Of a stretch of 64,000 nt of DNA, positions 1 to 64,000 are shown piece after piece. Location of the stretch: the UHGV virus genome UHGV-0312702; one strand, written 5' to 3'. Position numbers and translations under genes: made by a program. Each line of letters opens with the position of its first letter. Positions within the stretch are counted from its first letter, which is position 1. Origin of the DNA: a virus. Under the pieces are notes generated by a model. It ran no database searches. It had not been told where the DNA came from and saw only the letters and a list, made by a program, of their open reading frames with translations.

Positions 1-4914
<4,914 letters not shown>

Positions 4915-4915
<1 letters not shown>

Positions 4916-5154
4916 TACATTTTTCCTGCTCTTCTAAGTTCATTGTAAGCAATTTCCTCTTTATACGACCTCTGAATTTCAAGAAATTGTCTCAATGATA
5001 ATAAATCAGAGAATGTCATAGCAAAGAGTTGGTCAAGTGTCTCTTTACACCCTTCCATACCATAAATAGCAAGCACAAATTTCATCTCGTCTGCTTCTTC
5101 ATAGGTTGCCTCTACAGCAGCATCAGTTAGTGGTGTCTGTAGAGTGTTACCCAT
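4915..5154 (-). CDS. putative tail assembly chaperone, 79 aa
   Basis: Small ORF between tube and tape measure genes. Confidence 0.4.
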
Positions 5155-5156
5155 GT

Positions 5157-5555
5157 TTACTGAGAAGTTAGGCTTTTGAAAATGCTTGCTTCGAAAAAAC
5201 TTCCGAAGTTTGCCTCCAGCGCAAATGCTAAGTAATCAATAAATTCACCATAGTTTGCTTGGAAGTACGTATCAATATTAAGTGGGAAGTCATCAACAGT
5301 TGCCCCTTGAAATAACAAGGTAGCCATCTCTTCTAGGTTAATTTCTTCAATTCTGTCAAAACAAGCTTCAACAAGTTCTTTAAATGGAACCATTGGAGCT
5401 TCTTTCTTATCTTTATCAGTCAGACTTGACAGCATCTGTGCAAATGTTGGAACAACAATTTTACCCAACTTCATAGACATCTTAATACCATCTCTTGCCC
5501 CAAGCAGAACGATATTTACTTTCTTACCATTAATTACTCTAGATTCTGTTTTCAT
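5157..5555 (-). CDS. putative tail assembly chaperone, 132 aa
   Basis: Small acidic ORF immediately upstream of tape measure. Confidence 0.45.
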   Translation of the reverse strand: MKTESRVINGKKVNIVLLGARDGIKMSMKLGKIVVPTFAQMLSSLTDKDKKEAPMVPFKELVEACFDRIEEINLEEMATLLFQGATVDDFPLNIDTYFQANYGEFIDYLAFALEANFGSFFEASIFKSLTSQ

Positions 5556-5580
5556 TGTGATTCCTTAATACTTTTAAAAG

Positions 5581-5618
5581 AAACAAAAAAGGGGAAGACC
5601 TTTTAAAGTCTCCCCCTT
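5581..5618 (-). terminator. rho-independent terminator after tail tube gene
   Basis: On - strand: GGGGGAGAC-loop-GGTCTTCCCC hairpin followed by TTTTTTGTTTCTTTT. Confidence 0.6.
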
Positions 5619-5628
5619 ATAGGATTTA

Positions 5629-6075
5629 TTAAACACTTGACGCTGGAATTGTAGAAGTGTAGTCTAGCTTCTCACAACCAAAAATCCAAGTTTTAGAGTT
5701 CTGGTCACGACCAAGTTCAATCTGCGGTAATTCCTGCAACCAAGCATTAATACCAGTTGCCAGAACAGAGCCTGATGGGTCGTAGATTACGAAGTTAGAA
5801 GAGATATCTTCTTCAAGTTCCATATTGTCTTGTTTAGCTTGAATTGCAGAAAGCATCTGGTTAGAGAGAGAAGTCTGCATTAACTCAATCTCAATAGTAC
5901 CTGTCTTGTCTGCATTTCTTGTCAGAGCAACTTGACCACCTGCACCAACAACTGGTGTCACAAGCGGTGATGTTCTCTGTAGACGCAAGAATGAATCTGG
6001 GGCAAAGCCTTCAATGGCAATACCATTCCAGCTACATACAACGTCTTTAGGGGAATATTGCTGATACATAGCCAT
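5629..6075 (-). CDS. putative tail tube protein, 148 aa
   Basis: Small ORF directly downstream of the sheath-sized gene and followed by a strong terminator. Confidence 0.5.
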   Translation of the reverse strand: MAMYQQYSPKDVVCSWNGIAIEGFAPDSFLRLQRTSPLVTPVVGAGGQVALTRNADKTGTIEIELMQTSLSNQMLSAIQAKQDNMELEEDISSNFVIYDPSGSVLATGINAWLQELPQIELGRDQNSKTWIFGCEKLDYTSTIPASSV

Positions 6076-6090
6076 TCCAATTTACCTCTA

Positions 6091-7443
6091 TTATTCGTAA
6101 GCCACTGTACCTTTCAAGTCAACATCCAAGATAGCCCCTGCTAAGATACCTGCGAAGGTAACATCTTTCAGGATACGAGCTTTCTTGTCTGCCAAAGCAA
6201 CTTGAGAGGCTTTAGGAACATTAACTGTGTAAGATGACAGGAAGTTTCTGTTGACTGCTCTTTGTAGAGAGGTTTCAATGACTTGACGAATACGGGTAAT
6301 ACCAGTATCATCATAAGTAATCTTACCACCCTTCTGGTTAATTAGCAAGTCTCTCAGAGAAGTTTTCAGGTCTGATTCTAACCAGTCAACGCCACGGACG
6401 ATATCAATCCATTCCCCACCAGAAGTAATCCCTCTACGAACCACTGGAACACCACCATCAAGGTCAATAAAGTTACAGTGACGTACATCTAAAGCAGACT
6501 TCTGAATACTTGTCAGAGGTCTCTGATTAGATGGTTGTAGAGAAGCTGCTACACCAGTTAGCTGAGCATTACCCCAAGCAATTGAACCTGCATCATATGG
6601 AGCACCATAAGCAATGTATGCCATCTCTGGATAGTCTTCTGCTGCTGCGTGATGCCACAAGCAAACTGTACGAGTGTACATATTCTTAGCAAGCTGTGCT
6701 GGAACATCATTTGCACTGGCTAATTCTGTACCTTGCAGGGCTGTTACATCAGAGTTAGCTGTAAAGAAGATTTTCTTGCGAGCCTGAATCTCAGAAGCCA
6801 TTGCTAAGACAAACTGTTGAGTTCTGTCTTCTGCTGCAATGAAATACCAGTCAGTAGAGTAAGCTTCGATAGCTGCCAGAGCAGTTGATGCTGTATCGGC
6901 AGTTGTACTTGCAATATACACAGTCTGTGCTGTAGTTGTTACTTTCACAAAGTCATTATCACCAGCTTTGGTAATAATCATTGTGGCAGAGCCATTGCTA
7001 CCAGTTACGTTCACAGAAACCTTATCTTTGATTGTTGGGTCAGCTTCAATCTGTGTTTTAAACTGTTGCAACACGTTTTCAGCAGTGTCTTCAGCTTGCG
7101 CTGTATACTGATATGGTTGAGAAATTCCACCGCCAGCAGCTACAGTAATTGAGTAGTCTGTACTTTCGGTAACAGCATCAGGAATTGATACAGTATACTG
7201 CATAGCACGTCTACCAATATAAAGCTGAGTTACTTTAGGAGTCTGACTCCAAAGTTGTTTAGCAGCCTTATATGCAGCAGTATTCTCATCGAAATCTTCA
7301 GCAACTTCAGTTAAGGAAGTGTAGCCACGCACTCTTTCTTCAAAGTTATCTGTTGAAGCTAAGAATAGTGGCAAACCAAAACCTTCTCTTGTAGTTCCTG
7401 CGGTGTTCAATGTAATATCTACATTAACAATTGGATTCCACAT
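6091..7443 (-). CDS. putative contractile tail sheath protein, 450 aa
   Basis: Size and position (upstream of tube, chaperones, tape measure) fit a myovirus sheath. Confidence 0.5.
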   Translation of the reverse strand: MWNPIVNVDITLNTAGTTREGFGLPLFLASTDNFEERVRGYTSLTEVAEDFDENTAAYKAAKQLWSQTPKVTQLYIGRRAMQYTVSIPDAVTESTDYSITVAAGGGISQPYQYTAQAEDTAENVLQQFKTQIEADPTIKDKVSVNVTGSNGSATMIITKAGDNDFVKVTTTAQTVYIASTTADTASTALAAIEAYSTDWYFIAAEDRTQQFVLAMASEIQARKKIFFTANSDVTALQGTELASANDVPAQLAKNMYTRTVCLWHHAAAEDYPEMAYIAYGAPYDAGSIAWGNAQLTGVAASLQPSNQRPLTSIQKSALDVRHCNFIDLDGGVPVVRRGITSGGEWIDIVRGVDWLESDLKTSLRDLLINQKGGKITYDDTGITRIRQVIETSLQRAVNRNFLSSYTVNVPKASQVALADKKARILKDVTFAGILAGAILDVDLKGTVAYE

Positions 7444-8043
7444 TTATTTTACCCCTTTGGAGTCTACATCTAGATGGATAGTATATTCTGGTGGCTCTTG
7501 TCCTTCTTCATAAACCAACTCACCATCAACAATGACACGCTCAATAATACTTCCACGTTCATCTTTCAGGACTGAATTTTTTACAAGAGTTACAACAAGA
7601 GGCGCAGAATTTTCGAAATCTGTATTGAGATAAGTGTAGTCATTAGGGATTGCTCCAGTGTCCAGCACTGTAGCTCCTGTTTCTTCAAGGATTAAATCTC
7701 TGACTGAACTCATCTCTAATCGTTGTTTAAGCTCAAGCATAACACTGTGAGCACCTTTACCATTTACCGTAATCAATACAGGAATCTGAAAAGCAATTCT
7801 GTAACAAACTACATCATCTTCAACAAACTTATCAAGAACCCAACCATAAGGTGTTGCAGCATCTTGACAATATACGGTAATAAATGGCTGGTCAGGTTTT
7901 AAACCTTTGTCATTTGAGTTATCAGAAGGGTAAGCTCTAATTACGTTTGGTCTATTATTTTTATCACGAGCTAATCTGTGACCAATAACATCCACTAAGG
8001 TTCTAACTAGACCTTTTTCAAGTTCTGCTGTTTCTAACTGCAT
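7444..8043 (-). CDS. hypothetical virion protein (tail terminator/completion region), 199 aa
   Basis: ORF in head-tail joining region. Confidence 0.4.
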   Translation of the reverse strand: MQLETAELEKGLVRTLVDVIGHRLARDKNNRPNVIRAYPSDNSNDKGLKPDQPFITVYCQDAATPYGWVLDKFVEDDVVCYRIAFQIPVLITVNGKGAHSVMLELKQRLEMSSVRDLILEETGATVLDTGAIPNDYTYLNTDFENSAPLVVTLVKNSVLKDERGSIIERVIVDGELVYEEGQEPPEYTIHLDVDSKGVK

Positions 8044-8419
8044 TCATTTTATCCCTTCTAATAATGATATATTCATAATGGGACGTATGGGCTAATTGCT
8101 GTGACCAATCCATAGTCATAAATACTTCATACTCATGACCATCAATCATAACAATATCAGACTCATTCCACTCTACATCATCTGAAGTTCTAAGTTTATA
8201 TGTAGTATACAGGATTCTTGTATCGGTTAGCCTAATACCTTCCGGTAAAGCAATCTGTGTACCGTTCTTTACAGAACCTTTGATATATGGCTGGATATTA
8301 CCTTTGCAGTTAACCTCTACAATATCTTGTGAAGCTACCCAATCACCATCATCATTATAATAACCGTCTTCAGAGACTTTACGCTTTACTACAAAGCTGT
8401 GTCTGTTTAAGAGTCTCAT
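8018..8419 (-). CDS. hypothetical head-tail connector protein, 133 aa
   Basis: ORF in late operon. Confidence 0.4.
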   Translation of the reverse strand: MRLLNRHSFVVKRKVSEDGYYNDDGDWVASQDIVEVNCKGNIQPYIKGSVKNGTQIALPEGIRLTDTRILYTTYKLRTSDDVEWNESDIVMIDGHEYEVFMTMDWSQQLAHTSHYEYIIIRRDKMNAVRNSRT

Positions 8420-8898
8420 TTTTTAATACCCTTCTTAGTAGAAATTTTATAAGCAAGGTTATCCCTTAAGTCACCTGTCTCAACAAGAGGTGCATTAAAG
8501 CCTTTTTTCTTGACTGTGGAAGGTGCGTTAGGAGGGAGGATAGCAGAATTACCAAAACCTCTTTTAATTGCCTTCTGAGCATTCTTTGCAAATGCTTCTA
8601 AGGTATTTGAAGGGTCTACGTTGAGACTGCTAAGTTGCTTATATAGATTCTTCTTAGTCTGCTCTAACAAGGTCTGTCTGTTTAGCATCATAGTGATTTC
8701 AAACAACCTACGATATACTTTACCAGAAGCTGAGGGAACCCCAATAACTTCTTGTAAATACATTAAAGCAGGATAAGAAAAACCAGAGCTATGTTGACCT
8801 TGTTCTTGAAAATACCCAACTTGAGCATTAGCCGTTTGCAAGTTCTTCATAGCCCCGACTAATTTTGCTCTAGCGGGGTGAATAACCCTTTTAACCAT
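8416..8898 (-). CDS. hypothetical head-tail connector protein, 160 aa
   Basis: ORF in late operon, overlapping stop/start with neighbours. Confidence 0.4.
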   Translation of the reverse strand: MVKRVIHPARAKLVGAMKNLQTANAQVGYFQEQGQHSSGFSYPALMYLQEVIGVPSASGKVYRRLFEITMMLNRQTLLEQTKKNLYKQLSSLNVDPSNTLEAFAKNAQKAIKRGFGNSAILPPNAPSTVKKKGFNAPLVETGDLRDNLAYKISTKKGIKK

Positions 8899-9347
8899 TA
8901 TTCATCTCGCTCGATAATAAATACGCCATTAACACGGTTGCAGTAATCTCTGCCCTCGTATCTGGCAGCATCACCATATTCTGTGTATTTCTTGACAGAG
9001 CAAGGATTTTGACGACGCATGTCAATATCGCACTGGTTAATACCACCTGCATAGGGTAGTCCTGAAACAGAGCTTTTAACAAGGTCATCATAAACAGCTT
9101 TCAGAGATTTGAATCTGGAAGAGTTACGTAAATAAACACCACCAACCTTCTCATCTCCCATCTTGGCTACTTGAAAGAGTAAATATTTAAGAGCTTTGAT
9201 GGCTGCTTTCTTTTCATCCTTTCCAGATTCTAGATAGAACCACTCTAGCACAGACTGCTCAATAAGAATTTCATCATTATTGGTGTCTGTGCAGAGGATT
9301 CTTACTCTATCAAGAGGGTTATTGGCTGGGTCGCCTGTATAACACAT
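8898..9347 (-). CDS. hypothetical head completion protein, 149 aa
   Basis: ORF directly downstream of major capsid gene. Confidence 0.4.
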   Translation of the reverse strand: MCYTGDPANNPLDRVRILCTDTNNDEILIEQSVLEWFYLESGKDEKKAAIKALKYLLFQVAKMGDEKVGGVYLRNSSRFKSLKAVYDDLVKSSVSGLPYAGGINQCDIDMRRQNPCSVKKYTEYGDAARYEGRDYCNRVNGVFIIERDE

Positions 9348-9368
9348 TCATAACCCTCCTTAAGAATA

Positions 9369-10475
9369 TTATTCGCCTTTAGCATCAGCGCGAACATCTA
9401 CCAGCAACTGAGGACGAGTACAGTATGGCAGCATGTAAGAGTGAGCTTCGAAGTCAATACCTTCGTCACGGTCTTTTTCGTATTCGAATACGTACAGTTC
9501 CTGACCAAGTGTATTTGCGTAACCCATCTTAGGACATGGACCATATGCAACTTCGAAGATGTTGTTAGCTTCACCCAGCATAGATACGTTAGGGAAAGCA
9601 TGACCAACACCAACAGTGTCTGCTACGCTGTCAATGCTCACCAGAGTGTGAACCTTACCACGCTTGTCTTTGAACTTACCGTTGTACTGGACAAACTTAA
9701 CACCACCGTAGTAGAAAGTGTTCATGTGAGCCTGAACGCCGTCAGTACCACCAGTTCTCAGAGAACCAGTAATCTGTTGCCAAGCCAGCGGAGTCTGCTG
9801 TGCAAGATAAGCGTCACGAATCTTAGGATGCTTAGTCAGCTTGCTGAAGAATACACGGTCAACAACTACGTGAATTTCTTCACCGTTGATTACAGTGCCA
9901 GTCTTAGCTTCGTCTTCCATGTGCATACGAAGTTCTTCAATAGAAGCGTCGATGTCAGCATTAGGGTTGTCAAGGTCGAAGTAAATAGTCTTCTTCTCAA
10001 CGTCGAACTGCTTGTACAGGTCAGCGTACAGAGTACCACGAGCATCAACAACTTTACCCTTCAGAGCTTGCATGAACAGGAACTCACGAGTAATATCGAA
10101 CTTGGTACGAATCTTCATCAGCTTCTTAGCACGTACTACAGCTTCAGTAGTCAGTTCGTTTGCAGTGCCTGGCTGACGTACACCCTGAATTTCATCAGGA
10201 GTAATGCTTTCAACTTCTTTGAAGTACATCATTGGGAAGCTGATTTGACGAACACGCTCAGGTGCGCTAGTCTCTGCTTTACGGCTGTCACGGTCTACCG
10301 CATCAAGCAAGCTAACATCCCAATCAGTCAAGTCCATAAGGAAAGTAGTTTGGGTGATTGGTGCTGAACGGAACAGACCTAAGTTGGAAATATACCCATA
10401 AGTATTTGGGATAGACTGGACTTCACCAGTCAGGTCAGCAAGGAAAAATCTGCTTTTTTCAGAATTAGTCAACAT
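9369..10475 (-). CDS. major capsid protein (HK97-fold-like), 368 aa
   Basis: Position immediately after protease/scaffold and decoration-sized ORF; size typical of an HK97-like capsid protein. Confidence 0.7.
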   Translation of the reverse strand: MLTNSEKSRFFLADLTGEVQSIPNTYGYISNLGLFRSAPITQTTFLMDLTDWDVSLLDAVDRDSRKAETSAPERVRQISFPMMYFKEVESITPDEIQGVRQPGTANELTTEAVVRAKKLMKIRTKFDITREFLFMQALKGKVVDARGTLYADLYKQFDVEKKTIYFDLDNPNADIDASIEELRMHMEDEAKTGTVINGEEIHVVVDRVFFSKLTKHPKIRDAYLAQQTPLAWQQITGSLRTGGTDGVQAHMNTFYYGGVKFVQYNGKFKDKRGKVHTLVSIDSVADTVGVGHAFPNVSMLGEANNIFEVAYGPCPKMGYANTLGQELYVFEYEKDRDEGIDFEAHSYMLPYCTRPQLLVDVRADAKGE

Positions 10476-10508
10476 TGTAAAATTCTCCAGAATGTCTTAT
10501 TATTGTTA

Positions 10509-10886
10509 TTACAGGCCAGTTGGTACGAAATCAATACCTTTAGCAGCCAGAGCTGTCTTGACTGCATCAGCATCAACACCTGATTCAAGAGTAAGCAGGT
10601 CTTTTAGCTCTGCGTCACGGTAGATACCAACAACTTTCAACTGACCGTGGTAAGACAGTTGCAGGTCTGCATAAAAGTTAACGATACATACTGAATCAGC
10701 CTGAGCTTCTTGCCCTGCTGTAACCTTAGTACCGTCTGCTTTCAGAACTTCACCTACACGGTATTCTGTTGAAGCAACCGGAGTGTACTCTTTACGAGAG
10801 TGGCCTGTTGGGGTAATCTGTTCCCAAAGAATGATATCATTCAGAGGTTCTCTTTTACCTAACTTAGTAAAACCTTGATATGCCAT
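10509..10886 (-). CDS. hypothetical head protein (possible decoration protein), 125 aa
   Basis: ORF between protease/scaffold and capsid genes. Confidence 0.4.
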   Translation of the reverse strand: MAYQGFTKLGKREPLNDIILWEQITPTGHSRKEYTPVASTEYRVGEVLKADGTKVTAGQEAQADSVCIVNFYADLQLSYHGQLKVVGIYRDAELKDLLTLESGVDADAVKTALAAKGIDFVPTGL

Positions 10887-10897
10887 TATTGTGTTCC

Positions 10898-12244
10898 TTA
10901 TTTGATAAGAGATTTTAGAGCATTCTGGAGAGCCAGTTTGCGTTGTTCAGCGGTGTCTTCGGAAGCATTCTTAGCTGGTTCTTTTTCTTCTTCAACCAAA
11001 TCAGCTTCGCCGTCATTACCCACTTCTTCCATAGCATTGGAATGTTCAAGAACAGCACCAGCAGTTTCTTTCAGCTTGGTAATTTCTGATTCTTTTTCTT
11101 CCATTGCAGAAGCATGGGACGCGATAGTTTCATTAAGTTTCTGGTTAGCACCTTCCATAGCATTCATAAACAGAACACTCAGAGGGTTATCAAGACCAGC
11201 ACCTAAAATAGTCGTTGCAGCTTCTTTTGCGTCAAATCCAAAAGCTTCAGCAGAAGCAGAAATCTTATTAGTCAAATCTGACAAAGCAGCTTCCTGTTCT
11301 TTAGCTTTCATTTGAGCAACCTGAAGACGCAAAGCTTCTAGTTCTTGCTTTTCTTGTTCAGTCATTTCTTCACCTGAATTGTTAACGTTTAAACTTACAG
11401 GAGCCTCTTCAGAACCTTGTAAGTAATTTAAGAAATCATCTTGAGACATGATTGAGTTAATTAAACCAAGTTCAAGAGCTTCCTGAGCAGAATAAACATT
11501 CGCCTCAGTATTCTTTACAGCTTCTTCAGAGAGATTACGCGATTCAGCTACAAAGCCTGTAAAGGTTGCGTAGGTATCATTAATTCTCTTTTGAAGTCTT
11601 TCTTTGCTTTCTTCTGAAAGTGCTTGGAATGGTGAACCCATACCTTTAAACTCACCAGCTTTGATGACGTTAATTGTTACGCCATTCTTTTCAAATGCCT
11701 TAGTTAATTCCTGATGAACCATGATTACACCAATAGAACCAACATCTGCATCTGGTGATGCAATAATTTCTTCAGCAGAAGATGCAAGAGCGTATGCAGC
11801 GGAACAAGCGAACTCATCTACATAGGCAATAATTTTCTTTTGGCCTCTTGAAGCCATGATGTGACGTGCTAATTCAAAGCAACCTGAAGCTTCACCACCA
11901 CCAGAATCAATGTGCAGAACAATAGTCTTGATTGACTCATCTGCTAAAGCTTCGTCAAAGCCTCTACGTAAACCCTCATAAGAGCTTAAGCCACCTGTAC
12001 ACATTGCATCAATGAATGTCATACGATGGGTTAAACCACCCATAATAGGGATAATAGCAATATCATCTTTTACTTTTAAAAGACTTCTTGCTTCACCTTT
12101 GGGTTTATCAAAGTTTACTGCTGCTTGGACATCACCCAGCAATCTGTTATTCACATAAGTTGCTGCTGAGTGAGCTAATGATTCAGTGGCTAGTAAAGGT
12201 TGGTTGAATAATCTATCAGCAAGTCTGAAGATATTCGAACTCAT
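10898..12244 (-). CDS. prohead protease (S49/ClpP-like) fused to scaffold-like C-terminus, 448 aa
   Basis: N-terminal half has SppA/S49-like motifs (HIDSGGGEASG ... CSAAYALAS); C-terminal half is a charged coiled-coil (EEMTEQEKQELEALRLQVAQMKAKEQEA). Confidence 0.75.
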   Translation of the reverse strand: MSSNIFRLADRLFNQPLLATESLAHSAATYVNNRLLGDVQAAVNFDKPKGEARSLLKVKDDIAIIPIMGGLTHRMTFIDAMCTGGLSSYEGLRRGFDEALADESIKTIVLHIDSGGGEASGCFELARHIMASRGQKKIIAYVDEFACSAAYALASSAEEIIASPDADVGSIGVIMVHQELTKAFEKNGVTINVIKAGEFKGMGSPFQALSEESKERLQKRINDTYATFTGFVAESRNLSEEAVKNTEANVYSAQEALELGLINSIMSQDDFLNYLQGSEEAPVSLNVNNSGEEMTEQEKQELEALRLQVAQMKAKEQEAALSDLTNKISASAEAFGFDAKEAATTILGAGLDNPLSVLFMNAMEGANQKLNETIASHASAMEEKESEITKLKETAGAVLEHSNAMEEVGNDGEADLVEEEKEPAKNASEDTAEQRKLALQNALKSLIK

Positions 12245-12255
12245 TTTTACTCACC

Positions 12256-12588
12256 CTATTTGTTTAAATCTACAGAGACTGAAGAGATAACATAGATACC
12301 TTCTTCAGCAAAGAATTGAGGTTTGCTAAGAGCACCAGTTGCCACGCATTTATCGTTAGCATCCCACAAGCTATAGTGTGAGACCGTTGCAGAAGCTGGA
12401 ACAGTAATATTAACTGTGTCTTCTGAGGCAATTAAGCCGTTATCCGGTTCAGAAAAATAAATAGCCACTGGCTGAGTAACCTTATTTGCTGTAGGGTCTG
12501 CCGTTGGGTCTACATTGTGTAAAATAATAGTCGTTGGGGTTAGCGTGGCGAGGATTTTATTCTTACCATCAATAGTTAATGTTCCCAT
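12256..12588 (-). CDS. hypothetical protein, 110 aa
   Basis: ORF in head morphogenesis region. Confidence 0.4.
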   Translation of the reverse strand: MGTLTIDGKNKILATLTPTTIILHNVDPTADPTANKVTQPVAIYFSEPDNGLIASEDTVNITVPASATVSHYSLWDANDKCVATGALSKPQFFAEEGIYVISSVSVDLNK

Positions 12589-13088
12589 TAATTAAACCTT
12601 ACTTTTTGTTTAAGGACTGTTGAATGGTTACCAGATTCATCTACCACATTTACAATCATATCATATACTTTACCTTTGACAAGTACTTTGTAATCATTTT
12701 GTGAAAAAATGTATTCAAGTCTGTTTGTTTCTTTATTAACTGTCATTGGAGATTGAAATGCAGTGTCGAGGGTAATGAAAGCGGCTTCAATGCTATTAAC
12801 ATTGATACGTTTATTCTCGCAGTTATATAACTTTACACCCAAAAGGCATGAACTGTCAAATGGAATTTTAACAATTTCACTACAATTTCCTGAAATAAAC
12901 GATTTTCCACTCATTGGTGCATCAAGTAACCTACAAATAGTGAAAACGTCAGAGGTTCCACCATCACTAACATAACCTGAAAGGTTGACCCTTGAGCCAA
13001 CCTCTACAGATAACTTGTCAGTGATGATAAGAACACCTCTATACGAATGCACTCGTGTAGCATTTGAAATAGAGATAACTTCAGCCAT
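12588..13088 (-). CDS. hypothetical protein, 166 aa
   Basis: ORF in head morphogenesis region. Confidence 0.4.
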   Translation of the reverse strand: MAEVISISNATRVHSYRGVLIITDKLSVEVGSRVNLSGYVSDGGTSDVFTICRLLDAPMSGKSFISGNCSEIVKIPFDSSCLLGVKLYNCENKRINVNSIEAAFITLDTAFQSPMTVNKETNRLEYIFSQNDYKVLVKGKVYDMIVNVVDESGNHSTVLKQKVRFN

Positions 13089-14563
13089 TATTTATTTGCC
13101 TTATTTGCTGTGCTTGGGTCTTTCGCTGAAGGTGTCTTTGCGGTACCTTCTCCAGCGGTCTTATAACCATCTCCTGAGCGGCTTTGGCTATTTGGAGAAA
13201 GTTTCTCAGATACTGGCTGAGACTCATCAGCAGGAGGAAGACCAATATGCTCTCTAAGCTTGTTAGATAGTTCCTTATCAACTTCCAAAGCACCCACTGC
13301 AACAGTCTTCTGAATATAAGAACCAATTACTTCAAGGTCTGGAGTTTCGATATCATCATATGTAATCTGCACATGTTCTTCATCATCCCACATATTAAGA
13401 GCATAAGTCTGTGCAACTAAATCGCGGTTAATTACGTTCTTAATTTGCTTCAGCAGAATATCTACTGACATTGCCAGTAAGCTTGTCTTAGAATCTGCAA
13501 GAGAGAATGAACCATATTTTGACTGACCCATAGCAAGAACATCTGACATGAATGCCATCATAATCTGCTTGGAATATCTGTCAATAATAGAACCTGTGTC
13601 ATATGCTTTAGCACCCTGTCTAGAAACTAATGAGAACTCAAAAATATCCTCTTTAGTATCTGGGTCGATATATCTAGGCCAGATTAAACCTGCTCTATCA
13701 TTAGCAATCATGTCATTGACAACAGTTTTGCAGTATTGTACGAAAGCTTTCTTTTCAGGTTCTGCGTTTTCATCGAGATAATCTGGTGGCAAACCAATCT
13801 TTGGCATACCTACCAAGTCTCTTGAAACACCAACAGCTTCATACTCTTCAATCTGTACTTTATACTTCCACGGTACATAGGCATTAAGTAATGGTGAACG
13901 ACCTTCTGGGTTTCCATATTCATCATCATACTTAAACAGCATGAATTTAGCTCGTGGAAGTTTTCTTGTTAGTGGTCTTTCTCCGAGATTAATTGCTCCA
14001 GCAATATGTGAAACATTTCTCAGATTCTGTCTAACACCAGTAACTTTTCTAAAGTCTTCGTCAAAATACCACTTATCAAGTGTTGACTGGTTTCTGATTG
14101 GTAATTTAGCCCATCCAATTAAACCGTCATCAAATTTTGACTGGTACTTTCCTTTCTTACCCTGACGTTTCTTATAAACCTTTTCATTAACACAGAACCC
14201 ATAAGTGCAGAATGACATTACAGAATTAATAAAATCTGCCCAATCATGCTCCATGTCATCCATTAAAGAATTAAAGAAGTCTGCTCTTTCAAGCATTTTA
14301 GGGTCTTGCTCTTTTCCCTTTGGAGGTACGAATCTCCAGTTGACTTTTCTGACAAACATCTTAATAATATTTACAGATGCTGCTACAGCAGGGTCACGCA
14401 TCATTAATTGGAAAGTTTTAATACTTTCAGGGAACCTTAGTGCCTGACGAGGTTCTTCATAGATTCTTCCATTCTTAACCTTCAGACCCAAAGAACCTAC
14501 TTCACCCATTCTAAATGGTGGTAAGCTTTCTTGTGTTTCTGTAATATCTGCCATTCTTCTCAC
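13088..14563 (-). CDS. portal protein, 491 aa
   Basis: Large ORF immediately downstream of terminase large subunit. Confidence 0.65.
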   Translation of the reverse strand: MRRMADITETQESLPPFRMGEVGSLGLKVKNGRIYEEPRQALRFPESIKTFQLMMRDPAVAASVNIIKMFVRKVNWRFVPPKGKEQDPKMLERADFFNSLMDDMEHDWADFINSVMSFCTYGFCVNEKVYKKRQGKKGKYQSKFDDGLIGWAKLPIRNQSTLDKWYFDEDFRKVTGVRQNLRNVSHIAGAINLGERPLTRKLPRAKFMLFKYDDEYGNPEGRSPLLNAYVPWKYKVQIEEYEAVGVSRDLVGMPKIGLPPDYLDENAEPEKKAFVQYCKTVVNDMIANDRAGLIWPRYIDPDTKEDIFEFSLVSRQGAKAYDTGSIIDRYSKQIMMAFMSDVLAMGQSKYGSFSLADSKTSLLAMSVDILLKQIKNVINRDLVAQTYALNMWDDEEHVQITYDDIETPDLEVIGSYIQKTVAVGALEVDKELSNKLREHIGLPPADESQPVSEKLSPNSQSRSGDGYKTAGEGTAKTPSAKDPSTANKANK

Positions 14564-14570
14564 CTAGCTA

Positions 14571-16187
14571 TCAACGTCTAAGCCCCTCATATGGGTTTCC
14601 TCTCACTAAGTCTGTGTGAGCACCCATTGATGGTGGCTTGAATAATTTAACTTCGTTAAGACTGTTGAAAGCATCACTGGTAGCATCCACTTGGTCATCT
14701 TTAGTTTTACCATCACCACAAAAGCCTTCAAGCTCTTGGAAGTAAGCTTCATTCCAACTACCTCTCAAGACTTTTACAAGCCCAGCTTCAGAAGCAGCAG
14801 AAAACCCCGCAAATCGGGTAACTTTGTCTTTGTTTGTTGGTTTAGCTCTTGCTCGATAACCTTTCTCGGCAAGTTTCCTGATGAGGGATGTTGCGTAGGA
14901 TTTACCAGCAGCGCCTGGGTCTTGAGGGATAAAAATACCAGTTCGCTTACCGTCACTTTCAGCAGTCAAATTAATTTGTGTTTCGACTCCAGAGGGTCTA
15001 TCTCTAAATCTTACTACATCAATGATATAATAGCAACCGTCTTTTTTAGATTTACCCATCTTAACACCTGCTGTCCAGTCTGGATTAGGGTTAATCTCAG
15101 ATGGTAAAGTTGCTGCTAAGTCCCATGCCCTGACATCGAATACGTCTTCTGGGAGTGAATCAACAATCTCACACCACTGTCTTTGCCAATAGTTTGAACC
15201 TTCTGCACGAGCCTTCCAGTTACCGAAACGAAGTCTTGCAACGTTTACAGGAGTGTTGTTTTCCAACTTACCACGATACTTTGGTTCTAAGAAGTCAAGA
15301 ATTGGGTTATCATCAATCGTACCGGAGATGAAGGTGTATGTTTGAGGAATCTCAAGAGGGAACATTTCAAGAATCTTGTCTCTTTCCCAATCAGAAACCA
15401 TCACACCATCATTCATCACATACCAACGAATACGACCACACTTTTCAGGGTCTGGATAACCTTCTTCATCTAAGAATGGTTCTACCCAATCATAAATAAA
15501 ATGGTCCCTGTCTGGGTTCATGGAAATCTTCATGTATGAGTCACCTTCAGCACCAGAACGTAGACGAGTCTGTAGGTATGAAATCTGTGAAGCAGAGAAG
15601 TGTGTACCTTCGTCAAAGTAAATAGCTGAGTATTCAATACCCTGATGACCTTCAGCGTGCTTTTCAAGTTCTAGGTAGGTAAACTTGATAGTTGCCCCAG
15701 AAGGGAATGTGATAGTCATCTTCTGCTCGTGAGGAACCCCACCAAACTTACCAAACAGTTTCTTTGCAGCAGGCCACAAACCACCTTGTAACTGTGTCGT
15801 ATTTCGACGGAAATATACAGCATTATAATTAGGGTCTTCAATAAATCTTAAAGAGTCCATTAATAATGCAGCAGTTTTACCAGCACCAGCAGCACCACCA
15901 TATAGAACCAAGTCAGCATTGGTGTTTAAAAAGACCTCTTGAGAACCCGGCTGAGGGGCTACATAATTCTTATCAGTCATTAATTTGAAGATAAGTCTAA
16001 CTTGGTCTGGTGTGTATCTTAATAAAGTCAGAATTTGAGTTGGAAGGAATTTAGAGGGGTCTTTACCGAATGATTTAATAATTTCTTTTACTTCATCAGA
16101 AAGCCCCAACTCTCCAGCTAGGACTTTCCTAACATCTTCCACTCGCTTCTGCTTAACAGCGTTTAAGTCCATTAAGCACCTCCGCAA
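14571..16187 (-). CDS. terL: terminase large subunit, 538 aa
   Basis: Walker A ATPase motif (LVLYGGAAGAGKTAAL) in N-terminal half, nuclease-sized C-terminal half, followed by portal gene. Confidence 0.85.
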   Translation of the reverse strand: MRRCLMDLNAVKQKRVEDVRKVLAGELGLSDEVKEIIKSFGKDPSKFLPTQILTLLRYTPDQVRLIFKLMTDKNYVAPQPGSQEVFLNTNADLVLYGGAAGAGKTAALLMDSLRFIEDPNYNAVYFRRNTTQLQGGLWPAAKKLFGKFGGVPHEQKMTITFPSGATIKFTYLELEKHAEGHQGIEYSAIYFDEGTHFSASQISYLQTRLRSGAEGDSYMKISMNPDRDHFIYDWVEPFLDEEGYPDPEKCGRIRWYVMNDGVMVSDWERDKILEMFPLEIPQTYTFISGTIDDNPILDFLEPKYRGKLENNTPVNVARLRFGNWKARAEGSNYWQRQWCEIVDSLPEDVFDVRAWDLAATLPSEINPNPDWTAGVKMGKSKKDGCYYIIDVVRFRDRPSGVETQINLTAESDGKRTGIFIPQDPGAAGKSYATSLIRKLAEKGYRARAKPTNKDKVTRFAGFSAASEAGLVKVLRGSWNEAYFQELEGFCGDGKTKDDQVDATSDAFNSLNEVKLFKPPSMGAHTDLVRGNPYEGLRR

Positions 16188-16193
16188 ATAGAA

Positions 16194-16394
16194 TTATTCA
16201 GAGTCTGTAGCAGTCTCTTCTTTCTTAACTTCGAACTTTGCATCAACAGCATCAAGAAGTTCATCCATAGATGCTTCTTTGATATCGATACCAGTGGCTA
16301 CAGATAGTCTGTCTGCAATTGCCATGATAGTATTCTGCATAAACTCTAACTTCTTGTTAGCTTCATAAAGTTCTTTATAAACGGTCTCGCTCAT
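16194..16394 (-). CDS. hypothetical small acidic protein, 66 aa
   Basis: ORF immediately upstream of terminase. Confidence 0.4.
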   Translation of the reverse strand: MSETVYKELYEANKKLEFMQNTIMAIADRLSVATGIDIKEASMDELLDAVDAKFEVKKEETATDSE

Positions 16395-16616
16395 TATGTT
16401 TTCTCCAAATAATTAATTTTGTTTCTCCTTAAAAAAGACGGCACAGAGACCGTCAAGGAGAAACCACAATGTACGTCAGAGACATACTGTATAAGGCTTC
16501 TTATAAAGTATAACTCTGTAAAAAAGCCCTGTCTAAAAATACTCTTCGGTAGCGAAAGGAAGAATACTTATAGCAGGGCATTATTATTATTTTAATTGAG
16601 AGAGAGTAAAATAACT

Positions 16617-16692
16617 TGGAGAATCCGAAGGGACTCGAACCCTTATAAACCTGTTTTGCAGACAGGCACATAGCCATTTCTGTCACGGATTC
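16617..16692 (-). tRNA. tRNA-Cys (anticodon GCA)
   Basis: Hand-folded cloverleaf: acceptor CGGATTC pairs with GAATCCG, T-loop TTCGAGT, anticodon loop CTGCAAA, CCA encoded. Confidence 0.75.
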
Positions 16693-16696
16693 AAAT

Positions 16697-16789
16697 TGGA
16701 GGAAGATACCAGACTTGAACTGGTACACCGATTTCTCAGCTACTGGCAGTTTAGCAAACTGCTCCCTTACCTTTTAGGGTTAATCTTCC
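16697..16789 (-). tRNA. tRNA-Ser (anticodon GCT), class II with long variable arm
   Basis: Acceptor GGAAGAT/ATCTTCC, anticodon stem GCAGT/ACTGC with loop TTGCTAA, long variable arm, T-loop TTCAAGT. Confidence 0.7.
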
Positions 16790-16790
16790 A

Positions 16791-17525
16791 TTATTTCTGT
16801 AATGCGCTCTTCATTTCTGGTGTTGCAATAGTGTCAATCACACCAGTTTTACAAGCATCATCAAACCAGTCTGGTAAGATACCTGCTAAGAACCCATTGA
16901 TATTCGTTTTAAGGTACTCTGCAATAAGGGCAGCTTCTTCTTCAATCATCTGCACAACTTCATCTGCATAAGCTGTAATCTTTGAGATACCTTCATTAAT
17001 CTTACTAACAGCCTGATTAGCTAAATCAGAAACAGTATCAAGACCCTTATCAATAGCATCTTGTAAGTCACTTAATACATCATTAACGCTGTCTAGTGTA
17101 TCATTAATAGCATCAATAGCTTTTTGACCATACTCTGTAGCAACACCCATAATACCGCTGAATGGTGTACAACCAACTTGTTCTCCCGCTGCACCCATAA
17201 CATTGGAATATCCCTTTGCTACCTGCATACGTGATGAAAACTCGTCAATAGACTTTTGACCGTAGTCTGTTAGGGTCTTAGTAGTTGCTGTAGTGCTTGT
17301 CAGACTCGTTGTAAAGCTGTTTAGAAGGACTGTTGTAAGTCCAGCAGCAACAAGTTTTTCCTTCATTGCAGGGTCTGTTACAGAGCTAATAGAGCTTACA
17401 AGTGATGTAGAGGCAGCTACGGTTCCACCTAGAACTGCTGCACCAGTAATAAGGGGGTTAGAAAACCCTTTACCAGTTTTTAAGAGATTAAAAATCTCCT
17501 TACCTTGTCCTGTCATCTCTTTCAT
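16791..17525 (-). CDS. hypothetical Ser/Thr-rich protein embedded in tRNA island, about 245 aa
   Basis: ORF-track start (17588, GTG) would overlap tRNA-Phe; first ATG that clears the tRNA is at 17525. Confidence 0.5.
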   Translation of the reverse strand: MKEMTGQGKEIFNLLKTGKGFSNPLITGAAVLGGTVAASTSLVSSISSVTDPAMKEKLVAAGLTTVLLNSFTTSLTSTTATTKTLTDYGQKSIDEFSSRMQVAKGYSNVMGAAGEQVGCTPFSGIMGVATEYGQKAIDAINDTLDSVNDVLSDLQDAIDKGLDTVSDLANQAVSKINEGISKITAYADEVVQMIEEEAALIAEYLKTNINGFLAGILPDWFDDACKTGVIDTIATPEMKSALQK

Positions 17526-17543
17526 TAAGCACCTTTGAAATTG

Positions 17544-17618
17544 GTAGTCCAGTGGGATTTGAACCCTCTTCTCATGTTTTTCAGACACGCGCTTTAACCA
17601 TATAAGCTACTTGGACTA
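17544..17618 (-). tRNA. tRNA-Phe (anticodon GAA)
   Basis: Acceptor TAGTCCA/TGGACTA, anticodon stem CGTGT/ACATG, loop CTGAAAA, T-loop TTCAAAT. Confidence 0.7.
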
Positions 17619-17623
17619 TAAAT

Positions 17624-17700
17624 TGGGGTGACCTACGGGATTTGAACCCGTATAGACCATGTTCACAGCATGGGTCATTACCATTTATGATAAGGCCACA
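17624..17700 (-). tRNA. tRNA-His (anticodon GTG)
   Basis: Anticodon stem CCATG/CATGG with loop CTGTGAA; discriminator C; CCA encoded. Confidence 0.7.
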
Positions 17701-17730
17701 TTTAAGGACTCTCGTAAGAACCCTTAGAAG

Positions 17731-17806
17731 TGGCAGCGGCATAAGGATTTGAACCTTAATAGGACAGCTTCAGAGACTGTTGCATTGCCAGTTATGCTAT
17801 ACCGCT
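17731..17806 (-). tRNA. tRNA-Gln (anticodon CTG)
   Basis: Acceptor AGCGGTA/TGCCGCT, anticodon loop CTCTGAA, T-loop present. Confidence 0.65.
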
Positions 17807-17811
17807 AAATT

Positions 17812-17890
17812 TGGTACTCCATATCGGATTCGAACCGATACATAACACAGATTTTAAGTCTGGCCTCTCTGCCAATTGGAGTAATGGAGC
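17812..17890 (-). tRNA. tRNA with leucine anticodon TAA but class I architecture (short variable loop)
   Basis: Acceptor GCTCCAT/ATGGAGT, D-arm CTCC-AATTGGCAG-AGAG, anticodon stem CCAGA/TCTGT loop CTTAAAA, 7-nt variable loop, T-arm ATCGG-TTCGAAT-CCGAT, discriminator A. Confidence 0.6.
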
Positions 17891-17892
17891 AT

Positions 17893-17968
17893 TGGCGGGG
17901 GATGTTGGAATTGAACCAACTTCTTCGATTTCAAAGACCGAGGTTTTAACCTTGTAAACTAATCCCCT
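17893..17968 (-). tRNA. tRNA-Gln (anticodon TTG)
   Basis: Anticodon stem TCGGT/ATCGA loop CTTTGAA; T-arm GTTGG-TTCAATT-CCAAC; A1-C72 mismatch. Confidence 0.65.
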
Positions 17969-17976
17969 TTAAATCT

Positions 17977-18534
17977 TTACTTTCTTAGTGGATGAATAAA
18001 GAATGCCAACATAACTCTTTCCCTTGAGAATGCTCTTTCTTCTGGGACAACACTTTTAAGTTTCCACCCAACATAAATTCTCCAGTAAAATTGTTTACCA
18101 AAGACTTTAATTGATGGGATAAAAGCAAATAATCCCCAAGCATTGCTGTTCCACATTAGGAGATAACCTGTCTGATTATCTTCAGGGTTAGAACTTACGT
18201 TGATATTACCTTTCCACTTAGTAACATCTTTTACATCTCTTCCTAACACATGGTAAGAGAAGTTATAAGCTTTGTTTCTCCAGAGCCATCCAACTCTCTG
18301 CATATAAACACCGAGCTTACCAATCTTTCTAATCTTAGCCCATCGTTTGATATGACCTGCATCACCATCAATTGGGTTGTCATAAGTCTCCATCCATCTG
18401 AAACCAAAAGGCAGATGACCTTTCTTCTCACTGTAGAATGGGACTACGAAAGGTGCTAAGATAACTGCCAAGATTGCTGCAAATGGCTCTAACAAAGCTA
18501 AGAAAATCCATGAAGCATACTTCAAATATCTCAT
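17977..18534 (-). CDS. hypothetical membrane protein embedded in tRNA island, 185 aa
   Basis: ORF with hydrophobic N-terminus (IFLALLEPFAAILAVILAPFVVPF). Confidence 0.5.
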   Translation of the reverse strand: MRYLKYASWIFLALLEPFAAILAVILAPFVVPFYSEKKGHLPFGFRWMETYDNPIDGDAGHIKRWAKIRKIGKLGVYMQRVGWLWRNKAYNFSYHVLGRDVKDVTKWKGNINVSSNPEDNQTGYLLMWNSNAWGLFAFIPSIKVFGKQFYWRIYVGWKLKSVVPEERAFSRERVMLAFFIHPLRK

Positions 18535-18773
18535 TGTCTAATCCTAGTAAGGAGGTAAACATTATTATTTGTTTCTGAGTTTTCTGGTAAAGCTGTCTCA
18601 AAATTGACGCTTTTAAATTGTCTCCCACCAAAGTAATGACCAATAAATTTTTGTACTTTTATTGGGTCACATTCCCAGCCAACTTTCAAGAAAATGTGGG
18701 TATCTATAGTGGGAACCCTTACAAACTCAATACTATTGGAATTTTCATGTTCAACGACGATTAATGTTTGCAT
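18531..18773 (-). CDS. hypothetical protein, 80 aa
   Basis: ORF overlapping the start of the downstream gene by 4 nt. Confidence 0.4.
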   Translation of the reverse strand: MQTLIVVEHENSNSIEFVRVPTIDTHIFLKVGWECDPIKVQKFIGHYFGGRQFKSVNFETALPENSETNNNVYLLTRIRQ

Positions 18774-18791
18774 AAATCTCTCTTATTTATC

Positions 18792-18867
18792 TGGCGCAGG
18801 ATAAGGGACTTGAACCCCTATTAACAGCTTCGTAGACTGTTGCTCTATCCATTTGAACTAATCCTGC
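18792..18867 (-). tRNA. tRNA-Arg (anticodon ACG)
   Basis: Acceptor GCAGGAT/ATCCTGC, anticodon loop CTACGAA, CCA encoded. Confidence 0.7.
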
Positions 18868-18872
18868 AAAAT

Positions 18873-18950
18873 TGGTGTTCCAAGACGGATTCGAACCGTC
18901 ACTAGTACAAGGTTTGAGCTTGCATCCTCTGCCAATTGGGATACTGGAAC
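18873..18950 (-). tRNA. tRNA with leucine anticodon CAA but class I architecture
   Basis: Acceptor GTTCCAG/TTGGAAC, D-arm TCCC-AATTGGCAG-AGGA, anticodon stem GCAAG/CTTGT loop CTCAAAC, 6-nt variable loop, T-arm GACGG-TTCGAAT-CCGTC; only 84 nt available between flanking tRNAs. Confidence 0.6.
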
Positions 18951-18951
18951 A

Positions 18952-19026
18952 TGGTACTCACTAAAGGACTTGAACCTTTTTCTTCATCTTGTAAGGGTGA
19001 TGTTTTACCATATAAACTAAGCGAGT
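18952..19026 (-). tRNA. tRNA-Val (anticodon TAC)
   Basis: Acceptor ACTCGCT/AGTGAGT, anticodon loop CTTACAA, T-arm AAAGG/CCTTT. Confidence 0.65.
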
Positions 19027-19122
19027 GTGAAAGAGGTCTGAAGTTGTGCCACTAACTCAACTCCGTGGAATTTGTTACGGTCTTCAGTTGACTCAAAGTG
19101 GTCTTTCACTTGACCTCTGAAT
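19027..19122 (-). ncRNA. candidate structured small RNA in tRNA-cluster spacer (not a tRNA)
   Basis: 96-nt spacer with complementary ends (AGAGGTC ... GACCTCT) and nested complementary segments (GTGAAAGA/TCTTTCAC, CTGAAG/CTTCAG); no T-loop motif. Confidence 0.3.
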
Positions 19123-19198
19123 TGGTGCTCCCACAAGGATTCGAACCCTGATAAGTTGCTTACAAGGCAACCGTAATAGCCAATTATACGATAGGAGC
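19123..19198 (-). tRNA. tRNA-Thr (anticodon TGT)
   Basis: Anticodon stem GTTGC/GCAAC with loop CTTGTAA; T-loop TTCGAAT. Confidence 0.7.
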
Positions 19199-19205
19199 AT
19201 TAATT

Positions 19206-19280
19206 TGGAGCATCCAGAGGGAATCGAACCCTCAACCTCAGTTTGGAAGACTGTAATTTTCCCGTTTAAACTATGGATGC
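19206..19280 (-). tRNA. tRNA-Gly (anticodon TCC)
   Basis: Acceptor GCATCCA/TGGATGC perfect 7 bp, anticodon loop CTTCCAA. Confidence 0.7.
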
Positions 19281-19286
19281 ACTAAT

Positions 19287-19362
19287 TGGTGGAGAAGCAG
19301 GGAATTGAACCCTGTACTTAAGTTTGCAAAACTTATGTTTTAACCATGTAAACTACATCCCC
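19287..19362 (-). tRNA. tRNA-Ala (anticodon TGC)
   Basis: Anticodon stem TAAGT/ACTTA loop TTTGCAA; G3-U70 wobble pair present (Ala identity element); T-arm CAGGG-TTCAATT-CCCTG. Confidence 0.7.
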
Positions 19363-19368
19363 AATGTT

Positions 19369-19444
19369 TGGTACAGGTGGAGGGAATTGAACCCATCGTC
19401 TTACTGATTAAGAGTCAGCCGCATAACCATTTTGCTACACCTGC
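19369..19444 (-). tRNA. tRNA-Lys (anticodon CTT)
   Basis: Acceptor GCAGGTG/CACCTGT, anticodon loop CTCTTAA. Confidence 0.65.
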
Positions 19445-19451
19445 ATTAATT

Positions 19452-19528
19452 TGGTACACCTAGAGAGATTCGAACTCACACTGAGCAGATTCTAAGTCTG
19501 CTGCCTCTACCAGTTGGGCTATAGGTGC
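19452..19528 (-). tRNA. tRNA with leucine anticodon TAG but class I architecture
   Basis: Acceptor GCACCTA/TAGGTGT, D-arm GCC-CAACTGGTAGA-GGC, anticodon stem GCAGA/TCTGC loop CTTAGAA, 5-nt variable loop. Confidence 0.6.
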
Positions 19529-19786
19529 ATTAAATCTTTTTAGAGAACTTCTAAGAACCTAAGCAACAAGGTTCCACAACAAGCTGTAATAACCTTAGAA
19601 GCCCTCTAAAAAGACCTAAAAAGGTCTTTGCATAGTCTTGTTTAATCCGGTGACTAGAACCTTTGGAGAGCTTGATATTATCTCTTCTCCGTGACACCTA
19701 CTAGGTGCTTTACTGTGCGTGTACGACAATACACGAGGGATACCAAAGCAACATCCGAATGAAGCTTGGCTTTAAATCTTATTAGG

Positions 19787-19874
19787 CGGTAAGTAAAGGA
19801 GTCGAACCCTCACCGTATCTCTACAGTGGCAACTGTTTTCAAGACAGTTTGGCTACCATTAGCCGCTACCTACC
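19787..19874 (-). tRNA. tRNA-Ser (anticodon TGA), class II
   Basis: 88 nt, acceptor GGTAGGT/ACTTACC, anticodon stem ACTGT/ACAGT loop CTTGAAA, long variable arm; CCA not encoded. Confidence 0.6.
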
Positions 19875-19887
19875 CCTAATAAGACTT

Positions 19888-19970
19888 TGGCATGGGACGG
19901 AGGAGTTGAACCCCTTTGAAACGGTTTTGGAGGCCGTTGCTCATGCCTTAGAGTCTTAACATCGTCCCAC
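19888..19970 (-). tRNA. tRNA-Trp (anticodon CCA), atypically long 5' half
   Basis: Acceptor GTGGGAC/GTCCCAT, anticodon loop CTCCAAA, T-arm GGGG-TTCAACT-CCTC; D-arm region about 7 nt longer than canonical. Confidence 0.5.
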
Positions 19971-20112
19971 ACTATAATTCGAAACTTACCGTATTATCTC
20001 AACACTGTAAAGCCCCTTCTCAGATTATTTACATGTTCTGGAAAACATGAGATACAGACCACCTCCCTACAGGAAGACCCGCTTAGGTCGTCTAAGTAAT
20101 CTGCTAACTAAT

Positions 20113-20189
20113 TGGCACACCCTACAGGATTCGAACCTGTAACTAACGATTTAGAAGACCGTTGCTCTATCCAATTGAACTAAGGGTGC
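20113..20189 (-). tRNA. tRNA-Arg (anticodon TCT)
   Basis: Anticodon stem ACGGT/ATCGT loop CTTCTAA; acceptor GCACCCT/AGGGTGT. Confidence 0.65.
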
Positions 20190-20526
20190 ATTAATCTTTA
20201 AAGACTCTCTTAGAAAGCCCTTAAAGATGCCCACCTTATTAATCATACCGTGGGCTAGTACGCCAAATTCTTTGATGAGGGATTGGAAGACCTCACTGGT
20301 GTTTAGCCTATCAAGCTACTGCCAGAAAAACATTGTCGTTTGCATTTATTTTAAATTTGCAAAATAGACGCTACGCAACGAAAACTATTCAGAATATGTA
20401 CAACAAATTTCCCCACATTGTGTTACGTCTAACGCTCATGTATTGGTGTTTGAATTATACATATTATGAATTATTTTTAGTTACTATAAAGTAGTCACAT
20501 CTCAATGTCAACAACTTTATTGAAAT

Positions 20527-20601
20527 TGGTTGTAGGTGAGGGTATCGAACCCTCTTCTAACGGTTATCAGCCGTTTGCATTACCATTTATGCTAACCCAC
20601 A
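20527..20601 (-). tRNA. tRNA-Ile (anticodon GAT)
   Basis: Anticodon stem AACGG/CCGTT loop CTGATAA; T-arm GAGGG-TTCGATA-CCCTC. Confidence 0.7.
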
Positions 20602-20602
20602 A

Positions 20603-20680
20603 TTGGAGGTTCAGGTGGGAATCGAACCCACATTCATAGGGCTTATGAAACCCCTGCATTACCTTATCTGCGACTGAACC
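20603..20680 (-). tRNA. tRNA-Met (anticodon CAT), elongator-like
   Basis: Perfect acceptor GGTTCAG/CTGAACC, anticodon stem GGGGT/GCCCT loop TTCATAA. Confidence 0.6.
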
Positions 20681-20684
20681 ATAT

Positions 20685-20760
20685 TGGTAGAAGTGGAGGG
20701 ATTCGAACCCATCGCCTGTCAGATTAAAAGTCTGCCGCATCACCATTCTGCTACACTTCC
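20685..20760 (-). tRNA. tRNA-Lys (anticodon TTT)
   Basis: Acceptor GGAAGTG/CACTTCT, anticodon loop CTTTTAA. Confidence 0.65.
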
Positions 20761-20909
20761 ATTAAATTATCTTTGTAGATAAGCTACCCAGACTTGCTTA
20801 AGGTCTGTAGCGATGTGCCTTGTTGGGTTTAAATCTAGAATTTACCCTTTCACCCTTTGTGGTCGCATACTCACAGGTAAGCTTAATAGCTCACCTACAA
20901 AGATAATTA

Positions 20910-21041
20910 CCAGACCGTTGTTTATCATCTTAAGTGCTACCATTACACCAACTCGACATCTGCCGAGTGAAGGAATCGAACCTTCGCCTTTTCTTTACCG
21001 GAGAAATAGATTGTTTAAGTTTTGCTGTAAACGGTCTTCTG
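20910..21041 (-). repeat. bounded spacer unit D (CCAGACC ... TGCTGTAAACGGTCTTCTG) containing a tRNA-like T-arm
   Basis: Shares both end motifs with units at 21055, 21484, 21637; contains GAAGG-AATCGAA-CCTTC (tRNA T-arm signature at 20969-20985) but no canonical anticodon loop or acceptor pairing. Confidence 0.5.
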
Positions 21042-21054
21042 TAAATTTGTTGAG

Positions 21055-21128
21055 CCAGACCAAGTTTTAAATTTTCAAAATTAAATTGGCTTGAAATTTC
21101 ATACATTCTTGCTGAATTTGGTCTTCTG
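21055..21128 (-). repeat. bounded spacer unit A (CCAGACC ... TGCTGAATTTGGTCTTCTG)
   Basis: Same terminal motifs as units B, C, D; the two ends are mutually complementary (AGACC/GGTCT). Confidence 0.5.
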
Positions 21129-21215
21129 CTCCTTTAAAGAATACTCGCAAGAACTCTTTAAGGGAGGGGCTAAATAGCCCTCTCAAAACATCATTTTGAA
21201 ATACTTATTATAATT

Positions 21216-21293
21216 TGGCGGTTACGAAGGGATTTGAACCCTCATCATCTCCCGTGACAGGGGAGTATTTTAACCAGATTAAACTACATAACC
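21216..21293 (-). tRNA. tRNA-Asp (anticodon GTC)
   Basis: Anticodon stem CTCCC/GGGAG loop CTGTCAC; acceptor GGTTATG/CGTAACC. Confidence 0.65.
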
Positions 21294-21298
21294 TTTAT

Positions 21299-21386
21299 TG
21301 GTGTGCCGTGTAGGAGTCGAACCTACCGAGTCTCAATGACAAGGGATTTACAGTCCCCACCGCTACCATCTACGGGATAACGACAC
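21299..21386 (-). tRNA. tRNA-Tyr (anticodon GTA), class II
   Basis: 88 nt; acceptor GTGTCGT/ACGGCAC, anticodon stem GGGA/TCCC loop CTGTAAA, long variable arm. Confidence 0.65.
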
Positions 21387-21395
21387 ATTTTAATT

Positions 21396-21472
21396 TGGCG
21401 GTTAGTCAGGGATTCGAACCCTGTGCCATTCGCTTAACAGGCGACCGCACATACCTTATGTGCTTCCTAACC
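21396..21472 (-). tRNA. tRNA-Asn (anticodon GTT)
   Basis: Anticodon loop CTGTTAA; T-arm CAGGG-TTCGAAT-CCCTG. Confidence 0.65.
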
Positions 21473-21483
21473 TTAATACATTG

Positions 21484-21542
21484 CCAGACCGTGTTTTTCT
21501 TTTATCCGCAAAAAGTAGTTTGTTGCTGAATACGGTCTTCTG
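21484..21542 (-). repeat. bounded spacer unit B (CCAGACC ... TGCTGAATACGGTCTTCTG)
   Basis: 59-nt unit between tRNA-Asn and the second CAT tRNA with the same end motifs. Confidence 0.5.
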
Positions 21543-21548
21543 CAAAAT

Positions 21549-21625
21549 TGGAGGCGGGTGCAGGAGTCGAACCTGCCGATACCATGCTAATGAGACATGT
21601 GAGACGCCCTTTCTCTATACCCGCA
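21549..21625 (-). tRNA. tRNA with anticodon CAT, second copy (initiator Met or Ile-lysidine type), atypical
   Basis: Anticodon stem CATGT/GCATG loop CTCATTA (pyrimidine at 37); acceptor pairs only with a 1-72 mismatch or a 1-nt register shift; D-stem GAGA/TCTC. Confidence 0.5.
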
Positions 21626-21636
21626 ATTCTTAATGA

Positions 21637-21709
21637 CCAGACCAAATCTCTTCTTTGTCCGATTGAATGTCAGATGAATAAGATTAAATTTGCTGTAATT
21701 GGTCTTCTG
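21637..21709 (-). repeat. bounded spacer unit C (CCAGACC ... TGCTGTAATTGGTCTTCTG)
   Basis: 73-nt unit between the CAT tRNA and tRNA-Glu with the same end motifs. Confidence 0.5.
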
Positions 21710-21716
21710 TCAAAAC

Positions 21717-21791
21717 TGGTGTCGTAGACAGGATTCGAACCTGCGAGCAACTGATTGAAGGTCAGGTGGCTAACCATTTGCCTTCTACGAC
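21717..21791 (-). tRNA. tRNA-Glu (anticodon TTC), C at position 33
   Basis: Perfect acceptor GTCGTAG/CTACGAC, anticodon stem CTGA/TCAG with loop CCTTCAA. Confidence 0.55.
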
Positions 21792-21792
21792 A

Positions 21793-22149
21793 TTAAACCA
21801 TTGTAATTCCACTATGAACCTCTCTGTGGCAATTAGCGCATAGCAAAACACATTTATCAAGTTCTTTTTTAACCTTTTCCCAAGATGCACCCATAAGTTT
21901 TGATGGTGTATTCTCTTTTTCGTTTGGGTTAAGGTGATGCCATTCTAAAGCATTTTTACATTTATTATAGCCACAAATTATGCAACTATCGCCATAAAGC
22001 TTATATGCTTTCTCCCTATTGGCATCCTCTCTAAGTTTTGTCCTTAATGCACAACATTTTAGACAATTTACTCTATTACCGGCGTTACCATTCTTATGAA
22101 TGCTATGTTCAGTTAAACCATGAACTGGACATTCTTTTAAAAATCTCAT
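21793..22149 (-). CDS. HNH homing endonuclease, about 118 aa
   Basis: Cys-rich zinc-finger region plus HNH motif (EWHHLNP ... LLCANCHREVH); ORF-track start at 22227 overlaps tRNA-Pro, so the start is placed at the ATG at 22149. Confidence 0.7.
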   Translation of the reverse strand: MRFLKECPVHGLTEHSIHKNGNAGNRVNCLKCCALRTKLREDANREKAYKLYGDSCIICGYNKCKNALEWHHLNPNEKENTPSKLMGASWEKVKKELDKCVLLCANCHREVHSGITMV

Positions 22150-22166
22150 AGTAACCCCTTTAAATT

Positions 22167-22243
22167 TGGTCTCTGTTGGAGGACTTGAACCTCCGGCCTT
22201 ACCGCCCCAAACGGAACGCTCTACCAAGCTGAGCTAAACAGAG
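22167..22243 (-). tRNA. tRNA-Pro (anticodon TGG)
   Basis: Perfect acceptor CTCTGTT/AACAGAG, D-arm GCTC-AGCTTGGTA-GAGC, anticodon loop TTTGGGG, T-arm GGAGG-TTCAAGT-CCTCC. Confidence 0.75.
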
Positions 22244-22270
22244 ATAAACTTTTCAAACTCTATGTAACCA

Positions 22271-22299
22271 CTTTAACATTATTTTTTAGTGGTTGTCAA
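22271..22299 (-). promoter_or_regulatory. candidate sigma70-like promoter for the tRNA operon
   Basis: On - strand TTGACA, 17-nt spacer, TTAAAG, about 20 nt upstream of tRNA-Pro. Confidence 0.3.
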
Positions 22300-22408
22300 G
22301 AACTTTTTTAAAATATTTTTCAGTATCTTAGAAAAGCTCTCATTTCGTTTCTATGTAGAACATATTAAAGGGTATCAAACACATTGTCAATACCCTTTTT
22401 AAAACTTT

Positions 22409-23824
22409 TTACCAGATGTAACGGTCAATCATTACTGCTTTGAGCATTACGCTGATTGGGTCAAACTTCTCACCACCAAGCAGGGCTTTTAAAGTGGCTG
22501 GGGAGAACCCTGATACCATTGCTACACCGTTATCCTTAACAGACACTTCGCAAGTACCACTACGGTTTGCTAAGTACCAGAATACCAGTTGTGGCATTTC
22601 GTATCCAGCTTTTTTGTACTTACTACGAATTGCTTCAAAGTTTGTACGACCATTTGCACCATCAACCTGATTGAACTCCATATCAGAGAAGATGATAAGC
22701 TTACTTGGCATATCTTTCTGAGTCAAGTTGTTTCTCTTGCCTGTCTCAAGAATACGGTCAAAAGCTGCTTGTAAGTTGGTTGAACCATATTCAACATGAC
22801 GCATTACCTGACGGTGACGGTTTCGTAAATCACCACTCAGTTCGATGAAATGAGGGTTTGTTGAATAAACCATTAACTCGTTCTTAAAGCAACCTGTATT
22901 GCGTTCTGCTACATACAAGGCAAGTGATACACCAATATCGAGGGCAGTAATTGAGCCAAGATTCACCCAAGACATTGAGCTTGAAACATCAGTCATACAC
23001 AAGATGTTTTCACCTTCTGCCATCCAGTTTGGTAGTGCTTTCCACTGCTCATTAGCAACATCTGCATTACCATACTTGATAGATTTAATCACATCGTATG
23101 GATAAACAGCACCAGCATTAATCTTAGTCTCACCCTTTGATAAGGACTCAACGTAAGCTTTGTAGCGTTCTCCATCTTTACGGTTAAATAATTTTTGGTA
23201 ACGTGCAGCAGCAAGTGAAGGAATCTTACTGTAGTCAATCTTACCAAACTCATTAGCAGAGATTTTTTGTTCAACTGTATCAGATAGTGCAGACAGCAGT
23301 GTGCGGTACTCTTTCTCGCTCAAGTTTGCAAACTTACAGAAACGTTTTACAAACTGTTTGTGACGTGGTTTTACTCGTGGTAACCACTTAGCTGCTAAAC
23401 CTGCTGTTGCAGGGTCTAGTAAAGCTGCTTCTAAATGTTTGAAGGCATCTGTCTCAAAACGAGTACCTACAAAGATTTTGAAGTCATCAAAGCGACCAAG
23501 CTCTGCAATCTTATCCATAATGCGAAGAACCTGTGTAGGCTCTAAAACTTTATCTTCAATCGCTTGAAGTAAAACAGTTCGGAAAGCCTTACGCTCACCC
23601 ATACCTTCTCGTACATCTCGCATATGCAGTAAAATACGAACTGCAACATCAACATCCTCATGCAAAGCTTTGTAGAACAAGTCTGGTAAGATTTCTACAT
23701 TGCTACGGCTAGAACCAGCAGCTTTGTAAAAGTCTACAAGAGCAGACATTGATGAAGTATGGTTTACAGCACCATTTTCAGTTCGACCTGCATGAAGGTG
23801 CGCATGTTTAAATAATTCGCTCAT
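22409..23824 (-). CDS. rsr: Ro60/Rsr-like protein (TROVE-like N-terminal region plus vWA domain), 471 aa
   Basis: C-terminal vWA with MIDAS DxSxS (CMTDVSSSMS) followed by ...LIIFSDMEFN...; segment VYPYDVIKSIKYG ... ENILCMTDVSSSM parallels the Ro60 region preceding its vWA domain; recognition from memory, not searched. Confidence 0.65.
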   Translation of the reverse strand: MSELFKHAHLHAGRTENGAVNHTSSMSALVDFYKAAGSSRSNVEILPDLFYKALHEDVDVAVRILLHMRDVREGMGERKAFRTVLLQAIEDKVLEPTQVLRIMDKIAELGRFDDFKIFVGTRFETDAFKHLEAALLDPATAGLAAKWLPRVKPRHKQFVKRFCKFANLSEKEYRTLLSALSDTVEQKISANEFGKIDYSKIPSLAAARYQKLFNRKDGERYKAYVESLSKGETKINAGAVYPYDVIKSIKYGNADVANEQWKALPNWMAEGENILCMTDVSSSMSWVNLGSITALDIGVSLALYVAERNTGCFKNELMVYSTNPHFIELSGDLRNRHRQVMRHVEYGSTNLQAAFDRILETGKRNNLTQKDMPSKLIIFSDMEFNQVDGANGRTNFEAIRSKYKKAGYEMPQLVFWYLANRSGTCEVSVKDNGVAMVSGFSPATLKALLGGEKFDPISVMLKAVMIDRYIW

Positions 23825-23905
23825 ATTTTACTCTCTTCTCTCATTTGTTGTTTGATGTGACAGACTTTAGAGCAACTTTGTAGAGTCTGTCAACACCTTT
23901 TAAAA

Positions 23906-24277
23906 TTATTTTTTAAGAGTCGCTACAGCAGAGAACGTTGGTTTGTTATCTGTCTGAGGTTGACCACCGTTATCGGGGGTCTTCTTAGTGTCTGCTGCAA
24001 GTGCTTTCATCTCACCTGCTGAGTGAGTAAAGATAGTTTTACCAACTTCAATCATGCTCTTGATGGTTACGTCATCTGTATTTAACCCGAACTCTGCAAG
24101 CTTAGCAGCATCCCTTGTAACAATCGCTTCAAATAACTTTGCAGCAAACTCAGCAGAATTGTCAATGGTCAGTTGAGCTTTTACAAGTGAGCTTTTGTTA
24201 CGAGAGCCTTTTGGTCTTCCAGATGGGTTTCCAGATTGGCCTTTTTTAAACTGGCCTTTGTTTGTTCTGTTTTTCAT
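23906..24277 (-). CDS. hypothetical basic protein with GNPSGRPKG motif, 123 aa
   Basis: ORF; N-terminal KGQSGNPSGRPKGSRNK suggests nucleic-acid binding. Confidence 0.45.
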   Translation of the reverse strand: MKNRTNKGQFKKGQSGNPSGRPKGSRNKSSLVKAQLTIDNSAEFAAKLFEAIVTRDAAKLAEFGLNTDDVTIKSMIEVGKTIFTHSAGEMKALAADTKKTPDNGGQPQTDNKPTFSAVATLKK

Positions 24278-24525
24278 TGCTATGCCTCTTATAAGACCTC
24301 TTAAAAGGCTTTTAAGATAAAAGATAGATATCCAGAAAGATATCTGTTTAAATAGCCTTTTTAGAGGAACCTTTTAAGTTATCTTCTAAGTATTTATAAG
24401 CCTATACCTTGTCAAGCCCTTTGTCAACAACTTTTTTAACTTGCAATAGTTCTTGACTTGTTGTATGGATTACTGTACCATCTTACTTAAAGCTGTAGGT
24501 CTGCCTTGTTCTACAAAGGAGACTT

Positions 24526-24688
24526 AATGAGAAAATCAAACAACCCGAAGAAAGGTAAGAATACCAATCACTGTAAGGAATCAAAAAGGGTAGAATTAAT
24601 CTACTATTCATCCTCTGAAATTGGTCTGTACCTGTTCTTTCAAAATTACAGAAGACAAGAGGATTATCTATGTGTAGTTCCCAATTAG
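24526..24688 (+). CDS. hypothetical small basic protein, about 53 aa
   Basis: ATG at 24526 preceded by AAGGAGA; the longer ORF-track start at 24506 lacks an RBS. Confidence 0.35.
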
Positions 24689-24903
24689 AAATCGCAGATA
24701 TTATAGATTTATATCAAACTGCAAAGAGTCATGGCTATATAACCTCAATTGGAAAGAATAGTCACTATGATGCTTTGACTGGAATGTATTTCAGGGCAAT
24801 GGCTCAATCTAGTGAACAGCACTTGATGGTTTCTTCCAGTGAGTTTACTTCGTTTCTCTATTGCAGCAAAATTATAAATCGCAGGAGAACTGAAAAATGT
24901 TAA
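24670..24903 (+). CDS. hypothetical protein, 77 aa
   Basis: ORF with AAGAGGA RBS. Confidence 0.4.
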   Translation: MCSSQLEIADIIDLYQTAKSHGYITSIGKNSHYDALTGMYFRAMAQSSEQHLMVSSSEFTSFLYCSKIINRRRTEKC

Positions 24904-25487
24904 CAGTAAGTTTTAATTACAATAGTGACGGCTCTGTATCAATTAATTCACCATATGCAAATGACCTATTGAAAGAGCTAGTTAATCAGTGTGATAGAGG
25001 TCTTCACTATGTTCCAAATTCTTTTAAGCAGAAGACTATTGCTAATAACTTGATGCGCGTGACGGTTACAACATCAAACCCAAACTATGACATTGATAGT
25101 GAAAGTCCTTACTCTTTAGTGGCTCTTGGAGAATGTAGTCAATTCAAACTTGTATGTCACGACTCAGAAACATTTCTTAAGGTGTTTTCAAACCTTATTC
25201 ATAATAACAAGTATGGGTATGTTGATGGGAGTGTTAACTTCTATCCAGCGAACTATACCTGTCTATTAATTGATAATATGAGAAGTAGCAAGCAAGAACC
25301 TACAGAGATTTCATTTGATGTGAACTCTAGTCCAGACGCAGAAACAAGTAATAACTTTGATATGAGTTACGCATTATCACTTAGCAAGAAATCCGAGTTC
25401 ATTGATTATGTCAATGGATTTGGTTTTAAGTTTGACGAGAGCATGAATCTCAAAAAGCTTAAGAACCTACTTAAGACCAAAGCTTAA
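24897..25487 (+). CDS. hypothetical protein, 196 aa
   Basis: ORF in + strand block. Confidence 0.5.
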   Translation: MLTVSFNYNSDGSVSINSPYANDLLKELVNQCDRGLHYVPNSFKQKTIANNLMRVTVTTSNPNYDIDSESPYSLVALGECSQFKLVCHDSETFLKVFSNLIHNNKYGYVDGSVNFYPANYTCLLIDNMRSSKQEPTEISFDVNSSPDAETSNNFDMSYALSLSKKSEFIDYVNGFGFKFDESMNLKKLKNLLKTKA

Positions 25488-25534
25488 GTATAAACAGGGG
25501 CTAATGCCCCTTTATCTATTTATAAGGATATTTA

Positions 25535-25906
25535 ATGAAGGCTAAGAGTGCAAAAGACTTTTATTGCTTCCTACAATCCTATATTAATTCCGTGGAGAAA
25601 GGTGAGAGATATAATCTTAACGATGTTATTGCATCACCTTTAACATGGAGACTAAGTAGATGGCCTGAAGAAGATATCACACCAACTAGTGAACACCCTA
25701 CCTACAAACCAGATATTAATCTCCCAGATTCAGAAAAGTTACTATACCCAATGTTCCACATTGTTGGGCTTGGTACGTTTCTTATGGATATTCAGTATGT
25801 AATTGGTAAGGGTTATAAGGTAGAAGGTATTGTTGTTGGTGATGTATCTCCACAACATAAAGGCTATTTTAGATTAAACGCACGTTTAGAGGCTAAAAAG
25901 AAATGA
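25535..25906 (+). CDS. hypothetical protein, 123 aa; paralog of the N-terminal domain of the next gene
   Basis: Shares KAK...RY...WPE.DI...YKPD...LLY...MD.QY...LNA.L pattern with the first about 120 aa of 25903-27036. Confidence 0.55.
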   Translation: MKAKSAKDFYCFLQSYINSVEKGERYNLNDVIASPLTWRLSRWPEEDITPTSEHPTYKPDINLPDSEKLLYPMFHIVGLGTFLMDIQYVIGKGYKVEGIVVGDVSPQHKGYFRLNARLEAKKK

Positions 25907-27036
25907 TTAAAGCAAAGACTTACCCAGACTTCAAAGAGTTTGTAAAGGGCTTCGTTGCAAATGTAAAGGCTGGTAAGAGATATGATTTTAGAACATATCA
26001 AGAAGCTATTTTGCCACTTACCTATAGTTCATATTGGCCTGAAGCTGATATCGCAGAAGTTGAGAAGTTTGACTACAAACCAGACTACAAAGTACCTTTT
26101 AGTGATGATTTGCTTTACAGCATCGGTGCTCAAATGAGAACTTCTGACTTCTTCATGGATTTACAATATGCAATTGTCAATGGTAAAGATGTTGATACAG
26201 TGTATTGTGAATGGTTGGCAAGAGTTAAGCCGTTCTCAATGTTAAATGCTAAGTTGAAGGATGCTATCAAACCACCATCAATCACTCAGCAACCAACCAA
26301 TCAGACAGTTAATGAGGGCGGTACACTTACCTTAAGCATTGTTGCAGCTAATGCCACAGGGTATCAGTGGAAGAAGGGTGATGAGGATATCACTAGTGCT
26401 ACCTCTGCAACTTACACAAAACAGTCAGTTGTTCCTTCTGATGCTGGTTCATACACTTGCGTTGTGTCTGGAGAGGGTGGAACAAGTGTAACTTCAGATG
26501 CAGCAACAGTCACTGTGAATGCCTTACCAGTGATTACCAAGCAACCTTCTAACCAGACCATTAATGAAGGTGGAAACATCAGCTTAGCAGTTACTGCAAC
26601 AGGTGCAACTGGTTATCAATGGAAGAAAGATGGTTCTGACATCCCTTCAGCTACAAATGCCACATATAGCAAATCTGGTGCACTTCCAGCAGATGCTGGT
26701 TCATACACTTGCGTTGTAACAGGTGCGGGAGGTTCTGTAACTTCTAACCCTGCAACAGTTACTGTGAAAGCTCTACCAGTTATCACTCAACAACCAACCA
26801 ATCAGGAAATCACTGAAGGTGAGACCTTAACGCTGAATGTTGTGGCAACAGGTGCAACAGGTTATCAGTGGAAGAAGGGTGGGGAAAACATCCCAGATGC
26901 AACGACTGCAACTTACACCAAAGAGGGTGCAACTGCTGCTGATGCAGGAAGCTACACTTGTGTAGTTACTGGCGCAGGTGGCTCTGTAACATCTAGTGCG
27001 GCAACAGTTACAGTTAACCCAGCAGGGGAGGCATAA
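25903..27036 (+). CDS. protein with paralogous N-terminal domain and three tandem Ig-like repeats, 377 aa
   Basis: Three about 83-aa repeats each with PTNQT(V/I)NEGG ... ATGYQWKK ... AGSYTCVV(S/T)G ... ATVTV; stop overlaps the endolysin start. Confidence 0.6.
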   Translation: MIKAKTYPDFKEFVKGFVANVKAGKRYDFRTYQEAILPLTYSSYWPEADIAEVEKFDYKPDYKVPFSDDLLYSIGAQMRTSDFFMDLQYAIVNGKDVDTVYCEWLARVKPFSMLNAKLKDAIKPPSITQQPTNQTVNEGGTLTLSIVAANATGYQWKKGDEDITSATSATYTKQSVVPSDAGSYTCVVSGEGGTSVTSDAATVTVNALPVITKQPSNQTINEGGNISLAVTATGATGYQWKKDGSDIPSATNATYSKSGALPADAGSYTCVVTGAGGSVTSNPATVTVKALPVITQQPTNQEITEGETLTLNVVATGATGYQWKKGGENIPDATTATYTKEGATAADAGSYTCVVTGAGGSVTSSAATVTVNPAGEA

Positions 27037-27500
27037 TGCAACTCTCAAGAAAAGGTTTAGAAGCTATTAAGTTCTTCGAAGGTCTGAAGTTAGAGGCTTA
27101 CGAAGACTCTGCCGGAATCCCAACAATCGGGTATGGGACAATCCGTATTAACGGAAAACCTGTTAAGATGGGTATGAAAATTACTGCTGAACAAGCTGAA
27201 CAGTATCTTCTCGCGGATGTTGAGAAGTTTGTTGCAGCAGTGAACAAAGCTATCAAGGTTCCAACTACTCAGAACGAGTTCGATGCACTTGTAAGTGAAA
27301 CATACAACATTGGTATCACAGCTATGCAGGATTCCACATTTATCAAGCGCCACAACGCTGGTAATAAGGTAGGTTGTGCAGAAGCTATGCAGTGGTGGAA
27401 CAAGGTTACAGTCAAAGGTCAGAAGGTCACTTCAAACGGACTGAAAAACAGACGTAGAATGGAAGCTAACATTTATCTTGACAGTGTATATCCAAAGTAA
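27036..27500 (+). CDS. endolysin, GH24 (T4-type) lysozyme, 154 aa
   Basis: Catalytic-triad context FEGLKLEAYEDSAGIPTIGYG (Glu, Asp, Thr spacing as in T4 lysozyme). Confidence 0.8.
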   Translation: MQLSRKGLEAIKFFEGLKLEAYEDSAGIPTIGYGTIRINGKPVKMGMKITAEQAEQYLLADVEKFVAAVNKAIKVPTTQNEFDALVSETYNIGITAMQDSTFIKRHNAGNKVGCAEAMQWWNKVTVKGQKVTSNGLKNRRRMEANIYLDSVYPK

Positions 27501-27551
27501 TATCTTCATAGGCTCCTTCGGGAGCCTTTTTTATTTTCTAAGGAGAAAACT

Positions 27552-27950
27552 ATGAAACTTTGGGCTAGTGACTTTGGGACTTTTAAATACACTCGCAATG
27601 GCTCAATGGTGAGAATCATTGGCAGCCAGATTGTAGTAAATGGAGATGAGGTTTCTACAAAGTTCACTGTAGAGTTAGCTGAGCTATCACCTATTACCCG
27701 TGCTAAAGATGGGCTTTTCAGGTTCGAGATTTACAAAGTAGATGAGTATGGTCGTTTCAACCCTCTTGGAGAAAGTGGATTAGATATTATTTCTGAACAC
27801 CCATTGACAGCAGAGCAATTGTCAGGTTACTATAAAACCATCCTTGAAAGAGAGTTAGCAACCCATGAATGTGAAGCAAGATACCACATCGAACGTTGTG
27901 AAACACTCAAAGAAAAGATAAAACTAGCAGAGAGAGGTTTTTATGAATAA
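27552..27950 (+). CDS. hypothetical protein, 132 aa
   Basis: ORF. Confidence 0.45.
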   Translation: MKLWASDFGTFKYTRNGSMVRIIGSQIVVNGDEVSTKFTVELAELSPITRAKDGLFRFEIYKVDEYGRFNPLGESGLDIISEHPLTAEQLSGYYKTILERELATHECEARYHIERCETLKEKIKLAERGFYE

Positions 27951-28338
27951 TAACAGTCATATCCACGTTAAAGTTGATGTCAGTCGTTACAGCGAAAATG
28001 AAGAATTAGACCTGAAAGATGCTCTTCTCTTTGAGAAGAATGGTAACCTTCATTTGCATTTTGAAGGCACAAATACATATCTCCACAGATGCCGAGATGA
28101 TGCAGATGGTTGTCCTGTTTTTGCTTGGTATAATTTAGAGTTCCCTCTTTATGCAATCCACTACCCAGATGGTGGAGAGGACTGGACTACTCAATCAATC
28201 TTTGATGAGCTTAATGGTGTTCCAGTTGAGCAAGAAGAGCAAGAACCTGTTGAACTAACCTTTACCTTCATCAAAGAAGAGAAGGTAGGTGATTTATCTG
28301 TAACTGAAGCAATTCAAGTCTCACAGGTTATTCGTTAA
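27943..28338 (+). CDS. hypothetical protein, 131 aa
   Basis: ORF. Confidence 0.45.
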   Translation: MNNNSHIHVKVDVSRYSENEELDLKDALLFEKNGNLHLHFEGTNTYLHRCRDDADGCPVFAWYNLEFPLYAIHYPDGGEDWTTQSIFDELNGVPVEQEEQEPVELTFTFIKEEKVGDLSVTEAIQVSQVIR

Positions 28339-28631
28339 TGAGCAAAGTACAGGTTATTTTCCCTATTTGTGACTTCTCACTAGAGCGTGAACTTGACCTG
28401 TACGAAGAGATTACTGACGAAATCATCTGGTCTGTTGTAGAAGAGGCTATCAAGAAACTGTATGGTGGCCTCTTAAACCCATCAAGTAAAAAGCTCACTA
28501 CTAAGCAAGTAGCTGATACGTATACTTCATATGATGCCTACAACAAACCTTTTGAAAATACCTGCTTTGACCTTATGGTAGGTAATAATAAAGTCAACTA
28601 TTTCTTCGTCAGAGAGTTTAACGATGAGTAA
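28338..28631 (+). CDS. hypothetical protein, 97 aa
   Basis: ORF. Confidence 0.4.
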   Translation: MSKVQVIFPICDFSLERELDLYEEITDEIIWSVVEEAIKKLYGGLLNPSSKKLTTKQVADTYTSYDAYNKPFENTCFDLMVGNNKVNYFFVREFNDE

Positions 28632-28968
28632 GCTCCATGTCACAGTGTACAAAAACTTCTCAGATATCAAAGAGTCTTTGACAAATAAGCTAGATATGCA
28701 GCGTAAAAGACTCTTTTTGATGTATGACATCGACAACTACAACCATCCTAAAGAGTTTAACTACAAAGATGGTACAAAGGTCGTTGAATTTGAAGATTCT
28801 GTAACGGTGTATGTTAAACACGACTTACCAGCAAAGTACATAGGGATGTTAGAGTACTATATATTCAAACATACTGGTATGCGTGGTGAGTCTGTCAAGA
28901 TATCTTCTATAGAAGTTTTTGAGAAACCAAACACACAACTTAAAAAGTATTTAATGAGGAAACTGTAA
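28624..28968 (+). CDS. hypothetical protein, 114 aa
   Basis: ORF. Confidence 0.4.
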   Translation: MSKLHVTVYKNFSDIKESLTNKLDMQRKRLFLMYDIDNYNHPKEFNYKDGTKVVEFEDSVTVYVKHDLPAKYIGMLEYYIFKHTGMRGESVKISSIEVFEKPNTQLKKYLMRKL

Positions 28969-29549
28969 TGCCCGAAGAGCAACAAAGTATCACTCCACAA
29001 GTGACATTAGTACAACATTTTGGAAACATTGAAGGGTGTATTGCACTTTTTCAACCAAACATCAATTCTCCTGCAAAAGTCTGTAAGTTGACTATGAATG
29101 TCAACAATATCAGTGTTTGTCTTGTTGATGAAGTCCAATACTTCAAATTCAATGACAGAGAGGTTGATGCTGCACTATTGAAGTATCGAGCAAGCCTCGA
29201 AAAAGACATTGACCATAAAGAGCTTGTAACACTGTTTGGTGACCTACACAAGCTTCTTGAAAAGGTTATGAAGCGTACATACTACATGAACAACGGTTCA
29301 ATTATCACAACTTTGATTTCACCATGTATCTCAGAACCTATCCTGACTGATGACGGTGGGTATTACGTGGTAGCATCAGCAGATTCTGACTGGTGGATGA
29401 AAAATACAGCACTGAAGACGGTTATTGAGGCTATTCGTGAACACATACCTTCATTCAGCCCGTGGAAAGGTAAAGGTGACGAATTTATCGCACTTTTGAG
29501 TGAAGAGAGCAACAAACGCAGTGCATTACTGCCTAAAAAATACTCTTGA
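28968..29549 (+). CDS. hypothetical protein, 193 aa
   Basis: ORF. Confidence 0.45.
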   Translation: MPEEQQSITPQVTLVQHFGNIEGCIALFQPNINSPAKVCKLTMNVNNISVCLVDEVQYFKFNDREVDAALLKYRASLEKDIDHKELVTLFGDLHKLLEKVMKRTYYMNNGSIITTLISPCISEPILTDDGGYYVVASADSDWWMKNTALKTVIEAIREHIPSFSPWKGKGDEFIALLSEESNKRSALLPKKYS

Positions 29550-29632
29550 CCGAGTATACAGTACTGATTATGATGGGAGCTATCGAGAGGTAGTTCCCTT
29601 TTTAGTTTCTAGAGAAACGTTACGGTGAAAGA

Positions 29633-29851
29633 ATGAAAAAACTAACTACAGTTGAAGATTACTACAAACTGTCTTTATTAGAACAGTATCGTAGAAGCCA
29701 GAACATAAGAAAGTGCTACGGTAAACACGCTGAAGGTGACTTCTACCATTGCTACGATGCAGATTTAAAAGGTGTAACACCTAGAGGAAAAGTCCTACAA
29801 AGACTTGTTGACCTTGAGTGGAACAAACGATTGAGAGGGATTGGAAAATGA
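29633..29851 (+). CDS. hypothetical protein, 72 aa
   Basis: ORF. Confidence 0.35.
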   Translation: MKKLTTVEDYYKLSLLEQYRRSQNIRKCYGKHAEGDFYHCYDADLKGVTPRGKVLQRLVDLEWNKRLRGIGK

Positions 29852-30351
29852 TTTATGAAGAAAGATACAAAATAGACTATCAAGATACTCGTCATCACAC
29901 CTCTTTGAGAGTAACCAAACCAAATGGGGATACCGGTATCATAGCACACTTTGGTGGTGATTATTGGTACGGTACAGGTTGCTTTGAAGGCTACACTCAA
30001 GAATACTTGAAAGCTTTCTACAGAGACTTTACAAATGACTACAACAGAGTTGTTGAAGAGAAGAATAAGTGCATTAAGCATGAATACCATGCCAGAGGTT
30101 GTCTGAATATTGCTATGATACTGGTTTTCTTCTTAGCAACATTACTAGCCGTATCAGCAATCAGCTACATAGCTCAAGACTTGACCATTACACAGATTAC
30201 CGCAAAGGTATATGATGTTTGGTACTTGTATGCTGTTCCTTTAGCTGGTATCATCATCTCACTACTAAGATTCAGAGTTCATAAGAAACGACTTAAGGAC
30301 TCGGAGATTAAACTTGAAGAGGTAAGTAAAGAATGCAACCTACAATTATAG
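29818..30351 (+). CDS. hypothetical membrane protein, 177 aa
   Basis: ORF with two C-terminal hydrophobic segments. Confidence 0.45.
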   Translation: MEQTIERDWKMIYEERYKIDYQDTRHHTSLRVTKPNGDTGIIAHFGGDYWYGTGCFEGYTQEYLKAFYRDFTNDYNRVVEEKNKCIKHEYHARGCLNIAMILVFFLATLLAVSAISYIAQDLTITQITAKVYDVWYLYAVPLAGIIISLLRFRVHKKRLKDSEIKLEEVSKECNLQL

Positions 30352-30427
30352 CTGTATGTGTTCGTTTTGCAATCGCTGAAATGATTAACAAGGCAATCTT
30401 AAAAGATGCCTATGGAGAGACTAAGTA

Positions 30428-30652
30428 ATGATTAAGACACCTGTACCAATTTTTGGATTTCCTTCTATTGAAGAGTTCAAAGTTTATCTTGACAAAAACT
30501 TCTACAATGAGCAGCCTGTTACTTTGCTGAAGAGTGACCTATCAGAGCTTCTTGATATGGTTATCAAGGCAACTTCTGAGAAGGAACCTGAGCAGAAAGC
30601 TGAGAAGAAGACTAGTAAGAAATCCGATAAGAAGACTGAAAAGTCTGAGTAG
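30428..30652 (+). CDS. hypothetical protein with lysine-rich tail, 74 aa
   Basis: ORF. Confidence 0.4.
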   Translation: MIKTPVPIFGFPSIEEFKVYLDKNFYNEQPVTLLKSDLSELLDMVIKATSEKEPEQKAEKKTSKKSDKKTEKSE

Positions 30653-30705
30653 TAGCTTGAGGGGTTATTTGATAGCCCCTTTATAGAAACTTAGAAGGTA
30701 GCGAA

Positions 30706-31170
30706 ATGAAAGTTAAAGTAGTAGTTCAAAAAGCAATGCTTAACAACTCAACTAAAGATAAAATGTACAAAGAGATTTGTGATAAGTTGAATTGTTCAAG
30801 ACATGCTGCTAAGGCTCTTGTACATTGCTTTATCTTGGAATGCTCAGAAGCTTATATGAAACATGTAGCTTTTGAAAGTTCTAGCTTACTAGGTGATGTA
30901 GAAGTTGGTGAGAAGCTAAAAGAGCCTGAGATGAAAACAGTTCCTAAAGTTGGTAATGTATACCGCCTTAAAGACTTCAAGACTGGAGAGGTTGTTGCAA
31001 AAGGTGTAGTAGAATCTGTTTATCATGACGGTAAATACCTATTTAAGATATTTGAGTGTGATAGCATCTATTTACATTTGTTTGGGCTTACATTCTTAGT
31101 AACAGAAGAAGACCTCATTAAGAACAACGGCAACAAGTTTGCAGTTCCAGCTTACCAAGTTTTACGATAA
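30706..31170 (+). CDS. hypothetical protein, 154 aa
   Basis: ORF with AGAAGG RBS. Confidence 0.45.
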   Translation: MKVKVVVQKAMLNNSTKDKMYKEICDKLNCSRHAAKALVHCFILECSEAYMKHVAFESSSLLGDVEVGEKLKEPEMKTVPKVGNVYRLKDFKTGEVVAKGVVESVYHDGKYLFKIFECDSIYLHLFGLTFLVTEEDLIKNNGNKFAVPAYQVLR

Positions 31171-31732
31171 TGGTGTGATAGATATGGAAAAAGATAACTT
31201 AAAAGATGTTGAAGGTAACTATCTAGTCCTTGATTGGAGTGATGCTCAAGAAGCACTCTCTGAAGAAAGTCTTGACAGATTAAAACAGATTGTTTTTGCA
31301 GTACGGGGTTACAGAGAAGTTAAAAATGGTAAAGACCCACTTGAAGGAGTCTTTGTAGAGAAATCTTATCCGTTCTATGAAGACACTTTGCAGAAAGTCA
31401 AGATGTACTTTAGACAGAAGAACCGTAAAGTGGTCACTATGGTATCTCTTGGTGGACAGAGTATGTCTGTGATGGAAGATATCAACCCTAAGAGACCGAG
31501 TAAAGGTGTTTGTATAAAAACCACAGGTCATGAAGAGTACATCTCAGTGGATGATTTTAGTTCATTCTGTAGTGGTTCTTGTGTCTTTAATGGTTTTCAC
31601 TATGATATCCGAGTGTACCCAATCAAGGGAGATGATATCATGATGCAGGTATTCGATAATAACAATGGATTTACTCATTTTTATCAGACAACCAAGTCAT
31701 CGCTGAAGACAGTTCTGGAAACACTGATTTAA
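31139..31732 (+). CDS. hypothetical protein, up to 197 aa (true start may be the internal ATG near 31184)
   Basis: ORF; first ATG overlaps previous gene by 32 nt. Confidence 0.4.
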   Translation: MQFQLTKFYDNGVIDMEKDNLKDVEGNYLVLDWSDAQEALSEESLDRLKQIVFAVRGYREVKNGKDPLEGVFVEKSYPFYEDTLQKVKMYFRQKNRKVVTMVSLGGQSMSVMEDINPKRPSKGVCIKTTGHEEYISVDDFSSFCSGSCVFNGFHYDIRVYPIKGDDIMMQVFDNNNGFTHFYQTTKSSLKTVLETLI

Positions 31733-31742
31733 AATATCTTAA

Positions 31743-31776
31743 GAGCCTCCTTAATCGGGGGCTTTTTAATTTTTAT
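31743..31776 (+). terminator. rho-independent terminator closing the + strand block
   Basis: AGCCTCC-TTAATC-GGGGGCT hairpin followed by TTTTTAATTTTTAT. Confidence 0.6.
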
Positions 31777-31859
31777 AAAATTTTATCGGTTGTCCCAACC
31801 TCTGGGTCACCATCATATGTGAACAAAATATCTACCCTCTTAATAACCTTCTTAATCTT

Positions 31860-31900
31860 ACTCTCTATATAGTTATATAGTACTATATAGTATCTTAGTA
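31860..31900. repeat. AT-rich tandem TATATAGT repeats
   Basis: ctctatatagt tatatagta ctatatagta in the ORF-free region. Confidence 0.5.
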
Positions 31901-32099
31901 CCTATCTAGTGGTTTTAATAGCCCCTCTGTATAGCCCTTCTAAACACTCTTCTAACAAGCCTTTTTAACAACCTATACAATCACCTTAACCACCTCTCTA
32001 TACACTCTTAGAAGCTCCTATACACATCTTAATCTCTATGTCAGCTATGATACCCTCTATAGGTGTTCACTAGGTATTACTAAGCCTCTATATAGACTG

Positions 32100-32850
32100 T
32101 TTTAACAAACTTAACAGGAATATCTTCACAGACCTTATCTCACAAGGTCTAACACGGTACTAACAAGGTATCTTATAAGCCTGTTTCTACCTGTATTTTT
32201 AAAAGACTGTCTAGGTAATTATTCAGAATTTTAAAATTTTTATAAAATAGGACTATCAAGTCATTTTTTAGGGTCTTTGAAGGAACTGAAAAATATCTGT
32301 CTAGGATGTATATCTGCTTGGTAGCCCTTAACATCCCTGTAACATCCCCTTTGCAGAATTTTAAAATATCCTTAACAATCTCTTAACAGCTCTTACATCT
32401 TCTTAACATCTCTTCAGAGGTCTTAACAGATTCTTAACAGAACTAACAAGGATGTAACAAGTTCTTAACAGTCGATACATAGGCTTTACAGAGTCTTAAC
32501 AGATGACTAACAAGAGCTAACAAGTTAATTTTTAAGAGTTATTTTGTTAAGATAATTAACAAGTTTCTAACAAGTGTTTAATCTTTTTAACAAGCTATTA
32601 ACATGGTCACTACTCTTTTCTTATCGTTCCCTCTACCTTCTTAGTGATTCTCTAAACATACCTCTTAAAAGCTCTCTATAGCTACTTATAAGCCCTTTTA
32701 AGCCTCTTCCTAGTAACTACACCCCAACTATACAGACACCTATTTATAGAGCTTTACAGGAGCTTTTAAGGCTATGCCAAAGGTTCTTACAAGTCTTTTA
32801 CGTGGTCTTAACAGAGATTTAACAAGGGGCTAACAAGTTGCTAACAAGTG
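32100..32850. repeat. iteron-like array, more than 20 copies of CTTAACAG / CTAACAAG / TTAACAAG
   Basis: Copies at about 10-11 bp phasing (for example tcttaacaga-ttcttaacag-aactaacaagg at 32421-32451; gctaacaagttgctaacaagtg at 32829-32850); no ORF of 60 aa or more on either strand in 31733-33389. Confidence 0.6.
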
Positions 32851-33325
32851 CCTTAAAAGCATAACTATGTAGGGATTGTTAAGAAATTGTTAAGAAAATG
32901 TTAAGGGGGCTAGCATTTACGTAACTTTATAGCCTCTTTTACGTAACTTTTAAGCTACTTCAGAGTAACTTTATAGCCCCTATAACATACTTTTTAGTGA
33001 CTATCAAGGGGATTGTTTAACTATTCACAAGATACTAACGAGATAATAAAGCTCATAACCTTATAAGATTCTTTTAAGCCTCTATAAAGCCCTGTAAAGA
33101 GCTTTTAAGGGTGAGTTAATGCAATCCCTTAAGTTAGATTGATAAGGCTGTTATAGCGCTTTATAGAGCGTTTAAACGGTTGCCCTTCCCTTTCGGGTTA
33201 TGGGCTTATATTTAAGTTGATTTGATAAGGGGCTATAGAGTAAGCTATAGAGTTATTACTTTTAAGGTATGAGATAGATTCTATCGAATCAGTGGGAAAG
33301 ATTCTGGGAAGGGATTGGATAGACG

Positions 33326-33352
33326 TAAAAAAGCCCCTATAAGAAGGAGCTT
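33326..33352 (-). terminator. rho-independent terminator closing the - strand small-gene array (possibly bidirectional)
   Basis: AGCCCC / GGAGCT stem flanked by A-run on one side and T-run on the other. Confidence 0.5.
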
Positions 33353-33389
33353 TTCAGGTATCTGGGGCTATTTAGCCCCGTTGCGTCGA

Positions 33390-33638
33390 TTAGTTGTAAC
33401 CTTGTTTGCTGTAGTATAGGGAGACGATTTTTTCTCCCCAGTAGTGGTAGTGATATTCCTCGTTTATGGCTTCTTTTACAGCATCCTTCCAAAAGTCATC
33501 GGTAGGGTTATAATCTGGTAGCACCTGCTGAATCAGCATTTTGATAAGGTCAAAGGTGTTATCTGTGCCACCGATATCGAATTTTGCATCAAGTTCGTGG
33601 CAGCCATAAGCATTAACAGTTACGCGGATAGTTGACAT
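33390..33638 (-). CDS. hypothetical protein, 82 aa
   Basis: ORF preceded by conserved leader cassette. Confidence 0.45.
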   Translation of the reverse strand: MSTIRVTVNAYGCHELDAKFDIGGTDNTFDLIKMLIQQVLPDYNPTDDFWKDAVKEAINEEYHYHYWGEKIVSLYYSKQGYN

Positions 33639-33705
33639 AATTTAGATTCTCCAGTTTAGGACTTTATTTAGTGGGAAGGTTAATCCCTCCCCGTTGATTA
33701 GTAAT

Positions 33706-33969
33706 TTACTGCATGTTGGCGTATGTTGCAAGCCTTTTTTCGTTGTATTTTGTCAGAATCTCACAAGATAAAACATCATATTTTGTAACCGCTTTGCCTT
33801 TGTCGAGGTCAAAGAATCCGAACGCTTTACCGTCTTTGAATCCGACAACCTCGTAAGACTCTTTGATGATTTCACCATTGAACAAATCACTTTCGATACG
33901 GTGGAATAGTGCTACATCCTCTTTGTCGGATGCAATTTGTAAAAGTGTGGTCAGTTCGACGTGTTCCAT
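33706..33969 (-). CDS. hypothetical protein, 87 aa
   Basis: ORF preceded by conserved leader cassette. Confidence 0.45.
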   Translation of the reverse strand: MEHVELTTLLQIASDKEDVALFHRIESDLFNGEIIKESYEVVGFKDGKAFGFFDLDKGKAVTKYDVLSCEILTKYNEKRLATYANMQ

Positions 33970-34030
33970 TTTGAATCTCCAGTTTAGGATTTTATTTAGT
34001 GGGGGAGGTCATCCCCCGTTGATTGACAAT

Positions 34031-34561
34031 TTACAGATTTTTGATTGTCTCGTCAATATCTTTTTCAATATCTTTTAAAGTTTTTTCTAAGTTCTTGATA
34101 TTAAACGTTAAACCTTCACCGAGAGTCTTAGAATAACCGCTAGGACGTAAACCATATAGCTCGATTTCTTCCACTTCAAAGAGGTTAACAGTCCAACCGC
34201 CTACGCCATAGGCTGAAGCAACAGTATTTGCAGGTGCGTTGTAAAACTTGTTCAAATTATGAATAGAACGTTCATAAGCCATTTTATAGCTATTTAAAAG
34301 GTTTTTAACGTGGCTGTGAACGTTTTTACACTCATCTAAGTAAAGACCTAAAAACATCGGGAGAAGTTCCGCGACAGCTTGCATAAAGTGAGAGACTACC
34401 ACGGTTGCAACATTACGACGATGAACGTAATAAGCCCCGTTTCCTGATTTGGTAATGGTTGCAAAGTGTACCCCATTACAACGGAATTCATAGGTATCTT
34501 TAACAGGCTTAGACATTACATTATTTGAACGAATATAGTTGATAGCTTTGAACTTGTTCAT
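34031..34561 (-). CDS. hypothetical protein, 176 aa
   Basis: ORF preceded by conserved leader cassette (CTAGGAGATTCTAAA then ATG). Confidence 0.5.
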   Translation of the reverse strand: MNKFKAINYIRSNNVMSKPVKDTYEFRCNGVHFATITKSGNGAYYVHRRNVATVVVSHFMQAVAELLPMFLGLYLDECKNVHSHVKNLLNSYKMAYERSIHNLNKFYNAPANTVASAYGVGGWTVNLFEVEEIELYGLRPSGYSKTLGEGLTFNIKNLEKTLKDIEKDIDETIKNL

Positions 34562-34630
34562 TTTAGAATCTCCTAGTTTAAGGACTTTATTTAGTGGGGA
34601 AGGTCATTCCCTCCCCGTTGATTAGTAATT
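34562..34630 (-). promoter_or_regulatory. conserved leader cassette, family B
   Basis: Near-identical copies upstream of genes starting at 33638, 33969, 34561, 35126, 36701; each has a GGGAA-TGACC-TTCCC hairpin, a CACTAAATAAAG box and a GGAGA RBS. Confidence 0.5.
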
Positions 34631-34784
34631 TACTTGTTTTGATAGTTGATTGCAAGCAATTTTTTAAGTTTATCTATAAAGAATCTTTTAAGTAAATCCC
34701 TTTTAGATAAACCCCCTCGAACAAATGTACTATTGTCAAGGGGTATCGTCAAGTAATTTTTTAAAGTTTTTTGTAAGTTATTGA

Positions 34785-35126
34785 TTAACTGATGAATATT
34801 TTTTCAGGTTTTACATAGCTGATACGCTGGCTTTTTAGCAGGTCATCCCAGATTAGCGCGGCAATATGAGAATAACCGGATTCACGTAAGAGCTTCATTG
34901 CTTTACTTCTCGTTTCAAAACGGCTTGCGTAGTACTCGCTATTCAGTGTCGTTTTATTCCCTTCGTTATCTGTATGGATGATTTGCATCACTTGAAAGGG
35001 GCTGACATCCTCGCCTTTGTTCCACTGCTCAAAGTATTTTAGGCACTGCATAGGTGACATCTTATCACTGACTTGAGTTGACCAAGATGAATCTTCTTTA
35101 TTGGTAATTACAGTTACATAAGCCAT
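34785..35126 (-). CDS. hypothetical protein, about 113 aa
   Basis: ORF-track start at 35192 lies inside the conserved leader cassette; ATG at 35126 has the conserved RBS spacing. Confidence 0.45.
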   Translation of the reverse strand: MAYVTVITNKEDSSWSTQVSDKMSPMQCLKYFEQWNKGEDVSPFQVMQIIHTDNEGNKTTLNSEYYASRFETRSKAMKLLRESGYSHIAALIWDDLLKSQRISYVKPEKIFIS

Positions 35127-35216
35127 TTTAGAATCTCCTAGTTTAAGGACTTTATTTAGTAGGGAGGTTATTGCCTCCCCGTTGATTGGCAATTTACAGA
35201 CTTTTATCAGGCTTGT

Positions 35217-35450
35217 CTAGTCTTTTTCAATGATAATTTCATATTGACCATCGACACTGTCAAAATAGACGCCGTCTTCATCTTCTGTCTTAAAGTAGCA
35301 TTGAATATCATCACTGGCGGGATAGTCTTGTCTTGCTATCTGGCAAACTTGAATAGCATTTTCTTTACTCCCTGTAAACTCCTCAAGCCCTTTAAAATCA
35401 CATGAATGACCATTACAAATAGAAAGGATAAGATAAACGGTTGTAAGCAT
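35217..35450 (-). CDS. hypothetical secreted/lipoprotein-like protein, 77 aa
   Basis: N-terminal hydrophobic segment ending LSICNG, Cys-containing. Confidence 0.4.
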   Translation of the reverse strand: MLTTVYLILSICNGHSCDFKGLEEFTGSKENAIQVCQIARQDYPASDDIQCYFKTEDEDGVYFDSVDGQYEIIIEKD

Positions 35451-35513
35451 GATTTAAGCCCTTTAAATGGCCCTGTATGGGCCTTAAGTTGGAAGTTGGT
35501 GTCTTTGTACTGA

Positions 35514-36077
35514 TTAACCTAAAAAGTCTTTTAAATTGCGCTCTGTGATGTTTGCCGTGATTTTATCCAGCAAGTCACAAAACACGGAACTATCACCGCT
35601 ATTCTGTACAATTTTCGCCATACTTAACAAATCATCGTCAACATAGCCTAAATTGCGGTTAGTTGCATCTGGTACAAAGAAAGGTGCATACATCGCACTA
35701 AATTTCGTCGAGTGAAGGCCAATAATCCAATTTTTATCAAAGTGTCCGGTAAAGCTGGCGATATCGCTCATGTTGTCACAAGAATAATCATCCTCTAGCT
35801 CTTCCTCTGGGATATCCATCTCAATGACAATTACGTCCTGCGTTTCCATTTGGAAAGCTGCCGTAATAAGCCCAGATTCTAAAGCGTTTTGAATGCAGCG
35901 TTCACGAATGTAAGAATCTTCCTCATCTTCCAGACATTCCGTTTTGATAATCTTGTTCATTGGGTAAACGTAGAAACAATCATCCATGTAGGAGCAGTTC
36001 CAGATTCCTTCTGGCTTGTCACCACCATTCAGCAAGTTTACAAAGTTTTTGAGGGTAGTGCCGTGATAGCATTTCAT
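35514..36077 (-). CDS. hypothetical highly acidic protein, 187 aa
   Basis: ORF; Asp/Glu-rich (for example DIPEEELEDDYSCDNMSD). Confidence 0.5.
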   Translation of the reverse strand: MKCYHGTTLKNFVNLLNGGDKPEGIWNCSYMDDCFYVYPMNKIIKTECLEDEEDSYIRERCIQNALESGLITAAFQMETQDVIVIEMDIPEEELEDDYSCDNMSDIASFTGHFDKNWIIGLHSTKFSAMYAPFFVPDATNRNLGYVDDDLLSMAKIVQNSGDSSVFCDLLDKITANITERNLKDFLG

Positions 36078-36078
36078 T

Positions 36079-36162
36079 TTTGAATCTCCAGTTTAGGATT
36101 TAGTGGTAAAGCTCTTTATCTGGGGCTTAAGATATCAACTTTTAAGCCCCCTGTAAAGTACT
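36079..36162 (-). promoter_or_regulatory. conserved leader cassette, family A
   Basis: About 85-nt element repeated almost verbatim at 36412-36503, 37210-37295, 39071-39158, 39417-39502, 39884-39972: 9-bp hairpin GGGGCTTAA...TTAAGCCCC, CACTAAATCC box, TAAACTGGAGATTCAAAA then ATG. Confidence 0.55.
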
Positions 36163-36411
36163 TTATTTAACTTTCTTTGAGAAAATTAGTTTAACTGCAA
36201 CCGTAGGAATCTCGTCAGCGCTTGTAACCAGCATTACTTTTTGGGTAACCAACTTATAACCGTTCTTTGCAGCATATGCGGTAAAACGGTTAACATTGTA
36301 ACTATAAGTTTTTGGTGTGCTATCTGGCATGTGGTAAAGAAAAGGTTTACCCAAATTTTCTTCTTGTGTCAACAGTCGGCAGGTATCAGGGATATTGAAA
36401 TAGTTCATCAT
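36163..36411 (-). CDS. hypothetical protein, 82 aa
   Basis: ORF preceded by family A cassette. Confidence 0.45.
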   Translation of the reverse strand: MMNYFNIPDTCRLLTQEENLGKPFLYHMPDSTPKTYSYNVNRFTAYAAKNGYKLVTQKVMLVTSADEIPTVAVKLIFSKKVK

Positions 36412-36503
36412 TTTTGAATCTCCAGTTTAGGATTTAGTGGTAAAGCTCTTTATCTGGGGCTTAAGATATCAACTTTTAAGCCCCCTGTAAAGTACTTTAT
36501 CAG
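36412..36503 (-). promoter_or_regulatory. conserved leader cassette, family A copy
   Basis: Near-identical to 36079-36162. Confidence 0.55.
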
Positions 36504-36701
36504 TTATTTTTTGACAACTTTTAAAACTGCAAGATAACCTAAGCAATAAGAATCACCGAAGAGAGTTCTGCCCATGAAAGAATCCTCTTTGATATCCTTT
36601 GCAGTGACAGTTTTTTCTACGCCGTGGGAAAGGACTACATCACCGACTTTGATGTCTTTGATGTGTGTTGTTTCAATGGTTAAGCCGTTAATAATAGCCA
36701 T
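36504..36701 (-). CDS. hypothetical protein, 65 aa
   Basis: ORF preceded by family B cassette. Confidence 0.4.
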   Translation of the reverse strand: MAIINGLTIETTHIKDIKVGDVVLSHGVEKTVTAKDIKEDSFMGRTLFGDSYCLGYLAVLKVVKK

Positions 36702-36804
36702 TTTAAAATCTCCTAGTTTAAGGACTTTATTTAGTGGGGAAGGTCATTCCCTCCCCGTTGATGTGTAATTTAGCCTATCTAAAAATCAGTGTCAATAATT
36801 TTTT

Positions 36805-37209
36805 TTAGAGTTCTGCGTAAATTGCATCACAGATATTACGGAAGTCATGATTTGACAAATTACGTTGTAACCAAGTGGCGAAGAAATCAGCGATTGCAAA
36901 ATTAGCATCATACTCGACAGATAGCCACACTTTAACAGCAAATCGGAACATTTTCAAGTCTAACTCTTTATTCATTACCTTAGATTTGCCTAACATGTCG
37001 GACATCTCATATTGTGCACCGTCTAGCGTGATACCTGCTGCAACGTCAGACAATGAGTTTTTTACGTTTTCAACGTCTAAGATAACACTTTGAATCTTCC
37101 CGATAATGTTGTGCAATGTTTCATCCGGTGCTGATGATGTAATAACATTAATCCGGTTAACGGTCAAACGTGCTTTTAAAATTGATAACTCACGGTTATT
37201 AATAGCCAT
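36805..37209 (-). CDS. hypothetical protein, 134 aa
   Basis: ORF preceded by family A cassette. Confidence 0.45.
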   Translation of the reverse strand: MAINNRELSILKARLTVNRINVITSSAPDETLHNIIGKIQSVILDVENVKNSLSDVAAGITLDGAQYEMSDMLGKSKVMNKELDLKMFRFAVKVWLSVEYDANFAIADFFATWLQRNLSNHDFRNICDAIYAEL

Positions 37210-37295
37210 TTTTTAGTTCTCCAATTTAGGATTTAGTGGTAAAGCTCTTTATCTGGGGCTTACTTTATCGAACTATAAGCCCCTTGTAAAGTACT

Positions 37296-37568
37296 TTATA
37301 CTAAATGCAGCTTTTTACCTTTTACTATGATGTAACTAGATGCGCTATTGCTGCATACATCTTGGTAAATTCTGCGCAAACGCCCTTCATAGTGTACTTT
37401 CCAACTGGTTGGAATCTTTTTCCCGTATCCTGTAGCAGTTTTTTGGAGTCCTGCAACTTGCCAATCCAAAATGTGCTGTTCAGCTTGTAAATCCTCGAAG
37501 TGCATTACACCGTTCACATAGTGGCGTAGGGTTACGTTTAAAGTGCGACCGTTGTTAGTAGTGTACAT
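37296..37568 (-). CDS. hypothetical protein, about 90 aa
   Basis: Start moved from 37610 to the ATG at 37568, which has the conserved RBS context. Confidence 0.4.
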   Translation of the reverse strand: MYTTNNGRTLNVTLRHYVNGVMHFEDLQAEQHILDWQVAGLQKTATGYGKKIPTSWKVHYEGRLRRIYQDVCSNSASSYIIVKGKKLHLV

Positions 37569-37841
37569 TTTAAAAGCTCTTAGTTTAAGGGTTTTATTTT
37601 GACAGTTCACTAATTAAGACATCAAAGATTATATCATTATCTGCTACAGTTGCAACACCAGTGATATAATCAATTTCTAGGATAACAACAACTTTCGTAC
37701 ATAAACCGTCATCTATATCATTCCAGACAACTTTATCACCTGCACAAAACATTTTCAGAATCTCCAGTTTAGGACTTTATTTAGTGGGGAAGGTCATTCC
37801 CTCCCCGTTGATGTGTAATTTAGCCTATCTAAAAATCAGTG

Positions 37842-38174
37842 TCAAACACTTTGTTTTCGTTTGCTCAATTCTTGAACAATTACAGCGTAGTAGTCTTTTA
37901 AGTCACTGATATTTAAAGCATTTATTAGTGAATTATAATCATCGACTAACTGAAAATCATCTTTGAAGATGTCACTTATCTGATAGGTGTTAGCTTTGTA
38001 TCTGAAGCTCATTTCTAACCGTTTTATTTGTTCATCACTTAAACGCTCCAGAAAACTCATTACAAGGCTATTATTGACCTGTTGCGTGATTGCCTTACTT
38101 GCCAGATTGTAGGCGCTGTACGCCTTATATAGCGCCATAATAGCAATGATTGCAGTGACTCCCATCATTAACAT
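37842..38174 (-). CDS. hypothetical membrane protein, 110 aa
   Basis: N-terminal hydrophobic segment; AAGAGG RBS. Confidence 0.45.
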   Translation of the reverse strand: MLMMGVTAIIAIMALYKAYSAYNLASKAITQQVNNSLVMSFLERLSDEQIKRLEMSFRYKANTYQISDIFKDDFQLVDDYNSLINALNISDLKDYYAVIVQELSKRKQSV

Positions 38175-38464
38175 GGTGTTACCTCTTTACGTGACACTTT
38201 GCCATTTACAGATATCTCATAAGATTCTAATAAATCACTTTTAGACTTTACTGGACTTTTAAAAGTATCATCATAAATATTAACTTGCAATACAGGTTTT
38301 TTATACTCCCTGCAACTGTTCCATAAACAAATCACTACACGACGGCCTTTTATTTTGCCGTGTAACCATTCCATAACATCATGACTATTCCTTGATGTTT
38401 CAATGAAATCAATTTTATTAAGTAACTTGCTTAGATTTTCACGAACTTTATTTGATAATTTCAT
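38168..38464 (-). CDS. hypothetical protein, 98 aa
   Basis: ORF preceded by cassette variant. Confidence 0.45.
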   Translation of the reverse strand: MKLSNKVRENLSKLLNKIDFIETSRNSHDVMEWLHGKIKGRRVVICLWNSCREYKKPVLQVNIYDDTFKSPVKSKSDLLESYEISVNGKVSRKEVTPC

Positions 38465-38557
38465 TTTAGAATCTCCTAGTTTAAGGGCTTTATTTTGATA
38501 AATCTTTTTATCTGGGGCTATCCTACCAGCTTGATAACCCCGTGTAAAGAAATCTAT

Positions 38558-39070
38558 TTAGTTCTTAAAGATATTCATCACTGAGTCTTTCAACGATTCC
38601 AAACGTTCTAATACTTCAGTTTCTGCGTCTGAATTGCTCACCTCTTCTTTTAGTCTATCCTCTAAATCATCACCGTCACGATAGCACCAATCGAAAGCAT
38701 AACCAAGATAAAAACTTTCTAAAACCGTGTTACCGTTTGCATCCACAACTTTCGCGGCAAGGTTGTACTCTGAAGCCTCTAAATCTCTTTCTAGTTCTTT
38801 CTGTAAGCTGGTGTAAGCCTCTTTTGATGGATTTTCCCGACCTTGTTTTGCATAGTCACTAGAAAGCTGTTTAAGGCTGTAATGTAAAGGGATTGCATAT
38901 TTAAACTCATTATGCTGATGGTTAGGATTTTTAATAGTTACACCGCCTTGATGGTCATCTGTAAACTGCCAATTATCAAGGTTATGGCTTGCTTCAAAGC
39001 AATTAACAGCCTCATAGATGATAGAAAATTTTTCTTTTACAACTTCAAAGGTAGCGTCTACAGTTTTCAT
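38558..39070 (-). CDS. hypothetical acidic protein, 170 aa
   Basis: ORF preceded by family A cassette. Confidence 0.5.
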   Translation of the reverse strand: MKTVDATFEVVKEKFSIIYEAVNCFEASHNLDNWQFTDDHQGGVTIKNPNHQHNEFKYAIPLHYSLKQLSSDYAKQGRENPSKEAYTSLQKELERDLEASEYNLAAKVVDANGNTVLESFYLGYAFDWCYRDGDDLEDRLKEEVSNSDAETEVLERLESLKDSVMNIFKN

Positions 39071-39158
39071 TTTTGAATCTCCAGTTTAGGATTTAGTGGT
39101 AAAGCTCTTTATCTGGGGCTTAAGATATCAACTTTTAAGCCCCCTGTAAAGTACTTTA
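39071..39158 (-). promoter_or_regulatory. conserved leader cassette, family A copy
   Basis: Near-identical to 36412-36503. Confidence 0.55.
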
Positions 39159-39416
39159 TCAGATTAAATTGCCAGTTAATGATAAGTGCATTTTATAGCC
39201 TTTTTTGGTAAAAACGTTCACTTTACCTAGTGTTTTTACACCTTTAAAAAGGTTGTTTGAACTGCGTTTTAAAGTTAACTGCTTATCAACCTTCACGCCC
39301 CACCTTACAGCAGATTGTTTCCCGTTGTCAATCACTTTACCGCATAACTTTTTAGCCATGTTGCGAGCGTCATCACGAGTCTTTGCAGTAATTACAACGT
39401 TTTTGATAATAGCCAT
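39159..39416 (-). CDS. hypothetical basic protein, about 85 aa
   Basis: Start moved from 39431 to the ATG at 39416, 9 nt downstream of GGAGA. Confidence 0.45.
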   Translation of the reverse strand: MAIIKNVVITAKTRDDARNMAKKLCGKVIDNGKQSAVRWGVKVDKQLTLKRSSNNLFKGVKTLGKVNVFTKKGYKMHLSLTGNLI

Positions 39417-39502
39417 TTTTAAGTTCTCCAATTTAGGATTGAGTGGTAAAGTTCTTTATCTGGGGCTTACTTTATCGAACTATAAGCCCCTTGTAAAGTA
39501 CT

Positions 39503-39883
39503 TTATTTAATTTTGAAAATTGTTACATAACCATCACTACCGATTATTTGAGACACTCCAGCTTTTTCTACTTGATAGCCCATATTTTCAAGATGATAAA
39601 CAGCATCATCATAACCATATGCGCCGCCTTGATAACGTCTCTTATCACATCTTACTAATACCTTTCCACGTCCAGCAAGTGCATTCAGTACAGCTTTTTC
39701 ACTTGAGAGTGTGCCATCTAACATGGTTGCCGTGTAATGGTTGATTCTATTCCCGTTAATATCATACTTAAAATTGAATGCGTGAACAACAATCAATTTG
39801 CCGTTAAATTTTTCATCAAGTGACTTCTCCAGTGCGTTGCGGAAGTTGTCTTTGTTGATGAATTTTGGTGCACGATAAGCCAT
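39503..39883 (-). CDS. hypothetical protein, 126 aa
   Basis: ORF preceded by family A cassette. Confidence 0.5.
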   Translation of the reverse strand: MAYRAPKFINKDNFRNALEKSLDEKFNGKLIVVHAFNFKYDINGNRINHYTATMLDGTLSSEKAVLNALAGRGKVLVRCDKRRYQGGAYGYDDAVYHLENMGYQVEKAGVSQIIGSDGYVTIFKIK

Positions 39884-39972
39884 TTTGAATCTCCTAGTTT
39901 AAGGGTTAATTTAGTAAAGCTCTTTATCTGGGGCTTAAGATATCAGCTTTTAAGCCCCCTGTAAAGTACTTT

Positions 39973-40179
39973 TTATTTATCGTAGTAGTAAATTGCTGTC
40001 TGTCTTGTAAACTTCTTAGTGTTTATTGTAAGGTAGCAATTAGAATTAATAGCCGTTTCTACATAGTTGCAATAGTCAGCTTCTGAAATTCTACGCCATG
40101 CGCCGCACACTTGCATGTAAAAACGTTTTACATTTGTATTAACGTTGGTTGTAACCATCAATTCACGACTGTAAAGCAT
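39973..40179 (-). CDS. hypothetical Cys-containing protein, 68 aa
   Basis: First gene after the candidate promoter at 40229-40257. Confidence 0.4.
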   Translation of the reverse strand: MLYSRELMVTTNVNTNVKRFYMQVCGAWRRISEADYCNYVETAINSNCYLTINTKKFTRQTAIYYYDK

Positions 40180-40228
40180 TTTTGATTCTCCAGTTTAGGA
40201 AGTGGGCTTGATTGCCCGTCTGATGCAA

Positions 40229-40257
40229 ATATTAGATAACCATACTCAAAGAGTCAA
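40229..40257 (-). promoter_or_regulatory. candidate sigma70-type promoter driving the small-gene array
   Basis: On - strand TTGACT, 17-nt spacer, TAATAT, about 45 nt upstream of the ATG at 40179. Confidence 0.45.
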
Positions 40258-40429
40258 TAGGAATTTTAAAAATATTTTTGCAAAAATTGTAATGAAACGG
40301 GCGCATGCGACTACCACAAAACAGAACTACAATCAAGAATTATTTTTCAATCCGCTACAAATTTTTCTGTTGACTTTTATTTCCAGATGTGGTAGCCTTG
40401 TGAGAAATGGCGACATCCCCACCTGTACC

Positions 40430-40630
40430 CACCTACCTGCACAATTCTAAAATGATTTTTCTTGCCCGACCTGAGCGGGGTCTGCACGTTTTGAAAATGA
40501 AAAAGCTCTTTGGAGATTACCTGCACAGTTTGAAAATGAATTTTCTCTTTGGAGTTCAAAATTTTCTCTACAGATTTCTGTCCAGAACTCTACCTGCACA
40601 ATCCTGAAATGAAAAAGCCCTCCTTACCTG
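40430..40630. repeat. tandem direct repeats (ACCTGCACAnTTnnAAAATGA...CTCTTTGGAG), about 4 copies
   Basis: Copies at about 40435, 40481, 40518, 40591 in a 500-nt ORF-free interval. Confidence 0.5.
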
Positions 40631-40685
40631 AAAAATTTACCAGATAAAAAAGGCTTAGTCTATTGTGAATATCTTACAGATTTTC

Positions 40686-41471
40686 TTAGTTCTTTGCGTC
40701 TAAGAAGGTAACTTCTGATGATGAGAAAATTTCCTCAACATCCTCATCAGTTCTTGCATAGATATATGTATCTGCATCACTGCCAAATGTTACTGCAATC
40801 CTGTGATTGTTCTTTGACAGGTGGGTAACTAGAGCGTTACTCAGAGACATCTTTTCAACCGGAGGGTTACTTTGATGTATCTTACCTTTTCTTCGTCTGA
40901 AGAGGGTAACTGTATTGTCTGTGAACGTTACTACACCTGCAAAGTATTCTGGTTCACAGTAGTTCTTCCAACCTGAGCGTAACTTGTGGTACATCTCTCC
41001 TTCATAGACATACAGATACACATCTACACTCTTCATCACCTGATTAATGATAACTGTGACGGCTTGAGGGTCAAGCCCACCGATACCTGCACCAATCATA
41101 GGTAACCCGACTTTCTTCAACTGATTGACTTCACAGTATCTGTTAAGCTGTTTCAAAGATGACTCTAAAGCACTGTATCGGGCATCTTTACCAGTCTTAA
41201 GCTGAGTGTAAAGGTTAGCTATACGGCCTTGTTTTAAACGTGCTACAGAGAAATTACCTAGTAGATTTTCACAGGGTTTGTTGCCTATACCACCTGCATA
41301 CAGATAGACTTCTGTATCAGTTTCATATGCTTTTGGGTAAAATTTAGAAATCTTGTCAGCAATACCTGCACCCATTAAATTCATACAGTTGCAGCCATGA
41401 CCAATGATATCAAATTTACCTTTATCAAATGCGTCAAAAATACTACCATTGATGATTTTTACAATACCCAT
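40686..41471 (-). CDS. macro-domain-like protein (putative ADP-ribose binding/processing), 261 aa
   Basis: N-terminal IVKIINGSIFDAF ... DIIGHGCNCMNLMGAGIA resembles the macro-domain Gly-rich ADP-ribose-binding motif; assignment from motif memory only. Confidence 0.45.
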   Translation of the reverse strand: MGIVKIINGSIFDAFDKGKFDIIGHGCNCMNLMGAGIADKISKFYPKAYETDTEVYLYAGGIGNKPCENLLGNFSVARLKQGRIANLYTQLKTGKDARYSALESSLKQLNRYCEVNQLKKVGLPMIGAGIGGLDPQAVTVIINQVMKSVDVYLYVYEGEMYHKLRSGWKNYCEPEYFAGVVTFTDNTVTLFRRRKGKIHQSNPPVEKMSLSNALVTHLSKNNHRIAVTFGSDADTYIYARTDEDVEEIFSSSEVTFLDAKN

Positions 41472-41708
41472 TTAGCATCTCTCCCAAGATTCTTTATCTT
41501 CTGAAGGTTTTACACGTTGCCCTTCGTGGTCTACCCAGATACACCCGCAACCTTCACAGATTACTGGCATTGCATAACCAGCTTTAAAGTCATCTTCAGT
41601 GATAAGACCTTTTAAGTCACCTGTATCACGTCCAAACATTTCGATAGAACAATCTTTGCAGAAGTCAGCCATGAATAATTGCCTCTTGAATGATAATACC
41701 TTTACCAC
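41472..41708 (-). CDS. hypothetical zinc-ribbon protein, up to 78 aa
   Basis: CKDC ... CEGCGC cysteine pairs. Confidence 0.4.
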   Translation of the reverse strand: MVKVLSFKRQLFMADFCKDCSIEMFGRDTGDLKGLITEDDFKAGYAMPVICEGCGCIWVDHEGQRVKPSEDKESWERC

Positions 41709-41898
41709 AACGACTTTTAAAATCTTCTAATGGTTCAGAGAAGAAGTCACGGAAATGGTTACTACACTCACGTTTCAGCACCTTCTTGTAAGTTAACACA
41801 TCTTTTTCTGCAAACGGGATGACTTCATTTCTCCCTATGAATACTGCTGAACTTACAATCTTACGAGTCTTTTTATTTCTGGCTAGTATTACTTTCAT
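41665..41898 (-). CDS. hypothetical protein, 77 aa
   Basis: ORF, overlapping neighbours. Confidence 0.35.
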   Translation of the reverse strand: MKVILARNKKTRKIVSSAVFIGRNEVIPFAEKDVLTYKKVLKRECSNHFRDFFSEPLEDFKSRCGKGIIIQEAIIHG

Positions 41899-42199
41899 AG
41901 TTTACCTTCTCAGTTAGCTCATATAAATCAACATGCTCAATACTGTCAATGTTGATATTAATCTTTTTGAAACGTTCTATCACTTCGTTGTCAGTCATCC
42001 ATATTAGACACCAATGATTCTGAATGGATTCTTCAAGAAGGTCAACACAATCTTTAAAAGTTTTTGTATCACTTCTTGTTCCGACTACTGCTATTGTTCC
42101 ATATAGCCACTTACCATTACCATAAGTTACTTGTGCTACACCAACTTCTTTATCGTTCTCGTAGTAAACGGCTACAAAGTCTCTTCCATTAATCTGCAT
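41873..42199 (-). CDS. hypothetical protein, 108 aa
   Basis: ORF. Confidence 0.4.
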   Translation of the reverse strand: MQINGRDFVAVYYENDKEVGVAQVTYGNGKWLYGTIAVVGTRSDTKTFKDCVDLLEESIQNHWCLIWMTDNEVIERFKKININIDSIEHVDLYELTEKVNYESNTSQK

Positions 42200-42201
42200 A
42201 G

Positions 42202-42471
42202 TTACTTCCTCGTTTTAAGAACTGCTAAGATTTCTTTAGAGTCTGGTAAGAACCATGTGTAGTGATTCTCTTTGATTTCTGGATGAGTGTCAACCTTTAT
42301 TTTGCAATCTTTACCAACATGCTTAAGCTGTGCTGTGACACCTTGCATAAAGATATGACACATCACATTATCCATAATGGTTGGGATGAAGTCAATTCGC
42401 ATATAAGTTTCTTTTGGTCGTGGTAACAGTAAGTACCCTTCTACGTAAAAAGTATCTTCATTTTCTGTCAT
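42202..42471 (-). CDS. hypothetical protein, 89 aa
   Basis: ORF. Confidence 0.4.
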   Translation of the reverse strand: MTENEDTFYVEGYLLLPRPKETYMRIDFIPTIMDNVMCHIFMQGVTAQLKHVGKDCKIKVDTHPEIKENHYTWFLPDSKEILAVLKTRK

Positions 42472-42737
42472 TGCTGTTTGTTCCCTAATAAAATCATATC
42501 AATAAGGTTGTTAGCTTTGATTGTGCACTGGTAAAAACCATCACGATAAAACTCAAGGGCTGCTGCCACATCACTACCAGTATTACCTTTGACGGTGAAT
42601 TTTGATTCTTCTTGTGTGTACTTATCACTCTCACTTACTTGGGAGTTTTTGAATGTACTGCTCACTTTGTTCGTTGAACACCCTGACATAATTATCAGTA
42701 ACACAAACATTATAAAACTCTGGCTTAGTTTTTTCAT
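42468..42737 (-). CDS. putative o-spanin (outer-membrane lipoprotein), 89 aa
   Basis: Signal peptide with lipobox-like LLIIMSGC; gene overlaps the 3' end of the upstream i-spanin candidate in another frame. Confidence 0.5.
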   Translation of the reverse strand: MKKLSQSFIMFVLLIIMSGCSTNKVSSTFKNSQVSESDKYTQEESKFTVKGNTGSDVAAALEFYRDGFYQCTIKANNLIDMILLGNKQQ

Positions 42738-42978
42738 ATGTTAGTACCTCTTTTGTATGCTTATTCTTAGCAAGCACGTCTTTCAAATCATTTTTGTAAT
42801 TGGTGCTCAGTGTAACTAATCCTTCCTGATAAGCATCTTTAGCAACACTTATCAGCTTCTCATTGTTTAACTCAGCTTCAGCAACTTGGTAGTCTCTGTA
42901 AGAGTATCCTCCCCAGACACCTGCCCCAACTAAGAAAACAATTATGAAAGTAGCTTGACAGAACTCTTTAAATGTCAT
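42631..42978 (-). CDS. putative i-spanin (type II inner-membrane protein), 115 aa
   Basis: N-terminal transmembrane segment (FIIVFLVGAGVWGG) followed by a helical periplasmic domain; overlapped by the lipoprotein gene. Confidence 0.5.
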   Translation of the reverse strand: MTFKEFCQATFIIVFLVGAGVWGGYSYRDYQVAEAELNNEKLISVAKDAYQEGLVTLSTNYKNDLKDVLAKNKHTKEVLTYEKTKPEFYNVCVTDNYVRVFNEQSEQYIQKLPSK

Positions 42979-42999
42979 TTAACAATCTCCTGAAATGAA

Positions 43000-43024
43000 A
43001 AAGGCTCCCGAAGGAGCCTGTATC
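43000..43024 (-). terminator. rho-independent terminator
   Basis: AGGCTCC-CGAA-GGAGCCT hairpin; on - strand followed by TTTTTCATTT. Confidence 0.5.
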
Positions 43025-43030
43025 TTAACC

Positions 43031-43495
43031 TTAACCGAGGACTTTAGCAAGGATATTTGCAGCCATCGAAGAAGCTTTTGCAGCAGCAACTACGCCAGCT
43101 TTGACAGTGCTATCCTTAATGGCAGATACCGTTGCAGCATCAGTAAAGAGGTAAGTGATTGTTTTAGAACCACTTGTAAAGGAAAGCATAAGAGTAGTTT
43201 CCAGATTGAAAGAGCGATACGGAGCACCTTCTTTAATGATACCCTCAGCACCTAACTCTGAAGCCTTACCCATATCATAGATAGTCATCAGGTTTTCTTT
43301 GTGTGCAGTCGTTGAACCAGCACCTTTTACGTGCTTTTTAACATTCAACAATGCACGATATTCACGAATGCTGCCATCAGCTTTTACATTAACAGCACGG
43401 AAAATTTTACCTTCAAAGTTACCCTGAATCATTTTACGAACTACTTCAGATTTGTTTGCCGTATCGTCCAGTGCTACCGTAATAATGTTGTTCAT
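43031..43495 (-). CDS. hypothetical protein, 154 aa
   Basis: ORF. Confidence 0.45.
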   Translation of the reverse strand: MNNIITVALDDTANKSEVVRKMIQGNFEGKIFRAVNVKADGSIREYRALLNVKKHVKGAGSTTAHKENLMTIYDMGKASELGAEGIIKEGAPYRSFNLETTLMLSFTSGSKTITYLFTDAATVSAIKDSTVKAGVVAAAKASSMAANILAKVLG

Positions 43496-43505
43496 AAGTT
43501 TTCTC

Positions 43506-44201
43506 TCAATGTTTAACTAACATGGTTTTGATGTGTGGAAGGATTCTGTTAACCTTCTGCACATTCTTCTCTGTATCTTCTATAAAACATACTATATCAA
43601 AGTAAGGCAGAATGCAAGACTGAATCATCCGTACTTTCAAACTTTCTGCACTTATAGAGTTAGTTCCAAAACCACGCATAAAAAGCATGTAGTCATGCTC
43701 TGTGTTATGCCTTAAAAACATCTCAGTAGGTATTCTCTGAGATTCACCCCTTGCTGTCAAGAGTCCAATGGCAGCATGATTAGCAATTGCATCAATAATA
43801 TTGAAAACATACGTTGGTTTTGCTCTTACAGAGTCAAGAAGGTTAGTATACTGTGAAAATGACCCATCAGTCAATTCCGTTGAGCAATCTTCGTGATTAA
43901 AATTTGTAAGAACACCATCAATATCTGCCAAGATAAGGTTGCCTTTCTCCACAAGGTCTTTATTGACTATGACTAAACTATCACGCCTTACACCTATAGT
44001 TTGTCCAGTCTCTTTGTCCATAACGTTCACAATTGGTTCTGATGTGTGGAACTCTTCAAGTGAACATACAACCTCTCTTGCAGTATCTTCAAAGTCTCTA
44101 CACTGCTCTGGAGTCCATATGCCAGAATCAATACCTAACTCATGAGGATGCAAGTCATAAGCATGGCACAGTACTTCATCAGACTTTCTTAATTTTTTCA
44201 T
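43506..44201 (-). CDS. HAD-superfamily phosphatase-like protein, 231 aa
   Basis: HAD motif I LILADIDGVLTNF (DxDGV/T) in the middle of the protein. Confidence 0.45.
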   Translation of the reverse strand: MKKLRKSDEVLCHAYDLHPHELGIDSGIWTPEQCRDFEDTAREVVCSLEEFHTSEPIVNVMDKETGQTIGVRRDSLVIVNKDLVEKGNLILADIDGVLTNFNHEDCSTELTDGSFSQYTNLLDSVRAKPTYVFNIIDAIANHAAIGLLTARGESQRIPTEMFLRHNTEHDYMLFMRGFGTNSISAESLKVRMIQSCILPYFDIVCFIEDTEKNVQKVNRILPHIKTMLVKH

Positions 44202-44727
44202 GGTTTACCTTAGAAATGTTTGTTGCAAATTCACATTGAGCAATAACTTTCATGTTGTTATAGACATCTTGAGAATATTTCTTAGCTTTAGGAATTTTGT
44301 ATGAATACCCAGCATTATAAGATGCTAAAACTTTTTGTAAAGTCTTCTTTGACTTTGGCTGGCCATGTACCTTCGTCCAAAACTCAAGCTCTTTATGTGT
44401 TTCTTTTGCGGCATAATCAAAGTCTTTTAAAAGTTTCTTTTTAGCCACATTAGGACTAATTTTGTTACGCTTTACAACAGTCTTCAAGTGATTCTGGAAA
44501 ATACCATAGTCATGTGTCTTTTTATTCTCTACCTTCAGACCTAACTCTGACTCTTGTAAGGCTATAGCAGCTAGAGTGATACCCCAACCTTTACCCATAT
44601 TATTCTCACCATACTGGTAAGCTTTTAACATGTTTACTTTTTGGCTAATTGATAGCTCTGGGCAGTCAACTGCATAAGATAAGTGTGCTGTAAACATTAA
44701 GCACAAACCTAGAATCAATTTCTTCAT
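44179..44727 (-). CDS. secreted lytic transglycosylase (SLT family), 182 aa
   Basis: Signal peptide MKKLILGLCLMFTAHLSYA; catalytic-region motif AIALQESELG ... YGIFQ. Confidence 0.6.
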   Translation of the reverse strand: MKKLILGLCLMFTAHLSYAVDCPELSISQKVNMLKAYQYGENNMGKGWGITLAAIALQESELGLKVENKKTHDYGIFQNHLKTVVKRNKISPNVAKKKLLKDFDYAAKETHKELEFWTKVHGQPKSKKTLQKVLASYNAGYSYKIPKAKKYSQDVYNNMKVIAQCEFATNISKVNHEKIKKV

Positions 44728-44785
44728 TGGTTCTCCTGTTTAGTTTATCGTGACAACAATTATACAGCACTCTGCACAAAATACA

Positions 44786-44815
44786 AATAAAAAAGGCCGC
44801 CGAAGCAGCCTTTTA
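44786..44815 (-). terminator. rho-independent terminator downstream of rIIB
   Basis: On - strand GGCTGC-TTCG-GCGGCC hairpin followed by TTTTTTATTTG. Confidence 0.55.
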
Positions 44816-44827
44816 AGAAATTACTTA

Positions 44828-45937
44828 TTAGATTTCACGTTTACGTTGAGAGATGAGTTCACCAGCAGTACCGACGATGACATGCAAAGCCTCAGTCTTA
44901 CCGTCCCATGCTTTCAGCACTTTACGTTGGTTATCAACGATTGCTGTAACTTCATAACGAGATGAACGCATCTTCATATCGTTGTAATCAGTTGGAACAG
45001 ATACAACATCTCGTGGATGGACACGAACCTTCAGAATTGTATCACCTGAGAAGCAGCGAACATAATCCCAAGCACCAACATGAAGACCCTGAGAGCAAGT
45101 CACGTTACGGTTATTATCAACCATCCAACGTGGCATTTCTACAATGTTACCCAAATCATTAGGTACTTTGTATGTGCGGGAATCAACCAGCTTGCCTTCA
45201 TGAGTAGAGACTTTCTTCCAACCAATGATGTAGCCTTCTTCATCAATCTCAACATCAAGGTGAGATACGAATCCCCAAAGTTGTTCTACAGAGTCTTTAG
45301 ATGGGTTTTCCATCAGTTTTTCGAAGAACATTACAAGTCGTTCAAAGCCTTTATCACCAGCCTTCATCATGTGAAGAATACGGTCAACCAGAGTAGAACG
45401 CATCTCAACAGCACCGTAGAATAGCTTGTCGCCTTTGATTGTGATAGCCCCCTGAGTGAAGTTTTCGATAGACTTACGAATGTTCATCAGTTCAAAGGCT
45501 TTCTTGAACTCACCTTTCACAACATGAACTACAATCTCTTGATAGTTCGGATGAGTAGACTCAACAATTTCAGATTCTGAACCGTAAGTCATAATTACAG
45601 AGTCACCAGTAATCATGTACTCAATCTTGTCATCTTTCTGCATAGCTTCATGCAGTTTATTTACCGGAGCTTTCTGTACAGAATCTTTAACAACCTTTTC
45701 AACTGGCTTGTCAGCTTTCTTTTTAAAGGTCTTAGCAACTTGTTTCAAAGTCTTTGTAGCTGGTGTAGAAGTTGCCTTCTTCTTCCCTTTTAAGGTTGCT
45801 TCATGACGTTCTACAGCACGACCGACTGAACGGGTTGAAGTATTGAATTTCTGTGCAATAGCTGTTTTGGTCAGCTTACCTTCTTTAACCAGTTTGTAAA
45901 TTTCTGCGTCAATCTGTGCTTTAGTTTTAGTAGTCAT
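44828..45937 (-). CDS. rIIB: rIIB-like protein, 369 aa
   Basis: C-terminal VHPRDVVSVPTDYNDMKMR closely matches the conserved T4 rIIB C-terminus (recalled, not searched); adjacent to rIIA. Confidence 0.75.
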   Translation of the reverse strand: MTTKTKAQIDAEIYKLVKEGKLTKTAIAQKFNTSTRSVGRAVERHEATLKGKKKATSTPATKTLKQVAKTFKKKADKPVEKVVKDSVQKAPVNKLHEAMQKDDKIEYMITGDSVIMTYGSESEIVESTHPNYQEIVVHVVKGEFKKAFELMNIRKSIENFTQGAITIKGDKLFYGAVEMRSTLVDRILHMMKAGDKGFERLVMFFEKLMENPSKDSVEQLWGFVSHLDVEIDEEGYIIGWKKVSTHEGKLVDSRTYKVPNDLGNIVEMPRWMVDNNRNVTCSQGLHVGAWDYVRCFSGDTILKVRVHPRDVVSVPTDYNDMKMRSSRYEVTAIVDNQRKVLKAWDGKTEALHVIVGTAGELISQRKREI

Positions 45938-46016
45938 CTTATTACTCTCTCTTGTCAGTTAATAAATCATTTTGTGAGGCTATTCTAAGGGGCTTCAAAG
46001 CCCCTTGTCAAACATT

Positions 46017-48383
46017 TTAATCGTAAATTGTAGTCCCTTCTGGAACACACTTCACATCAAAGCCTAAGAACTTACTCACTTCGATAGGTGACACTTTATT
46101 CCAATCTAAATGAGAAAGCAAGAAGTTTTCTTGTTTTCTTTTTGAAAGATAGTTTGTCACCTTAATGACCATACGGTCACCAGCTTTCTTAATTTTCTTG
46201 TACAGCTTTGTGTCGTTGTCAAGGCATTCTTTCAAAGTTTGTAATCTACTAACAGTGTAAGTGTATGCAAACGGTGCAGCAACGTATTGGATTTTACCGA
46301 ACATTGCCTCAACAGCATCCTCATTACCTTCTAAGAAGATAGTTTTGTTTGTATCCCGTGAATAACAATAGCCACGAGAAATCTTCCTGTTATTGAACGT
46401 AAAGTTTCTGGCAATAATCCAACTGCTTGTAAGGTCGAGGACACCATTCATATAGATACGTGTCATATACCTGTTATGATTAATCCAATGAACATCAGTT
46501 AAGCTGTCGTTCAAGAGCTTCTCATCTACTTCAATCCAGTCTTCTGGTATCTTTTTCCAATTTGCTTTTCGGAAAACATATACTGTCTTTCCAATGACAT
46601 TGGCAACTGACTTAGCTACATCTTCTGGAGATGAGCAAAAACATTCGCCATCAACTGTGTCGCCTACTGCCTTAATATAAAGCTGAGGCTCTTCAATCGT
46701 ATCTAAGTCTTCTGACACCTCTTTGTATGAAGCTACACCTTCTGCTGGAACAGCTTTCCAGAGTTTTACAACACCTCTTACAGCTTCTTTACGCTGATAA
46801 TGGTGTTCCTTATCAGACATCTTCACAATCTTTAACAAGCTTTTATCAAGTTTGTGTAGATTGATTAAGTCATCTAACTCTTTTTCAGTCGAGAATACAA
46901 ACACAATACCATTGTATCTGTGAAACAGACTTGACTCACTGGCATAGTCTCGACATGCACCACGCAAGATTTGGTTGCGTCCTACAGTCTTCTCAGTACC
47001 GTTCTTATTGCGACGGTCATTAATAACAAACAAAAACTGTTCAATTTGGCTTTTACGCATTGCACCAAAGATATTGAACATACTTGCCTCTTGAGTGTAG
47101 GAAAGTGCTGTTGCACGAATCTTACTCTCTAAAGAGTTGAACTTGACATAAGCAACTGGGTCATAAAGGTAATCTACTTTAGGTATGTTGTTTCCTTTGC
47201 TGTCAACCTTAATATTACCTTTACCATCACGTTCATAAATGACTGAGCCGTCTTCTGCGTAGATAATCCCACGACGAATGTTTAGTAATTCTTCTTCCAG
47301 AGAATCAAGCTTAACACCACCCCACTCTAGCTTTGGACACACAGCATTAAACATCTCTCGTGAGTTCAAACGTAACTCAGCATAAGCCTGTGCAGCATCC
47401 ATGAGTGTAGGTTGGTTATTAACACCCTTAATAACGTCCCTTGTGATTGCTTCAGTTATCTTTTTAGTAGCCTCGATGATAACATTTTTTGTCGTGTCAT
47501 TCATCTGCAATGCTTCACGAGAAGCTGCAATAGCAACTGAACCAATAGGCATGTAGATGTTTACAAGGTCTACGCTCCTACGGAAAAATTCTGGCAAGAC
47601 TTTGAAGAAATCATCGCCAAGTAACGCTTCCATGTTAACTGGATAGGCAATATTACCCATCACCACATTAAACTCTGTCCTGTTATCGCTAGAGCGCCAA
47701 CTTAGCTTATGAATCATGGCATCATAAACACCCTCTTCACGAGCAATGACGTTCATATCTGCTAATACATCGTCGTACACAATATTACTTTCTGGTTTTA
47801 CAGCAAAGTATGAGTATACATTACCAGCTTCTTCAAAGAACTTTGAGATACGATGGTCAGCAACTGCTACACGTACAGCTAAACCATTAGGCTCTTTTGT
47901 TGGGTTAGTTGTTAGCTTGGTTACTTGAGGAATACCATTCTCAAGATAAACAGAGTATTTATTAACAACACCATCAACGTAGCTCGATACTGTGAATGAC
48001 TGAGCAATTGCAAACGGTGACTTTGAACCGATACCCATTGCACCAATGTAGTCATTAGAGTCATTCTTTGTAGAAGCCCCGTAGTTTAGATACAAACTCA
48101 TAACTTTATCATGAGTCAATCCAGTTCCAAAATCACGAACTTCAAAGTAAGGCTCAAAACGAGTAGGTAAATGCACATGGAACGGGATGTTCTCTTTTCC
48201 AGCTTCTTTCTGAGCATCTACTGCGTTACATGACAGTTCACGAATAACTGCCCTTTCTTTAAATGTATATACACCAGAACTCAAAAGGCTGAACATTTCA
48301 GGTGTCATTGTAATCTGTGCTTGAGACGTCTCTAAAGAAGTTGAACTTTTAATCACTTCTGCGTGGTCGTTTACCATGCGCAT
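46017..48383 (-). CDS. rIIA: rIIA-like protein with N-terminal GHKL-type ATPase fold, 788 aa
   Basis: N-box/G-box motifs (RELSCNAVDA ... RDFGTGL ... IGAMGIGSKSPF) in the order seen in T4 rIIA. Confidence 0.8.
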   Translation of the reverse strand: MRMVNDHAEVIKSSTSLETSQAQITMTPEMFSLLSSGVYTFKERAVIRELSCNAVDAQKEAGKENIPFHVHLPTRFEPYFEVRDFGTGLTHDKVMSLYLNYGASTKNDSNDYIGAMGIGSKSPFAIAQSFTVSSYVDGVVNKYSVYLENGIPQVTKLTTNPTKEPNGLAVRVAVADHRISKFFEEAGNVYSYFAVKPESNIVYDDVLADMNVIAREEGVYDAMIHKLSWRSSDNRTEFNVVMGNIAYPVNMEALLGDDFFKVLPEFFRRSVDLVNIYMPIGSVAIAASREALQMNDTTKNVIIEATKKITEAITRDVIKGVNNQPTLMDAAQAYAELRLNSREMFNAVCPKLEWGGVKLDSLEEELLNIRRGIIYAEDGSVIYERDGKGNIKVDSKGNNIPKVDYLYDPVAYVKFNSLESKIRATALSYTQEASMFNIFGAMRKSQIEQFLFVINDRRNKNGTEKTVGRNQILRGACRDYASESSLFHRYNGIVFVFSTEKELDDLINLHKLDKSLLKIVKMSDKEHHYQRKEAVRGVVKLWKAVPAEGVASYKEVSEDLDTIEEPQLYIKAVGDTVDGECFCSSPEDVAKSVANVIGKTVYVFRKANWKKIPEDWIEVDEKLLNDSLTDVHWINHNRYMTRIYMNGVLDLTSSWIIARNFTFNNRKISRGYCYSRDTNKTIFLEGNEDAVEAMFGKIQYVAAPFAYTYTVSRLQTLKECLDNDTKLYKKIKKAGDRMVIKVTNYLSKRKQENFLLSHLDWNKVSPIEVSKFLGFDVKCVPEGTTIYD

Positions 48384-48411
48384 AATACTTTCCTCTTAGT
48401 TTACTGTTAAA

Positions 48412-48588
48412 TTACTTGTTAAACATTTTACCAGAACCGCCACACATAGGGCAACAACCTGCTCTTGTATACCCTTCTCCGCTACAGTAGTCACACTTTT
48501 TGTGTTCTGCAAAGTACTTACAAAGAAGGCAAACAAATATTGCTACACTACCAAGTGACAGTAAAATTTCTATCCAATATGCTTGCAT
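48412..48588 (-). CDS. unlisted small membrane-anchored zinc-ribbon protein, 58 aa
   Basis: Hand translation MQAYWIEILLSLGSVAIFVCLLCKYFAEHKKCDYCSGEGYTRAGCCPMCGGSGKMFNK; GAGAGGTGA RBS upstream; below the 60-aa cut-off of the ORF track. Confidence 0.4.
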   Translation of the reverse strand: MQAYWIEILLSLGSVAIFVCLLCKYFAEHKKCDYCSGEGYTRAGCCPMCGGSGKMFNK

Positions 48589-48905
48589 GACTCACCTCTC
48601 ATGTTTTTGTAAAGGATAAAGCTTCTGTCATGAACGATACTTGTAGATACTGCAAAGTTACTTTCAAGCATCTGTTTGTTTGGATTGTAGAAGCTTTCTT
48701 TAAACTCGTCAAGAGCAAACTGGTGATGTTGTGGAAGACCTTTTACACAAACCTTTATTGTGATTGCTGCTGCAACCTTGCCAGCCAGTTCTTCTTTAGC
48801 TGCTACTAAAATTTTGTTAAGGAACTTATGACCATCTTCAGGCTTTTTGATGTTCTCCCAACGTTCTTCTAAGACAATGTTGATGTTCATTTCTTTGATT
48901 TTCAT
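48570..48905 (-). CDS. hypothetical protein, 111 aa
   Basis: ORF. Confidence 0.45.
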   Translation of the reverse strand: MKIKEMNINIVLEERWENIKKPEDGHKFLNKILVAAKEELAGKVAAAITIKVCVKGLPQHHQFALDEFKESFYNPNKQMLESNFAVSTSIVHDRSFILYKNMRGESCKHIG

Positions 48906-48917
48906 AGTCTTCTCCAG

Positions 48918-48946
48918 AAATTAAAAAGGCTCCCGTAGGAGCCTCT
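48918..48946 (-). terminator. terminator-like hairpin between the Nampt-like gene and the next gene
   Basis: AGGCTCC-CGTA-GGAGCCT; on - strand followed by TTTTTAATTT. Confidence 0.5.
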
Positions 48947-48958
48947 TATCATATACTT

Positions 48959-50740
48959 TTAAAGCTGCTTGTCAATATTATTTCGAATATCACCAAGAGA
49001 TGTGTAACCATACTGCTCAGAATCACTAAAGACTAAGCGTAGAGCACAAGCTGGATGTTCAAGTGCATCTGCAAAGCTTTGGAATCCATAGCCATCTACA
49101 GCTTTCAGTTTATCACCATCCCACATAGGTGCTACACCACCAAAAGCAGACTTCTTAACACCACTATCTGTTTTAGGGTCTTTTGCAAGCATAATCTCTT
49201 TACCACCAATGCTTGCAAGAGTTGCTTTAACAGCAAATGCAAAGGTGTCACGAGTCATGTACTGGTAAGTGTAAGAGCCTACGCCAAACACTACGTTAGA
49301 GCTTGCAAAACCCATTTCATACAGACGCTTCAGGATTTCGTTTGCACGTTCCAGTGTGATAGAGTCACCATAGATAAGGCCAATATGTTCATCCAGTACC
49401 TTAAAACCTTTGGAGTTGATAGTCCCTCCGAAGATGTTATACAGAGTCTTAATAGCTCCATCAATCTCTGCTACAGGACGTGTTACAACGTTTGCAGAAC
49501 CAACCATATAAGCATTTTTCAACATCACTGTATCGGCAACTTCAAAGTCTTCTCGGTCAACAACCATTTCGTAGCCTTCTGACAGTAGCCATCCAGCAAT
49601 ACCATAGCTGATGTTTTCAAGCTTCATATTCAGAACAGCATTTAACATTGTGTCGCTGGCTTCCAGCTTACTAAGGTGCTCATAATAAGCCTTTTTAGCG
49701 CACTCTAAGTGGATTGCTTTATAACCTGTGACAATATGTACAGGGTCTCCAGAGTCAGGACGAATTACCAGTTTACCGTCACGTTCCATAATCTCTTTGC
49801 GAAGTGCTGGTAAGATTTCTGACACAGTTCTCCAGAAGTTATAAGTATCTGAAACAACACTTGCAATACCAGTCGGGTAAGTCTCTGTTAAGAAACGACG
49901 GAAGGTCTGCAACTCACCTTTAAAGCGTCTTTCCTCTTCAATCAATTCATTACCACCTTCCCAAGCAATGTTTGCACACATTACAGAGTGTTCAGTGGCT
50001 GGTACAGAACCACCAATATCAGAGATTGGGTAAGACTGTCCGTAGATGCGTTTAGCTGTATATACAGCAGGGAAGCTATCAGTTCCTTTAAAGCTGGTCA
50101 AGTGGCCTACAGCATTAAATGCGTCATCAGTAAAGCCTGACATACCACGCATAGCAAAGTCATGGCACTGATAAGGTAAATGCAAGTCATTGTCACAAGT
50201 AAGGTCAGCCCACTTCTTACAGATACGTTTGTAGTGCAATGCAATAGTTGCAATGGTACAAGCCTTCCAAATTTCAGCAGAGAAAGAATCTTCCAGATAC
50301 CCCGCTACCCAATGGAAGCCTGAAACAGTATTCTGGAAGACAATCATTGGGACACGCATAGGGACAACTGTGCCTTCTTCTACAGCGTATACTTCAACTG
50401 GCAGATAACCTAAGTCGTGAAGTGCTTCCCAATGTTCTCGACCAATAGCATCTTTACCCAGAACACCGTTCATGACTTCTAAGATTTCGTCAATTGCTTC
50501 TTTTTTGTCACGCTCAAAGAAAGTGGCGTTCCAATGGTCTACCAAGTAATCTTTAACAAAGCGTTGAATACCAAAAGCTACTACACCGTCAATTGCTAAG
50601 GGGCTGTTAAACCATTTGTCACTACGTGGTGTCAGGTTGAACATCAAGTACTCTGTTGCGCTAGGATACTGGTAAACATGACCAGATTTGTAAGCATCTG
50701 CATTCAAACCTGCTGGTACTGCATAAAGTGATTTAGTCAT
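48959..50740 (-). CDS. nadV: nicotinamide phosphoribosyltransferase-family protein (Nampt/NadV-like, or the Nampt-homologous Namat), 593 aa
   Basis: Length and overall similarity to Nampt-family proteins from memory; paired with a Prs-like gene immediately upstream. Confidence 0.7.
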   Translation of the reverse strand: MTKSLYAVPAGLNADAYKSGHVYQYPSATEYLMFNLTPRSDKWFNSPLAIDGVVAFGIQRFVKDYLVDHWNATFFERDKKEAIDEILEVMNGVLGKDAIGREHWEALHDLGYLPVEVYAVEEGTVVPMRVPMIVFQNTVSGFHWVAGYLEDSFSAEIWKACTIATIALHYKRICKKWADLTCDNDLHLPYQCHDFAMRGMSGFTDDAFNAVGHLTSFKGTDSFPAVYTAKRIYGQSYPISDIGGSVPATEHSVMCANIAWEGGNELIEEERRFKGELQTFRRFLTETYPTGIASVVSDTYNFWRTVSEILPALRKEIMERDGKLVIRPDSGDPVHIVTGYKAIHLECAKKAYYEHLSKLEASDTMLNAVLNMKLENISYGIAGWLLSEGYEMVVDREDFEVADTVMLKNAYMVGSANVVTRPVAEIDGAIKTLYNIFGGTINSKGFKVLDEHIGLIYGDSITLERANEILKRLYEMGFASSNVVFGVGSYTYQYMTRDTFAFAVKATLASIGGKEIMLAKDPKTDSGVKKSAFGGVAPMWDGDKLKAVDGYGFQSFADALEHPACALRLVFSDSEQYGYTSLGDIRNNIDKQL

Positions 50741-50785
50741 CTTTTAGTCTCTCTCAAAATGGGGCTTATAAGCCCCTATAAACTT

Positions 50786-51682
50786 TCAATCAATGGTTGC
50801 TACAGTCACTTGGCTATAATGTGTTAAGCCACGGTCCTTAGCTTCACCTAAAGTGTTTGTAGTGTAGATATGGTCTATTCCATTGTCAAGCAAGTTTTCA
50901 ACACCTTTAGAGAAAATTCCATGAGTTACATAGAGTTCCACACGTTTTGCACCCGCTTCACGAAGATGTTTAGCTGCTTCTATGAAGGTTCTACCGCCAT
51001 CACAAATATCATCAAGAATCATGACAGTTTTATCTGTCAAATCAACATCATCAAGGATTCTCATACCAGTAATCTCACCAGTCTTAAGGTTACGTACCTT
51101 AGACATTGTGATATATGGTTTATCTACTTCTTTAGCGGTATCTTCAGTCTTCTTAGCTGCACCTGCATCTGGGGCTACCAAGAAATCAATACGTGGGTCA
51201 CTTGCAAAGTGTGCTGCCACATCTTTTTGCTTCATACTCTGGAAGCACTTAAATAAGTTTTCCGCAACATTGCTGTGAGGGTCAAGAGCGCATACTGCAT
51301 CAAAGCCCATTGCATTAACGAGGTTGGCAAAAACTTTCAGTGCTGCCGAATCACCTTTGAACATGTGACGGTCATATCGAGCGTTTGGTAGGTATCCGAA
51401 AACAACGGTTTTCATCGCTGATTTATGGGGAACAAGACTGTCAACAACATCCTTAGCAAGAGCTAATGCAAATAGTGTATCTTTGTCATATCCCTGCACA
51501 GTGAGTATAACATTATCAATCTTACCAGCATTACGCTCAGTAAACTTAACAAAATCTTCAGAGAAGTTTCCACCAATTTCTCCAGATGGGAATTGGATAA
51601 TGTTAAATTTTTCTGCGTGGAAGAATTTCTCTTGTGCGGTGACAACGGCTTCAATAACAGTTTTCATAGTTTTCTCTCTCAA
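50786..51682 (-). CDS. prs: ribose-phosphate pyrophosphokinase-family protein (Prs-like, or the Prs-homologous Adps), 298 aa
   Basis: PRPP-binding motif VMILDDICDGGRTF ... AGAKRVELYVTHGIFS and ALDPHS motif, as in PRPP synthetases. Confidence 0.75.
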   Translation of the reverse strand: MREKTMKTVIEAVVTAQEKFFHAEKFNIIQFPSGEIGGNFSEDFVKFTERNAGKIDNVILTVQGYDKDTLFALALAKDVVDSLVPHKSAMKTVVFGYLPNARYDRHMFKGDSAALKVFANLVNAMGFDAVCALDPHSNVAENLFKCFQSMKQKDVAAHFASDPRIDFLVAPDAGAAKKTEDTAKEVDKPYITMSKVRNLKTGEITGMRILDDVDLTDKTVMILDDICDGGRTFIEAAKHLREAGAKRVELYVTHGIFSKGVENLLDNGIDHIYTTNTLGEAKDRGLTHYSQVTVATID

Positions 51683-51957
51683 TCAAAAGTTACGTTTGTT
51701 ACTGCCATTGTAGATTTGCATTTTGCAGGGTCTACAATGTGATAAAGTACACTACAGTTGCCTGTGCTGTCTGGTACAGGCTTTACCCATTGTTGCTTGA
51801 CAGTTGGTTCTCCTAAGTCTTTGTAAGAACCATCTGTAAAATTGTTTATCATCTCAAGTGCAATTGGTTCTGGAACATGACCTCGTATCATGTACATCTC
51901 ACAACCATTACCACCTTCGCTAACTAATGGTAAAATCTCCCACTTTTCTTTAGCCAT
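51679..51957 (-). CDS. hypothetical protein, 92 aa
   Basis: ORF. Confidence 0.4.
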   Translation of the reverse strand: MAKEKWEILPLVSEGGNGCEMYMIRGHVPEPIALEMINNFTDGSYKDLGEPTVKQQWVKPVPDSTGNCSVLYHIVDPAKCKSTMAVTNVTFD

Positions 51958-52465
51958 TATAAGTTGCCCTATAAACTGTCTCGAACTTCAACAGGAGAGA
52001 TATTGCCAAATCTGTATAGTTGTTGTCAAGCACATCTGGCATATTATTTTTGATATATTTCTCTTGCTCTTCATAGGTCATCTTAGGGGTGCTTAGAAGG
52101 CTATCTCCTTGCTTCTGGTTATCAGCTTTAGTTTGTATAAACCAGTTTGCACAGTGATGTTCACCACCCTTTGTAACAGGTTTGTGGTGACCTAATGTGA
52201 AGGCTTGGTTACCTGTGTATCTGCAAAGTTTATTGAGTACTGTGATGGTGTTCTTCACAACAAAACATTCATACAGGTTATCTATAGTATAGTGTGGGTA
52301 ATATCGAAATAATGCTCTTTCACGAGTGCTCTCACGATTCCAGAGAATCATGTGATTGGAGTTGGAAGGGTCGTATTGGTGGGAGTCAATGAACTCTTGA
52401 CGTTCCTCAAAGCTTAGTCTTAGAACTGACATTGCAGCCGAACGTTTCAGGTTTGACAGATACAT
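51950..52465 (-). CDS. HNH-like endonuclease, 171 aa
   Basis: Motif LGHHKPVTKGGEHHCANW resembles an HNH core. Confidence 0.4.
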   Translation of the reverse strand: MYLSNLKRSAAMSVLRLSFEERQEFIDSHQYDPSNSNHMILWNRESTRERALFRYYPHYTIDNLYECFVVKNTITVLNKLCRYTGNQAFTLGHHKPVTKGGEHHCANWFIQTKADNQKQGDSLLSTPKMTYEEQEKYIKNNMPDVLDNNYTDLAISLLLKFETVYRATYNG

Positions 52466-52516
52466 TTTATCTCCAAAATAAAAAGGGAACCTTTACAGTC
52501 CCCTTATAGTATCTGT

Positions 52517-52837
52517 TTACTGAGCTACTTTCAAGATGCTTGTGAATGAAATCTCACTCTCATCCATAAATTCTTTTGCTTCTCCAGTAACTTTTACAAA
52601 GTTATCTAGGCAGATAATTTTCTTATCTTTCTTGCTGTAGGTTAGCTTAACCTTTTCAATATCTTTCTTAGAACTTTTCTCTTCATTAAAGAGTTTTACA
52701 GCTTCTTTGAATGGTAGGTATGAACCATCATCGTCGCTAATAAAACCTGTGCCGCAATAGTAGAAGTTATATTCTTTAGCCATAAACTGGCACAGTACGA
52801 AAATCTGTAATTTGCGAGTGTTATAAACTTTGCTCAT
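52517..52837 (-). CDS. hypothetical protein, 106 aa
   Basis: ORF. Confidence 0.4.
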   Translation of the reverse strand: MSKVYNTRKLQIFVLCQFMAKEYNFYYCGTGFISDDDGSYLPFKEAVKLFNEEKSSKKDIEKVKLTYSKKDKKIICLDNFVKVTGEAKEFMDESEISFTSILKVAQ

Positions 52838-52839
52838 GA

Positions 52840-53097
52840 TTATTTAGCCTTCTTATTACGTTTACGGTTACGAGCTTTCTTAGCTGCTCGTTTAATAGCT
52901 GCTGCACCAGACGGACGGTGGGCTTGTTTCTTACCACCTTTACCACGGCCTACATAGATACTTTTCATAATCTCATTAGCCAGCTTCTCATCCATCTTGA
53001 AGTTCTGCATAAGGTGAGTCACATCAACACCAGTGAGCATACCTAATGAAGCTAGTGCTGCTTTTACTTTTGATTTAAAACTATTCCAGAGTCCCAT
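52840..53097 (-). CDS. hypothetical protein with highly basic C-terminus, 85 aa
   Basis: ORF; C-terminal AAKKARNRKRNKKAK. Confidence 0.4.
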   Translation of the reverse strand: MGLWNSFKSKVKAALASLGMLTGVDVTHLMQNFKMDEKLANEIMKSIYVGRGKGGKKQAHRPSGAAAIKRAAKKARNRKRNKKAK

Positions 53098-53220
53098 TTC
53101 ATATCTCTCTCAATCTTTTCACAAAATGTTTTAAGTTCTTTTCAGTGACACAAACAGTTAAGTTTGTTCTGTAGAACATTGTAAAGTGCCCTTTACCGAT
53201 AACCTACTTTACGACGAGAC

Positions 53221-53706
53221 TTACTCGGCTCTCCACTGACAATCACCTTGCCATCCATACTCTTTTCTCCAGAGGTTTTGGTTATCAGAACCACGATACG
53301 GTTTAACTGTTGGTTTAGATGAATCATACTTACCATCAATTACCACGTCAACATATTTCATCACATCTAAGTGAATCTTTTCGTGTAGTTGAAAACCTGT
53401 CCAGAGCCATATAGTCTTCTCTGGGTAAACAGTTTTAACACGTTTGCATATGTCTGTAACCTCTTGAATATTTCTATCATCCAGAGGTTCTCCACCAAGT
53501 ATTGACAACCCACTAACGGCATTATCACCCATTAATTGGATGATGCCATAAAGGTTTGCATAAGTAAACTCTTTACCAGCATTAAACTTCCAAGATTCCC
53601 TGTTAAAGCAGCCTTCACAGTGGTGCTTACAACCAGCTACAAAGAGGCTTACACGAACCCCTTCACCATTAGCTGTGTCAAATGGTCGAATCTCCATGTA
53701 ATTCAT
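53221..53706 (-). CDS. nrdG: anaerobic ribonucleotide reductase activating protein (radical SAM), 161 aa
   Basis: CxxxCxxC cluster (CKHHCEGC) near N-terminus; located next to nrdD. Confidence 0.75.
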   Translation of the reverse strand: MNYMEIRPFDTANGEGVRVSLFVAGCKHHCEGCFNRESWKFNAGKEFTYANLYGIIQLMGDNAVSGLSILGGEPLDDRNIQEVTDICKRVKTVYPEKTIWLWTGFQLHEKIHLDVMKYVDVVIDGKYDSSKPTVKPYRGSDNQNLWRKEYGWQGDCQWRAE

Positions 53707-53741
53707 CTAGTTACCTCACCAATATTATTTAATTGTTTTAC

Positions 53742-54137
53742 TCATTCAAACACCACCTGACAAGGAACATGTTTAGTAATAAACTCTTCACAATGCTCTT
53801 TAATGAAGTTTTGTAATGGCACACAGTCTTGTGCACAAGTCATTAGCATAATGTACTCTGGATTCATAATATTTTCAAGACTGTAGAAGACAACATCGTC
53901 AGATAGCTCGTGACCATCTTCTTCAGACCAAGTTCCAGTGACTACAGCTAATTTGTCAAGCAATTCATTAGGCAATGCTACACCGTCTTCTACGGAATCA
54001 CTTAGAACATTGTCGCTGATGTACAATGTGAAGGTCGTATGGAATGTTGAATATCTTACGTGATTCTTTTCGCAAGAGCCACACTCTGAGGCGTAATCTT
54101 TAATCCACTCTAGCTGTTTTTTGTTTAGCTTAATCAT
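53742..54137 (-). CDS. hypothetical protein, 131 aa
   Basis: ORF. Confidence 0.4.
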   Translation of the reverse strand: MIKLNKKQLEWIKDYASECGSCEKNHVRYSTFHTTFTLYISDNVLSDSVEDGVALPNELLDKLAVVTGTWSEEDGHELSDDVVFYSLENIMNPEYIMLMTCAQDCVPLQNFIKEHCEEFITKHVPCQVVFE

Positions 54138-54334
54138 AATTTCACCTTAGTTGGTAATGCACTGAATGCTATAGCTAACCCTAAGAATGGTTTGAAGCAT
54201 GACCATAAATCCATCTGACCATGATATGAGAAACCCCATTGTGGGTCTGAAAAACCCCACACCATAACACTAACACCAAAGAAGAAGATTAGAATATGGA
54301 GTATGTATATCATCGTTTTTGATATCTTAAACAT
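54134..54334 (-). CDS. hypothetical small membrane protein, 66 aa
   Basis: ORF, hydrophobic. Confidence 0.35.
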   Translation of the reverse strand: MFKISKTMIYILHILIFFFGVSVMVWGFSDPQWGFSYHGQMDLWSCFKPFLGLAIAFSALPTKVKL

Positions 54335-54488
54335 TTTAACTTATCTCTCAATTCACAATAAGAAAGTCCTAAAAAGAACCCTAGCAAGACAGAACCTATG
54401 AACAACCCAATAATACTCTCTGCCATATCTAACATCCAATAAAAAAGGTGATGTAAGCCTATCAAGACCCACATCACCTTGTCAAGTT

Positions 54489-56633
54489 TTACATGGAGAC
54501 TCTATCACGAATCTCAGCAATTTTTGCATCGTTCATTCGGGATTCACCTTTAATCTTAGTCCACCCAAGATAACCGCACACCCTGTTAATCACAGAGATA
54601 TCGTGTGAATGGCAAACCTCACATTCTTCAACGTCAGCCTTTGGTCTGTTACCACAATGCTCACAGATTGCTAAGTCAAAGTTAAGTCCCTGATAAAAAC
54701 CTTTCAACATCCCTCTTGTAATACAACTTTTAAGTGCTATTAAGTTTTCTGGGTTAGCTACCCTGACATACTGGATTCTCCCACCTCTACAGATATGGAA
54801 GAATGGCTCTTCTAAGTCCTGCTTCTCAAATGGTGAGATGTCTGCTGCGACATTCATATGGAAACTGTTTGTAAAGTATTCCTTATCAGAAACACCTTTG
54901 ATAACACCAAACATATCCCTGAACTGTTTTAGCTGAGTTCCACAAAGTGATTCTGCTGGAGTGCCATATACGGCATATAAGAAGCCATCTTCATCTTTAA
55001 ACTCTTCAGTTTTCATGTTGATGTATGCCAGAACATCATATGCAAAACTGTAGCTTCCAACTTCATGAAGTCGTTTACCTTCAGCAAGAACAGACAACTC
55101 ATCAAGCGCAGTAACCCCAAAAGAAGCTGTGAAAGATTTCACGATATCCCAGCCAACCTTGTCAGTAGATTTCTTAGTCCCTTTGTACAGACCACCTTGT
55201 GTGAATGCAAGAGGGTTAGAACTTGCTGGCATATTAGCAATCATTTCGTAGCGTTTCTTGTGGAAGCTACGAATCATCTCTAGGTACTTATCAAGCTCTT
55301 TCCAGAAATCTAAACCATTCTCTTTAGAGTACTGGTAAATCATTGGCAAGTTCAAAGATACAGCACCAATGTTAGCACGACCAACGTAAAACTCTTCCCC
55401 ATCCTCATTAAGATATGGTGATAAGAAGGCTCTGCAACCCATCGGTGAAATTACCTTACCAGAACGCTCAAAAGCCTCTGCTACAGCACCATGACCAGAC
55501 ACACTTAAGAAGTCTGGGTACATTGCTTTAGAGCAACATTCAATAGCTTTACTGTACAGTTGGCCTTGACAGATATTTTCATCATGTCTCTTCTGGTCAT
55601 AAATATAAACCAGTTTAGGGAATACAACAGGTTTTTTGCTCTTACCTTGTCCATTCATACGAACATCTAGGAGAGTACTTGCAATCATGTATTGTAGTCG
55701 ATTATCTTCATTAGACATATCTGAGTCAAGTAACCCAAATGTTAAAGTTGTAAATGCAAAATCACCACGGCTGCAAGGTACAGTGTTTAGTTTCATCTCA
55801 AGTGACTGAAAACCTTGAGTCAGTTCAATCTGTAGCTGCTCCATTACATAATTATAATAATGCTCTTTAGGAATACCATAAGATGATGCTTTCTCAGCAT
55901 GATAGCGTAGAGACTTCTTAGCATATGGTACAAGTACCTTATCAATCTCTGCTAAAGTAAAACCACCAAATTGCTGTGCAGTTGCTGAAAGTACTACGTC
56001 ACCAATAACCTGTAAGGCTGACAGTACAGATTTAGGTTCACAGTACTCAATGCCGGACATTTCAAAGCCACCTTTCAGTACTTTACCAATGTCAAACAGG
56101 CAACAGTTGATACCACCAAAAATCAGGTCTCTTAAATCGTGGATATAGATAAAGCCTTTTTCAATGGCTTCAAGTTCCTCTGGTGTTAGGTGATACTGCT
56201 TAAAGATTTCTTTAGTCAGGTAACCACGGATAATTGAACCTTTCGTAGAAATTAAACTACTGTCAAAGTTAGCATTTTCACGGTCACCTAAGAAGAGTGT
56301 GTCTCTAGTCTTCTGGTAAAGCTCATCCCAATTTTGAGCAACTTCTTTACGGTAATTTCTGTATGTTGAGTAAGACTCATAAATCTCGTGATTAACTTCT
56401 GCCAAAGCACCTTCAACAATGCTGTGAATATCATTTACCGAGATAAGCAAATTATTCTGCTTAGTGGACTTTACCAGAATCCTCATAAATGCTGACTCAA
56501 GAGCTTGGGTAACATCTGGTGGAAGTTCTTTATACCCAACCCTGTTAGCTGACTTAGTTACTGCTGCTAAAACTTTTTTGATATCAGGTTCTTCAAGTGA
56601 GCCATTCTTTTTAATAATCTGTACTTTGTTCAT
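54489..56633 (-). CDS. nrdD: anaerobic (class III) ribonucleotide reductase, 714 aa
   Basis: C-terminal glycyl-radical motif RVCGYLG preceded by a Cys-rich zinc ribbon (CEHCGN ... CEVCH). Confidence 0.85.
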   Translation of the reverse strand: MNKVQIIKKNGSLEEPDIKKVLAAVTKSANRVGYKELPPDVTQALESAFMRILVKSTKQNNLLISVNDIHSIVEGALAEVNHEIYESYSTYRNYRKEVAQNWDELYQKTRDTLFLGDRENANFDSSLISTKGSIIRGYLTKEIFKQYHLTPEELEAIEKGFIYIHDLRDLIFGGINCCLFDIGKVLKGGFEMSGIEYCEPKSVLSALQVIGDVVLSATAQQFGGFTLAEIDKVLVPYAKKSLRYHAEKASSYGIPKEHYYNYVMEQLQIELTQGFQSLEMKLNTVPCSRGDFAFTTLTFGLLDSDMSNEDNRLQYMIASTLLDVRMNGQGKSKKPVVFPKLVYIYDQKRHDENICQGQLYSKAIECCSKAMYPDFLSVSGHGAVAEAFERSGKVISPMGCRAFLSPYLNEDGEEFYVGRANIGAVSLNLPMIYQYSKENGLDFWKELDKYLEMIRSFHKKRYEMIANMPASSNPLAFTQGGLYKGTKKSTDKVGWDIVKSFTASFGVTALDELSVLAEGKRLHEVGSYSFAYDVLAYINMKTEEFKDEDGFLYAVYGTPAESLCGTQLKQFRDMFGVIKGVSDKEYFTNSFHMNVAADISPFEKQDLEEPFFHICRGGRIQYVRVANPENLIALKSCITRGMLKGFYQGLNFDLAICEHCGNRPKADVEECEVCHSHDISVINRVCGYLGWTKIKGESRMNDAKIAEIRDRVSM

Positions 56634-56681
56634 TATTGCCCCTTTACATGCTAAAAAGGTCTCCGAAGAGACCCTTTCATT

Positions 56682-56888
56682 TTAAATCTTTTTAGAAAAC
56701 TTTGAAACGAGTTTTCTCAGTTTTTCAGTGATGCCTAGCTGTATCTCTAATATTTCAAATATTACCCATAGTAACATGGCTCCAAACAATGAACCTTGTT
56801 CAAAATCAGTAAATAGGTTAACAACAAGCATACCAATCACAATGGCTGGTGCATCAACAACCAAGCCTTCCCAAATGCGTTTAAGCAT
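56682..56888 (-). CDS. hypothetical small membrane protein, 68 aa
   Basis: ORF, hydrophobic. Confidence 0.35.
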   Translation of the reverse strand: MLKRIWEGLVVDAPAIVIGMLVVNLFTDFEQGSLFGAMLLWVIFEILEIQLGITEKLRKLVSKFSKKI

Positions 56889-57123
56889 TATTCACCTCTG
56901 CCATAAAATTCTGTAGCGTTCCAACAGGTTTTAGGTTTTGTCCATCAGTTTTCATGATGAATGGCATCTGGCGAACTGGCATCTGTGCAATATCCATCAG
57001 GTCTGATAGCTCATAGTCCTGTCCTAACATTCTCACAACATGGTCAATACCACGAGCTTTTGCAAAATTCTTTGCAGTCTCACACTGAGGGCATCCAGTT
57101 TTGGAGTAAATTATATAAGTCAT
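56881..57123 (-). CDS. glutaredoxin/NrdH-like redoxin, 80 aa
   Basis: CPQC active-site motif near N-terminus; sits between nrdB and nrdD. Confidence 0.65.
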   Translation of the reverse strand: MTYIIYSKTGCPQCETAKNFAKARGIDHVVRMLGQDYELSDLMDIAQMPVRQMPFIMKTDGQNLKPVGTLQNFMAEVNNA

Positions 57124-58196
57124 TAAGGAACCTCTAAAAATCCACTATTCAAATCATCTACAACAGTATTCAATAGGTACGCACCGTTCTGTTGCTCCTG
57201 ATTAGCATTCTGCTCTTTGTCAATTTCCATCTTCTTAATCATATACTTCAAAGGTGGTTCTTTAGGAGCTACAAAATCTCTGGGAATGCCAAACATATCA
57301 TACAGTGGGGCAGCATTATAGTAAACCCACTCATGAAGAAGCTTTGTATTTAAACCAACTACAGCACGTCCTTCGGAGAAGATATAATACGACCATTTTT
57401 CTTCACTTTCAACTACTTCATCTAGGATTACTTTAATCTCTGGAAGAATTTGTTGGAAAGCTTTTTGCCACTCATCATCTCTTAAAGTTTCTTTTAAAAC
57501 TTCAATATCAATTTTGGTGTGAAGGATTTCATCAAGCATAATCTTCTGGACAGCTTGAGCAATACCCTGAAATTTATCCTGAGCATCAAGTGCAAAGGTA
57601 CATGCAAAGGATGCCATGAAGGAGATACCTTCAAGTGCAGTCACTGCAAATAGACCTTTTAGAATCACTTTATGGAAGTGTAAAGGGTCTTTGTCCAGAA
57701 GTGAGTCACGGACATAACTCAGTCGGTAGTTTATACCTTCATCCAGTAATTCTTCAAGAACACGATTCACAGTTTTTAATCGGTCTTGTACAGCAACGTT
57801 CTGGTTAATCTCATCTAAGATTGTTTCAGGATTTTTAATACATTGCCTTACAATCTCCGAGTAAGTAAGAGCGTGTAGGTTTTCAATCTCAGACTGCTTC
57901 ATAATTGCAGTTGCATAAATGTCATCAGAGATAAATGGTGCAAAGGCAAATGCCAAGCTCTTAGCAACTTGGGTGTCTGCTTCCCACTGCCACTTAAGAA
58001 TCTCAAGCATTACACCTGACATTGATGCTGGCACACTCTCAAAATCAAGACGTGATTGTTCAAAAGGGAACTCATCCTCTGACCAGTCTTGCGCTTTTTG
58101 TTGTTTATATAGTTCAAAGATTTTTGGGTAGTGCTTGTTAAGTGAGTCGAATGTCTTTCTCTCACCACCTAAAAAGATTGGGTGTTGGTTAATCAT
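57123..58196 (-). CDS. nrdB: ribonucleotide reductase class I small subunit
   Basis: Iron-ligand-type ExxH motifs (ENLHALTYSE, LDEILHTK); start taken at the ATG at 58196 (MINQHPIF), which overlaps the upstream stop as ATGA, rather than the ORF-track start at 58256. Confidence 0.75.
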   Translation of the reverse strand: MINQHPIFLGGERKTFDSLNKHYPKIFELYKQQKAQDWSEDEFPFEQSRLDFESVPASMSGVMLEILKWQWEADTQVAKSLAFAFAPFISDDIYATAIMKQSEIENLHALTYSEIVRQCIKNPETILDEINQNVAVQDRLKTVNRVLEELLDEGINYRLSYVRDSLLDKDPLHFHKVILKGLFAVTALEGISFMASFACTFALDAQDKFQGIAQAVQKIMLDEILHTKIDIEVLKETLRDDEWQKAFQQILPEIKVILDEVVESEEKWSYYIFSEGRAVVGLNTKLLHEWVYYNAAPLYDMFGIPRDFVAPKEPPLKYMIKKMEIDKEQNANQEQQNGAYLLNTVVDDLNSGFLEVP

Positions 58197-58534
58197 AGCG
58201 TGATTTCTCCTTTCTTTATCATTTCTAAGGCTTGTTTTCGGTCTAGGACTTCCCAATTTTCTTTGTTAAACATGTCATAGGGTCTTGCATAGATTTTACC
58301 ATCTGCTGTAGAGATGTATGACACACCATCGACCCATGAGTCATCATTTTGTTTTATCATCATATCTGTGCTACTTACATAGTACAACGTTTTCCGAGGT
58401 TTGTAGAGCAGATAAATTGGCCACTCATGATTTGCTATTAAGTCCTTCATACTCTCTCCAAAGTTATTTTTAGAGGGTCTTTTACGACCCTCATAGTTAT
58501 TAAAACTAAACACCACAACCCTCGCAATAAGCAT
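58193..58534 (-). CDS. hypothetical protein between nrdA and nrdB, 113 aa
   Basis: ORF. Confidence 0.4.
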   Translation of the reverse strand: MLIARVVVFSFNNYEGRKRPSKNNFGESMKDLIANHEWPIYLLYKPRKTLYYVSSTDMMIKQNDDSWVDGVSYISTADGKIYARPYDMFNKENWEVLDRKQALEMIKKGEITL

Positions 58535-60740
58535 CTTGCAGTGCAGACTTACCTACACCGATGCGACTGTTAAGGTAGTACATGGTTTTCATACCTACCG
58601 AGTTGGCATAAATCATGTACTTCAAAGCTTGAGCCAATGATACCTTCTTAGACTTTGCATAGTCAACATAGAAGTCTGAAGAGATAGCTTGACCAGTGAA
58701 CTTTTGAACAATTGCATAACAATCAATCAGGTCAAAGGTGTCAATGCCCCAAGCAATTTCATATACATACTTCAACTCTTCATAATCTGGAACAATAAAT
58801 AGTACGTTACCAGTTGCAGACTTTTTAGTTAAAATAAAGTCACGAATTGGGTACAAACCATTAGTCGTATTAGTTGCCAGTGAAGAACTCTCATTAGGCA
58901 TATAAGCCTCAAGTACAGAGTTACGGATTCCACCGTTCTCTTTAATACGTTGTGCTAAGTCATCCCAATCATATCTTAGTTTTGCATCATGCTTCTCATC
59001 AATCTTCTTGTTAGCTGTCTTTGGAGGAACCCAGCCTTCAGGATACTTAGTGAACTTCATATACTCAGGCACGCCACGCTCTTTAGCAAGTCTTAAAGAA
59101 GCTTCGTGTAAGTAGTAAGAGTGCATCTCAGCAAGCTCATGAAGCTTTGTCTTACCTGCTCTTGAAGAGTAGTTCACGTAGTTTTTCGCAAGGTAATGAG
59201 CCACATTTGTAAGGCCAATCCCAACAGAACGACGCTTCTGAACATGGTTACGCATCGACGGATACGGATAATCCATAAGGTCAATAACGGAGTCAACCAT
59301 TGCAAGAGCATAATAAGCAACGTCAGCGTATTCATCTTCTGAAATTCTCCCTGCAACCAAACTAGCTAGGAAGCAAAGAGCTACCTCACCATCCTCTTTC
59401 ACAGCATCGTCTCTGTAGAGGTCTGTCTCTTTCTCAAACCCATACACTGGCAATACGATTTCCATACAAAGGTTTGACATCTTCAAAGGCTCTTTAAATG
59501 GTGTATGTGTATTTGCATTATTCGTGAAGAATGGATACACACGACCTGTTGCATAACGCTGTTGAATAAACAGTTTAGCAATTTCACGAGCCTTTACTCT
59601 TCTGTGCTTAACACCTGAATGAACTGCGTGACCAACAGCCATAGCAAACTCATCAGCAGATGCTGTGTAGAACATGTCATAGAGCTTTGGTGCATCCTTG
59701 TAAGAGAATAGCAACCAGTCTGTATCGTACTGGACACACTGCCAGAAATAATCGTTTGTACCGAATGAGTAGTCCATCTCGTTAATACGCTTAGAAGGAA
59801 CCGTTGTAGGGTGCTTCAAACGCAGTAAATCTTCAATCTGCGGGTCTAGAGCAGTGTAGAAGTTGTTAGCTGAACCACCACGACTCTTCTGTTTATTTGC
59901 CTCTACAGATGAACGTACAAGCTTGTAATAAGGTAACTTACCCATATGCTCAATAGTATTTTGACGGATACCATCACCAATAGTGCGAGTCTCCATCAGC
60001 ATACCAATACCAGCTTGCTTTGTAGTCATGTCATAAGCAACCTTTGCAGCAATACCAAGTGATTCGGCAGTATCATTCGCCTTAATTAAACAGCATGACG
60101 CATAACCTGATTTAGTGGCTCTTAAACCATTCAGATAAGGTGTAGGAGCGTTAATCTTCAGGTCAGATAGGTAAGTGTACAGCTTGATAACATCTTGCAG
60201 TCTACGGTGCTTTGGTTGCTTCTCAAAGGCTTTCATAGCCATACCCATAAACATAAATTGTGGTGACTCAAAAAGTCTTCCCGTTTTAATATCACGGATA
60301 CCATACTTGTCTCTGAACTGTTTCAATACTGCATAACCGTAAGAGATATCTTTTGAGTGCACAATGTAACCTTGCAGGTATTCAAGCTCTTCCTGTGAAT
60401 AATCCATTTTCTCCCAAAGTCCTGCTCTCTCCATATTTTTAACGAAGGTAACCAGCGTAGGAACCTTAGTAAAGCCTCCAAAGGCTTCTTTGTAGATAAT
60501 CCCTAGAAGTAGCCGTCCAGCCATGTCTGAGTACTCTTGAGTTTGTTTATCAACACAAACATCAATCATGGCTTGGTGCATCTCTTTTGTAGTGCAACCC
60601 TCATAGACACGTTTCATGGCTTCCATAGTGACTTCTGACCAGATAATTCCACGCTTGTCTGCCCATGATGCCCACTTATTCAGTCTTTCTGGGTCAAAGC
60701 TTACTACTGTACCGTTTGATTTTTTAATTGTCTTAATCAT
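58506..60740 (-). CDS. nrdA: ribonucleotide reductase class I large subunit, 744 aa
   Basis: Active-site motif SNLCMEI; size and adjacency to nrdB. Confidence 0.85.
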   Translation of the reverse strand: MIKTIKKSNGTVVSFDPERLNKWASWADKRGIIWSEVTMEAMKRVYEGCTTKEMHQAMIDVCVDKQTQEYSDMAGRLLLGIIYKEAFGGFTKVPTLVTFVKNMERAGLWEKMDYSQEELEYLQGYIVHSKDISYGYAVLKQFRDKYGIRDIKTGRLFESPQFMFMGMAMKAFEKQPKHRRLQDVIKLYTYLSDLKINAPTPYLNGLRATKSGYASCCLIKANDTAESLGIAAKVAYDMTTKQAGIGMLMETRTIGDGIRQNTIEHMGKLPYYKLVRSSVEANKQKSRGGSANNFYTALDPQIEDLLRLKHPTTVPSKRINEMDYSFGTNDYFWQCVQYDTDWLLFSYKDAPKLYDMFYTASADEFAMAVGHAVHSGVKHRRVKAREIAKLFIQQRYATGRVYPFFTNNANTHTPFKEPLKMSNLCMEIVLPVYGFEKETDLYRDDAVKEDGEVALCFLASLVAGRISEDEYADVAYYALAMVDSVIDLMDYPYPSMRNHVQKRRSVGIGLTNVAHYLAKNYVNYSSRAGKTKLHELAEMHSYYLHEASLRLAKERGVPEYMKFTKYPEGWVPPKTANKKIDEKHDAKLRYDWDDLAQRIKENGGIRNSVLEAYMPNESSSLATNTTNGLYPIRDFILTKKSATGNVLFIVPDYEELKYVYEIAWGIDTFDLIDCYAIVQKFTGQAISSDFYVDYAKSKKVSLAQALKYMIYANSVGMKTMYYLNSRIGVGKSALQDAYCEGCGV

Positions 60741-60786
60741 TTTTGAATCCTACAGATGAAAAGAGCCTCCGAAGAGGCTCCCTAGT

Positions 60787-61122
60787 TTAAATCTTGAAAA
60801 TTTGCTCATTCTGCCACATATCGTAAAACTTATCACTTACCTTTGTGACTGAAGAGGTGTGCATACAGTTCAGGAACCATGATGGCGCACTAGCATCCAT
60901 AATTGTTTCAAGTTTTTGTGTAACGTTCACATCCATGTCTGCAACAACGTAATTACCTCTCATCTTGCAAACAATTCTTCCAAACAAGATTGCACTTCTA
61001 CCTCTTCGGTCATCACAGTACATAACTGTGTCTCCGTGCTTAACATCTTGTCCGATGCTATCAACACCTAACTTAGCACCTGAGATAATGTCATCATAAG
61101 ATAGCTTTTTTGCTTTAGACAC
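60787..61122 (-). CDS. hypothetical protein, 111 aa
   Basis: ORF. Confidence 0.4.
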   Translation of the reverse strand: MSKAKKLSYDDIISGAKLGVDSIGQDVKHGDTVMYCDDRRGRSAILFGRIVCKMRGNYVVADMDVNVTQKLETIMDASAPSWFLNCMHTSSVTKVSDKFYDMWQNEQIFKI

Positions 61123-61447
61123 GGTATTTCTCCAAGTTTCTTTTCAGATACAGCCAACCATAATCAGTCCTTTCTACACCCATAAAGAGTGGAGCCATCA
61201 CAACTTTACCAAAAGTATTTCTGTGTTGGCAGATTTCAAAAGAATACTCTTTCTCAATATCAATCCCGTATTTGTACAGGACTGCTTTTAAAACTTGTTC
61301 ATTGTCCAGAAGTGTATCTGGAGTCTCACCATATTTTTCTAGTAACGGGTCATTCATAAACACCGTCATAGAGATATTGTAGTTTGAGAAGTGGCTCTTC
61401 TGAGCCACACCTTCTTTATTAATGTTCTGTGAATCCATTATAACCAA
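61115..61447 (-). CDS. hypothetical protein, 110 aa
   Basis: ORF. Confidence 0.4.
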   Translation of the reverse strand: MVIMDSQNINKEGVAQKSHFSNYNISMTVFMNDPLLEKYGETPDTLLDNEQVLKAVLYKYGIDIEKEYSFEICQHRNTFGKVVMAPLFMGVERTDYGWLYLKRNLEKYRV

Positions 61448-62174
61448 CCCCTTTTAACCAGCACTTCAGGTTATTAGCATCATAATTCAGTTTCGGGTAT
61501 GAGGTTACATGGAACTGCTCACCATCATAGTAGACAATATCTGCAATCCATAGTCCGTTCTCTTTACAGAAGTCTTTATCTGCTTTAGAGGTGATTGGAT
61601 TAACTTCTACAAAACCATCTACACCCAAATCCTTTAAGCTACCTACAATACCTTTGCAGATAACGCATGTCTCAGATACTACCACAAAAAGTTCTTGGCT
61701 TTCAAGCTCTACAATGTATTCACCAAGCTGTACTTTAGGGAGATTCGATTGCTTCATAATCTTCCCATCGGCTGCACGAACAATGGCATACCATTCTTTA
61801 CCGTCAACAACTGACATTCTGACAATACAATCTTGACCAGTGCGCTTCTCAATATCTGCAAGACGTTTTAAAGCTTCTTCATAGTCATCTGTGTACTTCA
61901 GGTCATTATTATGGCAAACAGCTTCCATAGCACCGTTGTGGTCATGTTGTGACAGGTAAATCAAACCGTCAAGAACATATTGCAAATCTGCCTGAGCATC
62001 CAGTGTCTCAATGGGGTCTTTCTCTTCAATTGCTTTTACAAGCTCTTTTGCTTCTTCAAGCATACACAGAGATTGAGATTTCAAAGACTCCCAATACTCA
62101 TCACTGTAGGGTTGCTTTTGAGTGTTTCCACAACGAAGATTCCAGTTTTTTACTGATTCTCTTGAGTTAAACAT
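61419..62174 (-). CDS. hypothetical protein, 251 aa (N-terminal region weakly MazG-like)
   Basis: ORF; acidic helical N-terminus LEEAKELVKAIEEKDPIETLDAQADLQYVLDGLIYL; assignment tentative. Confidence 0.35.
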   Translation of the reverse strand: MFNSRESVKNWNLRCGNTQKQPYSDEYWESLKSQSLCMLEEAKELVKAIEEKDPIETLDAQADLQYVLDGLIYLSQHDHNGAMEAVCHNNDLKYTDDYEEALKRLADIEKRTGQDCIVRMSVVDGKEWYAIVRAADGKIMKQSNLPKVQLGEYIVELESQELFVVVSETCVICKGIVGSLKDLGVDGFVEVNPITSKADKDFCKENGLWIADIVYYDGEQFHVTSYPKLNYDANNLKCWLKGVGYNGFTEH

Positions 62175-62413
62175 TCGGACTCCTTAAAATATCTGTTAAC
62201 CTTTAGCTCTCGTGTTTCAATATATTCCAGATGCTCACGTAGCTCTTGACGTTTAAGCATTAGGTGCTGCATTTGGGATTCAACAGCTTCAACTTCTTTA
62301 ATTATTGACTCTCTAGCATTTGCAAGAATGCGCTCAAGTTCTTCAATCTTACTGTCAACTTTTGCTACATGGCTCACAGCTTTGCTTTTGTTAAACATTT
62401 TATTCTCTCTCAA
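62150..62413 (-). CDS. hypothetical coiled-coil protein, 87 aa
   Basis: ORF. Confidence 0.4.
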   Translation of the reverse strand: MRENKMFNKSKAVSHVAKVDSKIEELERILANARESIIKEVEAVESQMQHLMLKRQELREHLEYIETRELKVNRYFKESECLTQENQ

Positions 62414-62419
62414 TAGTTA

Positions 62420-62917
62420 TCAAGCACAGTTTGCTTTCATTACCTTATGGATTCTTTTTTCAGCATCTTCATAAGTTTCTTTAGTAATAAACTTAATTGC
62501 TGCAATATTGGCATTGTAGAAGAGTCTGAGCTTAGAGTCAATCCTTTTTGTCATTACATCGAATTTATGTTGGAGGTTTGCTTCACCATAAACTAGACCA
62601 CCTTTTGTGTAGTAGGTCTGAATAATGTAAAAGTCAAAAAATTCTTTTCCAAAACTCTCAATATCTTTTTTAATATACTCAGAAGAAGTCTCATAAGTCA
62701 TCCAATCACTCTCCTTAGTGACTACCTTCTTCCGAGTCTTGCCAGCAACCTTTCTTTTAGTCACACTATTAAGCTGTTTCTTTCCAATATAATATTGTCC
62801 GGTTTTCTTACAGTGTACTAAATAGACAAAGCCAAAATGTTTAGTGGGGTCAACTTCCCCACATAAAGATACCCAATGACCATAGGTAGGGCAATTGCCA
62901 AATCCTTTAATCTTCAT
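62420..62917 (-). CDS. GIY-YIG-like homing endonuclease, 165 aa
   Basis: FVYLVHCKKTGQYYIGKK has the GIY-(10 aa)-YIG spacing, followed by a conserved Arg. Confidence 0.45.
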   Translation of the reverse strand: MKIKGFGNCPTYGHWVSLCGEVDPTKHFGFVYLVHCKKTGQYYIGKKQLNSVTKRKVAGKTRKKVVTKESDWMTYETSSEYIKKDIESFGKEFFDFYIIQTYYTKGGLVYGEANLQHKFDVMTKRIDSKLRLFYNANIAAIKFITKETYEDAEKRIHKVMKANCA

Positions 62918-63947
62918 TCATACACGGCTCCCAATTATATTTCTTAAAAGAGAAATTATCTTTTGGATTTCTCTCTTGATATGCTATCCAGAAATGCTGT
63001 TCCATTAGTTCTAACGGTGTCTTTGTAACAGTCTGTCCATCCCATGACACATAGGTGTAAGAGTCTTTTTTAGCATAGAGTTCATAGATAGCATCAAGAC
63101 ACTCTTTGTAGGTTTCTTTACCATCTAAAGCATTCATCACAGCTACTTTTCCAGCACCTTTAAGGCCGAAGTAGTTGTCTGCATTATCCCCAGCAACAGC
63201 CTGATAACACAAGAATTTAAAACCTACACCGACTGTTTTTGCAGCTTTTGGCTTTGATTTAATAGGGCAATCCCAGATATCACCAACATTATTATCAGCA
63301 ATAAAAATCAGTGGTGCCTTTTCATAAGTCATATCAATACAATAAGTTCCTTCAGCTTGTCGAAGGTCTTTATCAATACTCATAAGAGCAGCCTTCTTAC
63401 CCATCTTTTCAGCTTTAGCAATTACGATGGAATCGGCTTCGAAGCCTCCCTTTAAGAGCTTGAACTCTGGCCTAGATAGGAGATATTCACGACAAGCAAC
63501 TAAGTGTGTTGGTGTGACAGCATCTTTACGGTTACCTTGATATTGGTGCTCAAGACCTTTAATGTCTTTATGTTTATGTACACCCTTCTCTGTTAAATAA
63601 CCTACCCAAGTTCTTTCTTTACCAACAACCTTAAGCCATTCCTGAAGAACCTGCTGAGTAGCCATGATAGCTTCTTTTTCACTCTTAGCTTCTTTCCAAG
63701 TCTGTCTTTCCCATTCATCTTCATCAAATGTCAGGCCAAGTTCTTCCACAAGGATTCTCTGGTCTGCTAACCATCTTGCGGCATCTTTTGCATTATCAAA
63801 TGGCTCAGATTCTTCTGCTGTAAGTTTATTCACATACTTATACTTTGCCTTTTCAACTACACAAGCACCTTTATAGGCAATACTGTCAGAGTCAATAAAG
63901 ACATGTGTAACTGAATCAGGAAGTTTTGTTAGTGTATACTGCTCCAT
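62907..63947 (-). CDS. RNase H-like 5'-3' exonuclease (FEN family), 346 aa
   Basis: Acidic motifs FIDSDSIAYK, EADSIV, MSIDKDL in the order of T4 RNase H-type nucleases; tentative. Confidence 0.5.
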   Translation of the reverse strand: MEQYTLTKLPDSVTHVFIDSDSIAYKGACVVEKAKYKYVNKLTAEESEPFDNAKDAARWLADQRILVEELGLTFDEDEWERQTWKEAKSEKEAIMATQQVLQEWLKVVGKERTWVGYLTEKGVHKHKDIKGLEHQYQGNRKDAVTPTHLVACREYLLSRPEFKLLKGGFEADSIVIAKAEKMGKKAALMSIDKDLRQAEGTYCIDMTYEKAPLIFIADNNVGDIWDCPIKSKPKAAKTVGVGFKFLCYQAVAGDNADNYFGLKGAGKVAVMNALDGKETYKECLDAIYELYAKKDSYTYVSWDGQTVTKTPLELMEQHFWIAYQERNPKDNFSFKKYNWEPCMNED

Positions 63948-64000
63948 TATGACTCTCCATATGAAAAAGCCCCATACTAAGTACAGGGCTTTAAAGTAAC

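What the first reader, a model, noticed from the sequence alone, without database searches (positions are those of the whole stretch)
16617..22243. A 27-gene tRNA island covering all 20 amino acids, interrupted by three protein genes and an HNH endonuclease
By hand folding the set is Cys, Ser x2, Phe, His, Gln x2, Leu-type x3, Arg x2, Val, Thr, Gly, Ala, Lys x2, Trp, Ile, Met, a second CAT tRNA, Asp, Tyr, Asn, Glu and Pro. The second CAT tRNA (21549-21625) has a 1-72 mismatch or register shift, so it may be an initiator or a lysidine-type Ile tRNA. Two protein genes (245 aa Ser/Thr-rich; 185 aa membrane) are embedded among the tRNAs.
Basis: seen in the sequence. Interest (0 to 1): 0.5.

Follow-up and report, generated by a model that had tools for sequence, protein, structure and literature searches.

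The report
Phage tRNA island hiding Y-RNA genes
The stretch is the already-published tRNA gene cluster of a Felix O1-like phage, but its unannotated "spacers" also hold four small RNA genes resembling Y RNAs, the RNA partners of Ro60 proteins, just downstream of a Ro60-like protein gene.

Summary
All 27 tRNA-like genes sit on the minus strand at the stated coordinates. ARAGORN finds 25. Rfam's tRNA model and relaxed ARAGORN add Glu. The Trp gene is missed by every tool but is supported by compensatory changes. The window is a Felixounavirus, and its tRNA cluster is already published (relative Sf14: same gene order, 26 tRNAs, 19 amino acids).

Three of the 27 are non-canonical:
- Glu has C33.
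- Trp has about 7 extra bases between the acceptor and D stems.
- The second CAT tRNA has a conserved 1x72 mismatch and scores just under Rfam's threshold.

Initiator versus Ile2 stays unresolved for that CAT tRNA.

The less ordinary part is in the spacers at 20907-21712. Four tandem units share a bulged terminal stem followed by CAGCAA. One of them (U4) carries a circularly permuted tRNA-like domain, as in YrlA Y RNAs. The gene upstream (22409-23824, DUF2828/DUF7788) folds like Ro60.

The same RNA architecture lies beside this protein family, on the same strand, in very different phages (Listeria, Staphylococcus, Enterococcus, Bacillus, Campylobacter, Klebsiella, mycobacteriophage). Covariation is strong. 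Rfam misses most of these units.

Verdict: an ordinary tRNA island containing a probable, so far unannotated, Ro60-like/Y-RNA module. Expression and protein binding are untested.

The parts
22409..23824 (-). Ro60-like protein gene (471 aa; Pfam DUF2828 + DUF7788).
   Evidence: Pfam. AlphaFold2 model with pLDDT 89. The 12 best Foldseek PDB hits are all Ro60/TROVE proteins (E 3e-8 to 2e-6, TM 0.43-0.64). DxSxS (MIDAS) motif D279/S281/S283 invariant in 39 homologues.
22362..22390 (-). Promoter-like site, TTGACA-17-TAATAT
   Evidence: consensus match only
22270..22299 (-). Promoter-like site, TTGACA-18-TAAAGT with TG, just upstream of tRNA-Pro
   Evidence: consensus match only
22167..22243 (-). 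tRNA-Pro (TGG)
21793..22149 (-). HNH endonuclease gene (118 aa), inserted between tRNA-Pro and the Glu slot
   Evidence: Pfam HNH. Present at this site only in the window and phage nataliec; absent there from all 27 IMG/VR relatives.
21717..21791 (-). tRNA-Glu-like (TTC), variant allele with C33
   Evidence: Rfam tRNA 55.4 bits. ARAGORN at 85% threshold. Same allele only in L023, with a compensatory T-stem change; the other relatives checked carry a canonical Glu.
21634..21712 (-). Y-RNA-like unit U1 (short form): outer helix UGAC/GUCA, AGA/G bulge, inner helix AGACCAA/UUGGUCU, then CAGCAA
   Evidence: Model R1 gives 40.9 bits, E 3e-6.
21549..21625 (-). Second CAT tRNA (non-canonical)
   Evidence: ARAGORN. 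Rfam 28.5 bits, below the gathering score of 29. Present in 28/28 loci with T-stem covariation.
21481..21545 (-). Y-RNA-like unit U2 (short form)
   Evidence: R1 gives 42.1 bits, E 1.7e-6.
21396..21472 (-). tRNA-Asn (GTT)
21299..21386 (-). tRNA-Tyr (GTA), long variable arm
21216..21293 (-). tRNA-Asp (GTC)
21052..21131 (-). Y-RNA-like unit U3 (short form)
   Evidence: Not among the R1 matches with E up to 1.
20907..21044 (-). Y-RNA-like unit U4 (long, YrlA-like form): bulged terminal stem, CAGCAA, V hairpin, T arm, closed 7-bp acceptor-like hairpin, UG, D arm
20685..20760 (-). tRNA-Lys (TTT)
20604..20680 (-). tRNA with CAT anticodon (elongator type, G1-C72)
20527..20601 (-). tRNA-Ile (GAT)
20483..20511 (-). 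Promoter-like site, TTGACA-17-TATAGT (11 of 12)
   Evidence: consensus match only
20113..20189 (-). tRNA-Arg (TCT)
19888..19970 (-). tRNA-Trp-like (CCA), G73, with a 10-nt connector between the acceptor and D stems
   Evidence: Missed by ARAGORN and by Rfam's tRNA model.
19785..19874 (-). tRNA-Ser (TGA)
19452..19528 (-). tRNA-Leu (TAG) with a 5-nt variable loop
19369..19444 (-). tRNA-Lys (CTT)
19287..19362 (-). tRNA-Ala (TGC)
19206..19280 (-). tRNA-Gly (TCC)
19123..19198 (-). tRNA-Thr (TGT)
18952..19026 (-). tRNA-Val (TAC)
18873..18950 (-). tRNA-Leu (CAA) with a short variable loop
18792..18867 (-). tRNA-Arg (ACG)
18531..18773 (-). 80-aa ORF with no family match; absent from phage nataliec
17977..18534 (-). 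185-aa protein gene with a hydrophobic N-terminus (DUF7338)
17893..17968 (-). tRNA-Gln (TTG)
17812..17890 (-). tRNA-Leu (TAA) with a short variable loop
17731..17806 (-). tRNA-Gln (CTG)
17624..17699 (-). tRNA-His (GTG)
17542..17617 (-). tRNA-Phe (GAA)
16791..17525 (-).
16697..16789 (-). tRNA-Ser (GCT)
16617..16692 (-). tRNA-Cys (GCA)
16437..16454 (-). Terminator-like hairpin followed by TTTTTT, downstream of the last tRNA
   Evidence: consensus match only

Best explanation
The region is the tRNA gene cluster of a Felix O1-like phage (Felixounavirus). It appears to be transcribed leftward on the minus strand from promoter-like sites just after the Ro60-like gene, towards a terminator-like hairpin past tRNA-Cys.

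It holds 24 ordinary tRNA genes and three non-canonical ones: Glu with C33, Trp with an expanded acceptor-D connector, and a second CAT tRNA with a 1x72 mismatch. It also holds three protein genes and a mobile HNH endonuclease gene.

Embedded in the cluster is a second kind of RNA gene. Four tandem Y-RNA-like units (U1-U4) are each closed by a bulged terminal stem followed by the motif CAGCAA. U4 carries a circularly permuted tRNA-like domain (T arm, closed acceptor hairpin, D arm) like bacterial YrlA.

Inferred mechanism:
- The units are cut out of the tRNA precursor. Two of them are flanked directly by tRNAs, so RNase P and the 3'-end processing enzymes would release them.
- They bind the ring-shaped Ro60-like protein encoded just upstream, through the terminal stem and CAGCAA module.
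- The resulting particle would act on tRNA or other structured RNA during infection, in quality control or repair, or as a tether or decoy for a tRNA-binding host factor.
- That role would be consistent with the reported anti-defence phenotype of the orthologous protein in phage Bas63.

Shown here: the sequences, their structure and covariation, the fold of the protein, and the conserved neighbourhood. Not shown: expression, processing, protein binding and function.
For: Identity of the phage and the island:
- The stretch 16000-23000 is 94-96% identical to many Felixounavirus genomes.
- The tRNA order matches that annotated in phage nataliec and published for Sf14.

tRNAs.

The protein:
- AlphaFold2 model with pLDDT 89.
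- The top 12 PDB fold matches are all Ro60/TROVE proteins over about 520 columns.
- The MIDAS motif is invariant.

The units in this window and its close relatives:
- The GAAGACC and GGTCTGG motif pairs occur four times in 800 bases.
- They are conserved in 27 related loci.
- All four fold into the same bulged stem, and the outer helix covaries between paralogues: UGAC/GUCA, UUGC/GCAA, GAGC/GCUC, UUAC/GUAA.
- The acceptor-like hairpin of U4 is kept through complete sequence replacement: ACUCGGC/GUCGAGU, ACACG/CGUGU, ACCCUUC/GAAGGGU.

Link to the protein family across distant phages:
- In 75 loci encoding 39-48% identical proteins, a strict stem + CAGCAA pattern occurs 61 times on the gene strand and 2 times on the other strand.
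- Permuted 6-mers used as controls average 3.1 occurrences.
- 49 of the 61 lie within 500 nt of the gene, and none lies inside it.
- A covariance model built only from Felixounavirus U4 finds full-length matches in these loci (up to 65.6 bits, E 6e-12). 47 of its 48 matches are on the gene strand.
- On the alignment of 23 matches, 94.3% of cells pair against 39-44% when partners are slid. 30 of 33 pairs change on both sides, and 0 of 500 shuffles reach the observed values.
- Tandem units lie next to the gene in a mycobacteriophage and in Listeria, Klebsiella, Campylobacter, Enterococcus, Staphylococcus and Bacillus phages.
- Rfam's YrlA model gives full-length but sub-threshold matches to three long forms (28.7-38.9 bits).

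Literature:
Against: - There is no expression, processing or binding evidence.
- U4 gets no match to Rfam YrlA even at E up to 10.
- The canonical GNCGAA motif of YrlA is absent.
- Pfam's TROVE model does not match the protein, and a sequence search of the PDB finds nothing.
- The single-sequence folding energies of the units are not exceptional (z -1.0 to -1.8).
- The alignment used for the strongest covariation count was fitted to the model.
- One relative (L009) has lost the 3' half of U4, so U4 is dispensable at least in that phage.
Confidence: 0.78

Rival explanations
1. The repeated units are only processing or punctuation hairpins, or REP-like repeats, of the tRNA precursor. They would have no dedicated protein partner, and their nearness to the Ro60-like gene would be incidental.
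For: They lie between tRNAs in a probable polycistronic transcript. Their single-sequence folding z-scores are modest.
Against: The same stem + CAGCAA architecture follows the DUF2828 gene into unrelated phage families. That includes loci where the units are not between tRNAs, such as Staphylococcus phage BE02 and mycobacteriophage Samty. The strand bias is 61 to 2. A conserved single-stranded motif and tRNA-like modules are not expected of plain processing hairpins.
Confidence: 0.1
2. U4 and similar long units are decaying tRNA pseudogenes or recombination scars: the 3' half of one tRNA fused to the 5' half of the next. They would not be functional genes.
For: The island recombines through T arms. 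L009 carries a deletion from the U4 T arm to the tRNA-Lys T arm. In L020 and L021 the acceptor-like loop contains G-CCA, like a tRNA 3' end. A dimeric-tRNA origin has been proposed for YrlA.
Against: The two acceptor strands are complementary, and they stay so through three unrelated sequence versions. The T and D arms are near-invariant. The whole unit is closed by the conserved stem + CAGCAA module. The same design recurs in distant phages with covariation.
Confidence: 0.06
3. The motifs act at the DNA level, as promoters or operators or as homing-endonuclease recognition sites.
For: U1 and U4 contain TTGACA-like or TTTACA-like hexamers. HNH genes move around this island.
Against: No good -10 element lies at the right spacing. 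Helices keep pairing through G-U intermediates and compensatory changes, which matters only for RNA. The orientation relative to the protein gene is strictly conserved.
Confidence: 0.04
4. The second CAT tRNA is a working initiator-type or lysidine-Ile tRNA, rather than a non-decoding tRNA-like element that mainly serves as a processing handle between U1 and U2.
For: The 1x72 mismatch is conserved, with G2:C71, C3:G70, G4:C69 and A11:U24 as in E. coli tRNA-fMet (the E. coli features are from established knowledge). It is kept in 28 of 28 loci with T-stem covariation.
Against: The three G:C pairs of the anticodon stem are absent. Position 37 is U. There is an extra base between the acceptor and D stems. 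Rfam gives 28.5 bits, below its threshold. In Sf14 the orthologue is not classed as fMet, and its Ile2 score is low at 22.4.
Confidence: 0.35

Closest known systems
tRNA gene cluster of Felix O1-like phages (Ounavirinae), for example Shigella phage Sf14 and Escherichia phage nataliec
   Same: Same genes in the same order: Pro, Glu, Met, Asn, Tyr, Asp, Lys, Met, Ile, Arg, Ser, Leu, Lys, Ala, Gly, Thr, Val, Leu, Arg, Gln, Leu, Gln, His, Phe, Ser, Cys. The DNA is 94-96% identical to many genomes.
   Different: This genome carries an HNH insertion after tRNA-Pro and a variant Glu allele with C33. The Trp-like gene is not annotated in nataliec and is not among the 26 tRNAs counted for Sf14.
YrlA Y RNAs (Rfam RF02553; Chen et al. 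2014, PMC4201824), the partners of bacterial Ro60 (Rsr)
   Same: For U4: terminal stem made by the 5' and 3' ends, V hairpin, T arm, closed acceptor-like hairpin, D arm. It is encoded within 1.5 kb of a Ro60-like gene on the same strand. Long forms in related loci give full-length sub-threshold YrlA matches.
   Different: The protein-binding module carries CAGCAA after a bulged stem instead of GNCGAA. U4 itself gets no Rfam match. The units come in tandem arrays of 2-5 that include short forms without a tRNA-like domain. The partner protein is of the DUF2828/DUF7788 type.
Yrl1 and Yrl2 of Thermus phage phiLo and its Ro60 (PMC12135203; PDB 9KOP, 9L5Y)
   Same: A phage-encoded Ro60-like ring protein with small stem-bulge-stem RNAs encoded beside it. 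phiLo Ro60 is among the best fold matches.
   Different: The phiLo RNAs carry the CGAA motif and lie upstream of the gene. The protein sequences are only about 14-16% identical.
T4 segB, a homing endonuclease gene inside the T4 tRNA gene cluster (PMC13096335 and established knowledge)
   Same: A free-standing endonuclease gene sits between tRNA genes, is present or absent among close relatives, and is linked to a variant neighbouring tRNA allele.
   Different: HNH family rather than GIY-YIG. Cleavage and homing were not tested.

Membership tests
Canonical bacterial-type tRNA genes | Cloverleaf recognised by ARAGORN and/or Rfam RF00005 at its gathering score (29 bits) | tested here: met
   Met for 24 genes by default ARAGORN. 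22 of these also score 43.6-65.2 bits on RF00005. Ser-TGA and Tyr were reported under the related tRNA-Sec model because of their long variable arms.
Canonical bacterial-type tRNA genes | U33, a 2-nt connector at positions 8-9, a purine at 37, and a paired 1-72 position | tested here: not met
   Not met by three genes. Glu-like has C33. Trp-like has a 10-nt connector. The second CAT tRNA has a 1x72 mismatch, a 3-nt connector, U37, and 28.5 bits against 29.
YrlA (Rfam RF02553) | Reaches Rfam's gathering score (69 bits) | tested here: not met
   No match for U4 at E up to 10. Related long forms reach 28.7-38.9 bits.
YrlA (Rfam RF02553) | tRNA-like module in permuted order: V, T arm, closed acceptor-like hairpin, D arm, enclosed by a stem made from the 5' and 3' ends | tested here: met
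   U4 structure. Pairing 97.9% among orthologues and 94.3% with 30 of 33 covarying pairs across distant loci.
YrlA (Rfam RF02553) | GNCGAAN0-1G motif near the 5' end | tested here: not met
   The units read (G/A)CAGAAGACC...CAGCAA. The Rfam consensus reads acggCGAAUGC.
YrlA (Rfam RF02553) | Encoded within about 4 kb of a Ro60 orthologue, on the same strand | tested here: met
   The units lie 0.7-1.5 kb downstream of 22409-23824 on the same strand. The same holds in distant loci.
YrlA (Rfam RF02553) | Bound by Ro60 in vivo; substrate of TruB and DusA | not testable with these tools
   Needs immunoprecipitation and modification mapping.
Ro60 / TROVE proteins | Ring of helical repeats plus a C-terminal vWA domain | tested here: met
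   Foldseek: the top 12 PDB matches are all Ro60 or TROVE, TM 0.43-0.64 over about 520 columns, from a model with pLDDT 89.
Ro60 / TROVE proteins | Sequence match to the Pfam TROVE model or to solved Ro60 sequences | tested here: not met
   Pfam reports only DUF2828 and DUF7788 at E up to 0.01. phmmer against PDB sequences finds no Ro60.
Ro60 / TROVE proteins | MIDAS motif (DxSxS) in the vWA domain | tested here: met
   D279, S281 and S283 are invariant in 39 homologues.
Bacterial initiator tRNA (fMet) | 1x72 mismatch, G2:C71, C3:G70, A11:U24 | tested here: met
   Second CAT tRNA read in ARAGORN's register. The mismatch is present in all 28 loci.
Bacterial initiator tRNA (fMet) | Three consecutive G:C pairs (29-31 with 39-41) in the anticodon stem; recognised by an fMet isotype model | tested here: not met
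   The stem is CAUGU/GCAUG. The Sf14 orthologue is not classed as fMet by tRNAscan-SE (published result for a relative, not run here).
tRNA-Ile2 (lysidine type) | Recognised by an Ile2 isotype model | tested here: inconclusive
   Only published scores for the Sf14 orthologues are available: 22.4 and 28.6, both below several other isotypes. tRNAscan-SE could not be run here.
HNH homing endonuclease | HNH motif, and presence/absence polymorphism at one site among close relatives | tested here: met
   Pfam HNH 22.5 bits against a cut-off of 21.4. Present at the Pro/Glu junction in the window and in nataliec only. Paralogues sit elsewhere in the island in 7 relatives.

The most novel reading that the evidence does not exclude
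The four units would belong to a widespread, so far uncatalogued class of phage Y RNAs.

Defining features:
- A terminal stem, consensus AGR...YCU-G.
- The single-stranded motif (A)CAGCAA directly after it.
- A variable effector module: none, a T arm alone, or a whole permuted tRNA.

This class would be the RNA partner of the DUF2828/DUF7788 Ro60-like proteins. These proteins are found in at least 710 sequenced phages of very different lineages, usually beside tRNA arrays. The particle would be a general phage device for tRNA surveillance or anti-defence.
Probability: 0.55. Interest if true: 0.75.

Novelty: new variant of a known kind. Interest (0 to 1): 0.55.

Why it matters
The tRNA island itself adds little: it is a published feature of Felix O1-like phages.

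Locating the Y-RNA-like genes matters more, for three reasons:
- It gives exact candidate RNA partners for a phage Ro60-like protein that has been reported to counter a bacterial defence system. Its RNA partners had only been guessed at.
- It defines a simple signature, stem + CAGCAA, that finds such RNAs next to this protein family in many phage lineages, including therapeutic Listeria, Staphylococcus, Enterococcus and Campylobacter phages. Current annotation pipelines and Rfam miss most of them.
- It links Ro60-type particles to phage tRNA arrays. That makes binding, processing and anti-defence experiments directly designable.

The non-canonical Trp, Glu and CAT tRNAs and the short-armed Leu tRNAs are also concrete test cases for how far E. 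coli's tRNA-handling enzymes tolerate odd substrates.

Tried and rejected
- **PDB sequence search with the 471-aa protein:** no Ro60 match. The link needed a structure prediction.
- **MAFFT alignment of nine distant long-form units:** misaligned in the acceptor and D region, so it was not used for a model. The model was built from Felixounavirus orthologues instead.
- **Rfam YrlA on U4:** no match even in a 271-base search at E up to 10.
- **Promoter and terminator scan:** the promoter count does not exceed shuffles (15 against 14.4). Only the best-scoring sites are reported, and only as consensus matches.
- **A fifth strict-pattern hit at 18282-18490:** it lies inside the conserved DUF7338 ORF with a 209-nt span and is treated as chance.
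- **Weak tmRNA and permuted-tmRNA matches** (15-23 bits), and ARAGORN's 'tmRNA*' call that starts next to the U4 orthologue in L021: judged artefacts of tRNA-like pieces.
- **R1 matches spanning two adjacent tRNAs** (20478-20605 and 19240-19367, E 0.065 and 0.25): the dimeric-tRNA artefact that Chen et al. warned about.
- **The 4-bp 'AC' helix that RNAfold draws in U4 (CUUA/UAAG):** not conserved in L025, L018 or L019 by eye, so it was left out of the model.
- **Papers:** the supplementary phage list of Chen et al. 2014 is not held, and the 2020 review (PMC10870794) is not held. Whether any DUF2828-type locus was in their phage set could not be checked.
- **Codon-usage comparison with the host:** not repeated. 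The published Sf14 analysis is cited instead.

Full report
**1. Checking the observation**

ARAGORN with default settings finds 25 tRNA genes in the 64-kb window. Rfam's tRNA model scores 22 of them at 43.6-65.2 bits. The long-armed Ser-TGA and Tyr are reported under the related tRNA-Sec model.

Rfam adds a 26th gene at 21720-21791 (55.4 bits). ARAGORN calls it tRNA-Glu (TTC) at 21717-21791 once its threshold is lowered to 85%. Its anticodon loop is CCUUCAA, so position 33 is C.

No tool calls it; its best match is 23 bits to tRNA-Sec. The reason is that 10 bases instead of 2 separate the acceptor stem from a 3-bp D stem. It is nevertheless a selected cloverleaf:
- It is present in 24 of 28 related loci.
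- On 10 distinct sequences, 99.5% of cells pair.
- Six pairs in the D, anticodon and T stems change on both sides. None does so when partners are slid by 1-3 columns.
- It has A1-U72 or G1-U72, G73 and the loop CUCCAAA. By memory these match E. coli tRNA-Trp.

The second CAT tRNA is at 21549-21625, as stated. So all 27 loci exist with the stated isotypes.

The embedded ORFs are also as described. They are DUF7217 (E 1.8e-88), DUF7338 (E 1.5e-61), an 80-aa ORF with no family, and an HNH gene.

**2. What the region is**

The stretch 16000-23000 is 94-96% identical to many Escherichia and Salmonella Felixounavirus genomes. 202 phage records cover at least 80% of it.

The tRNA cluster is annotated in relatives such as phage nataliec. 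It has been analysed in print for the Moogle-like phage Sf14, which has the same gene order, 26 tRNAs and 19 amino acids, with Trp not counted. The island as such is therefore already known.

**3. The unusual tRNAs**

*Glu.* The C33 allele occurs only in the window, in nataliec and in L023. The other relatives checked carry a different, canonical Glu gene in the same slot. The window and L023 differ by a compensatory T-stem change, so the allele is under structural selection.

*HNH and variant alleles.* In the window and in nataliec the C33 allele sits next to an HNH gene inserted between tRNA-Pro and the Glu slot. None of the 27 IMG/VR relatives has that insertion. Paralogous HNH genes sit elsewhere in the island in 7 relatives, and in L004 one lies about 165 bases from an alternative Trp allele. 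I infer homing-endonuclease traffic with co-converted, perhaps cleavage-resistant, tRNA alleles. This resembles segB in the T4 tRNA cluster.

*The second CAT tRNA.*
- It is kept in 28 of 28 loci with T-stem covariation.
- Position 1 is always a pyrimidine opposite C72.
- It has G2:C71, C3:G70, G4:C69 and A11:U24, as in E. coli tRNA-fMet.
- It lacks the three G:C pairs of the anticodon stem and has U37.
- It has an extra base before the D stem, and scores 28.5 bits where Rfam requires 29.
- Published tRNAscan-SE scores for the Sf14 orthologue favour neither fMet nor Ile2.

Its identity stays open.

*Leu.* The three Leu tRNAs have Leu-type D arms (3-bp stem, loop AAYUGGYAGA) and A73. Their variable loops are only 5 to about 8 nt, not a long arm. 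In Sf14 they are still 'consistent' with the Leu isotype model.

**4. The spacers are not empty**

Reading the minus strand showed four pairs of (G/A)CAGAAGACC ... GGTCTGG between 21712 and 20907. All four pairs are kept in the 27 related IMG/VR loci.

Each unit folds into the same base:
- a 4-bp outer helix;
- a 3-nt AGA bulge opposite a single G;
- a 7-8-bp inner helix AGACCNN/NNGGUCU;
- three bases, then CAGCAA.

The outer helix differs between paralogues but always pairs: UGAC/GUCA, UUGC/GCAA, GAGC/GCUC, UUAC/GUAA. The variable end of the inner helix covaries as well, AA/UU or GU/AC.

U1-U3 are short, about 65-80 nt. U4 (20907-21044) contains, in order:
- a hairpin with a 7-nt loop;
- a perfect T arm, GAAGG-UUCGAUU-CCUUC;
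- a 7-bp hairpin, ACUCGGC-agau-GUCGAGU;
- UG;
- a D arm, GUGU-AAUGGUA-GCAC.

This is a tRNA in circularly permuted order with a closed acceptor stem, which is the published design of YrlA Y RNAs.

Among orthologues the acceptor-like hairpin is replaced wholesale yet still pairs. The versions are ACACG/CGUGU and ACCCUUC/GAAGGGU, the latter with G-CCA in its loop. Pairing is 100%, and three pairs change on both sides.

**5. The neighbouring protein**

The ORF at 22409-23824 lies on the same strand, 0.7-1.5 kb upstream of the units. It matches only Pfam DUF2828 and DUF7788 and no PDB sequence.

An AlphaFold2 model built from 39 homologues has pLDDT 89. Its 12 best Foldseek matches in the PDB are all Ro60 or TROVE proteins. 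They include Xenopus Ro60, Deinococcus Rsr and Thermus phage phiLo Ro60, at E 3e-8 to 2e-6 and TM 0.43-0.64 over about 520 columns. The DxSxS MIDAS motif is invariant.

A preprint on the Felixounavirus Bas63 reached the same structural conclusion for gp130. It found that gp130 counters the ppl defence, and it speculated that some annotated tRNAs might be Y RNAs, without locating any.

**6. The RNA-protein link across phages**

The association was tested in 75 IMG/VR loci whose proteins are 39-48% identical to the window's. The strict pattern was an AGR-initiated stem of 6-11 bp, then 0-4 nt, then CAGCAA, then the complementary strand followed by G. Results:

| Measure | Result |
|---|---|
| Occurrences on the gene strand | 61 |
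| Occurrences on the opposite strand | 2 |
| Mean for 59 permuted 6-mers | 3.1 (the only high ones are overlapping frames of the same motif) |
| Units within 500 nt of a gene end | 49 of 61 |
| Units inside the gene | 0 |
| Loci with at least one strict unit within 1.5 kb of the gene | 38 of 75 (some others use stems that start TTGG, which the strict pattern excludes) |

In the window the pattern finds the four units, one probable chance hit inside an ORF, and nothing on the plus strand.

A covariance model built only from 13 Felixounavirus U4 orthologues (R1) was run on 753 kb:
- It finds full-length matches in the distant loci: 65.6 bits (E 6e-12), 56, 45 and 44.7 bits, and others.
- 47 of its 48 matches with E up to 1 are on the gene strand.
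- It also picks up U1 and U2 in the window.

On the 23-sequence alignment of its matches, 94.3% of cells pair against 39-44% in slid controls. 30 of 33 pairs change on both sides (162 cells against 19-38), and no shuffle reaches the observed values. That alignment was fitted to the model, which favours the structure. The size of the gap is still large.

The protein family has tblastn matches in 710 phage records. Tandem arrays of 2-5 units sit beside the gene in these named phages:
- mycobacteriophage Samty
- Listeria phage LP-083-2
- Klebsiella phage phi1_175008
- Campylobacter phage CP8
- Enterococcus phage EfV12-phi1
- Staphylococcus phage BE02
- Bacillus phage Izhevsk

In most of these the gene also lies next to a tRNA array. 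More distant IMG/VR loci, with 29-40% identical proteins, show the same architecture.

**7. Relation to known families**

Rfam has a YrlA family (RF02553, gathering score 69 bits). It gives full-length but sub-threshold matches to three long forms: L108 at 38.9 and 28.7 bits, and Samty at 37.9 bits. It gives none to the window's U4, even at E up to 10.

Its consensus starts acggCGAAUGC, which is the published GNCGAA motif. The units here carry CAGCAA after the stem instead.

The units therefore work like YrlA, and U4 shares the tRNA-like module. They fail two defining tests of RF02553 membership: the score and the 5' motif. I file them as a variant class.

Phage Y RNAs as such are known, in mycobacteriophages, CcrColossus, Bacillus phage G and phiLo. 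In the paper library I found no description of them for Felixounavirus or for DUF2828-type proteins. The phage list of Chen et al. could not be read.

**8. Most likely mechanism**

Shown:
- The RNA sequences, their structure and covariation.
- The protein's fold.
- The conserved, co-oriented neighbourhood.

Inferred:
- The island is transcribed from promoter-like sites at 22390-22362 and 22299-22270 (and 20511-20483) towards a terminator-like hairpin at 16454-16437.
- tRNA processing on both sides releases U1 (between Glu and the second CAT tRNA) and U2 (between that tRNA and Asn).
- The stem + CAGCAA module binds the Ro60-like ring.
- The tRNA-like module of U4 engages a tRNA-binding factor.
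- The particle serves tRNA or structured-RNA surveillance, or anti-defence.

The Salmonella rsr-yrlBA-rtcBA operon described in the literature, an RtcB ligase gene 1.3 kb from the Listeria phage homologue, and the Bas63 phenotype point the same way.

**9. Verdict**

The added value is the exact location and signature of four probable Y-RNA genes and their protein partner. This is a new variant of a known kind and needs expression and binding experiments.

Noticed in passing
window 20761-20903 (-): A 143-nt spacer between U4 and tRNA-Lys folds into a multibranched structure closed by a 19-bp stem (MFE -45 kcal/mol, z -4.1, 0 of 200 shuffles as stable). It is present in 20 of 27 relatives and has no Rfam match. 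It may be another structured RNA or an RNase III-type processing site.
   Followed up: partly
window 19529-19784 (-) and 19027-19122 (-): Two more strongly structured spacers. One is 256 nt (z -3.85, with a hairpin of about 30 bp). The other is 96 nt between tRNA-Thr and tRNA-Val (z -3.4, contains GAAGACC). Both are conserved in 25-26 of 27 relatives and have no Rfam match.
   Followed up: partly
window 17812-17890, 18873-18950, 19452-19528 (-): All three Leu tRNAs lack the long variable arm that bacterial tRNA-Leu normally has; their loops are 5 to about 8 nt. They keep a Leu-type D arm and A73. They are conserved in all relatives examined. Whether the truncation protects them from nucleases that target long-armed tRNAs is speculation.
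   Followed up: partly
L004 11394-11464 with an HNH at 11629-11880; L015, L017, L018, L023, L025, L028: Paralogous HNH genes (40-49% identical) sit at other positions in the island in seven relatives. L004 carries a different, 71-nt Trp allele beside one of them. This suggests endonuclease-linked allele replacement within the tRNA island.
   Followed up: partly
L009 about 10390-10500: One relative has a deletion that joins the T arm of U4 to the T arm of tRNA-Lys, removing the 3' half of U4. T arms act as recombination sites, and U4 is dispensable in that phage.
   Followed up: no
L020 10451-10586 and L021 10396-10530; also L085 5526-5637 and L108 8483-8607: In several long-form units the loop that closes the acceptor-like hairpin reads N-CCA (for example G-CCA-AACA). 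This looks like a relic or functional tRNA 3' end. Cleavage there by RNase P, as reported for M. smegmatis YrlA, would yield a two-piece tRNA-like RNA.
   Followed up: no
L115 (Listeria phage LP-083-2) 1429-1980 and 5815-7026: A ROOL RNA match (87.4 bits, just under the gathering score of 99.1) lies about 650 bases upstream of the Y-like units and about 1 kb upstream of the Ro60-like gene. An RtcB-like RNA ligase gene lies 1.3 kb downstream of that gene.
   Followed up: no
L081 3734-3833: One distant unit encloses a tRNA-like insert in normal order (D arm, anticodon arm, T arm), with the stem + CAGCAA module in place of the acceptor stem. The effector module of this RNA class is therefore interchangeable.
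   Followed up: no
phage record GU169904.1: A record named Staphylococcus phage SA1 encodes a protein 97% identical to this Escherichia/Salmonella phage protein. The record probably contains Felix O1-like sequence rather than a true staphylococcal phage gene.
   Followed up: no
window 18282-18490 (-): A fifth match to the strict stem + CAGCAA pattern (9-bp stem, 209-nt span) lies inside the conserved DUF7338 coding sequence. It is treated as chance.
   Followed up: no

Follow-up and report, generated by a model that had tools for sequence, protein, structure and literature searches.

Bacterial tRNA-Leu is normally a class II tRNA, as a preliminary description of the DNA studied here noted. The present genes depart from that textbook rule, which is still upheld in a 2023 review where tRNALeu is long-armed everywhere but in animal mitochondria (PMC9976931). 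The locus therefore raises the question of what three phage tRNAs with leucine anticodons and a short variable arm are, which amino acid they carry and why the arm is missing. The window, i.e., the whole stretch of 64,000 nucleotides analysed from UHGV virus genome UHGV-0312702, was identified as a Felixounavirus (Felix O1-like), with 93% coverage and 96% identity to Escherichia phage ZX4221. Three tRNA-Leu genes are annotated in relatives, and for Felix O1 the Leu-TAG, -CAA and -TAA genes are listed as 78, 78 and 79 nt (PMC3185647). Genes in Felix O1-like phages have been labelled tRNA-Leu since 2010.

The tRNA genes were called with ARAGORN and with Rfam RF00005 (gathering score 29 bits, exceeded by all three Leu tRNAs), and were scored with a covariance model, R1, built solely from type I Leu tRNAs of actinobacteria (36 single-copy genes). 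The features are as follows, with the tRNA-Leu sequences divided into their structural segments.

16617..22243, strand -, tRNA gene array including the three Leu genes (ARAGORN and Rfam).
16697..16789, strand -, tRNA-Ser(GCU), whose variable arm (21 nt) is normal; used as an internal contrast (ARAGORN and structural parse).
17812..17890, strand -, tRNA-Leu(UAA), type I, 79 nt (ARAGORN; Rfam 47.5 bits; parse; model R1 69.0 bits): GCUCCAU UA CUC CAAUUGGCAGA GAG G CCAGA CUUAAAA UCUGU GUUAUGU AUCGG UUCGAAU CCGAU AUGGAGU A CCA, with G1-U72, A73 and a C27/U43 mismatch.
18873..18950, strand -, tRNA-Leu(CAA), type I, 78 nt (ARAGORN; Rfam 43.6 bits; parse; model R1 74.3 bits): GUUCCAG UA UCC CAAUUGGCAGA GGA U GCAAG CUCAAAC CUUGU ACUAGU GACGG UUCGAAU CCGUC UUGGAAC A CCA, with A73.
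19452..19528, strand -, tRNA-Leu(UAG), type I, 77 nt (ARAGORN; Rfam 57.3 bits; parse; model R1 83.8 bits): GCACCUA UA GCC CAACUGGUAGA GGC A GCAGA CUUAGAA UCUGC UCAGU GUGAG UUCGAAU CUCUC UAGGUGU A CCA, with G1-U72, A73 and a U50/U64 mismatch.
19785..19874, strand -, tRNA-Ser(UGA), whose variable arm (20 nt) is normal; used as an internal contrast (ARAGORN and structural parse).
21299..21386, strand -, tRNA-Tyr(GUA), whose variable arm (15 nt) is normal; used as an internal contrast (ARAGORN and structural parse).

The array comprises 25 tRNAs according to ARAGORN, with small ORFs in between, and a further one, tRNA-Glu(UUC) at 21720-21791, was detected by Rfam only. No aminoacyl-tRNA synthetase domain was present in the larger ORFs of the window, and thus a phage-encoded synthetase was not found there.

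Examination of the three Leu genes confirmed that none of them encodes a long variable arm. Class II tRNAs have a variable region of at least 10 nt with a stem-loop, and the variable loops found here are GUUAUGU (7 nt) in Leu(UAA), ACUAGU (6 nt) in Leu(CAA) and UCAGU (5 nt) in Leu(UAG); the earlier reading of class I tRNAs of 77-79 nt with variable loops of 5-7 nt is borne out by ARAGORN, Rfam and the structural parse alike, and the automated ARAGORN and Rfam calls revealed neither a missed long arm nor another anticodon position. The related D-loops had also been read correctly (in the parse, CAAUUGGCAGA in Leu(UAA) and Leu(CAA) and CAACUGGUAGA in Leu(UAG)), as had the normal long arms of Ser and Tyr in the same island (21, 20 and 15 nt in the parse). 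The argument that flanking tRNAs leave no room for a long arm holds at every 3' end and, for Leu(UAA) and Leu(CAA), at the 5' end as well, where the neighbours are 1-7 nt away, but not 5' of Leu(UAG), where there is a 256-nt gap. A hidden long arm is impossible, since the 7-bp acceptor stems are fully paired and fix both gene ends. CCA is encoded in all three genes. A boundary artefact or a shifted anticodon was considered separately and ruled out, with ARAGORN, Rfam and R1 concurring on the ends and the anticodon loop. Among the matches listed, the variable length of the 481 Leu tRNAs parsed was bimodal (4-8 nt, n = 397; 9 nt, n = 1; 10-19 nt, n = 83), so that 'short' denotes a true class and not a threshold artefact.

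Single-sequence MFE folding gave no cloverleaf for Leu(UAA) and only a partial one for Leu(CAA), with weak z-scores. Thermodynamic folding often misses the cloverleaf of lone unmodified tRNA sequences, so these misses do not alter the short-arm result, and the evidence for the cloverleaf was taken from covariance models and covariation counts in place of MFE folding. Across 10 type I Leu tRNAs from phages of Escherichia, Erwinia, Cronobacter and Pseudomonas, 96.5% of cells were paired and compensatory changes were present in 18 of 20 pairs, which none of 500 shuffles matched.

Regarding the affiliation of these tRNAs, no other tRNA of the window exceeded 50.5 bits with R1, and E. coli type II Leu tRNAs scored 47-53 bits; type I Leu genes in other phages reached 65-83 bits, with the exception of one divergent crAss-phage copy (53 bits). 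By covariance model, the window Leu tRNAs belong to one family with the native actinobacterial type I tRNA-Leu. Type I tRNA-Leu is native in many Actinomycetota, including a syntenic chromosomal gene in Mycobacterium, and was found in phages of Proteobacteria, Firmicutes and Actinobacteria and in a crAss phage of the human gut for which no host is recorded. In a Leu-neutral IMG/VR sample, type I accounted for 15 of 51 Leu tRNAs (~29%), none of 40 Ser tRNAs and 2 of 31 Tyr tRNAs among the matches listed. T4 and T5 have ordinary type II tRNALeu, and some other phages have both types. A similar tRNA was not detected in any of 5,426 complete E. coli genomes, in which prophage and plasmid copies were sought, and plasmid matches were actinobacterial only. 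Short-arm tRNA-Leu extends well beyond the window phage, with a wide distribution among phages and native genes in Actinomycetota.

Of the Leu codons in the window genes, 25% are TTA, 14% TTG and 11% CTA, against only 16% for CTG. The meaning of TTA, TTG and CTA was examined in 7,632 aligned codons of orthologous genes, with CTT and CTG as controls. TTA (n = 125) was unchanged in 55 cases, opposite another Leu codon in 55 (CTT, CTC or CTG in 33) and opposite a non-Leu codon in 15; the corresponding counts were 20, 58 and 15 for TTG (n = 93), 7, 53 and 4 for CTA (n = 64), 83, 82 and 30 for the control CTT (n = 195) and 42, 63 and 10 for the control CTG (n = 115). Counting identical codons, TTA, TTG and CTA had a Leu codon opposite them in 84-94% of cases, as the controls did; the remaining partners encoded I, V, M and F, as is usual, and no alternative residue was enriched. 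This argues that the three codons still mean leucine, a result compatible with low-level mischarging because host tRNAs read these codons too.

The preliminary description had proposed that the tRNAs may be charged with something other than leucine and recode UUR and CUA, a proposal that finds no support here, in that the codons act as Leu synonyms and a member of the family accepts leucine. Recoding of UUA, UUG and CUA in the proteins of phage or host has in its favour the atypical class I shape, the one such feature of these tRNAs, and mitochondrial precedents in yeast tRNAThr(UAG) and Ashbya tRNAAla(UAG) (PMC7609411). It is nevertheless extremely improbable: the codons exchange with CTT, CTC and CTG at the control rate, the window Leu tRNAs have neither the G3-U70 of Ala nor the G73 or long arm of Ser, the anticodon bases that most other synthetases need are absent (identity rules partly from PMC9976931), and host tRNALeu shares the codons, so that recoding would cause proteome-wide ambiguity at about half of the Leu codons.

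The leucine identity elements were read against E. coli leuZ, leuX and leuW. All three window Leu tRNAs have A73, U8, A14, A15 and U48, as well as G18G19 and A20a in a D arm with a 3-bp stem and an 11-nt loop; the D-loop, CAAYUGGYAGA, is equal in length and nearly identical in sequence to the RAAUYGGUAGA of E. coli, and the T loop, UUCGAAU, has U55/C56 and the U54-A58 partners. A73 was found in 99% of 394 type I Leu tRNAs among the matches listed. The identity set required by E. coli LeuRS, listed in PMC9976931 and PMC6614811, includes U8-A14 and A15-U48, and the long arm is not among the determinants, arm-less E. coli tRNALeu variants remaining active (PMC9976931). Judged from their sequences, the window Leu tRNAs carry the full reported E. 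coli LeuRS determinant set. In a nearest-neighbour isotype test, with anticodon and variable loop removed, scores were low and scattered (Arg, Lys, Glu, Ile, Leu), and type II Leu was no better a match for the window Leu tRNAs than the other isotypes were; the Leu assignment thus rests on determinants, family and codons, since overall similarity to host tRNALeu does not place them. The suggestion of altered identity rules stands only in part: E. coli LeuRS reportedly fails on a Streptomyces type I tRNA (PMC6614811), but the E. coli LeuRS determinants are all kept in the window Leu tRNAs.

The best explanation, to which we assign a probability of about 0.78, is that these are genuine leucine-accepting type I tRNAs of a Felix O1-like lytic phage, reading UUA/UUG, CUA and other CUN codons. 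The anticodons UAA and CAA would read UUA/UUG, and UAG would read CUA plus other CUN codons; the tRNAs may thereby supplement Leu codons that are far commoner in the 38.8%-GC phage than in its host. LeuRS of the host (E. coli/Salmonella) would charge them, since this enzyme recognises the discriminator base together with the D/T-loop elbow, and not the arm. The loss of the arm in Leu and its retention in Ser and Tyr may similarly reflect a requirement for the arm on the part of SerRS and bacterial TyrRS that LeuRS does not share; the dependence of SerRS and TyrRS on the long arm is documented (PMC7609411, PMC12360207). Leucylation of the phage type I tRNAs by enterobacterial LeuRS is thus an inference, since E. 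coli LeuRS reportedly fails on the closest known case, S. coelicolor type I tRNALeu(CAA) (PMC6614811; Fan, Huang, Ji, Wang, NAR 2019).

The LeuRS of S. coelicolor does leucylate that tRNA, a member of the same family, and the tRNA gene resisted attempts at deletion; E. coli LeuRS, by contrast, was reported to be unable to charge it and was described as charging type II tRNAs only, acceptance of type I being decided by the leucine-specific domain of LeuRS (PMC6614811). These data would be in line with phage tRNAs that are expressed but poor or null substrates of enterobacterial LeuRS, as hitch-hiking relics of a tRNA cassette that spreads horizontally or in a non-translational role, and so would the lack of type I genes in the E. 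coli genomes searched, whose LeuRS would never have served such a substrate. We consider this quite improbable, as type I Leu isoacceptors have been kept in several phages (three in the window, three in an Erwinia phage and two each in Cronobacter and Pseudomonas phages), the acceptor stems differ completely from phage to phage while staying fully paired, the D arm does not vary, CCA is encoded in the window genes, which have all E. coli determinants including U48, the anticodons fit the over-used Leu codons of the phage, and E. coli tRNALeu without its arm is still charged (PMC9976931). In the S. coelicolor study, charging required at least 5 nt in the variable loop, nucleotide 48 among them (PMC6614811), and the window loops have 5-7 nt and end in U48.

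Like S. coelicolor tRNALeu(CAA), the phage tRNAs combine a Leu anticodon with a short loop (ACAGC, 5 nt, in S. coelicolor), A73 and U8-A14, and the D-arm motif CCCAAYUGGCAG of a Streptomyces relative gene and other actinobacterial genes is as in window Leu. The S. coelicolor gene is chromosomal, undeletable and served by a LeuRS with a specialised domain, whereas the window tRNAs belong to a lytic phage with hosts lacking type I; furthermore, C48 is replaced by U48 in the phage, two phage loops have 6-7 nt, and the D-loop of the related Streptomyces gene has 12 nt versus 11 nt. With E. coli leuZ, leuX and leuW and T4/T5 tRNALeu they share anticodons, A73, U8, U48, G1-U72 in some, and a 3-bp D stem with the 11-nt loop N-A14-A15-Y-Y-G18-G19-Y-A20a-G-A. 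These type II tRNAs have 13-15-nt arms, G9, G12-C23, a purine at position 13 and G59, in contrast to A9, C12-G23, C13 and A59 in the phage type I core, which is a re-built tertiary core and not a simple arm deletion. Engineered arm-less E. coli tRNALeu (minimalist; PMC9976931), for which LeuRS needs A73 and D/T-loop contacts but not the arm, is a laboratory derivative of type II, whereas the phage tRNAs are natural and have another tertiary core. Animal mitochondrial tRNALeu resembles them in class I shape and in A73 and A14 as determinants, but is degenerate, AT-rich and floppy, has a dedicated LeuRS and shows no sequence relationship. The tRNALeu(TAG) in Mycobacterium tRNA arrays (PMC6582537) and the tRNALeu of Bxz1-like mycobacteriophages are short-looped, clustered and probably mobile, as in the window; ArcherS7 has Leu tRNAs of 74-76 nt, and the D arm of its Leu(CAG) is the one seen in the window Leu tRNAs. 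These cases differ in that their Actinomycetota hosts have native type I tRNAs and presumably an accepting LeuRS.

The absence of the arm could also be explained as evasion of toxins or nucleases, of the host or of rival phages, that dock on or cut a long arm, a possibility that is compatible with leucine charging. Infection with T4 is said, in a 1971 observation attributed to Yudelevich, to cleave host tRNALeu1 within the extra arm. We know of no enterobacterial defence system that targets the tRNALeu arm, which counts against this explanation. It would accord with the excess of type I among viral Leu over Ser and Tyr tRNAs, as the latter cannot drop the arm without losing their synthetases, and with the spread of type I Leu across phages of several phyla while E. 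coli at least has none; the MenT3 nucleotidyltransferase toxin anchors on the long variable loop of tRNASer (PMC11541572), and phage tRNAs evade anticodon nucleases (PMC10264068). Evasion is still unlikely, given the type II tRNALeu of T4 and T5, the phages with both types, and the native, syntenic, chromosomal position of the same family in Mycobacterium, for which descent and a dispensable arm suffice. A link to bacterial Schlafen proteins was dropped, as RorSlfn5 cuts class I anticodon arms and is unconnected to the Leu arm.

A search of the published literature found no description of a phage short-arm (type I) tRNA-Leu: the Felix O1 genome paper (PMC3185647) and a Felixounavirus comparison list or count tRNAs with the short arm uncommented, and a global viral tRNA survey does not mention variable arms. 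The single biochemical study of the bacterial exception presents it as a rarity peculiar to Streptomyces LeuRS (PMC6614811). It is possible, though rather doubtful, that a phage-borne short-arm lineage making up about one third of viral tRNALeu is kept in hosts whose own tRNALeu is all long-armed, either through ordinary LeuRS acceptance, E. coli included, or through invisibility to arm-directed tRNA toxins or nucleases at work during infection; the former would contradict the published view of E. coli LeuRS as type II-only, and the latter would be counter-defence via tRNA architecture and not via anticodon-loop mutations.

For the window phage the outcome is an ordinary one, Leu tRNAs suited to AT-rich codon usage. 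Regarding the wider family, type I tRNA-Leu is now placed in a classic Salmonella/E. coli typing-phage lineage and is common in phages of several phyla, and both annotation tools and identity rules need care where the long arm serves as a diagnostic of Leu. The phage arrays are also a natural source of compact tRNALeu scaffolds that engineers could use, and they may give a new angle on the reasons for tRNA carriage by phages.

ARAGORN detected 25 minus-strand tRNA genes at positions 16617-22243 of the window, and Rfam added a 26th at 21720-21791 that ARAGORN had missed. Based on the ARAGORN anticodon assignment used for all tRNA types, three of these genes, at the same coordinates as in the preliminary description, encode leucine tRNAs:

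17812-17890, minus strand, tRNA-Leu(UAA), 79 nt
18873-18950, minus strand, tRNA-Leu(CAA), 78 nt
19452-19528, minus strand, tRNA-Leu(UAG), 77 nt

CCA is encoded in all three, and they score 43.6-57.3 bits against RF00005 (gathering score 29). A position-by-position parse revealed 7-bp acceptor stems that are fully paired (including G-U pairs), U8-A9, a D arm with a 3-bp stem and an 11-nt loop (CAAUUGGCAGA in two genes, CAACUGGUAGA in one), 7-nt anticodon loops, the T loop UUCGAAU and the discriminator A73. The variable regions are 7, 6, and 5 nt long (UAA, CAA, and UAG, respectively), each ending in U48, whereas in the same array the two Ser variable regions measure 21 and 20 nt and that of Tyr 15 nt. 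The short arm first noticed by eye is therefore real, as is its contrast with long-armed Ser and Tyr, and the automated calls give the same anticodons. Among 481 parsed Leu tRNAs, variable length is bimodal, with 4-8 nt in 397, 10-19 nt in 83 and 9 nt in one.

The additional tRNA at 21720-21791 (minus strand, 55.4 bits in Rfam) reads as tRNA-Glu(UUC). Its position 8 is an A, and in its anticodon loop, CCUUCAA, an apparent C33 replaces the near-universal U33; the Felix O1 annotation has a Glu-TTC gene at the equivalent position. Two non-coding gaps in the array, 19529-19784 (256 nt) and 20190-20526 (about 340 nt), may contain unannotated small RNAs, the second having weak sub-threshold tmRNA-like matches (15-23 bits, E 0.002-0.06). 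The T5 tRNA region (L003) contains several 'stable RNAs of unknown function', and in Enterococcus phage Bop an annotated tmRNA gene (ssrA, 6301-6648 of locus L006) lies within the tRNA array, immediately following two Leu tRNAs, a type II and a type I.

Over the tRNA region, the window shows 91-94% coverage and 94-96% identity to genomes of Felixounavirus (Escherichia, Salmonella, and Shigella myoviruses), and 'tRNA-Leu (x3)' is annotated in many of these records. The genes themselves are already known: in the 2010 paper on the Felix O1 genome, Leu-TAG (78 nt), Leu-CAA (78 nt), and Leu-TAA (79 nt) appear without remark on their shape (PMC3185647), and we found no discussion of the class I architecture of Felixounavirus Leu tRNAs in the literature.

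Regarding codon meaning, 11 window genes, including those for rIIA, rIIB, NrdA, NrdB, NrdD, nicotinamide phosphoribosyltransferase, PRPP synthetase, and an exonuclease, were aligned with their orthologues in Escherichia phage phiSUSP1 and Citrobacter phage Moogle (60-93% protein identity; 7,632 aligned codons).

Alignment partners of leucine codons in window genes (CTT and CTG as controls)
TTA: n=125; same codon 55; other Leu codon 55 (33 CTT/CTC/CTG); non-Leu 15
TTG: n=93; same codon 20; other Leu codon 58; non-Leu 15
CTA: n=64; same codon 7; other Leu codon 53; non-Leu 4
CTT: n=195; same codon 83; other Leu codon 82; non-Leu 30
CTG: n=115; same codon 42; other Leu codon 63; non-Leu 10

Where the partner was not Leu, it was one of the usual residues, I, V, M, or F. 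TTA, TTG, and CTA are therefore ordinary leucine codons by this alignment; of the preliminary interpretation, the class I Leu tRNAs stand, while recoding of UUR/CUA codons is not supported.

tRNA-Leu genes of the same length were found with the UAG tRNA as blastn query in Mycobacterium, Streptomyces, Gordonia, Pseudomonas, Cronobacter, Klebsiella, Enterobacter, and Enterococcus phages and in a crAss phage. The phage genomes fetched bear out the pattern of short Leu beside long Ser and Tyr tRNAs: Leu tRNAs measure 74-76 nt in ArcherS7, 74-75 nt as annotated in CR3 (Ser 84 and 92 nt, Tyr 85 nt), 76 nt in StarPlatinum (with a second copy of 82 nt), 76 nt in Bop (with a long-arm copy of 86 nt), and 75 and 78 nt in cr111_1; the tRNALeu genes of T4 (87 nt) and T5 (85 nt) are ordinary. 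Scanning IMG/VR with a type I signature pattern gave a sample biased by that very pattern, of at least 120 loci; among the matches listed, Leu tRNAs were short in 198 cases and long in 33, and Ser and Tyr tRNAs were nearly all long. Because of this bias a second viral sample was anchored on a tRNA-Asn motif; here type I accounted for 15 of 51 Leu tRNAs (29%, 95% CI 17-44%), and the short class comprised 0 of 40 Ser and 2 of 31 Tyr tRNAs. A bacterial scan for the type I pattern with one genome per species gave at least 120 loci, the majority of the 80 listed being Actinomycetota. Among the matches listed, 77 of 167 short Leu tRNAs were the sole tRNA in their 8-kb locus and the others lay within tRNA arrays. 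The flanks of the Mycobacterium genes are syntenic across eight species (77-90% nucleotide identity), and these are therefore native chromosomal genes.

Some further features were observed in these sets. Anticodon stems with only four paired positions occur in 117 of 397 type I Leu tRNAs (29%) vs 6 of 83 type II; the type I examples looked at have position 27-43 unpaired, as does the window UAA tRNA (C27/U43). The nearest non-Leu neighbours of the window Leu(CAA) include ARAGORN 'tRNA-Ile(TAT)' genes of loci L119 and L255 (variable regions 22-25 nt), which may have been mis-parsed or may be tRNAs with a long arm and an unusual anticodon. Erwinia phage Prophecy (4532-4609 of locus L371), whose record annotates zero tRNAs, has a type I tRNA-Leu with the anticodon AAG, unusual in bacteria, in which A34 would need deamination to inosine.

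According to a review, for E. coli LeuRS the anticodon and the long arm are both dispensable for tRNALeu identity, and arm-less variants are still active (PMC9976931). Compared with E. coli leuZ, leuX, and leuW and the T4 and T5 tRNALeu genes, all three window tRNAs have all listed tRNALeu determinants (A73, U8-A14, A15-U48, G18G19, and A20a). In length their D loop equals that of E. coli, the main difference being at position 13 (CAAYUGGYAGA vs RAAUYGGUAGA), and their core has A9, C12-G23, C13, and A59, whereas type II tRNALeu has G9, G12-C23, a purine at 13, and mostly G59. The pattern by which most type I sequences were chosen fixes C13 and the T loop and so inflates frequencies there. The differences beyond the arm form a coordinated set of core positions and represent a re-built tertiary core, not a recent arm deletion.

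The 397 type I Leu tRNAs have 234 distinct acceptor stems, and in 372 of these tRNAs the stem is completely paired. In ten genes of Gammaproteobacteria phages (the window, Erwinia Prophecy, Pseudomonas 254, and Cronobacter CR3), standard pairs fill 96.5% of pair cells and double changes compensate each other in 18 of 20 pairs, a level of pairing approached by 0 of 500 shuffles and by zero slid registers. The D arm is near-invariant while acceptor stems are wholly swapped, e.g., GUUCCAG in the window Leu-CAA vs GGCGUAA in that of Erwinia. A search of 5,426 complete E. coli genomes found no similar sequence; on plasmids the matches were all actinobacterial. A conserved D arm with swapped yet paired stems is the mark of tRNAs kept by selection in hosts without such a tRNA of their own.

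The long arm is a recognition element for SerRS and bacterial TyrRS (PMC7609411, PMC12360207). That these synthetases use the arm while LeuRS need not is enough to account for its absence in Leu and its retention in Ser and Tyr. An adaptive reading, in which a short arm would evade arm-directed toxins such as MenT3, which anchors on the tRNASer arm (PMC11541572), is possible. T4 infection leads to cleavage of host tRNALeu1 in its extra arm. T4 and T5 thrive with type II tRNALeu.

[quoted passage not shown] In that study acceptance was set by the leucine-specific domain of LeuRS, and charging required a variable loop of at least 5 nt, nucleotide 48 included. The window encodes no synthetase or obvious tRNA-charging factor. 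Enterobacterial LeuRS is likely to leucylate the Felix O1-type Leu tRNAs, because these have U48 and a D loop of E. coli length, whereas that of a related Streptomyces gene is 12 nt, and because selection maintains them in enterobacterial phages. Leucine codons in the window genes (9,690 codons, 38.8% GC) are 25% TTA, 14% TTG, 29% CTT, 11% CTA, 16% CTG, and 4% CTC; in E. coli, roughly half are CTG and some 4% are CTA. The anticodons UAA, CAA, and UAG fit codon supplementation, proposed for TTA by the Felix O1 authors (PMC3185647).

Adjoining the array is a 471-aa ORF (22409-23824, minus strand) matching DUF2828 and DUF7788 and labelled 'vWFA protein' in relatives. In Streptomyces phage StarPlatinum a 'Ro-like RNA-binding protein' (77-1705 of locus L005) adjoins the tRNA array, and the window ORF may be a recurring Ro/TROVE-type RNA-binding protein tied to phage tRNA arrays. 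Elsewhere, the window encodes a 377-aa protein of three immunoglobulin-like domains (25903-27036, plus strand) and a 261-aa macro-domain protein (40686-41471, minus strand) for which ADP-ribose binding or hydrolysis is possible.

Type I tRNALeu was regarded as rare by Fan et al. (2019), who do not mention phages (PMC6614811); in mycobacteria, tRNALeu-2, -3, and -5 of M. tuberculosis were singled out in passing as long-looped (PMC11541572), and a short-loop tRNALeu(TAG) was noted within a tRNA array (PMC6582537). A covariance model built exclusively from 36 distinct type I Leu tRNAs, all single-copy genes of actinobacteria (E-values rough), scored the window UAG, CAA, and UAA tRNAs at 83.8, 74.3, and 69.0 bits, the top non-Leu window tRNA (Arg-UCU) at 50.5 bits and the rest at 12-48 bits. 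Type I Leu tRNAs of Erwinia, Pseudomonas, Cronobacter, Enterococcus, and crAss phages scored 65-83 bits (one divergent crAss copy, 53 bits), E. coli type II Leu tRNAs 47-53 bits, T4 Leu 49 bits and T5 Leu 39 bits. By these scores, the window Leu tRNAs and native bacterial type I tRNALeu belong to one family, which is known but under-appreciated and of which the window Leu tRNAs are phage representatives.

Follow-up and report, generated by a model that had tools for sequence, protein, structure and literature searches.

The 96-nt spacer that lies between tRNA-Thr and tRNA-Val in the tRNA region of this Felix O1-like phage appears, from its conservation, its covariation, the strand on which its pairing is kept and its genomic context, to be a conserved structured RNA outside the known families. 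We consider it somewhat more probable than all other outcomes taken together (a likelihood of roughly 0.55) that the spacer, called the element below, is a gene in its own right for a small non-coding RNA, confined to a single phage lineage and placed inside the tRNA operon, and that its invariant segment would be the recognition surface for a partner. We infer that such an RNA would be processed from the precursor, would be stable and would act in trans.

The window (the whole stretch of DNA that was analysed, 64,000 nucleotides) belongs to a Felix O1-like phage; in the tRNA region its identity to Felix O1-like phages of Salmonella, Escherichia, Shigella and Citrobacter is 93-98%. ARAGORN identified 25 tRNA genes in the window, every one on the minus strand, so that the order in the transcript is tRNA-Thr, element, tRNA-Val. 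The position of the spacer given in an earlier note on this DNA was exact to the nucleotide:

19123-19198, minus strand: tRNA-Thr(UGU) with encoded CCA, upstream neighbour of the element (ARAGORN)
19027-19122, minus strand: the whole element, a 96-nt non-tRNA spacer from the 3' CCA of tRNA-Thr to the 5' end of tRNA-Val (tRNA boundaries)
18952-19026, minus strand: tRNA-Val(UAC), downstream neighbour of the element (ARAGORN)

Read in transcript sense, tRNA-Thr with its CCA is followed by AUUC, by the element and by tRNA-Val, the closing helix of the element (P1) beginning 4 nt past the CCA of tRNA-Thr. Other tRNA junctions in the window are just 1-9 nt in length. The array is bracketed, on the minus strand, by a strong sigma-70-like promoter at 20511-20483 and by a terminator-like hairpin at 16454-16437, which makes it plausible that the tRNA array and the element are co-transcribed as one unit. 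At the element itself the terminator scan detected no terminator-like site; UUUCAC and tRNA-Val come after the closing stem, which does not have the form of a GC-rich hairpin with a U-run that defines an intrinsic terminator.

The high self-complementarity that had been noted for the spacer is above chance. On the minus strand the minimum free energy is -28.5 kcal/mol, compared to -19.4 +/- 2.7 kcal/mol for 200 dinucleotide shuffles, none of which folded as well (z = -3.41); the plus strand folds with a similar energy which is less exceptional (z -2.4). Also the reported absence of a tRNA T-loop stands, since ARAGORN calls no tRNA in the element and the matches to the Rfam tRNA model (RF00005) are the flanking genes only, even at E <= 10. 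No Rfam 15 family was found over 19027-19122, neither in a 7-kb scan at E <= 1 nor in a 151-nt scan at E <= 10, with hammerhead, twister, pistol, hatchet, HDV-like, YrlA, tmRNA and 6S included; the noise over the element consists of snoR101 (15.8 bits) and sR4 (9.9 bits), both far under their gathering scores. A covariance model of the element recovers one copy in the window at 117 bits, all else being at or below 12 bits, and no paralogue was found with it in the window, in the tRNA arrays of the related phages phiEa104 and Wc4 or in the tRNA region of T4. Readings of the element as a k-turn, a sarcin-ricin motif or a CsrA site were rejected by inspection, as was a hammerhead, for which the element does contain a CUGANGA but lacks the GAAA after stem II.

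The element is present in about 260 GenBank phage records. In 254 of these, belonging to Felixounavirus, Mooglevirus and Suspvirus, it is 90-98% identical, and the handful of records at about 80% identity are the Vequintavirinae phages Av-05 (Avunavirus) and TH18. Further copies are found in IMG/VR and in metagenome contigs. Pattern scans of IMG/VR, of JGI and ENA metagenomes and of 185,579 bacterial and archaeal genomes returned only Felix-like and Avunavirus copies plus chance matches in unrelated coding DNA. None of the inspected records marks the position as an RNA gene: where GenBank carries any annotation over the element, the feature is either a flanking tRNA gene overlapping the match or an ORF labelled "unknown" or "hypothetical protein", and the ORFs were judged to be spurious. 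The literature yielded nothing on the element, nor on small RNAs or the transcriptome of this phage group.

The two groups of phages which carry the element differ in what surrounds it. In Av-05 and TH18 it lies 5 nt past the CCA of tRNA-Gly. Downstream of it come two ORFs, which in Av-05 are homologous to the downstream pair of the window (ORF80 with 34% and the DUF7338 protein with 79% amino acid identity) and are in both Av-05 and the window followed by tRNA-Gln(UUG). These homologous ORFs together with tRNA-Gln define a syntenic block common to the lineages, composed of tRNA-Gly, element, ORF80, DUF7338 and tRNA-Gln. The Thr, Val, Leu(CAA) and Arg(ACG) genes of the block are present in Felix-like phages and missing from Av-05, and the element is kept with identical boundaries. 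Homologues of ORF80, which was considered as a co-occurring partner protein of the element, are few in number. In 46 other loci anchored on the DUF7338 neighbour gene the covariance model found no element, the locus of Av-05 itself being the only match. In the related Ounavirinae phages phiEa104 (Kolesnikvirus) and Wc4 the gap between tRNA-Thr and tRNA-Val is 7 and 9 nt, respectively, and the model detects no copy anywhere in their tRNA arrays; at such a distance the element has to be regarded as an accessory insertion, which is not needed for processing of that junction.

The element shares 85% identity with its counterpart in L044, the most divergent of the Felix-like contigs; among the seven other spacers that could be aligned to this contig four are 67-79% and three 93-96% identical (20190-20526, 21473-21548 and the 31-nt spacer 17700-17730). 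The element contains a 27-nt core, which is identical in Felix-like and Avunavirus copies except for singleton changes in contigs L036 and L144. For the comparison of structures 22 distinct variants of the element were aligned to the covariance model, and the core and helices are located as follows (RNA letters, minus strand throughout):

19112-19118, minus strand: P1 5' strand AGAGGUC, alignment columns 4-10, pairs with 19032-19038
19032-19038, minus strand: P1 3' strand GACCUCU, columns 84-90, pairs with 19112-19118
19098-19101, minus strand: P2 5' strand CCAC (CCGC in most relatives), columns 21-24, pairs with 19049-19052
19049-19052, minus strand: P2 3' strand GUGG, in the loop of the 3' hairpin, columns 70-73
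19058-19064, minus strand: 5' strand GGAGUUG of the 3' hairpin ("Alt"), columns 58-64, pairs with 19040-19046
19040-19046, minus strand: 3' strand CAACUUC of the 3' hairpin ("Alt"), columns 76-82
19066-19092, minus strand: invariant 27-nt core GUCAACUGAAGACCGUAACAAAUUCCA, including the CUGAAGACC box and the AACAAAUUCC loop, columns 30-56
19057-19091, minus strand: rod conformer, with P3 UCAACU/AGUUGA (19086-19091 with 19057-19062), a GAAGA bulge, P4 CCGU/ACGG (19077-19080 with 19063-19066) and a 10-nt loop (minimum free energy and RNAalifold consensus)

The earlier note had proposed a structure of several stems, to be checked by structure prediction and covariation across related phages. This comparison shows conserved pairing in P1, P2 and the 3' hairpin. 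About one third of the proposed model was right. Its pairing of the ends, AGAGGUC with GACCUCU, is complementary and kept across relatives with compensatory changes: in the Av-05 lineage a G-C pair of P1 is changed to U-A by a double transversion, and contig L045 has a G.U. The two other pairs of segments are complementary in sequence and do not hold as helices, since GUGAAAGA with UCUUUCAC overlaps the end stem, is 86.8% paired across the variants and is broken by substitutions, and CUGAAG with CUUCAG is 93.2% paired and broken in the Av-05 lineage. The inner helices which the comparison does support, CCAC/GUGG and GGAGUUG/CAACUUC, had not been listed. P2, which is CCGC/GCGG in most relatives, is paired in 100% of cases and passes from G-C through a G.U wobble intermediate (L072) to the A-U of the window (CCAC/GUGG). 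The 3' hairpin, of 7 bp and one nucleotide away from P1, is likewise 100% paired in the 22 variants, and four of its seven pairs vary while remaining paired (GC/GU; GU/GC/AU; AU/GC/GU; UA/UG). Taking P1, P2 and the 3' hairpin together, pairing is intact in 98.0% of cells and falls to 34-46% when one strand is shifted by 1-3 columns relative to the other, and the observed covariation score of these helices was matched by none of 500 shuffles. The compensatory and wobble changes speak for selection acting on the structure of the RNA. Most of the changes in helices are transitions, tolerated by wobble pairing, and since diversity is small (about three independent lineages, 22 variants) the covariation rests on few events; the support which it appears to give to the helices is thus real but thin.

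With its 3' strand in the loop of the hairpin, P2 together with the 3' hairpin would form an H-type pseudoknot within P1. The rod, in which P3 and P4 take the place of the hairpin, is mutually exclusive with it. In comparisons of nested folds the rod is better by 6-8 kcal/mol in the Felix-like copies; in Av-05 and L044 the hairpin is at least as good. Pairs of the rod are broken by four substitution events, namely G59A (in wV8/L019 and independently in contig L298), G44A (L036), A65U (L044) and A65C (TH18), and of these G59A converts a G.U of the 3' hairpin to A-U. The inner fold is hence ambiguous, with thermodynamics and RNAalifold favouring the rod for Felix-like copies and the comparative data favouring the 3' hairpin. 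Alternatively, the RNA may switch between the rod and hairpin forms.

Paired cells include 24 G.U and one A.C, and from this asymmetry it follows that the fold is maintained on the tRNA-sense strand, as RNA. The same count, with pairing kept on that strand only, speaks against the idea that the element acts as DNA, be it as a palindrome to which a protein binds or as a site of recombination or homing. Both strands do fold about equally well in the window, and homing-endonuclease genes have been inserted near the element in relatives; the HNH gene of phage FO1a, however, located between the Gly and Thr genes, leaves the element untouched. We give a function at the DNA level hardly any credence. 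This HNH gene is not adjacent to the element, and an association of the element with homing endonucleases was rejected.

A protein-coding function was rejected as well, given that the length of a linker differs by 1 nt among close relatives (CTTTGAG, CTGGTG, CTTGAG) and the frame is not kept. The sole open frame across the element begins at a TTG inside tRNA-Thr, and the translation of the element has no match in Pfam. The element could on the other hand be a relic without function, left by the decay of a tRNA or of an ORF. The tRNA arrays of these phages are mosaic, with genes inserted and lost, and the element, which is absent from E. coli genomes, has there as its sole match a 26-nt stretch of a prophage gene: 25 of 26 nt agree, in the same sense, with the 5' end of a Bro-N/P22AR antirepressor gene, the peptides being NKFHGVELV and YNFHGVELV. 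This match has a BLAST E value of only 0.2-3, was judged to be chance or irrelevant and fails to explain the boundaries and the covariation. Decay is also at odds with the same boundaries in two genomic contexts, with the compensatory changes and with the invariant core, while the linker differences would shift any frame and nothing in the element resembles the tRNA model or gives a Pfam signal. A relic is therefore very unlikely.

For an independent small RNA the following route can be proposed. In E. coli, RNase P sets the 5' ends of tRNAs, trailers are cut by RNase E or another endonuclease, and a stable helix brings exonucleases to a halt; by these rules the element should leave the precursor as an RNA of about 90 nt closed by P1. 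It would be transcribed together with the tRNAs from the minus strand. RNase P, in cutting at the start of tRNA-Val, would produce the 3' end of the element, and the endonuclease which removes the trailer of tRNA-Thr, for example RNase E acting in CCA/AUUC, would produce the 5' end. The 7-bp P1, with some 4-6 unpaired nt at each end, would shield the product from exonucleases. Inside P1, the 7-bp 3' hairpin would stand beside the closing helix and the 4-bp P2 would link the 5' strand of the junction to the hairpin loop, resulting in a pseudoknot or in one of two alternative conformers. The invariant segment of 27-33 nt would stay displayed as the working surface, available for sequence-specific recognition by a protein or RNA partner.

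The element might instead be a structured spacer acting in cis, which guides the endonucleolytic cut that sets the upstream tRNA apart, stops 3' exonucleases and in Av-05 caps the 5' end of the downstream mRNA. That the element begins 4-6 nt past the CCA of a tRNA in both lineages, that in Av-05 it has the last tRNA of a sub-cluster on one side and two ORFs on the other, and that the stable closing stem is its best-supported feature all agree with such a role, and the invariant core could equally be a cis-acting signal. Against this, the sister phages process the Thr-Val junction with so few nucleotides, other tRNA junctions of the window measure only 1-9 nt, and an invariant 27-nt interior plus conserved inner helices exceed what a passive stem needs. 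We regard a spacer acting in cis as unlikely. As the element is dispensable at the Thr-Val junction, is retained with differing flanking tRNAs and has an invariant interior, the independent small RNA is favoured.

The proximity to a tRNA 3' end recalls the HDV-like theta ribozymes, which lie within +/-5 nt of phage tRNA ends (PMC10879173). Like these, the element is phage-encoded and located directly at a tRNA 3' end, at 4 nt in the window and 5 nt in Av-05 and TH18. A self-cleaving ribozyme freeing the 3' end of the upstream tRNA, for which this location, the highly conserved core and the possible pseudoknot could be cited, is nevertheless most improbable. Theta ribozymes measure 50-60 nt as compared to about 90 nt for the element, and the fold topology differs: by inspection, the helix strands of the element are in the order A B C C' D B' D' A', those of HDV-like ribozymes in the order A B C C' A' D D' B'. 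The nested double pseudoknot of theta ribozymes (P1, P1.1, P2, P3, P4) is not found in the element, no catalytic-C J4/2 context is assignable, and no Rfam ribozyme family, HDV-like included, matches even at E <= 10. Moreover, tRNAs with an encoded CCA mature in the host without a ribozyme.

The nearest precedents are the stable RNAs of T4, rnaC (species 1) and rnaD (species 2), with which the earlier note had compared the spacer. According to the T4 annotation these are, like the element, small non-tRNA RNAs on the tRNA strand, within the phage tRNA cluster and adjoining a tRNA, and a processing route in common with the tRNAs may be shared by all three. They are longer (139 and 119 nt), a T-arm-like hairpin (CCGGG-UUCGAAU-CCCGG) is found at the end of rnaC and the element has no tRNA-like arm, and both T4 RNAs are experimentally known stable species while the element is known from sequence alone. 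Run over T4 69500-74500, the covariance model of the element gave a best score of 11.2 bits (E = 0.18), which was not at rnaC or rnaD. The element should accordingly be seen as an analogue and not a homologue of the T4 RNAs. To set it beside the T4 stable RNAs, by analogy, as another small structured RNA seems reasonable, in that it is discrete, conserved, structured, non-tRNA and in a tRNA operon; a comparison in the sense of homology is not borne out.

In E. coli, 3'ETS-leuZ is said (work of Lalaouna and colleagues, 2015) to be a terminal trailer with a terminator that binds Hfq and sponges RyhB and RybB. It has in common with the route proposed for the element that a functional RNA is released as a by-product of tRNA-operon processing. 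Unlike 3'ETS-leuZ, the element is internal and has no U-tail, and no RNA partner was found for it in the 64-kb window or in an E. coli rrn operon: the longest complementary run in the window was 11 as compared to 12-14 in shuffles, and in the rrn operon (rRNA, ileV, alaV) it was 12 as compared to 11-13.

A recurrence of GAAGACC/GGTCTTC in other spacers had also been pointed out earlier. The motif is enriched in the window, with 18 sites where 5.8 are expected and none of 100 shuffles reaching 18, and it is clustered in the tRNA region (plus strand 20073, 20154 and 20286; minus strand 19079, 21033, 21120, 21534 and 21701). Of the individual positions mentioned, however, 19610-19630 reads AAAGACC...GGTCTTT and nothing is present at about 20020. 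The enrichment is due to four units on the minus strand, at 20906-21719. Each of these GAAGACC-box units, which are located upstream of the element, has CAGAAGACC-NNNT-NCAGCAA at the start and GGTCTGG at the end. They are conserved in Felix-like phages and absent from Av-05. The ends of the units form a covarying bracket helix (AGACCAA with TTGGTCT; AGACCGT with ACGGTCT), and the interiors vary freely.

From shared sequence strings a kinship of the element with these units is possible: the element carries CUGAAGACCGU, and unit D of Mooglevirus has AAAUUCCAC downstream of its box, as does the element. In the stronger form of this idea the element is a diverged member of a family of protein-binding small RNAs, comprising the four units and sharing the recognition box C-W-GAAGACCGU; the four conserved units, each a bracket helix around a variable interior, may then be compared to the different Y RNAs, which share one protein-binding stem. 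We find this membership quite unlikely, as the strings in common are just 9-11 nt long, the element is without the 3' bracket strand GGUCUGG, no second copy was recovered in the window by its covariance model, and all four units are missing from Av-05, which has the element.

Going beyond the small RNA gene as such, a bolder version can be put forward, which we hold to be rather unlikely as a whole. The element would be a pseudoknotted or two-state scaffold RNA which displays the invariant 27-nt sequence and acts in trans, one example being a decoy or sponge for an RNA-binding or tRNA-targeting defence protein of the host, or else it would be a new catalytic RNA; and together with the four neighbouring GAAGACC-box RNAs, one of them circularly permuted tRNA-like and with Y-RNA topology, it would make up a hitherto overlooked group of small phage RNAs that mature through the tRNA-processing machinery. 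Phage tRNA arrays counter tRNA-targeting defences, which makes it reasonable to consider a conserved non-tRNA passenger for a role of a related kind.

Felix O1-like phages are classic typing and therapy phages of Salmonella and E. coli, with hundreds of sequenced genomes. As an unannotated, lineage-restricted, conserved structured RNA the element would be a new example of the non-tRNA RNAs in phage tRNA operons, a loosely defined class. If truly a processed RNA, it would be the second well-documented case, after T4, of non-tRNA RNAs placed in tRNA operons for RNase P and its partners to mature, and a tractable one, being a short, single-copy, accessory insertion with close relatives that lack it. 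If merely a structured spacer, it would be an ordinary finding; its significance would rise sharply should a trans-acting or anti-defence role, or the link to the permuted tRNA-like RNA, hold.

The bacterial Y RNAs YrlA and YrlB combine a Ro60-binding stem (GNCGAAN0-1G) with a tRNA-like module made of a T-arm and a D-arm (PMC4201824). They are similar to the element in being rod-like, in the pairing of their 5' and 3' ends, in their conserved internal loops and in that they can stand in tandem with relatives; unlike them, the element has neither the GNCGAAN0-1G motif nor a T-/D-arm mimic nor an adjacent Ro60 gene. The resemblance fits the neighbouring unit D (20906-21045, minus strand) far better than the 96-nt element. 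Unit D has no Rfam match and is predicted to fold into a circularly permuted tRNA-like shape, composed of the bracket helix, a small arm, a T-arm (loop UUCGAUU), an acceptor-like helix and a D-arm-like hairpin (loop AAUGGUA). The acceptor-like helix has 7 bp, a closing loop of 4-8 nt and three covarying pairs, and in the Mooglevirus variant it is followed by GCCA. Although unit D is without the Ro60-binding motif, the order of its strands is that of the YrlA Y RNAs (PMC4201824).

The tRNA region of the window contains four tandem spacer units, each opening with a GAAGACC box, which lie at 20906-21719 on the minus strand. The boxes are located as follows:

21690-21709, minus strand, GAAGACC box
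21523-21542, minus strand, GAAGACC box
21109-21128, minus strand, GAAGACC box
21022-21041, minus strand, GAAGACC box

CAGAAGACC-NNNT-NCAGCAA stands at the start of each unit, and GGTCTGG closes it 55-120 nt further on. The two ends pair as a bracket helix, for which there is covariation (AGACCAA with TTGGTCT, AGACCGT with ACGGTCT), and the interiors vary freely between phages. In two of the four units the CCA of a tRNA is found 6-7 nt before the start. The units are conserved in the Felix-like phages and are absent from the Avunavirus phage Av-05 and from the sister Ounavirinae phages phiEa104 and Wc4.

One of these units, unit D (20906-21045, minus strand), is a circularly permuted tRNA-like RNA composed of the following parts, all on the same strand:

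T-arm, GAAGG-UUCGAUU-CCUUC
acceptor-like helix of 7 bp, three of whose pairs covary, capped by a loop of 4-8 nt
D-arm-like hairpin with an AAUGGUA loop
small arm with a loop that includes GGU

Both ends of unit D exit via the bracket helix, and in Mooglevirus the acceptor-like helix is followed by G-CCA. This topology fits that of the YrlA Y RNAs or of a two-piece tmRNA. The sole Rfam match of unit D is a partial tRNA at 22 bits, and the unit may be more novel than the 96-nt element, the conserved structured RNA at 19027-19122 between tRNA-Thr and tRNA-Val.

Two further sequences of the window concern the tRNA complement itself. At 21720-21791 (minus strand) a tRNA is called by Rfam at 55.4 bits with no ARAGORN call, and at the corresponding position of a related contig (L144), just after tRNA-Pro, a tRNA-Glu(UUC) is called. 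At about 19893-19972 (minus strand) there is a tRNA-shaped sequence with a weak Rfam match to tRNA-Sec (23 bits), in which an acceptor stem of 7 bp, a T-arm and an anticodon loop that is enlarged and contains CUCCAAA can be recognised by eye. A possible reading is tRNA-Trp(CCA) in a degenerate or unusual form; tRNA-Trp is otherwise missing from the window, and one is present in phiEa104.

Comparison of window 16600-22300 with related contigs showed that the per-gene tRNA identity between phages is bimodal, being either about 100% or just 55-85%. The tRNA-Thr gene, for example, is 76% identical to that of the window in three contigs (L014, L032 and L037) and 100% identical in a fourth (L006). 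This bimodality suggests gene-by-gene allele replacement inside a conserved tRNA array. The linker variants CTGGTG and CTTTGAG of the 96-nt element go with the tRNA-Thr allele.

Protein genes are also found inside the array, some of them only in relatives:

17977-18773 of the window, minus strand, two-gene cassette of ORF80 (phrog_14202) and a DUF7338 protein
1623-2389 of contig L001, counterpart of this cassette
400-813 of Salmonella phage FO1a (L081), inserted HNH or endonuclease VII-type gene, also present in PHB11 and SFPB

The inserted nuclease gene separates tRNA-Gly from tRNA-Thr and is located some 80 nt upstream of the element. The cassette is syntenic between Felix-like and Avunavirus phages, and its DUF7338 protein is labelled "holin" in one record. 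DUF7338 is also carried by contigs of 140-180 kb, and among the homologues that bear a name are those of large phages, for example Salmonella phage STP4-a and Cronobacter phage S13; at none of the DUF7338 loci of these contigs and named large phages was the element found.

Positions 19050-19075 of the element are identical, in the same sense, at 25 of 26 nt to 1501-1526 of an E. coli HB37 prophage (L227), where they fall within a Bro-N/P22AR antirepressor gene and correspond to its codons 9-17 (...NFHGVELV...); this match is of uncertain significance, with an E-value of 0.2 against a highly redundant 28-Gb database.

The motif placed at 19610-19630 by the earlier note is a 7-bp hairpin at 19602-19632 (minus strand; AAAGACC-UUUUUA-GGUCUUU, then UUAG) within the 256-nt spacer after tRNA-Ser(UGA), and might serve in processing or as a weak terminator.

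Near-identical enterobacterial phage sequence was also seen in records that bear the names of Staphylococcus or Campylobacter phages. GU169904.1 (Staphylococcus phage SA1) and MG065664.1 (Campylobacter phage A132) are Felix O1-like across the tRNA region of the window, and MG065639.1 (Campylobacter phage A150) matches tRNA-Thr at 96%; all three are probably contaminated or mislabelled assemblies.
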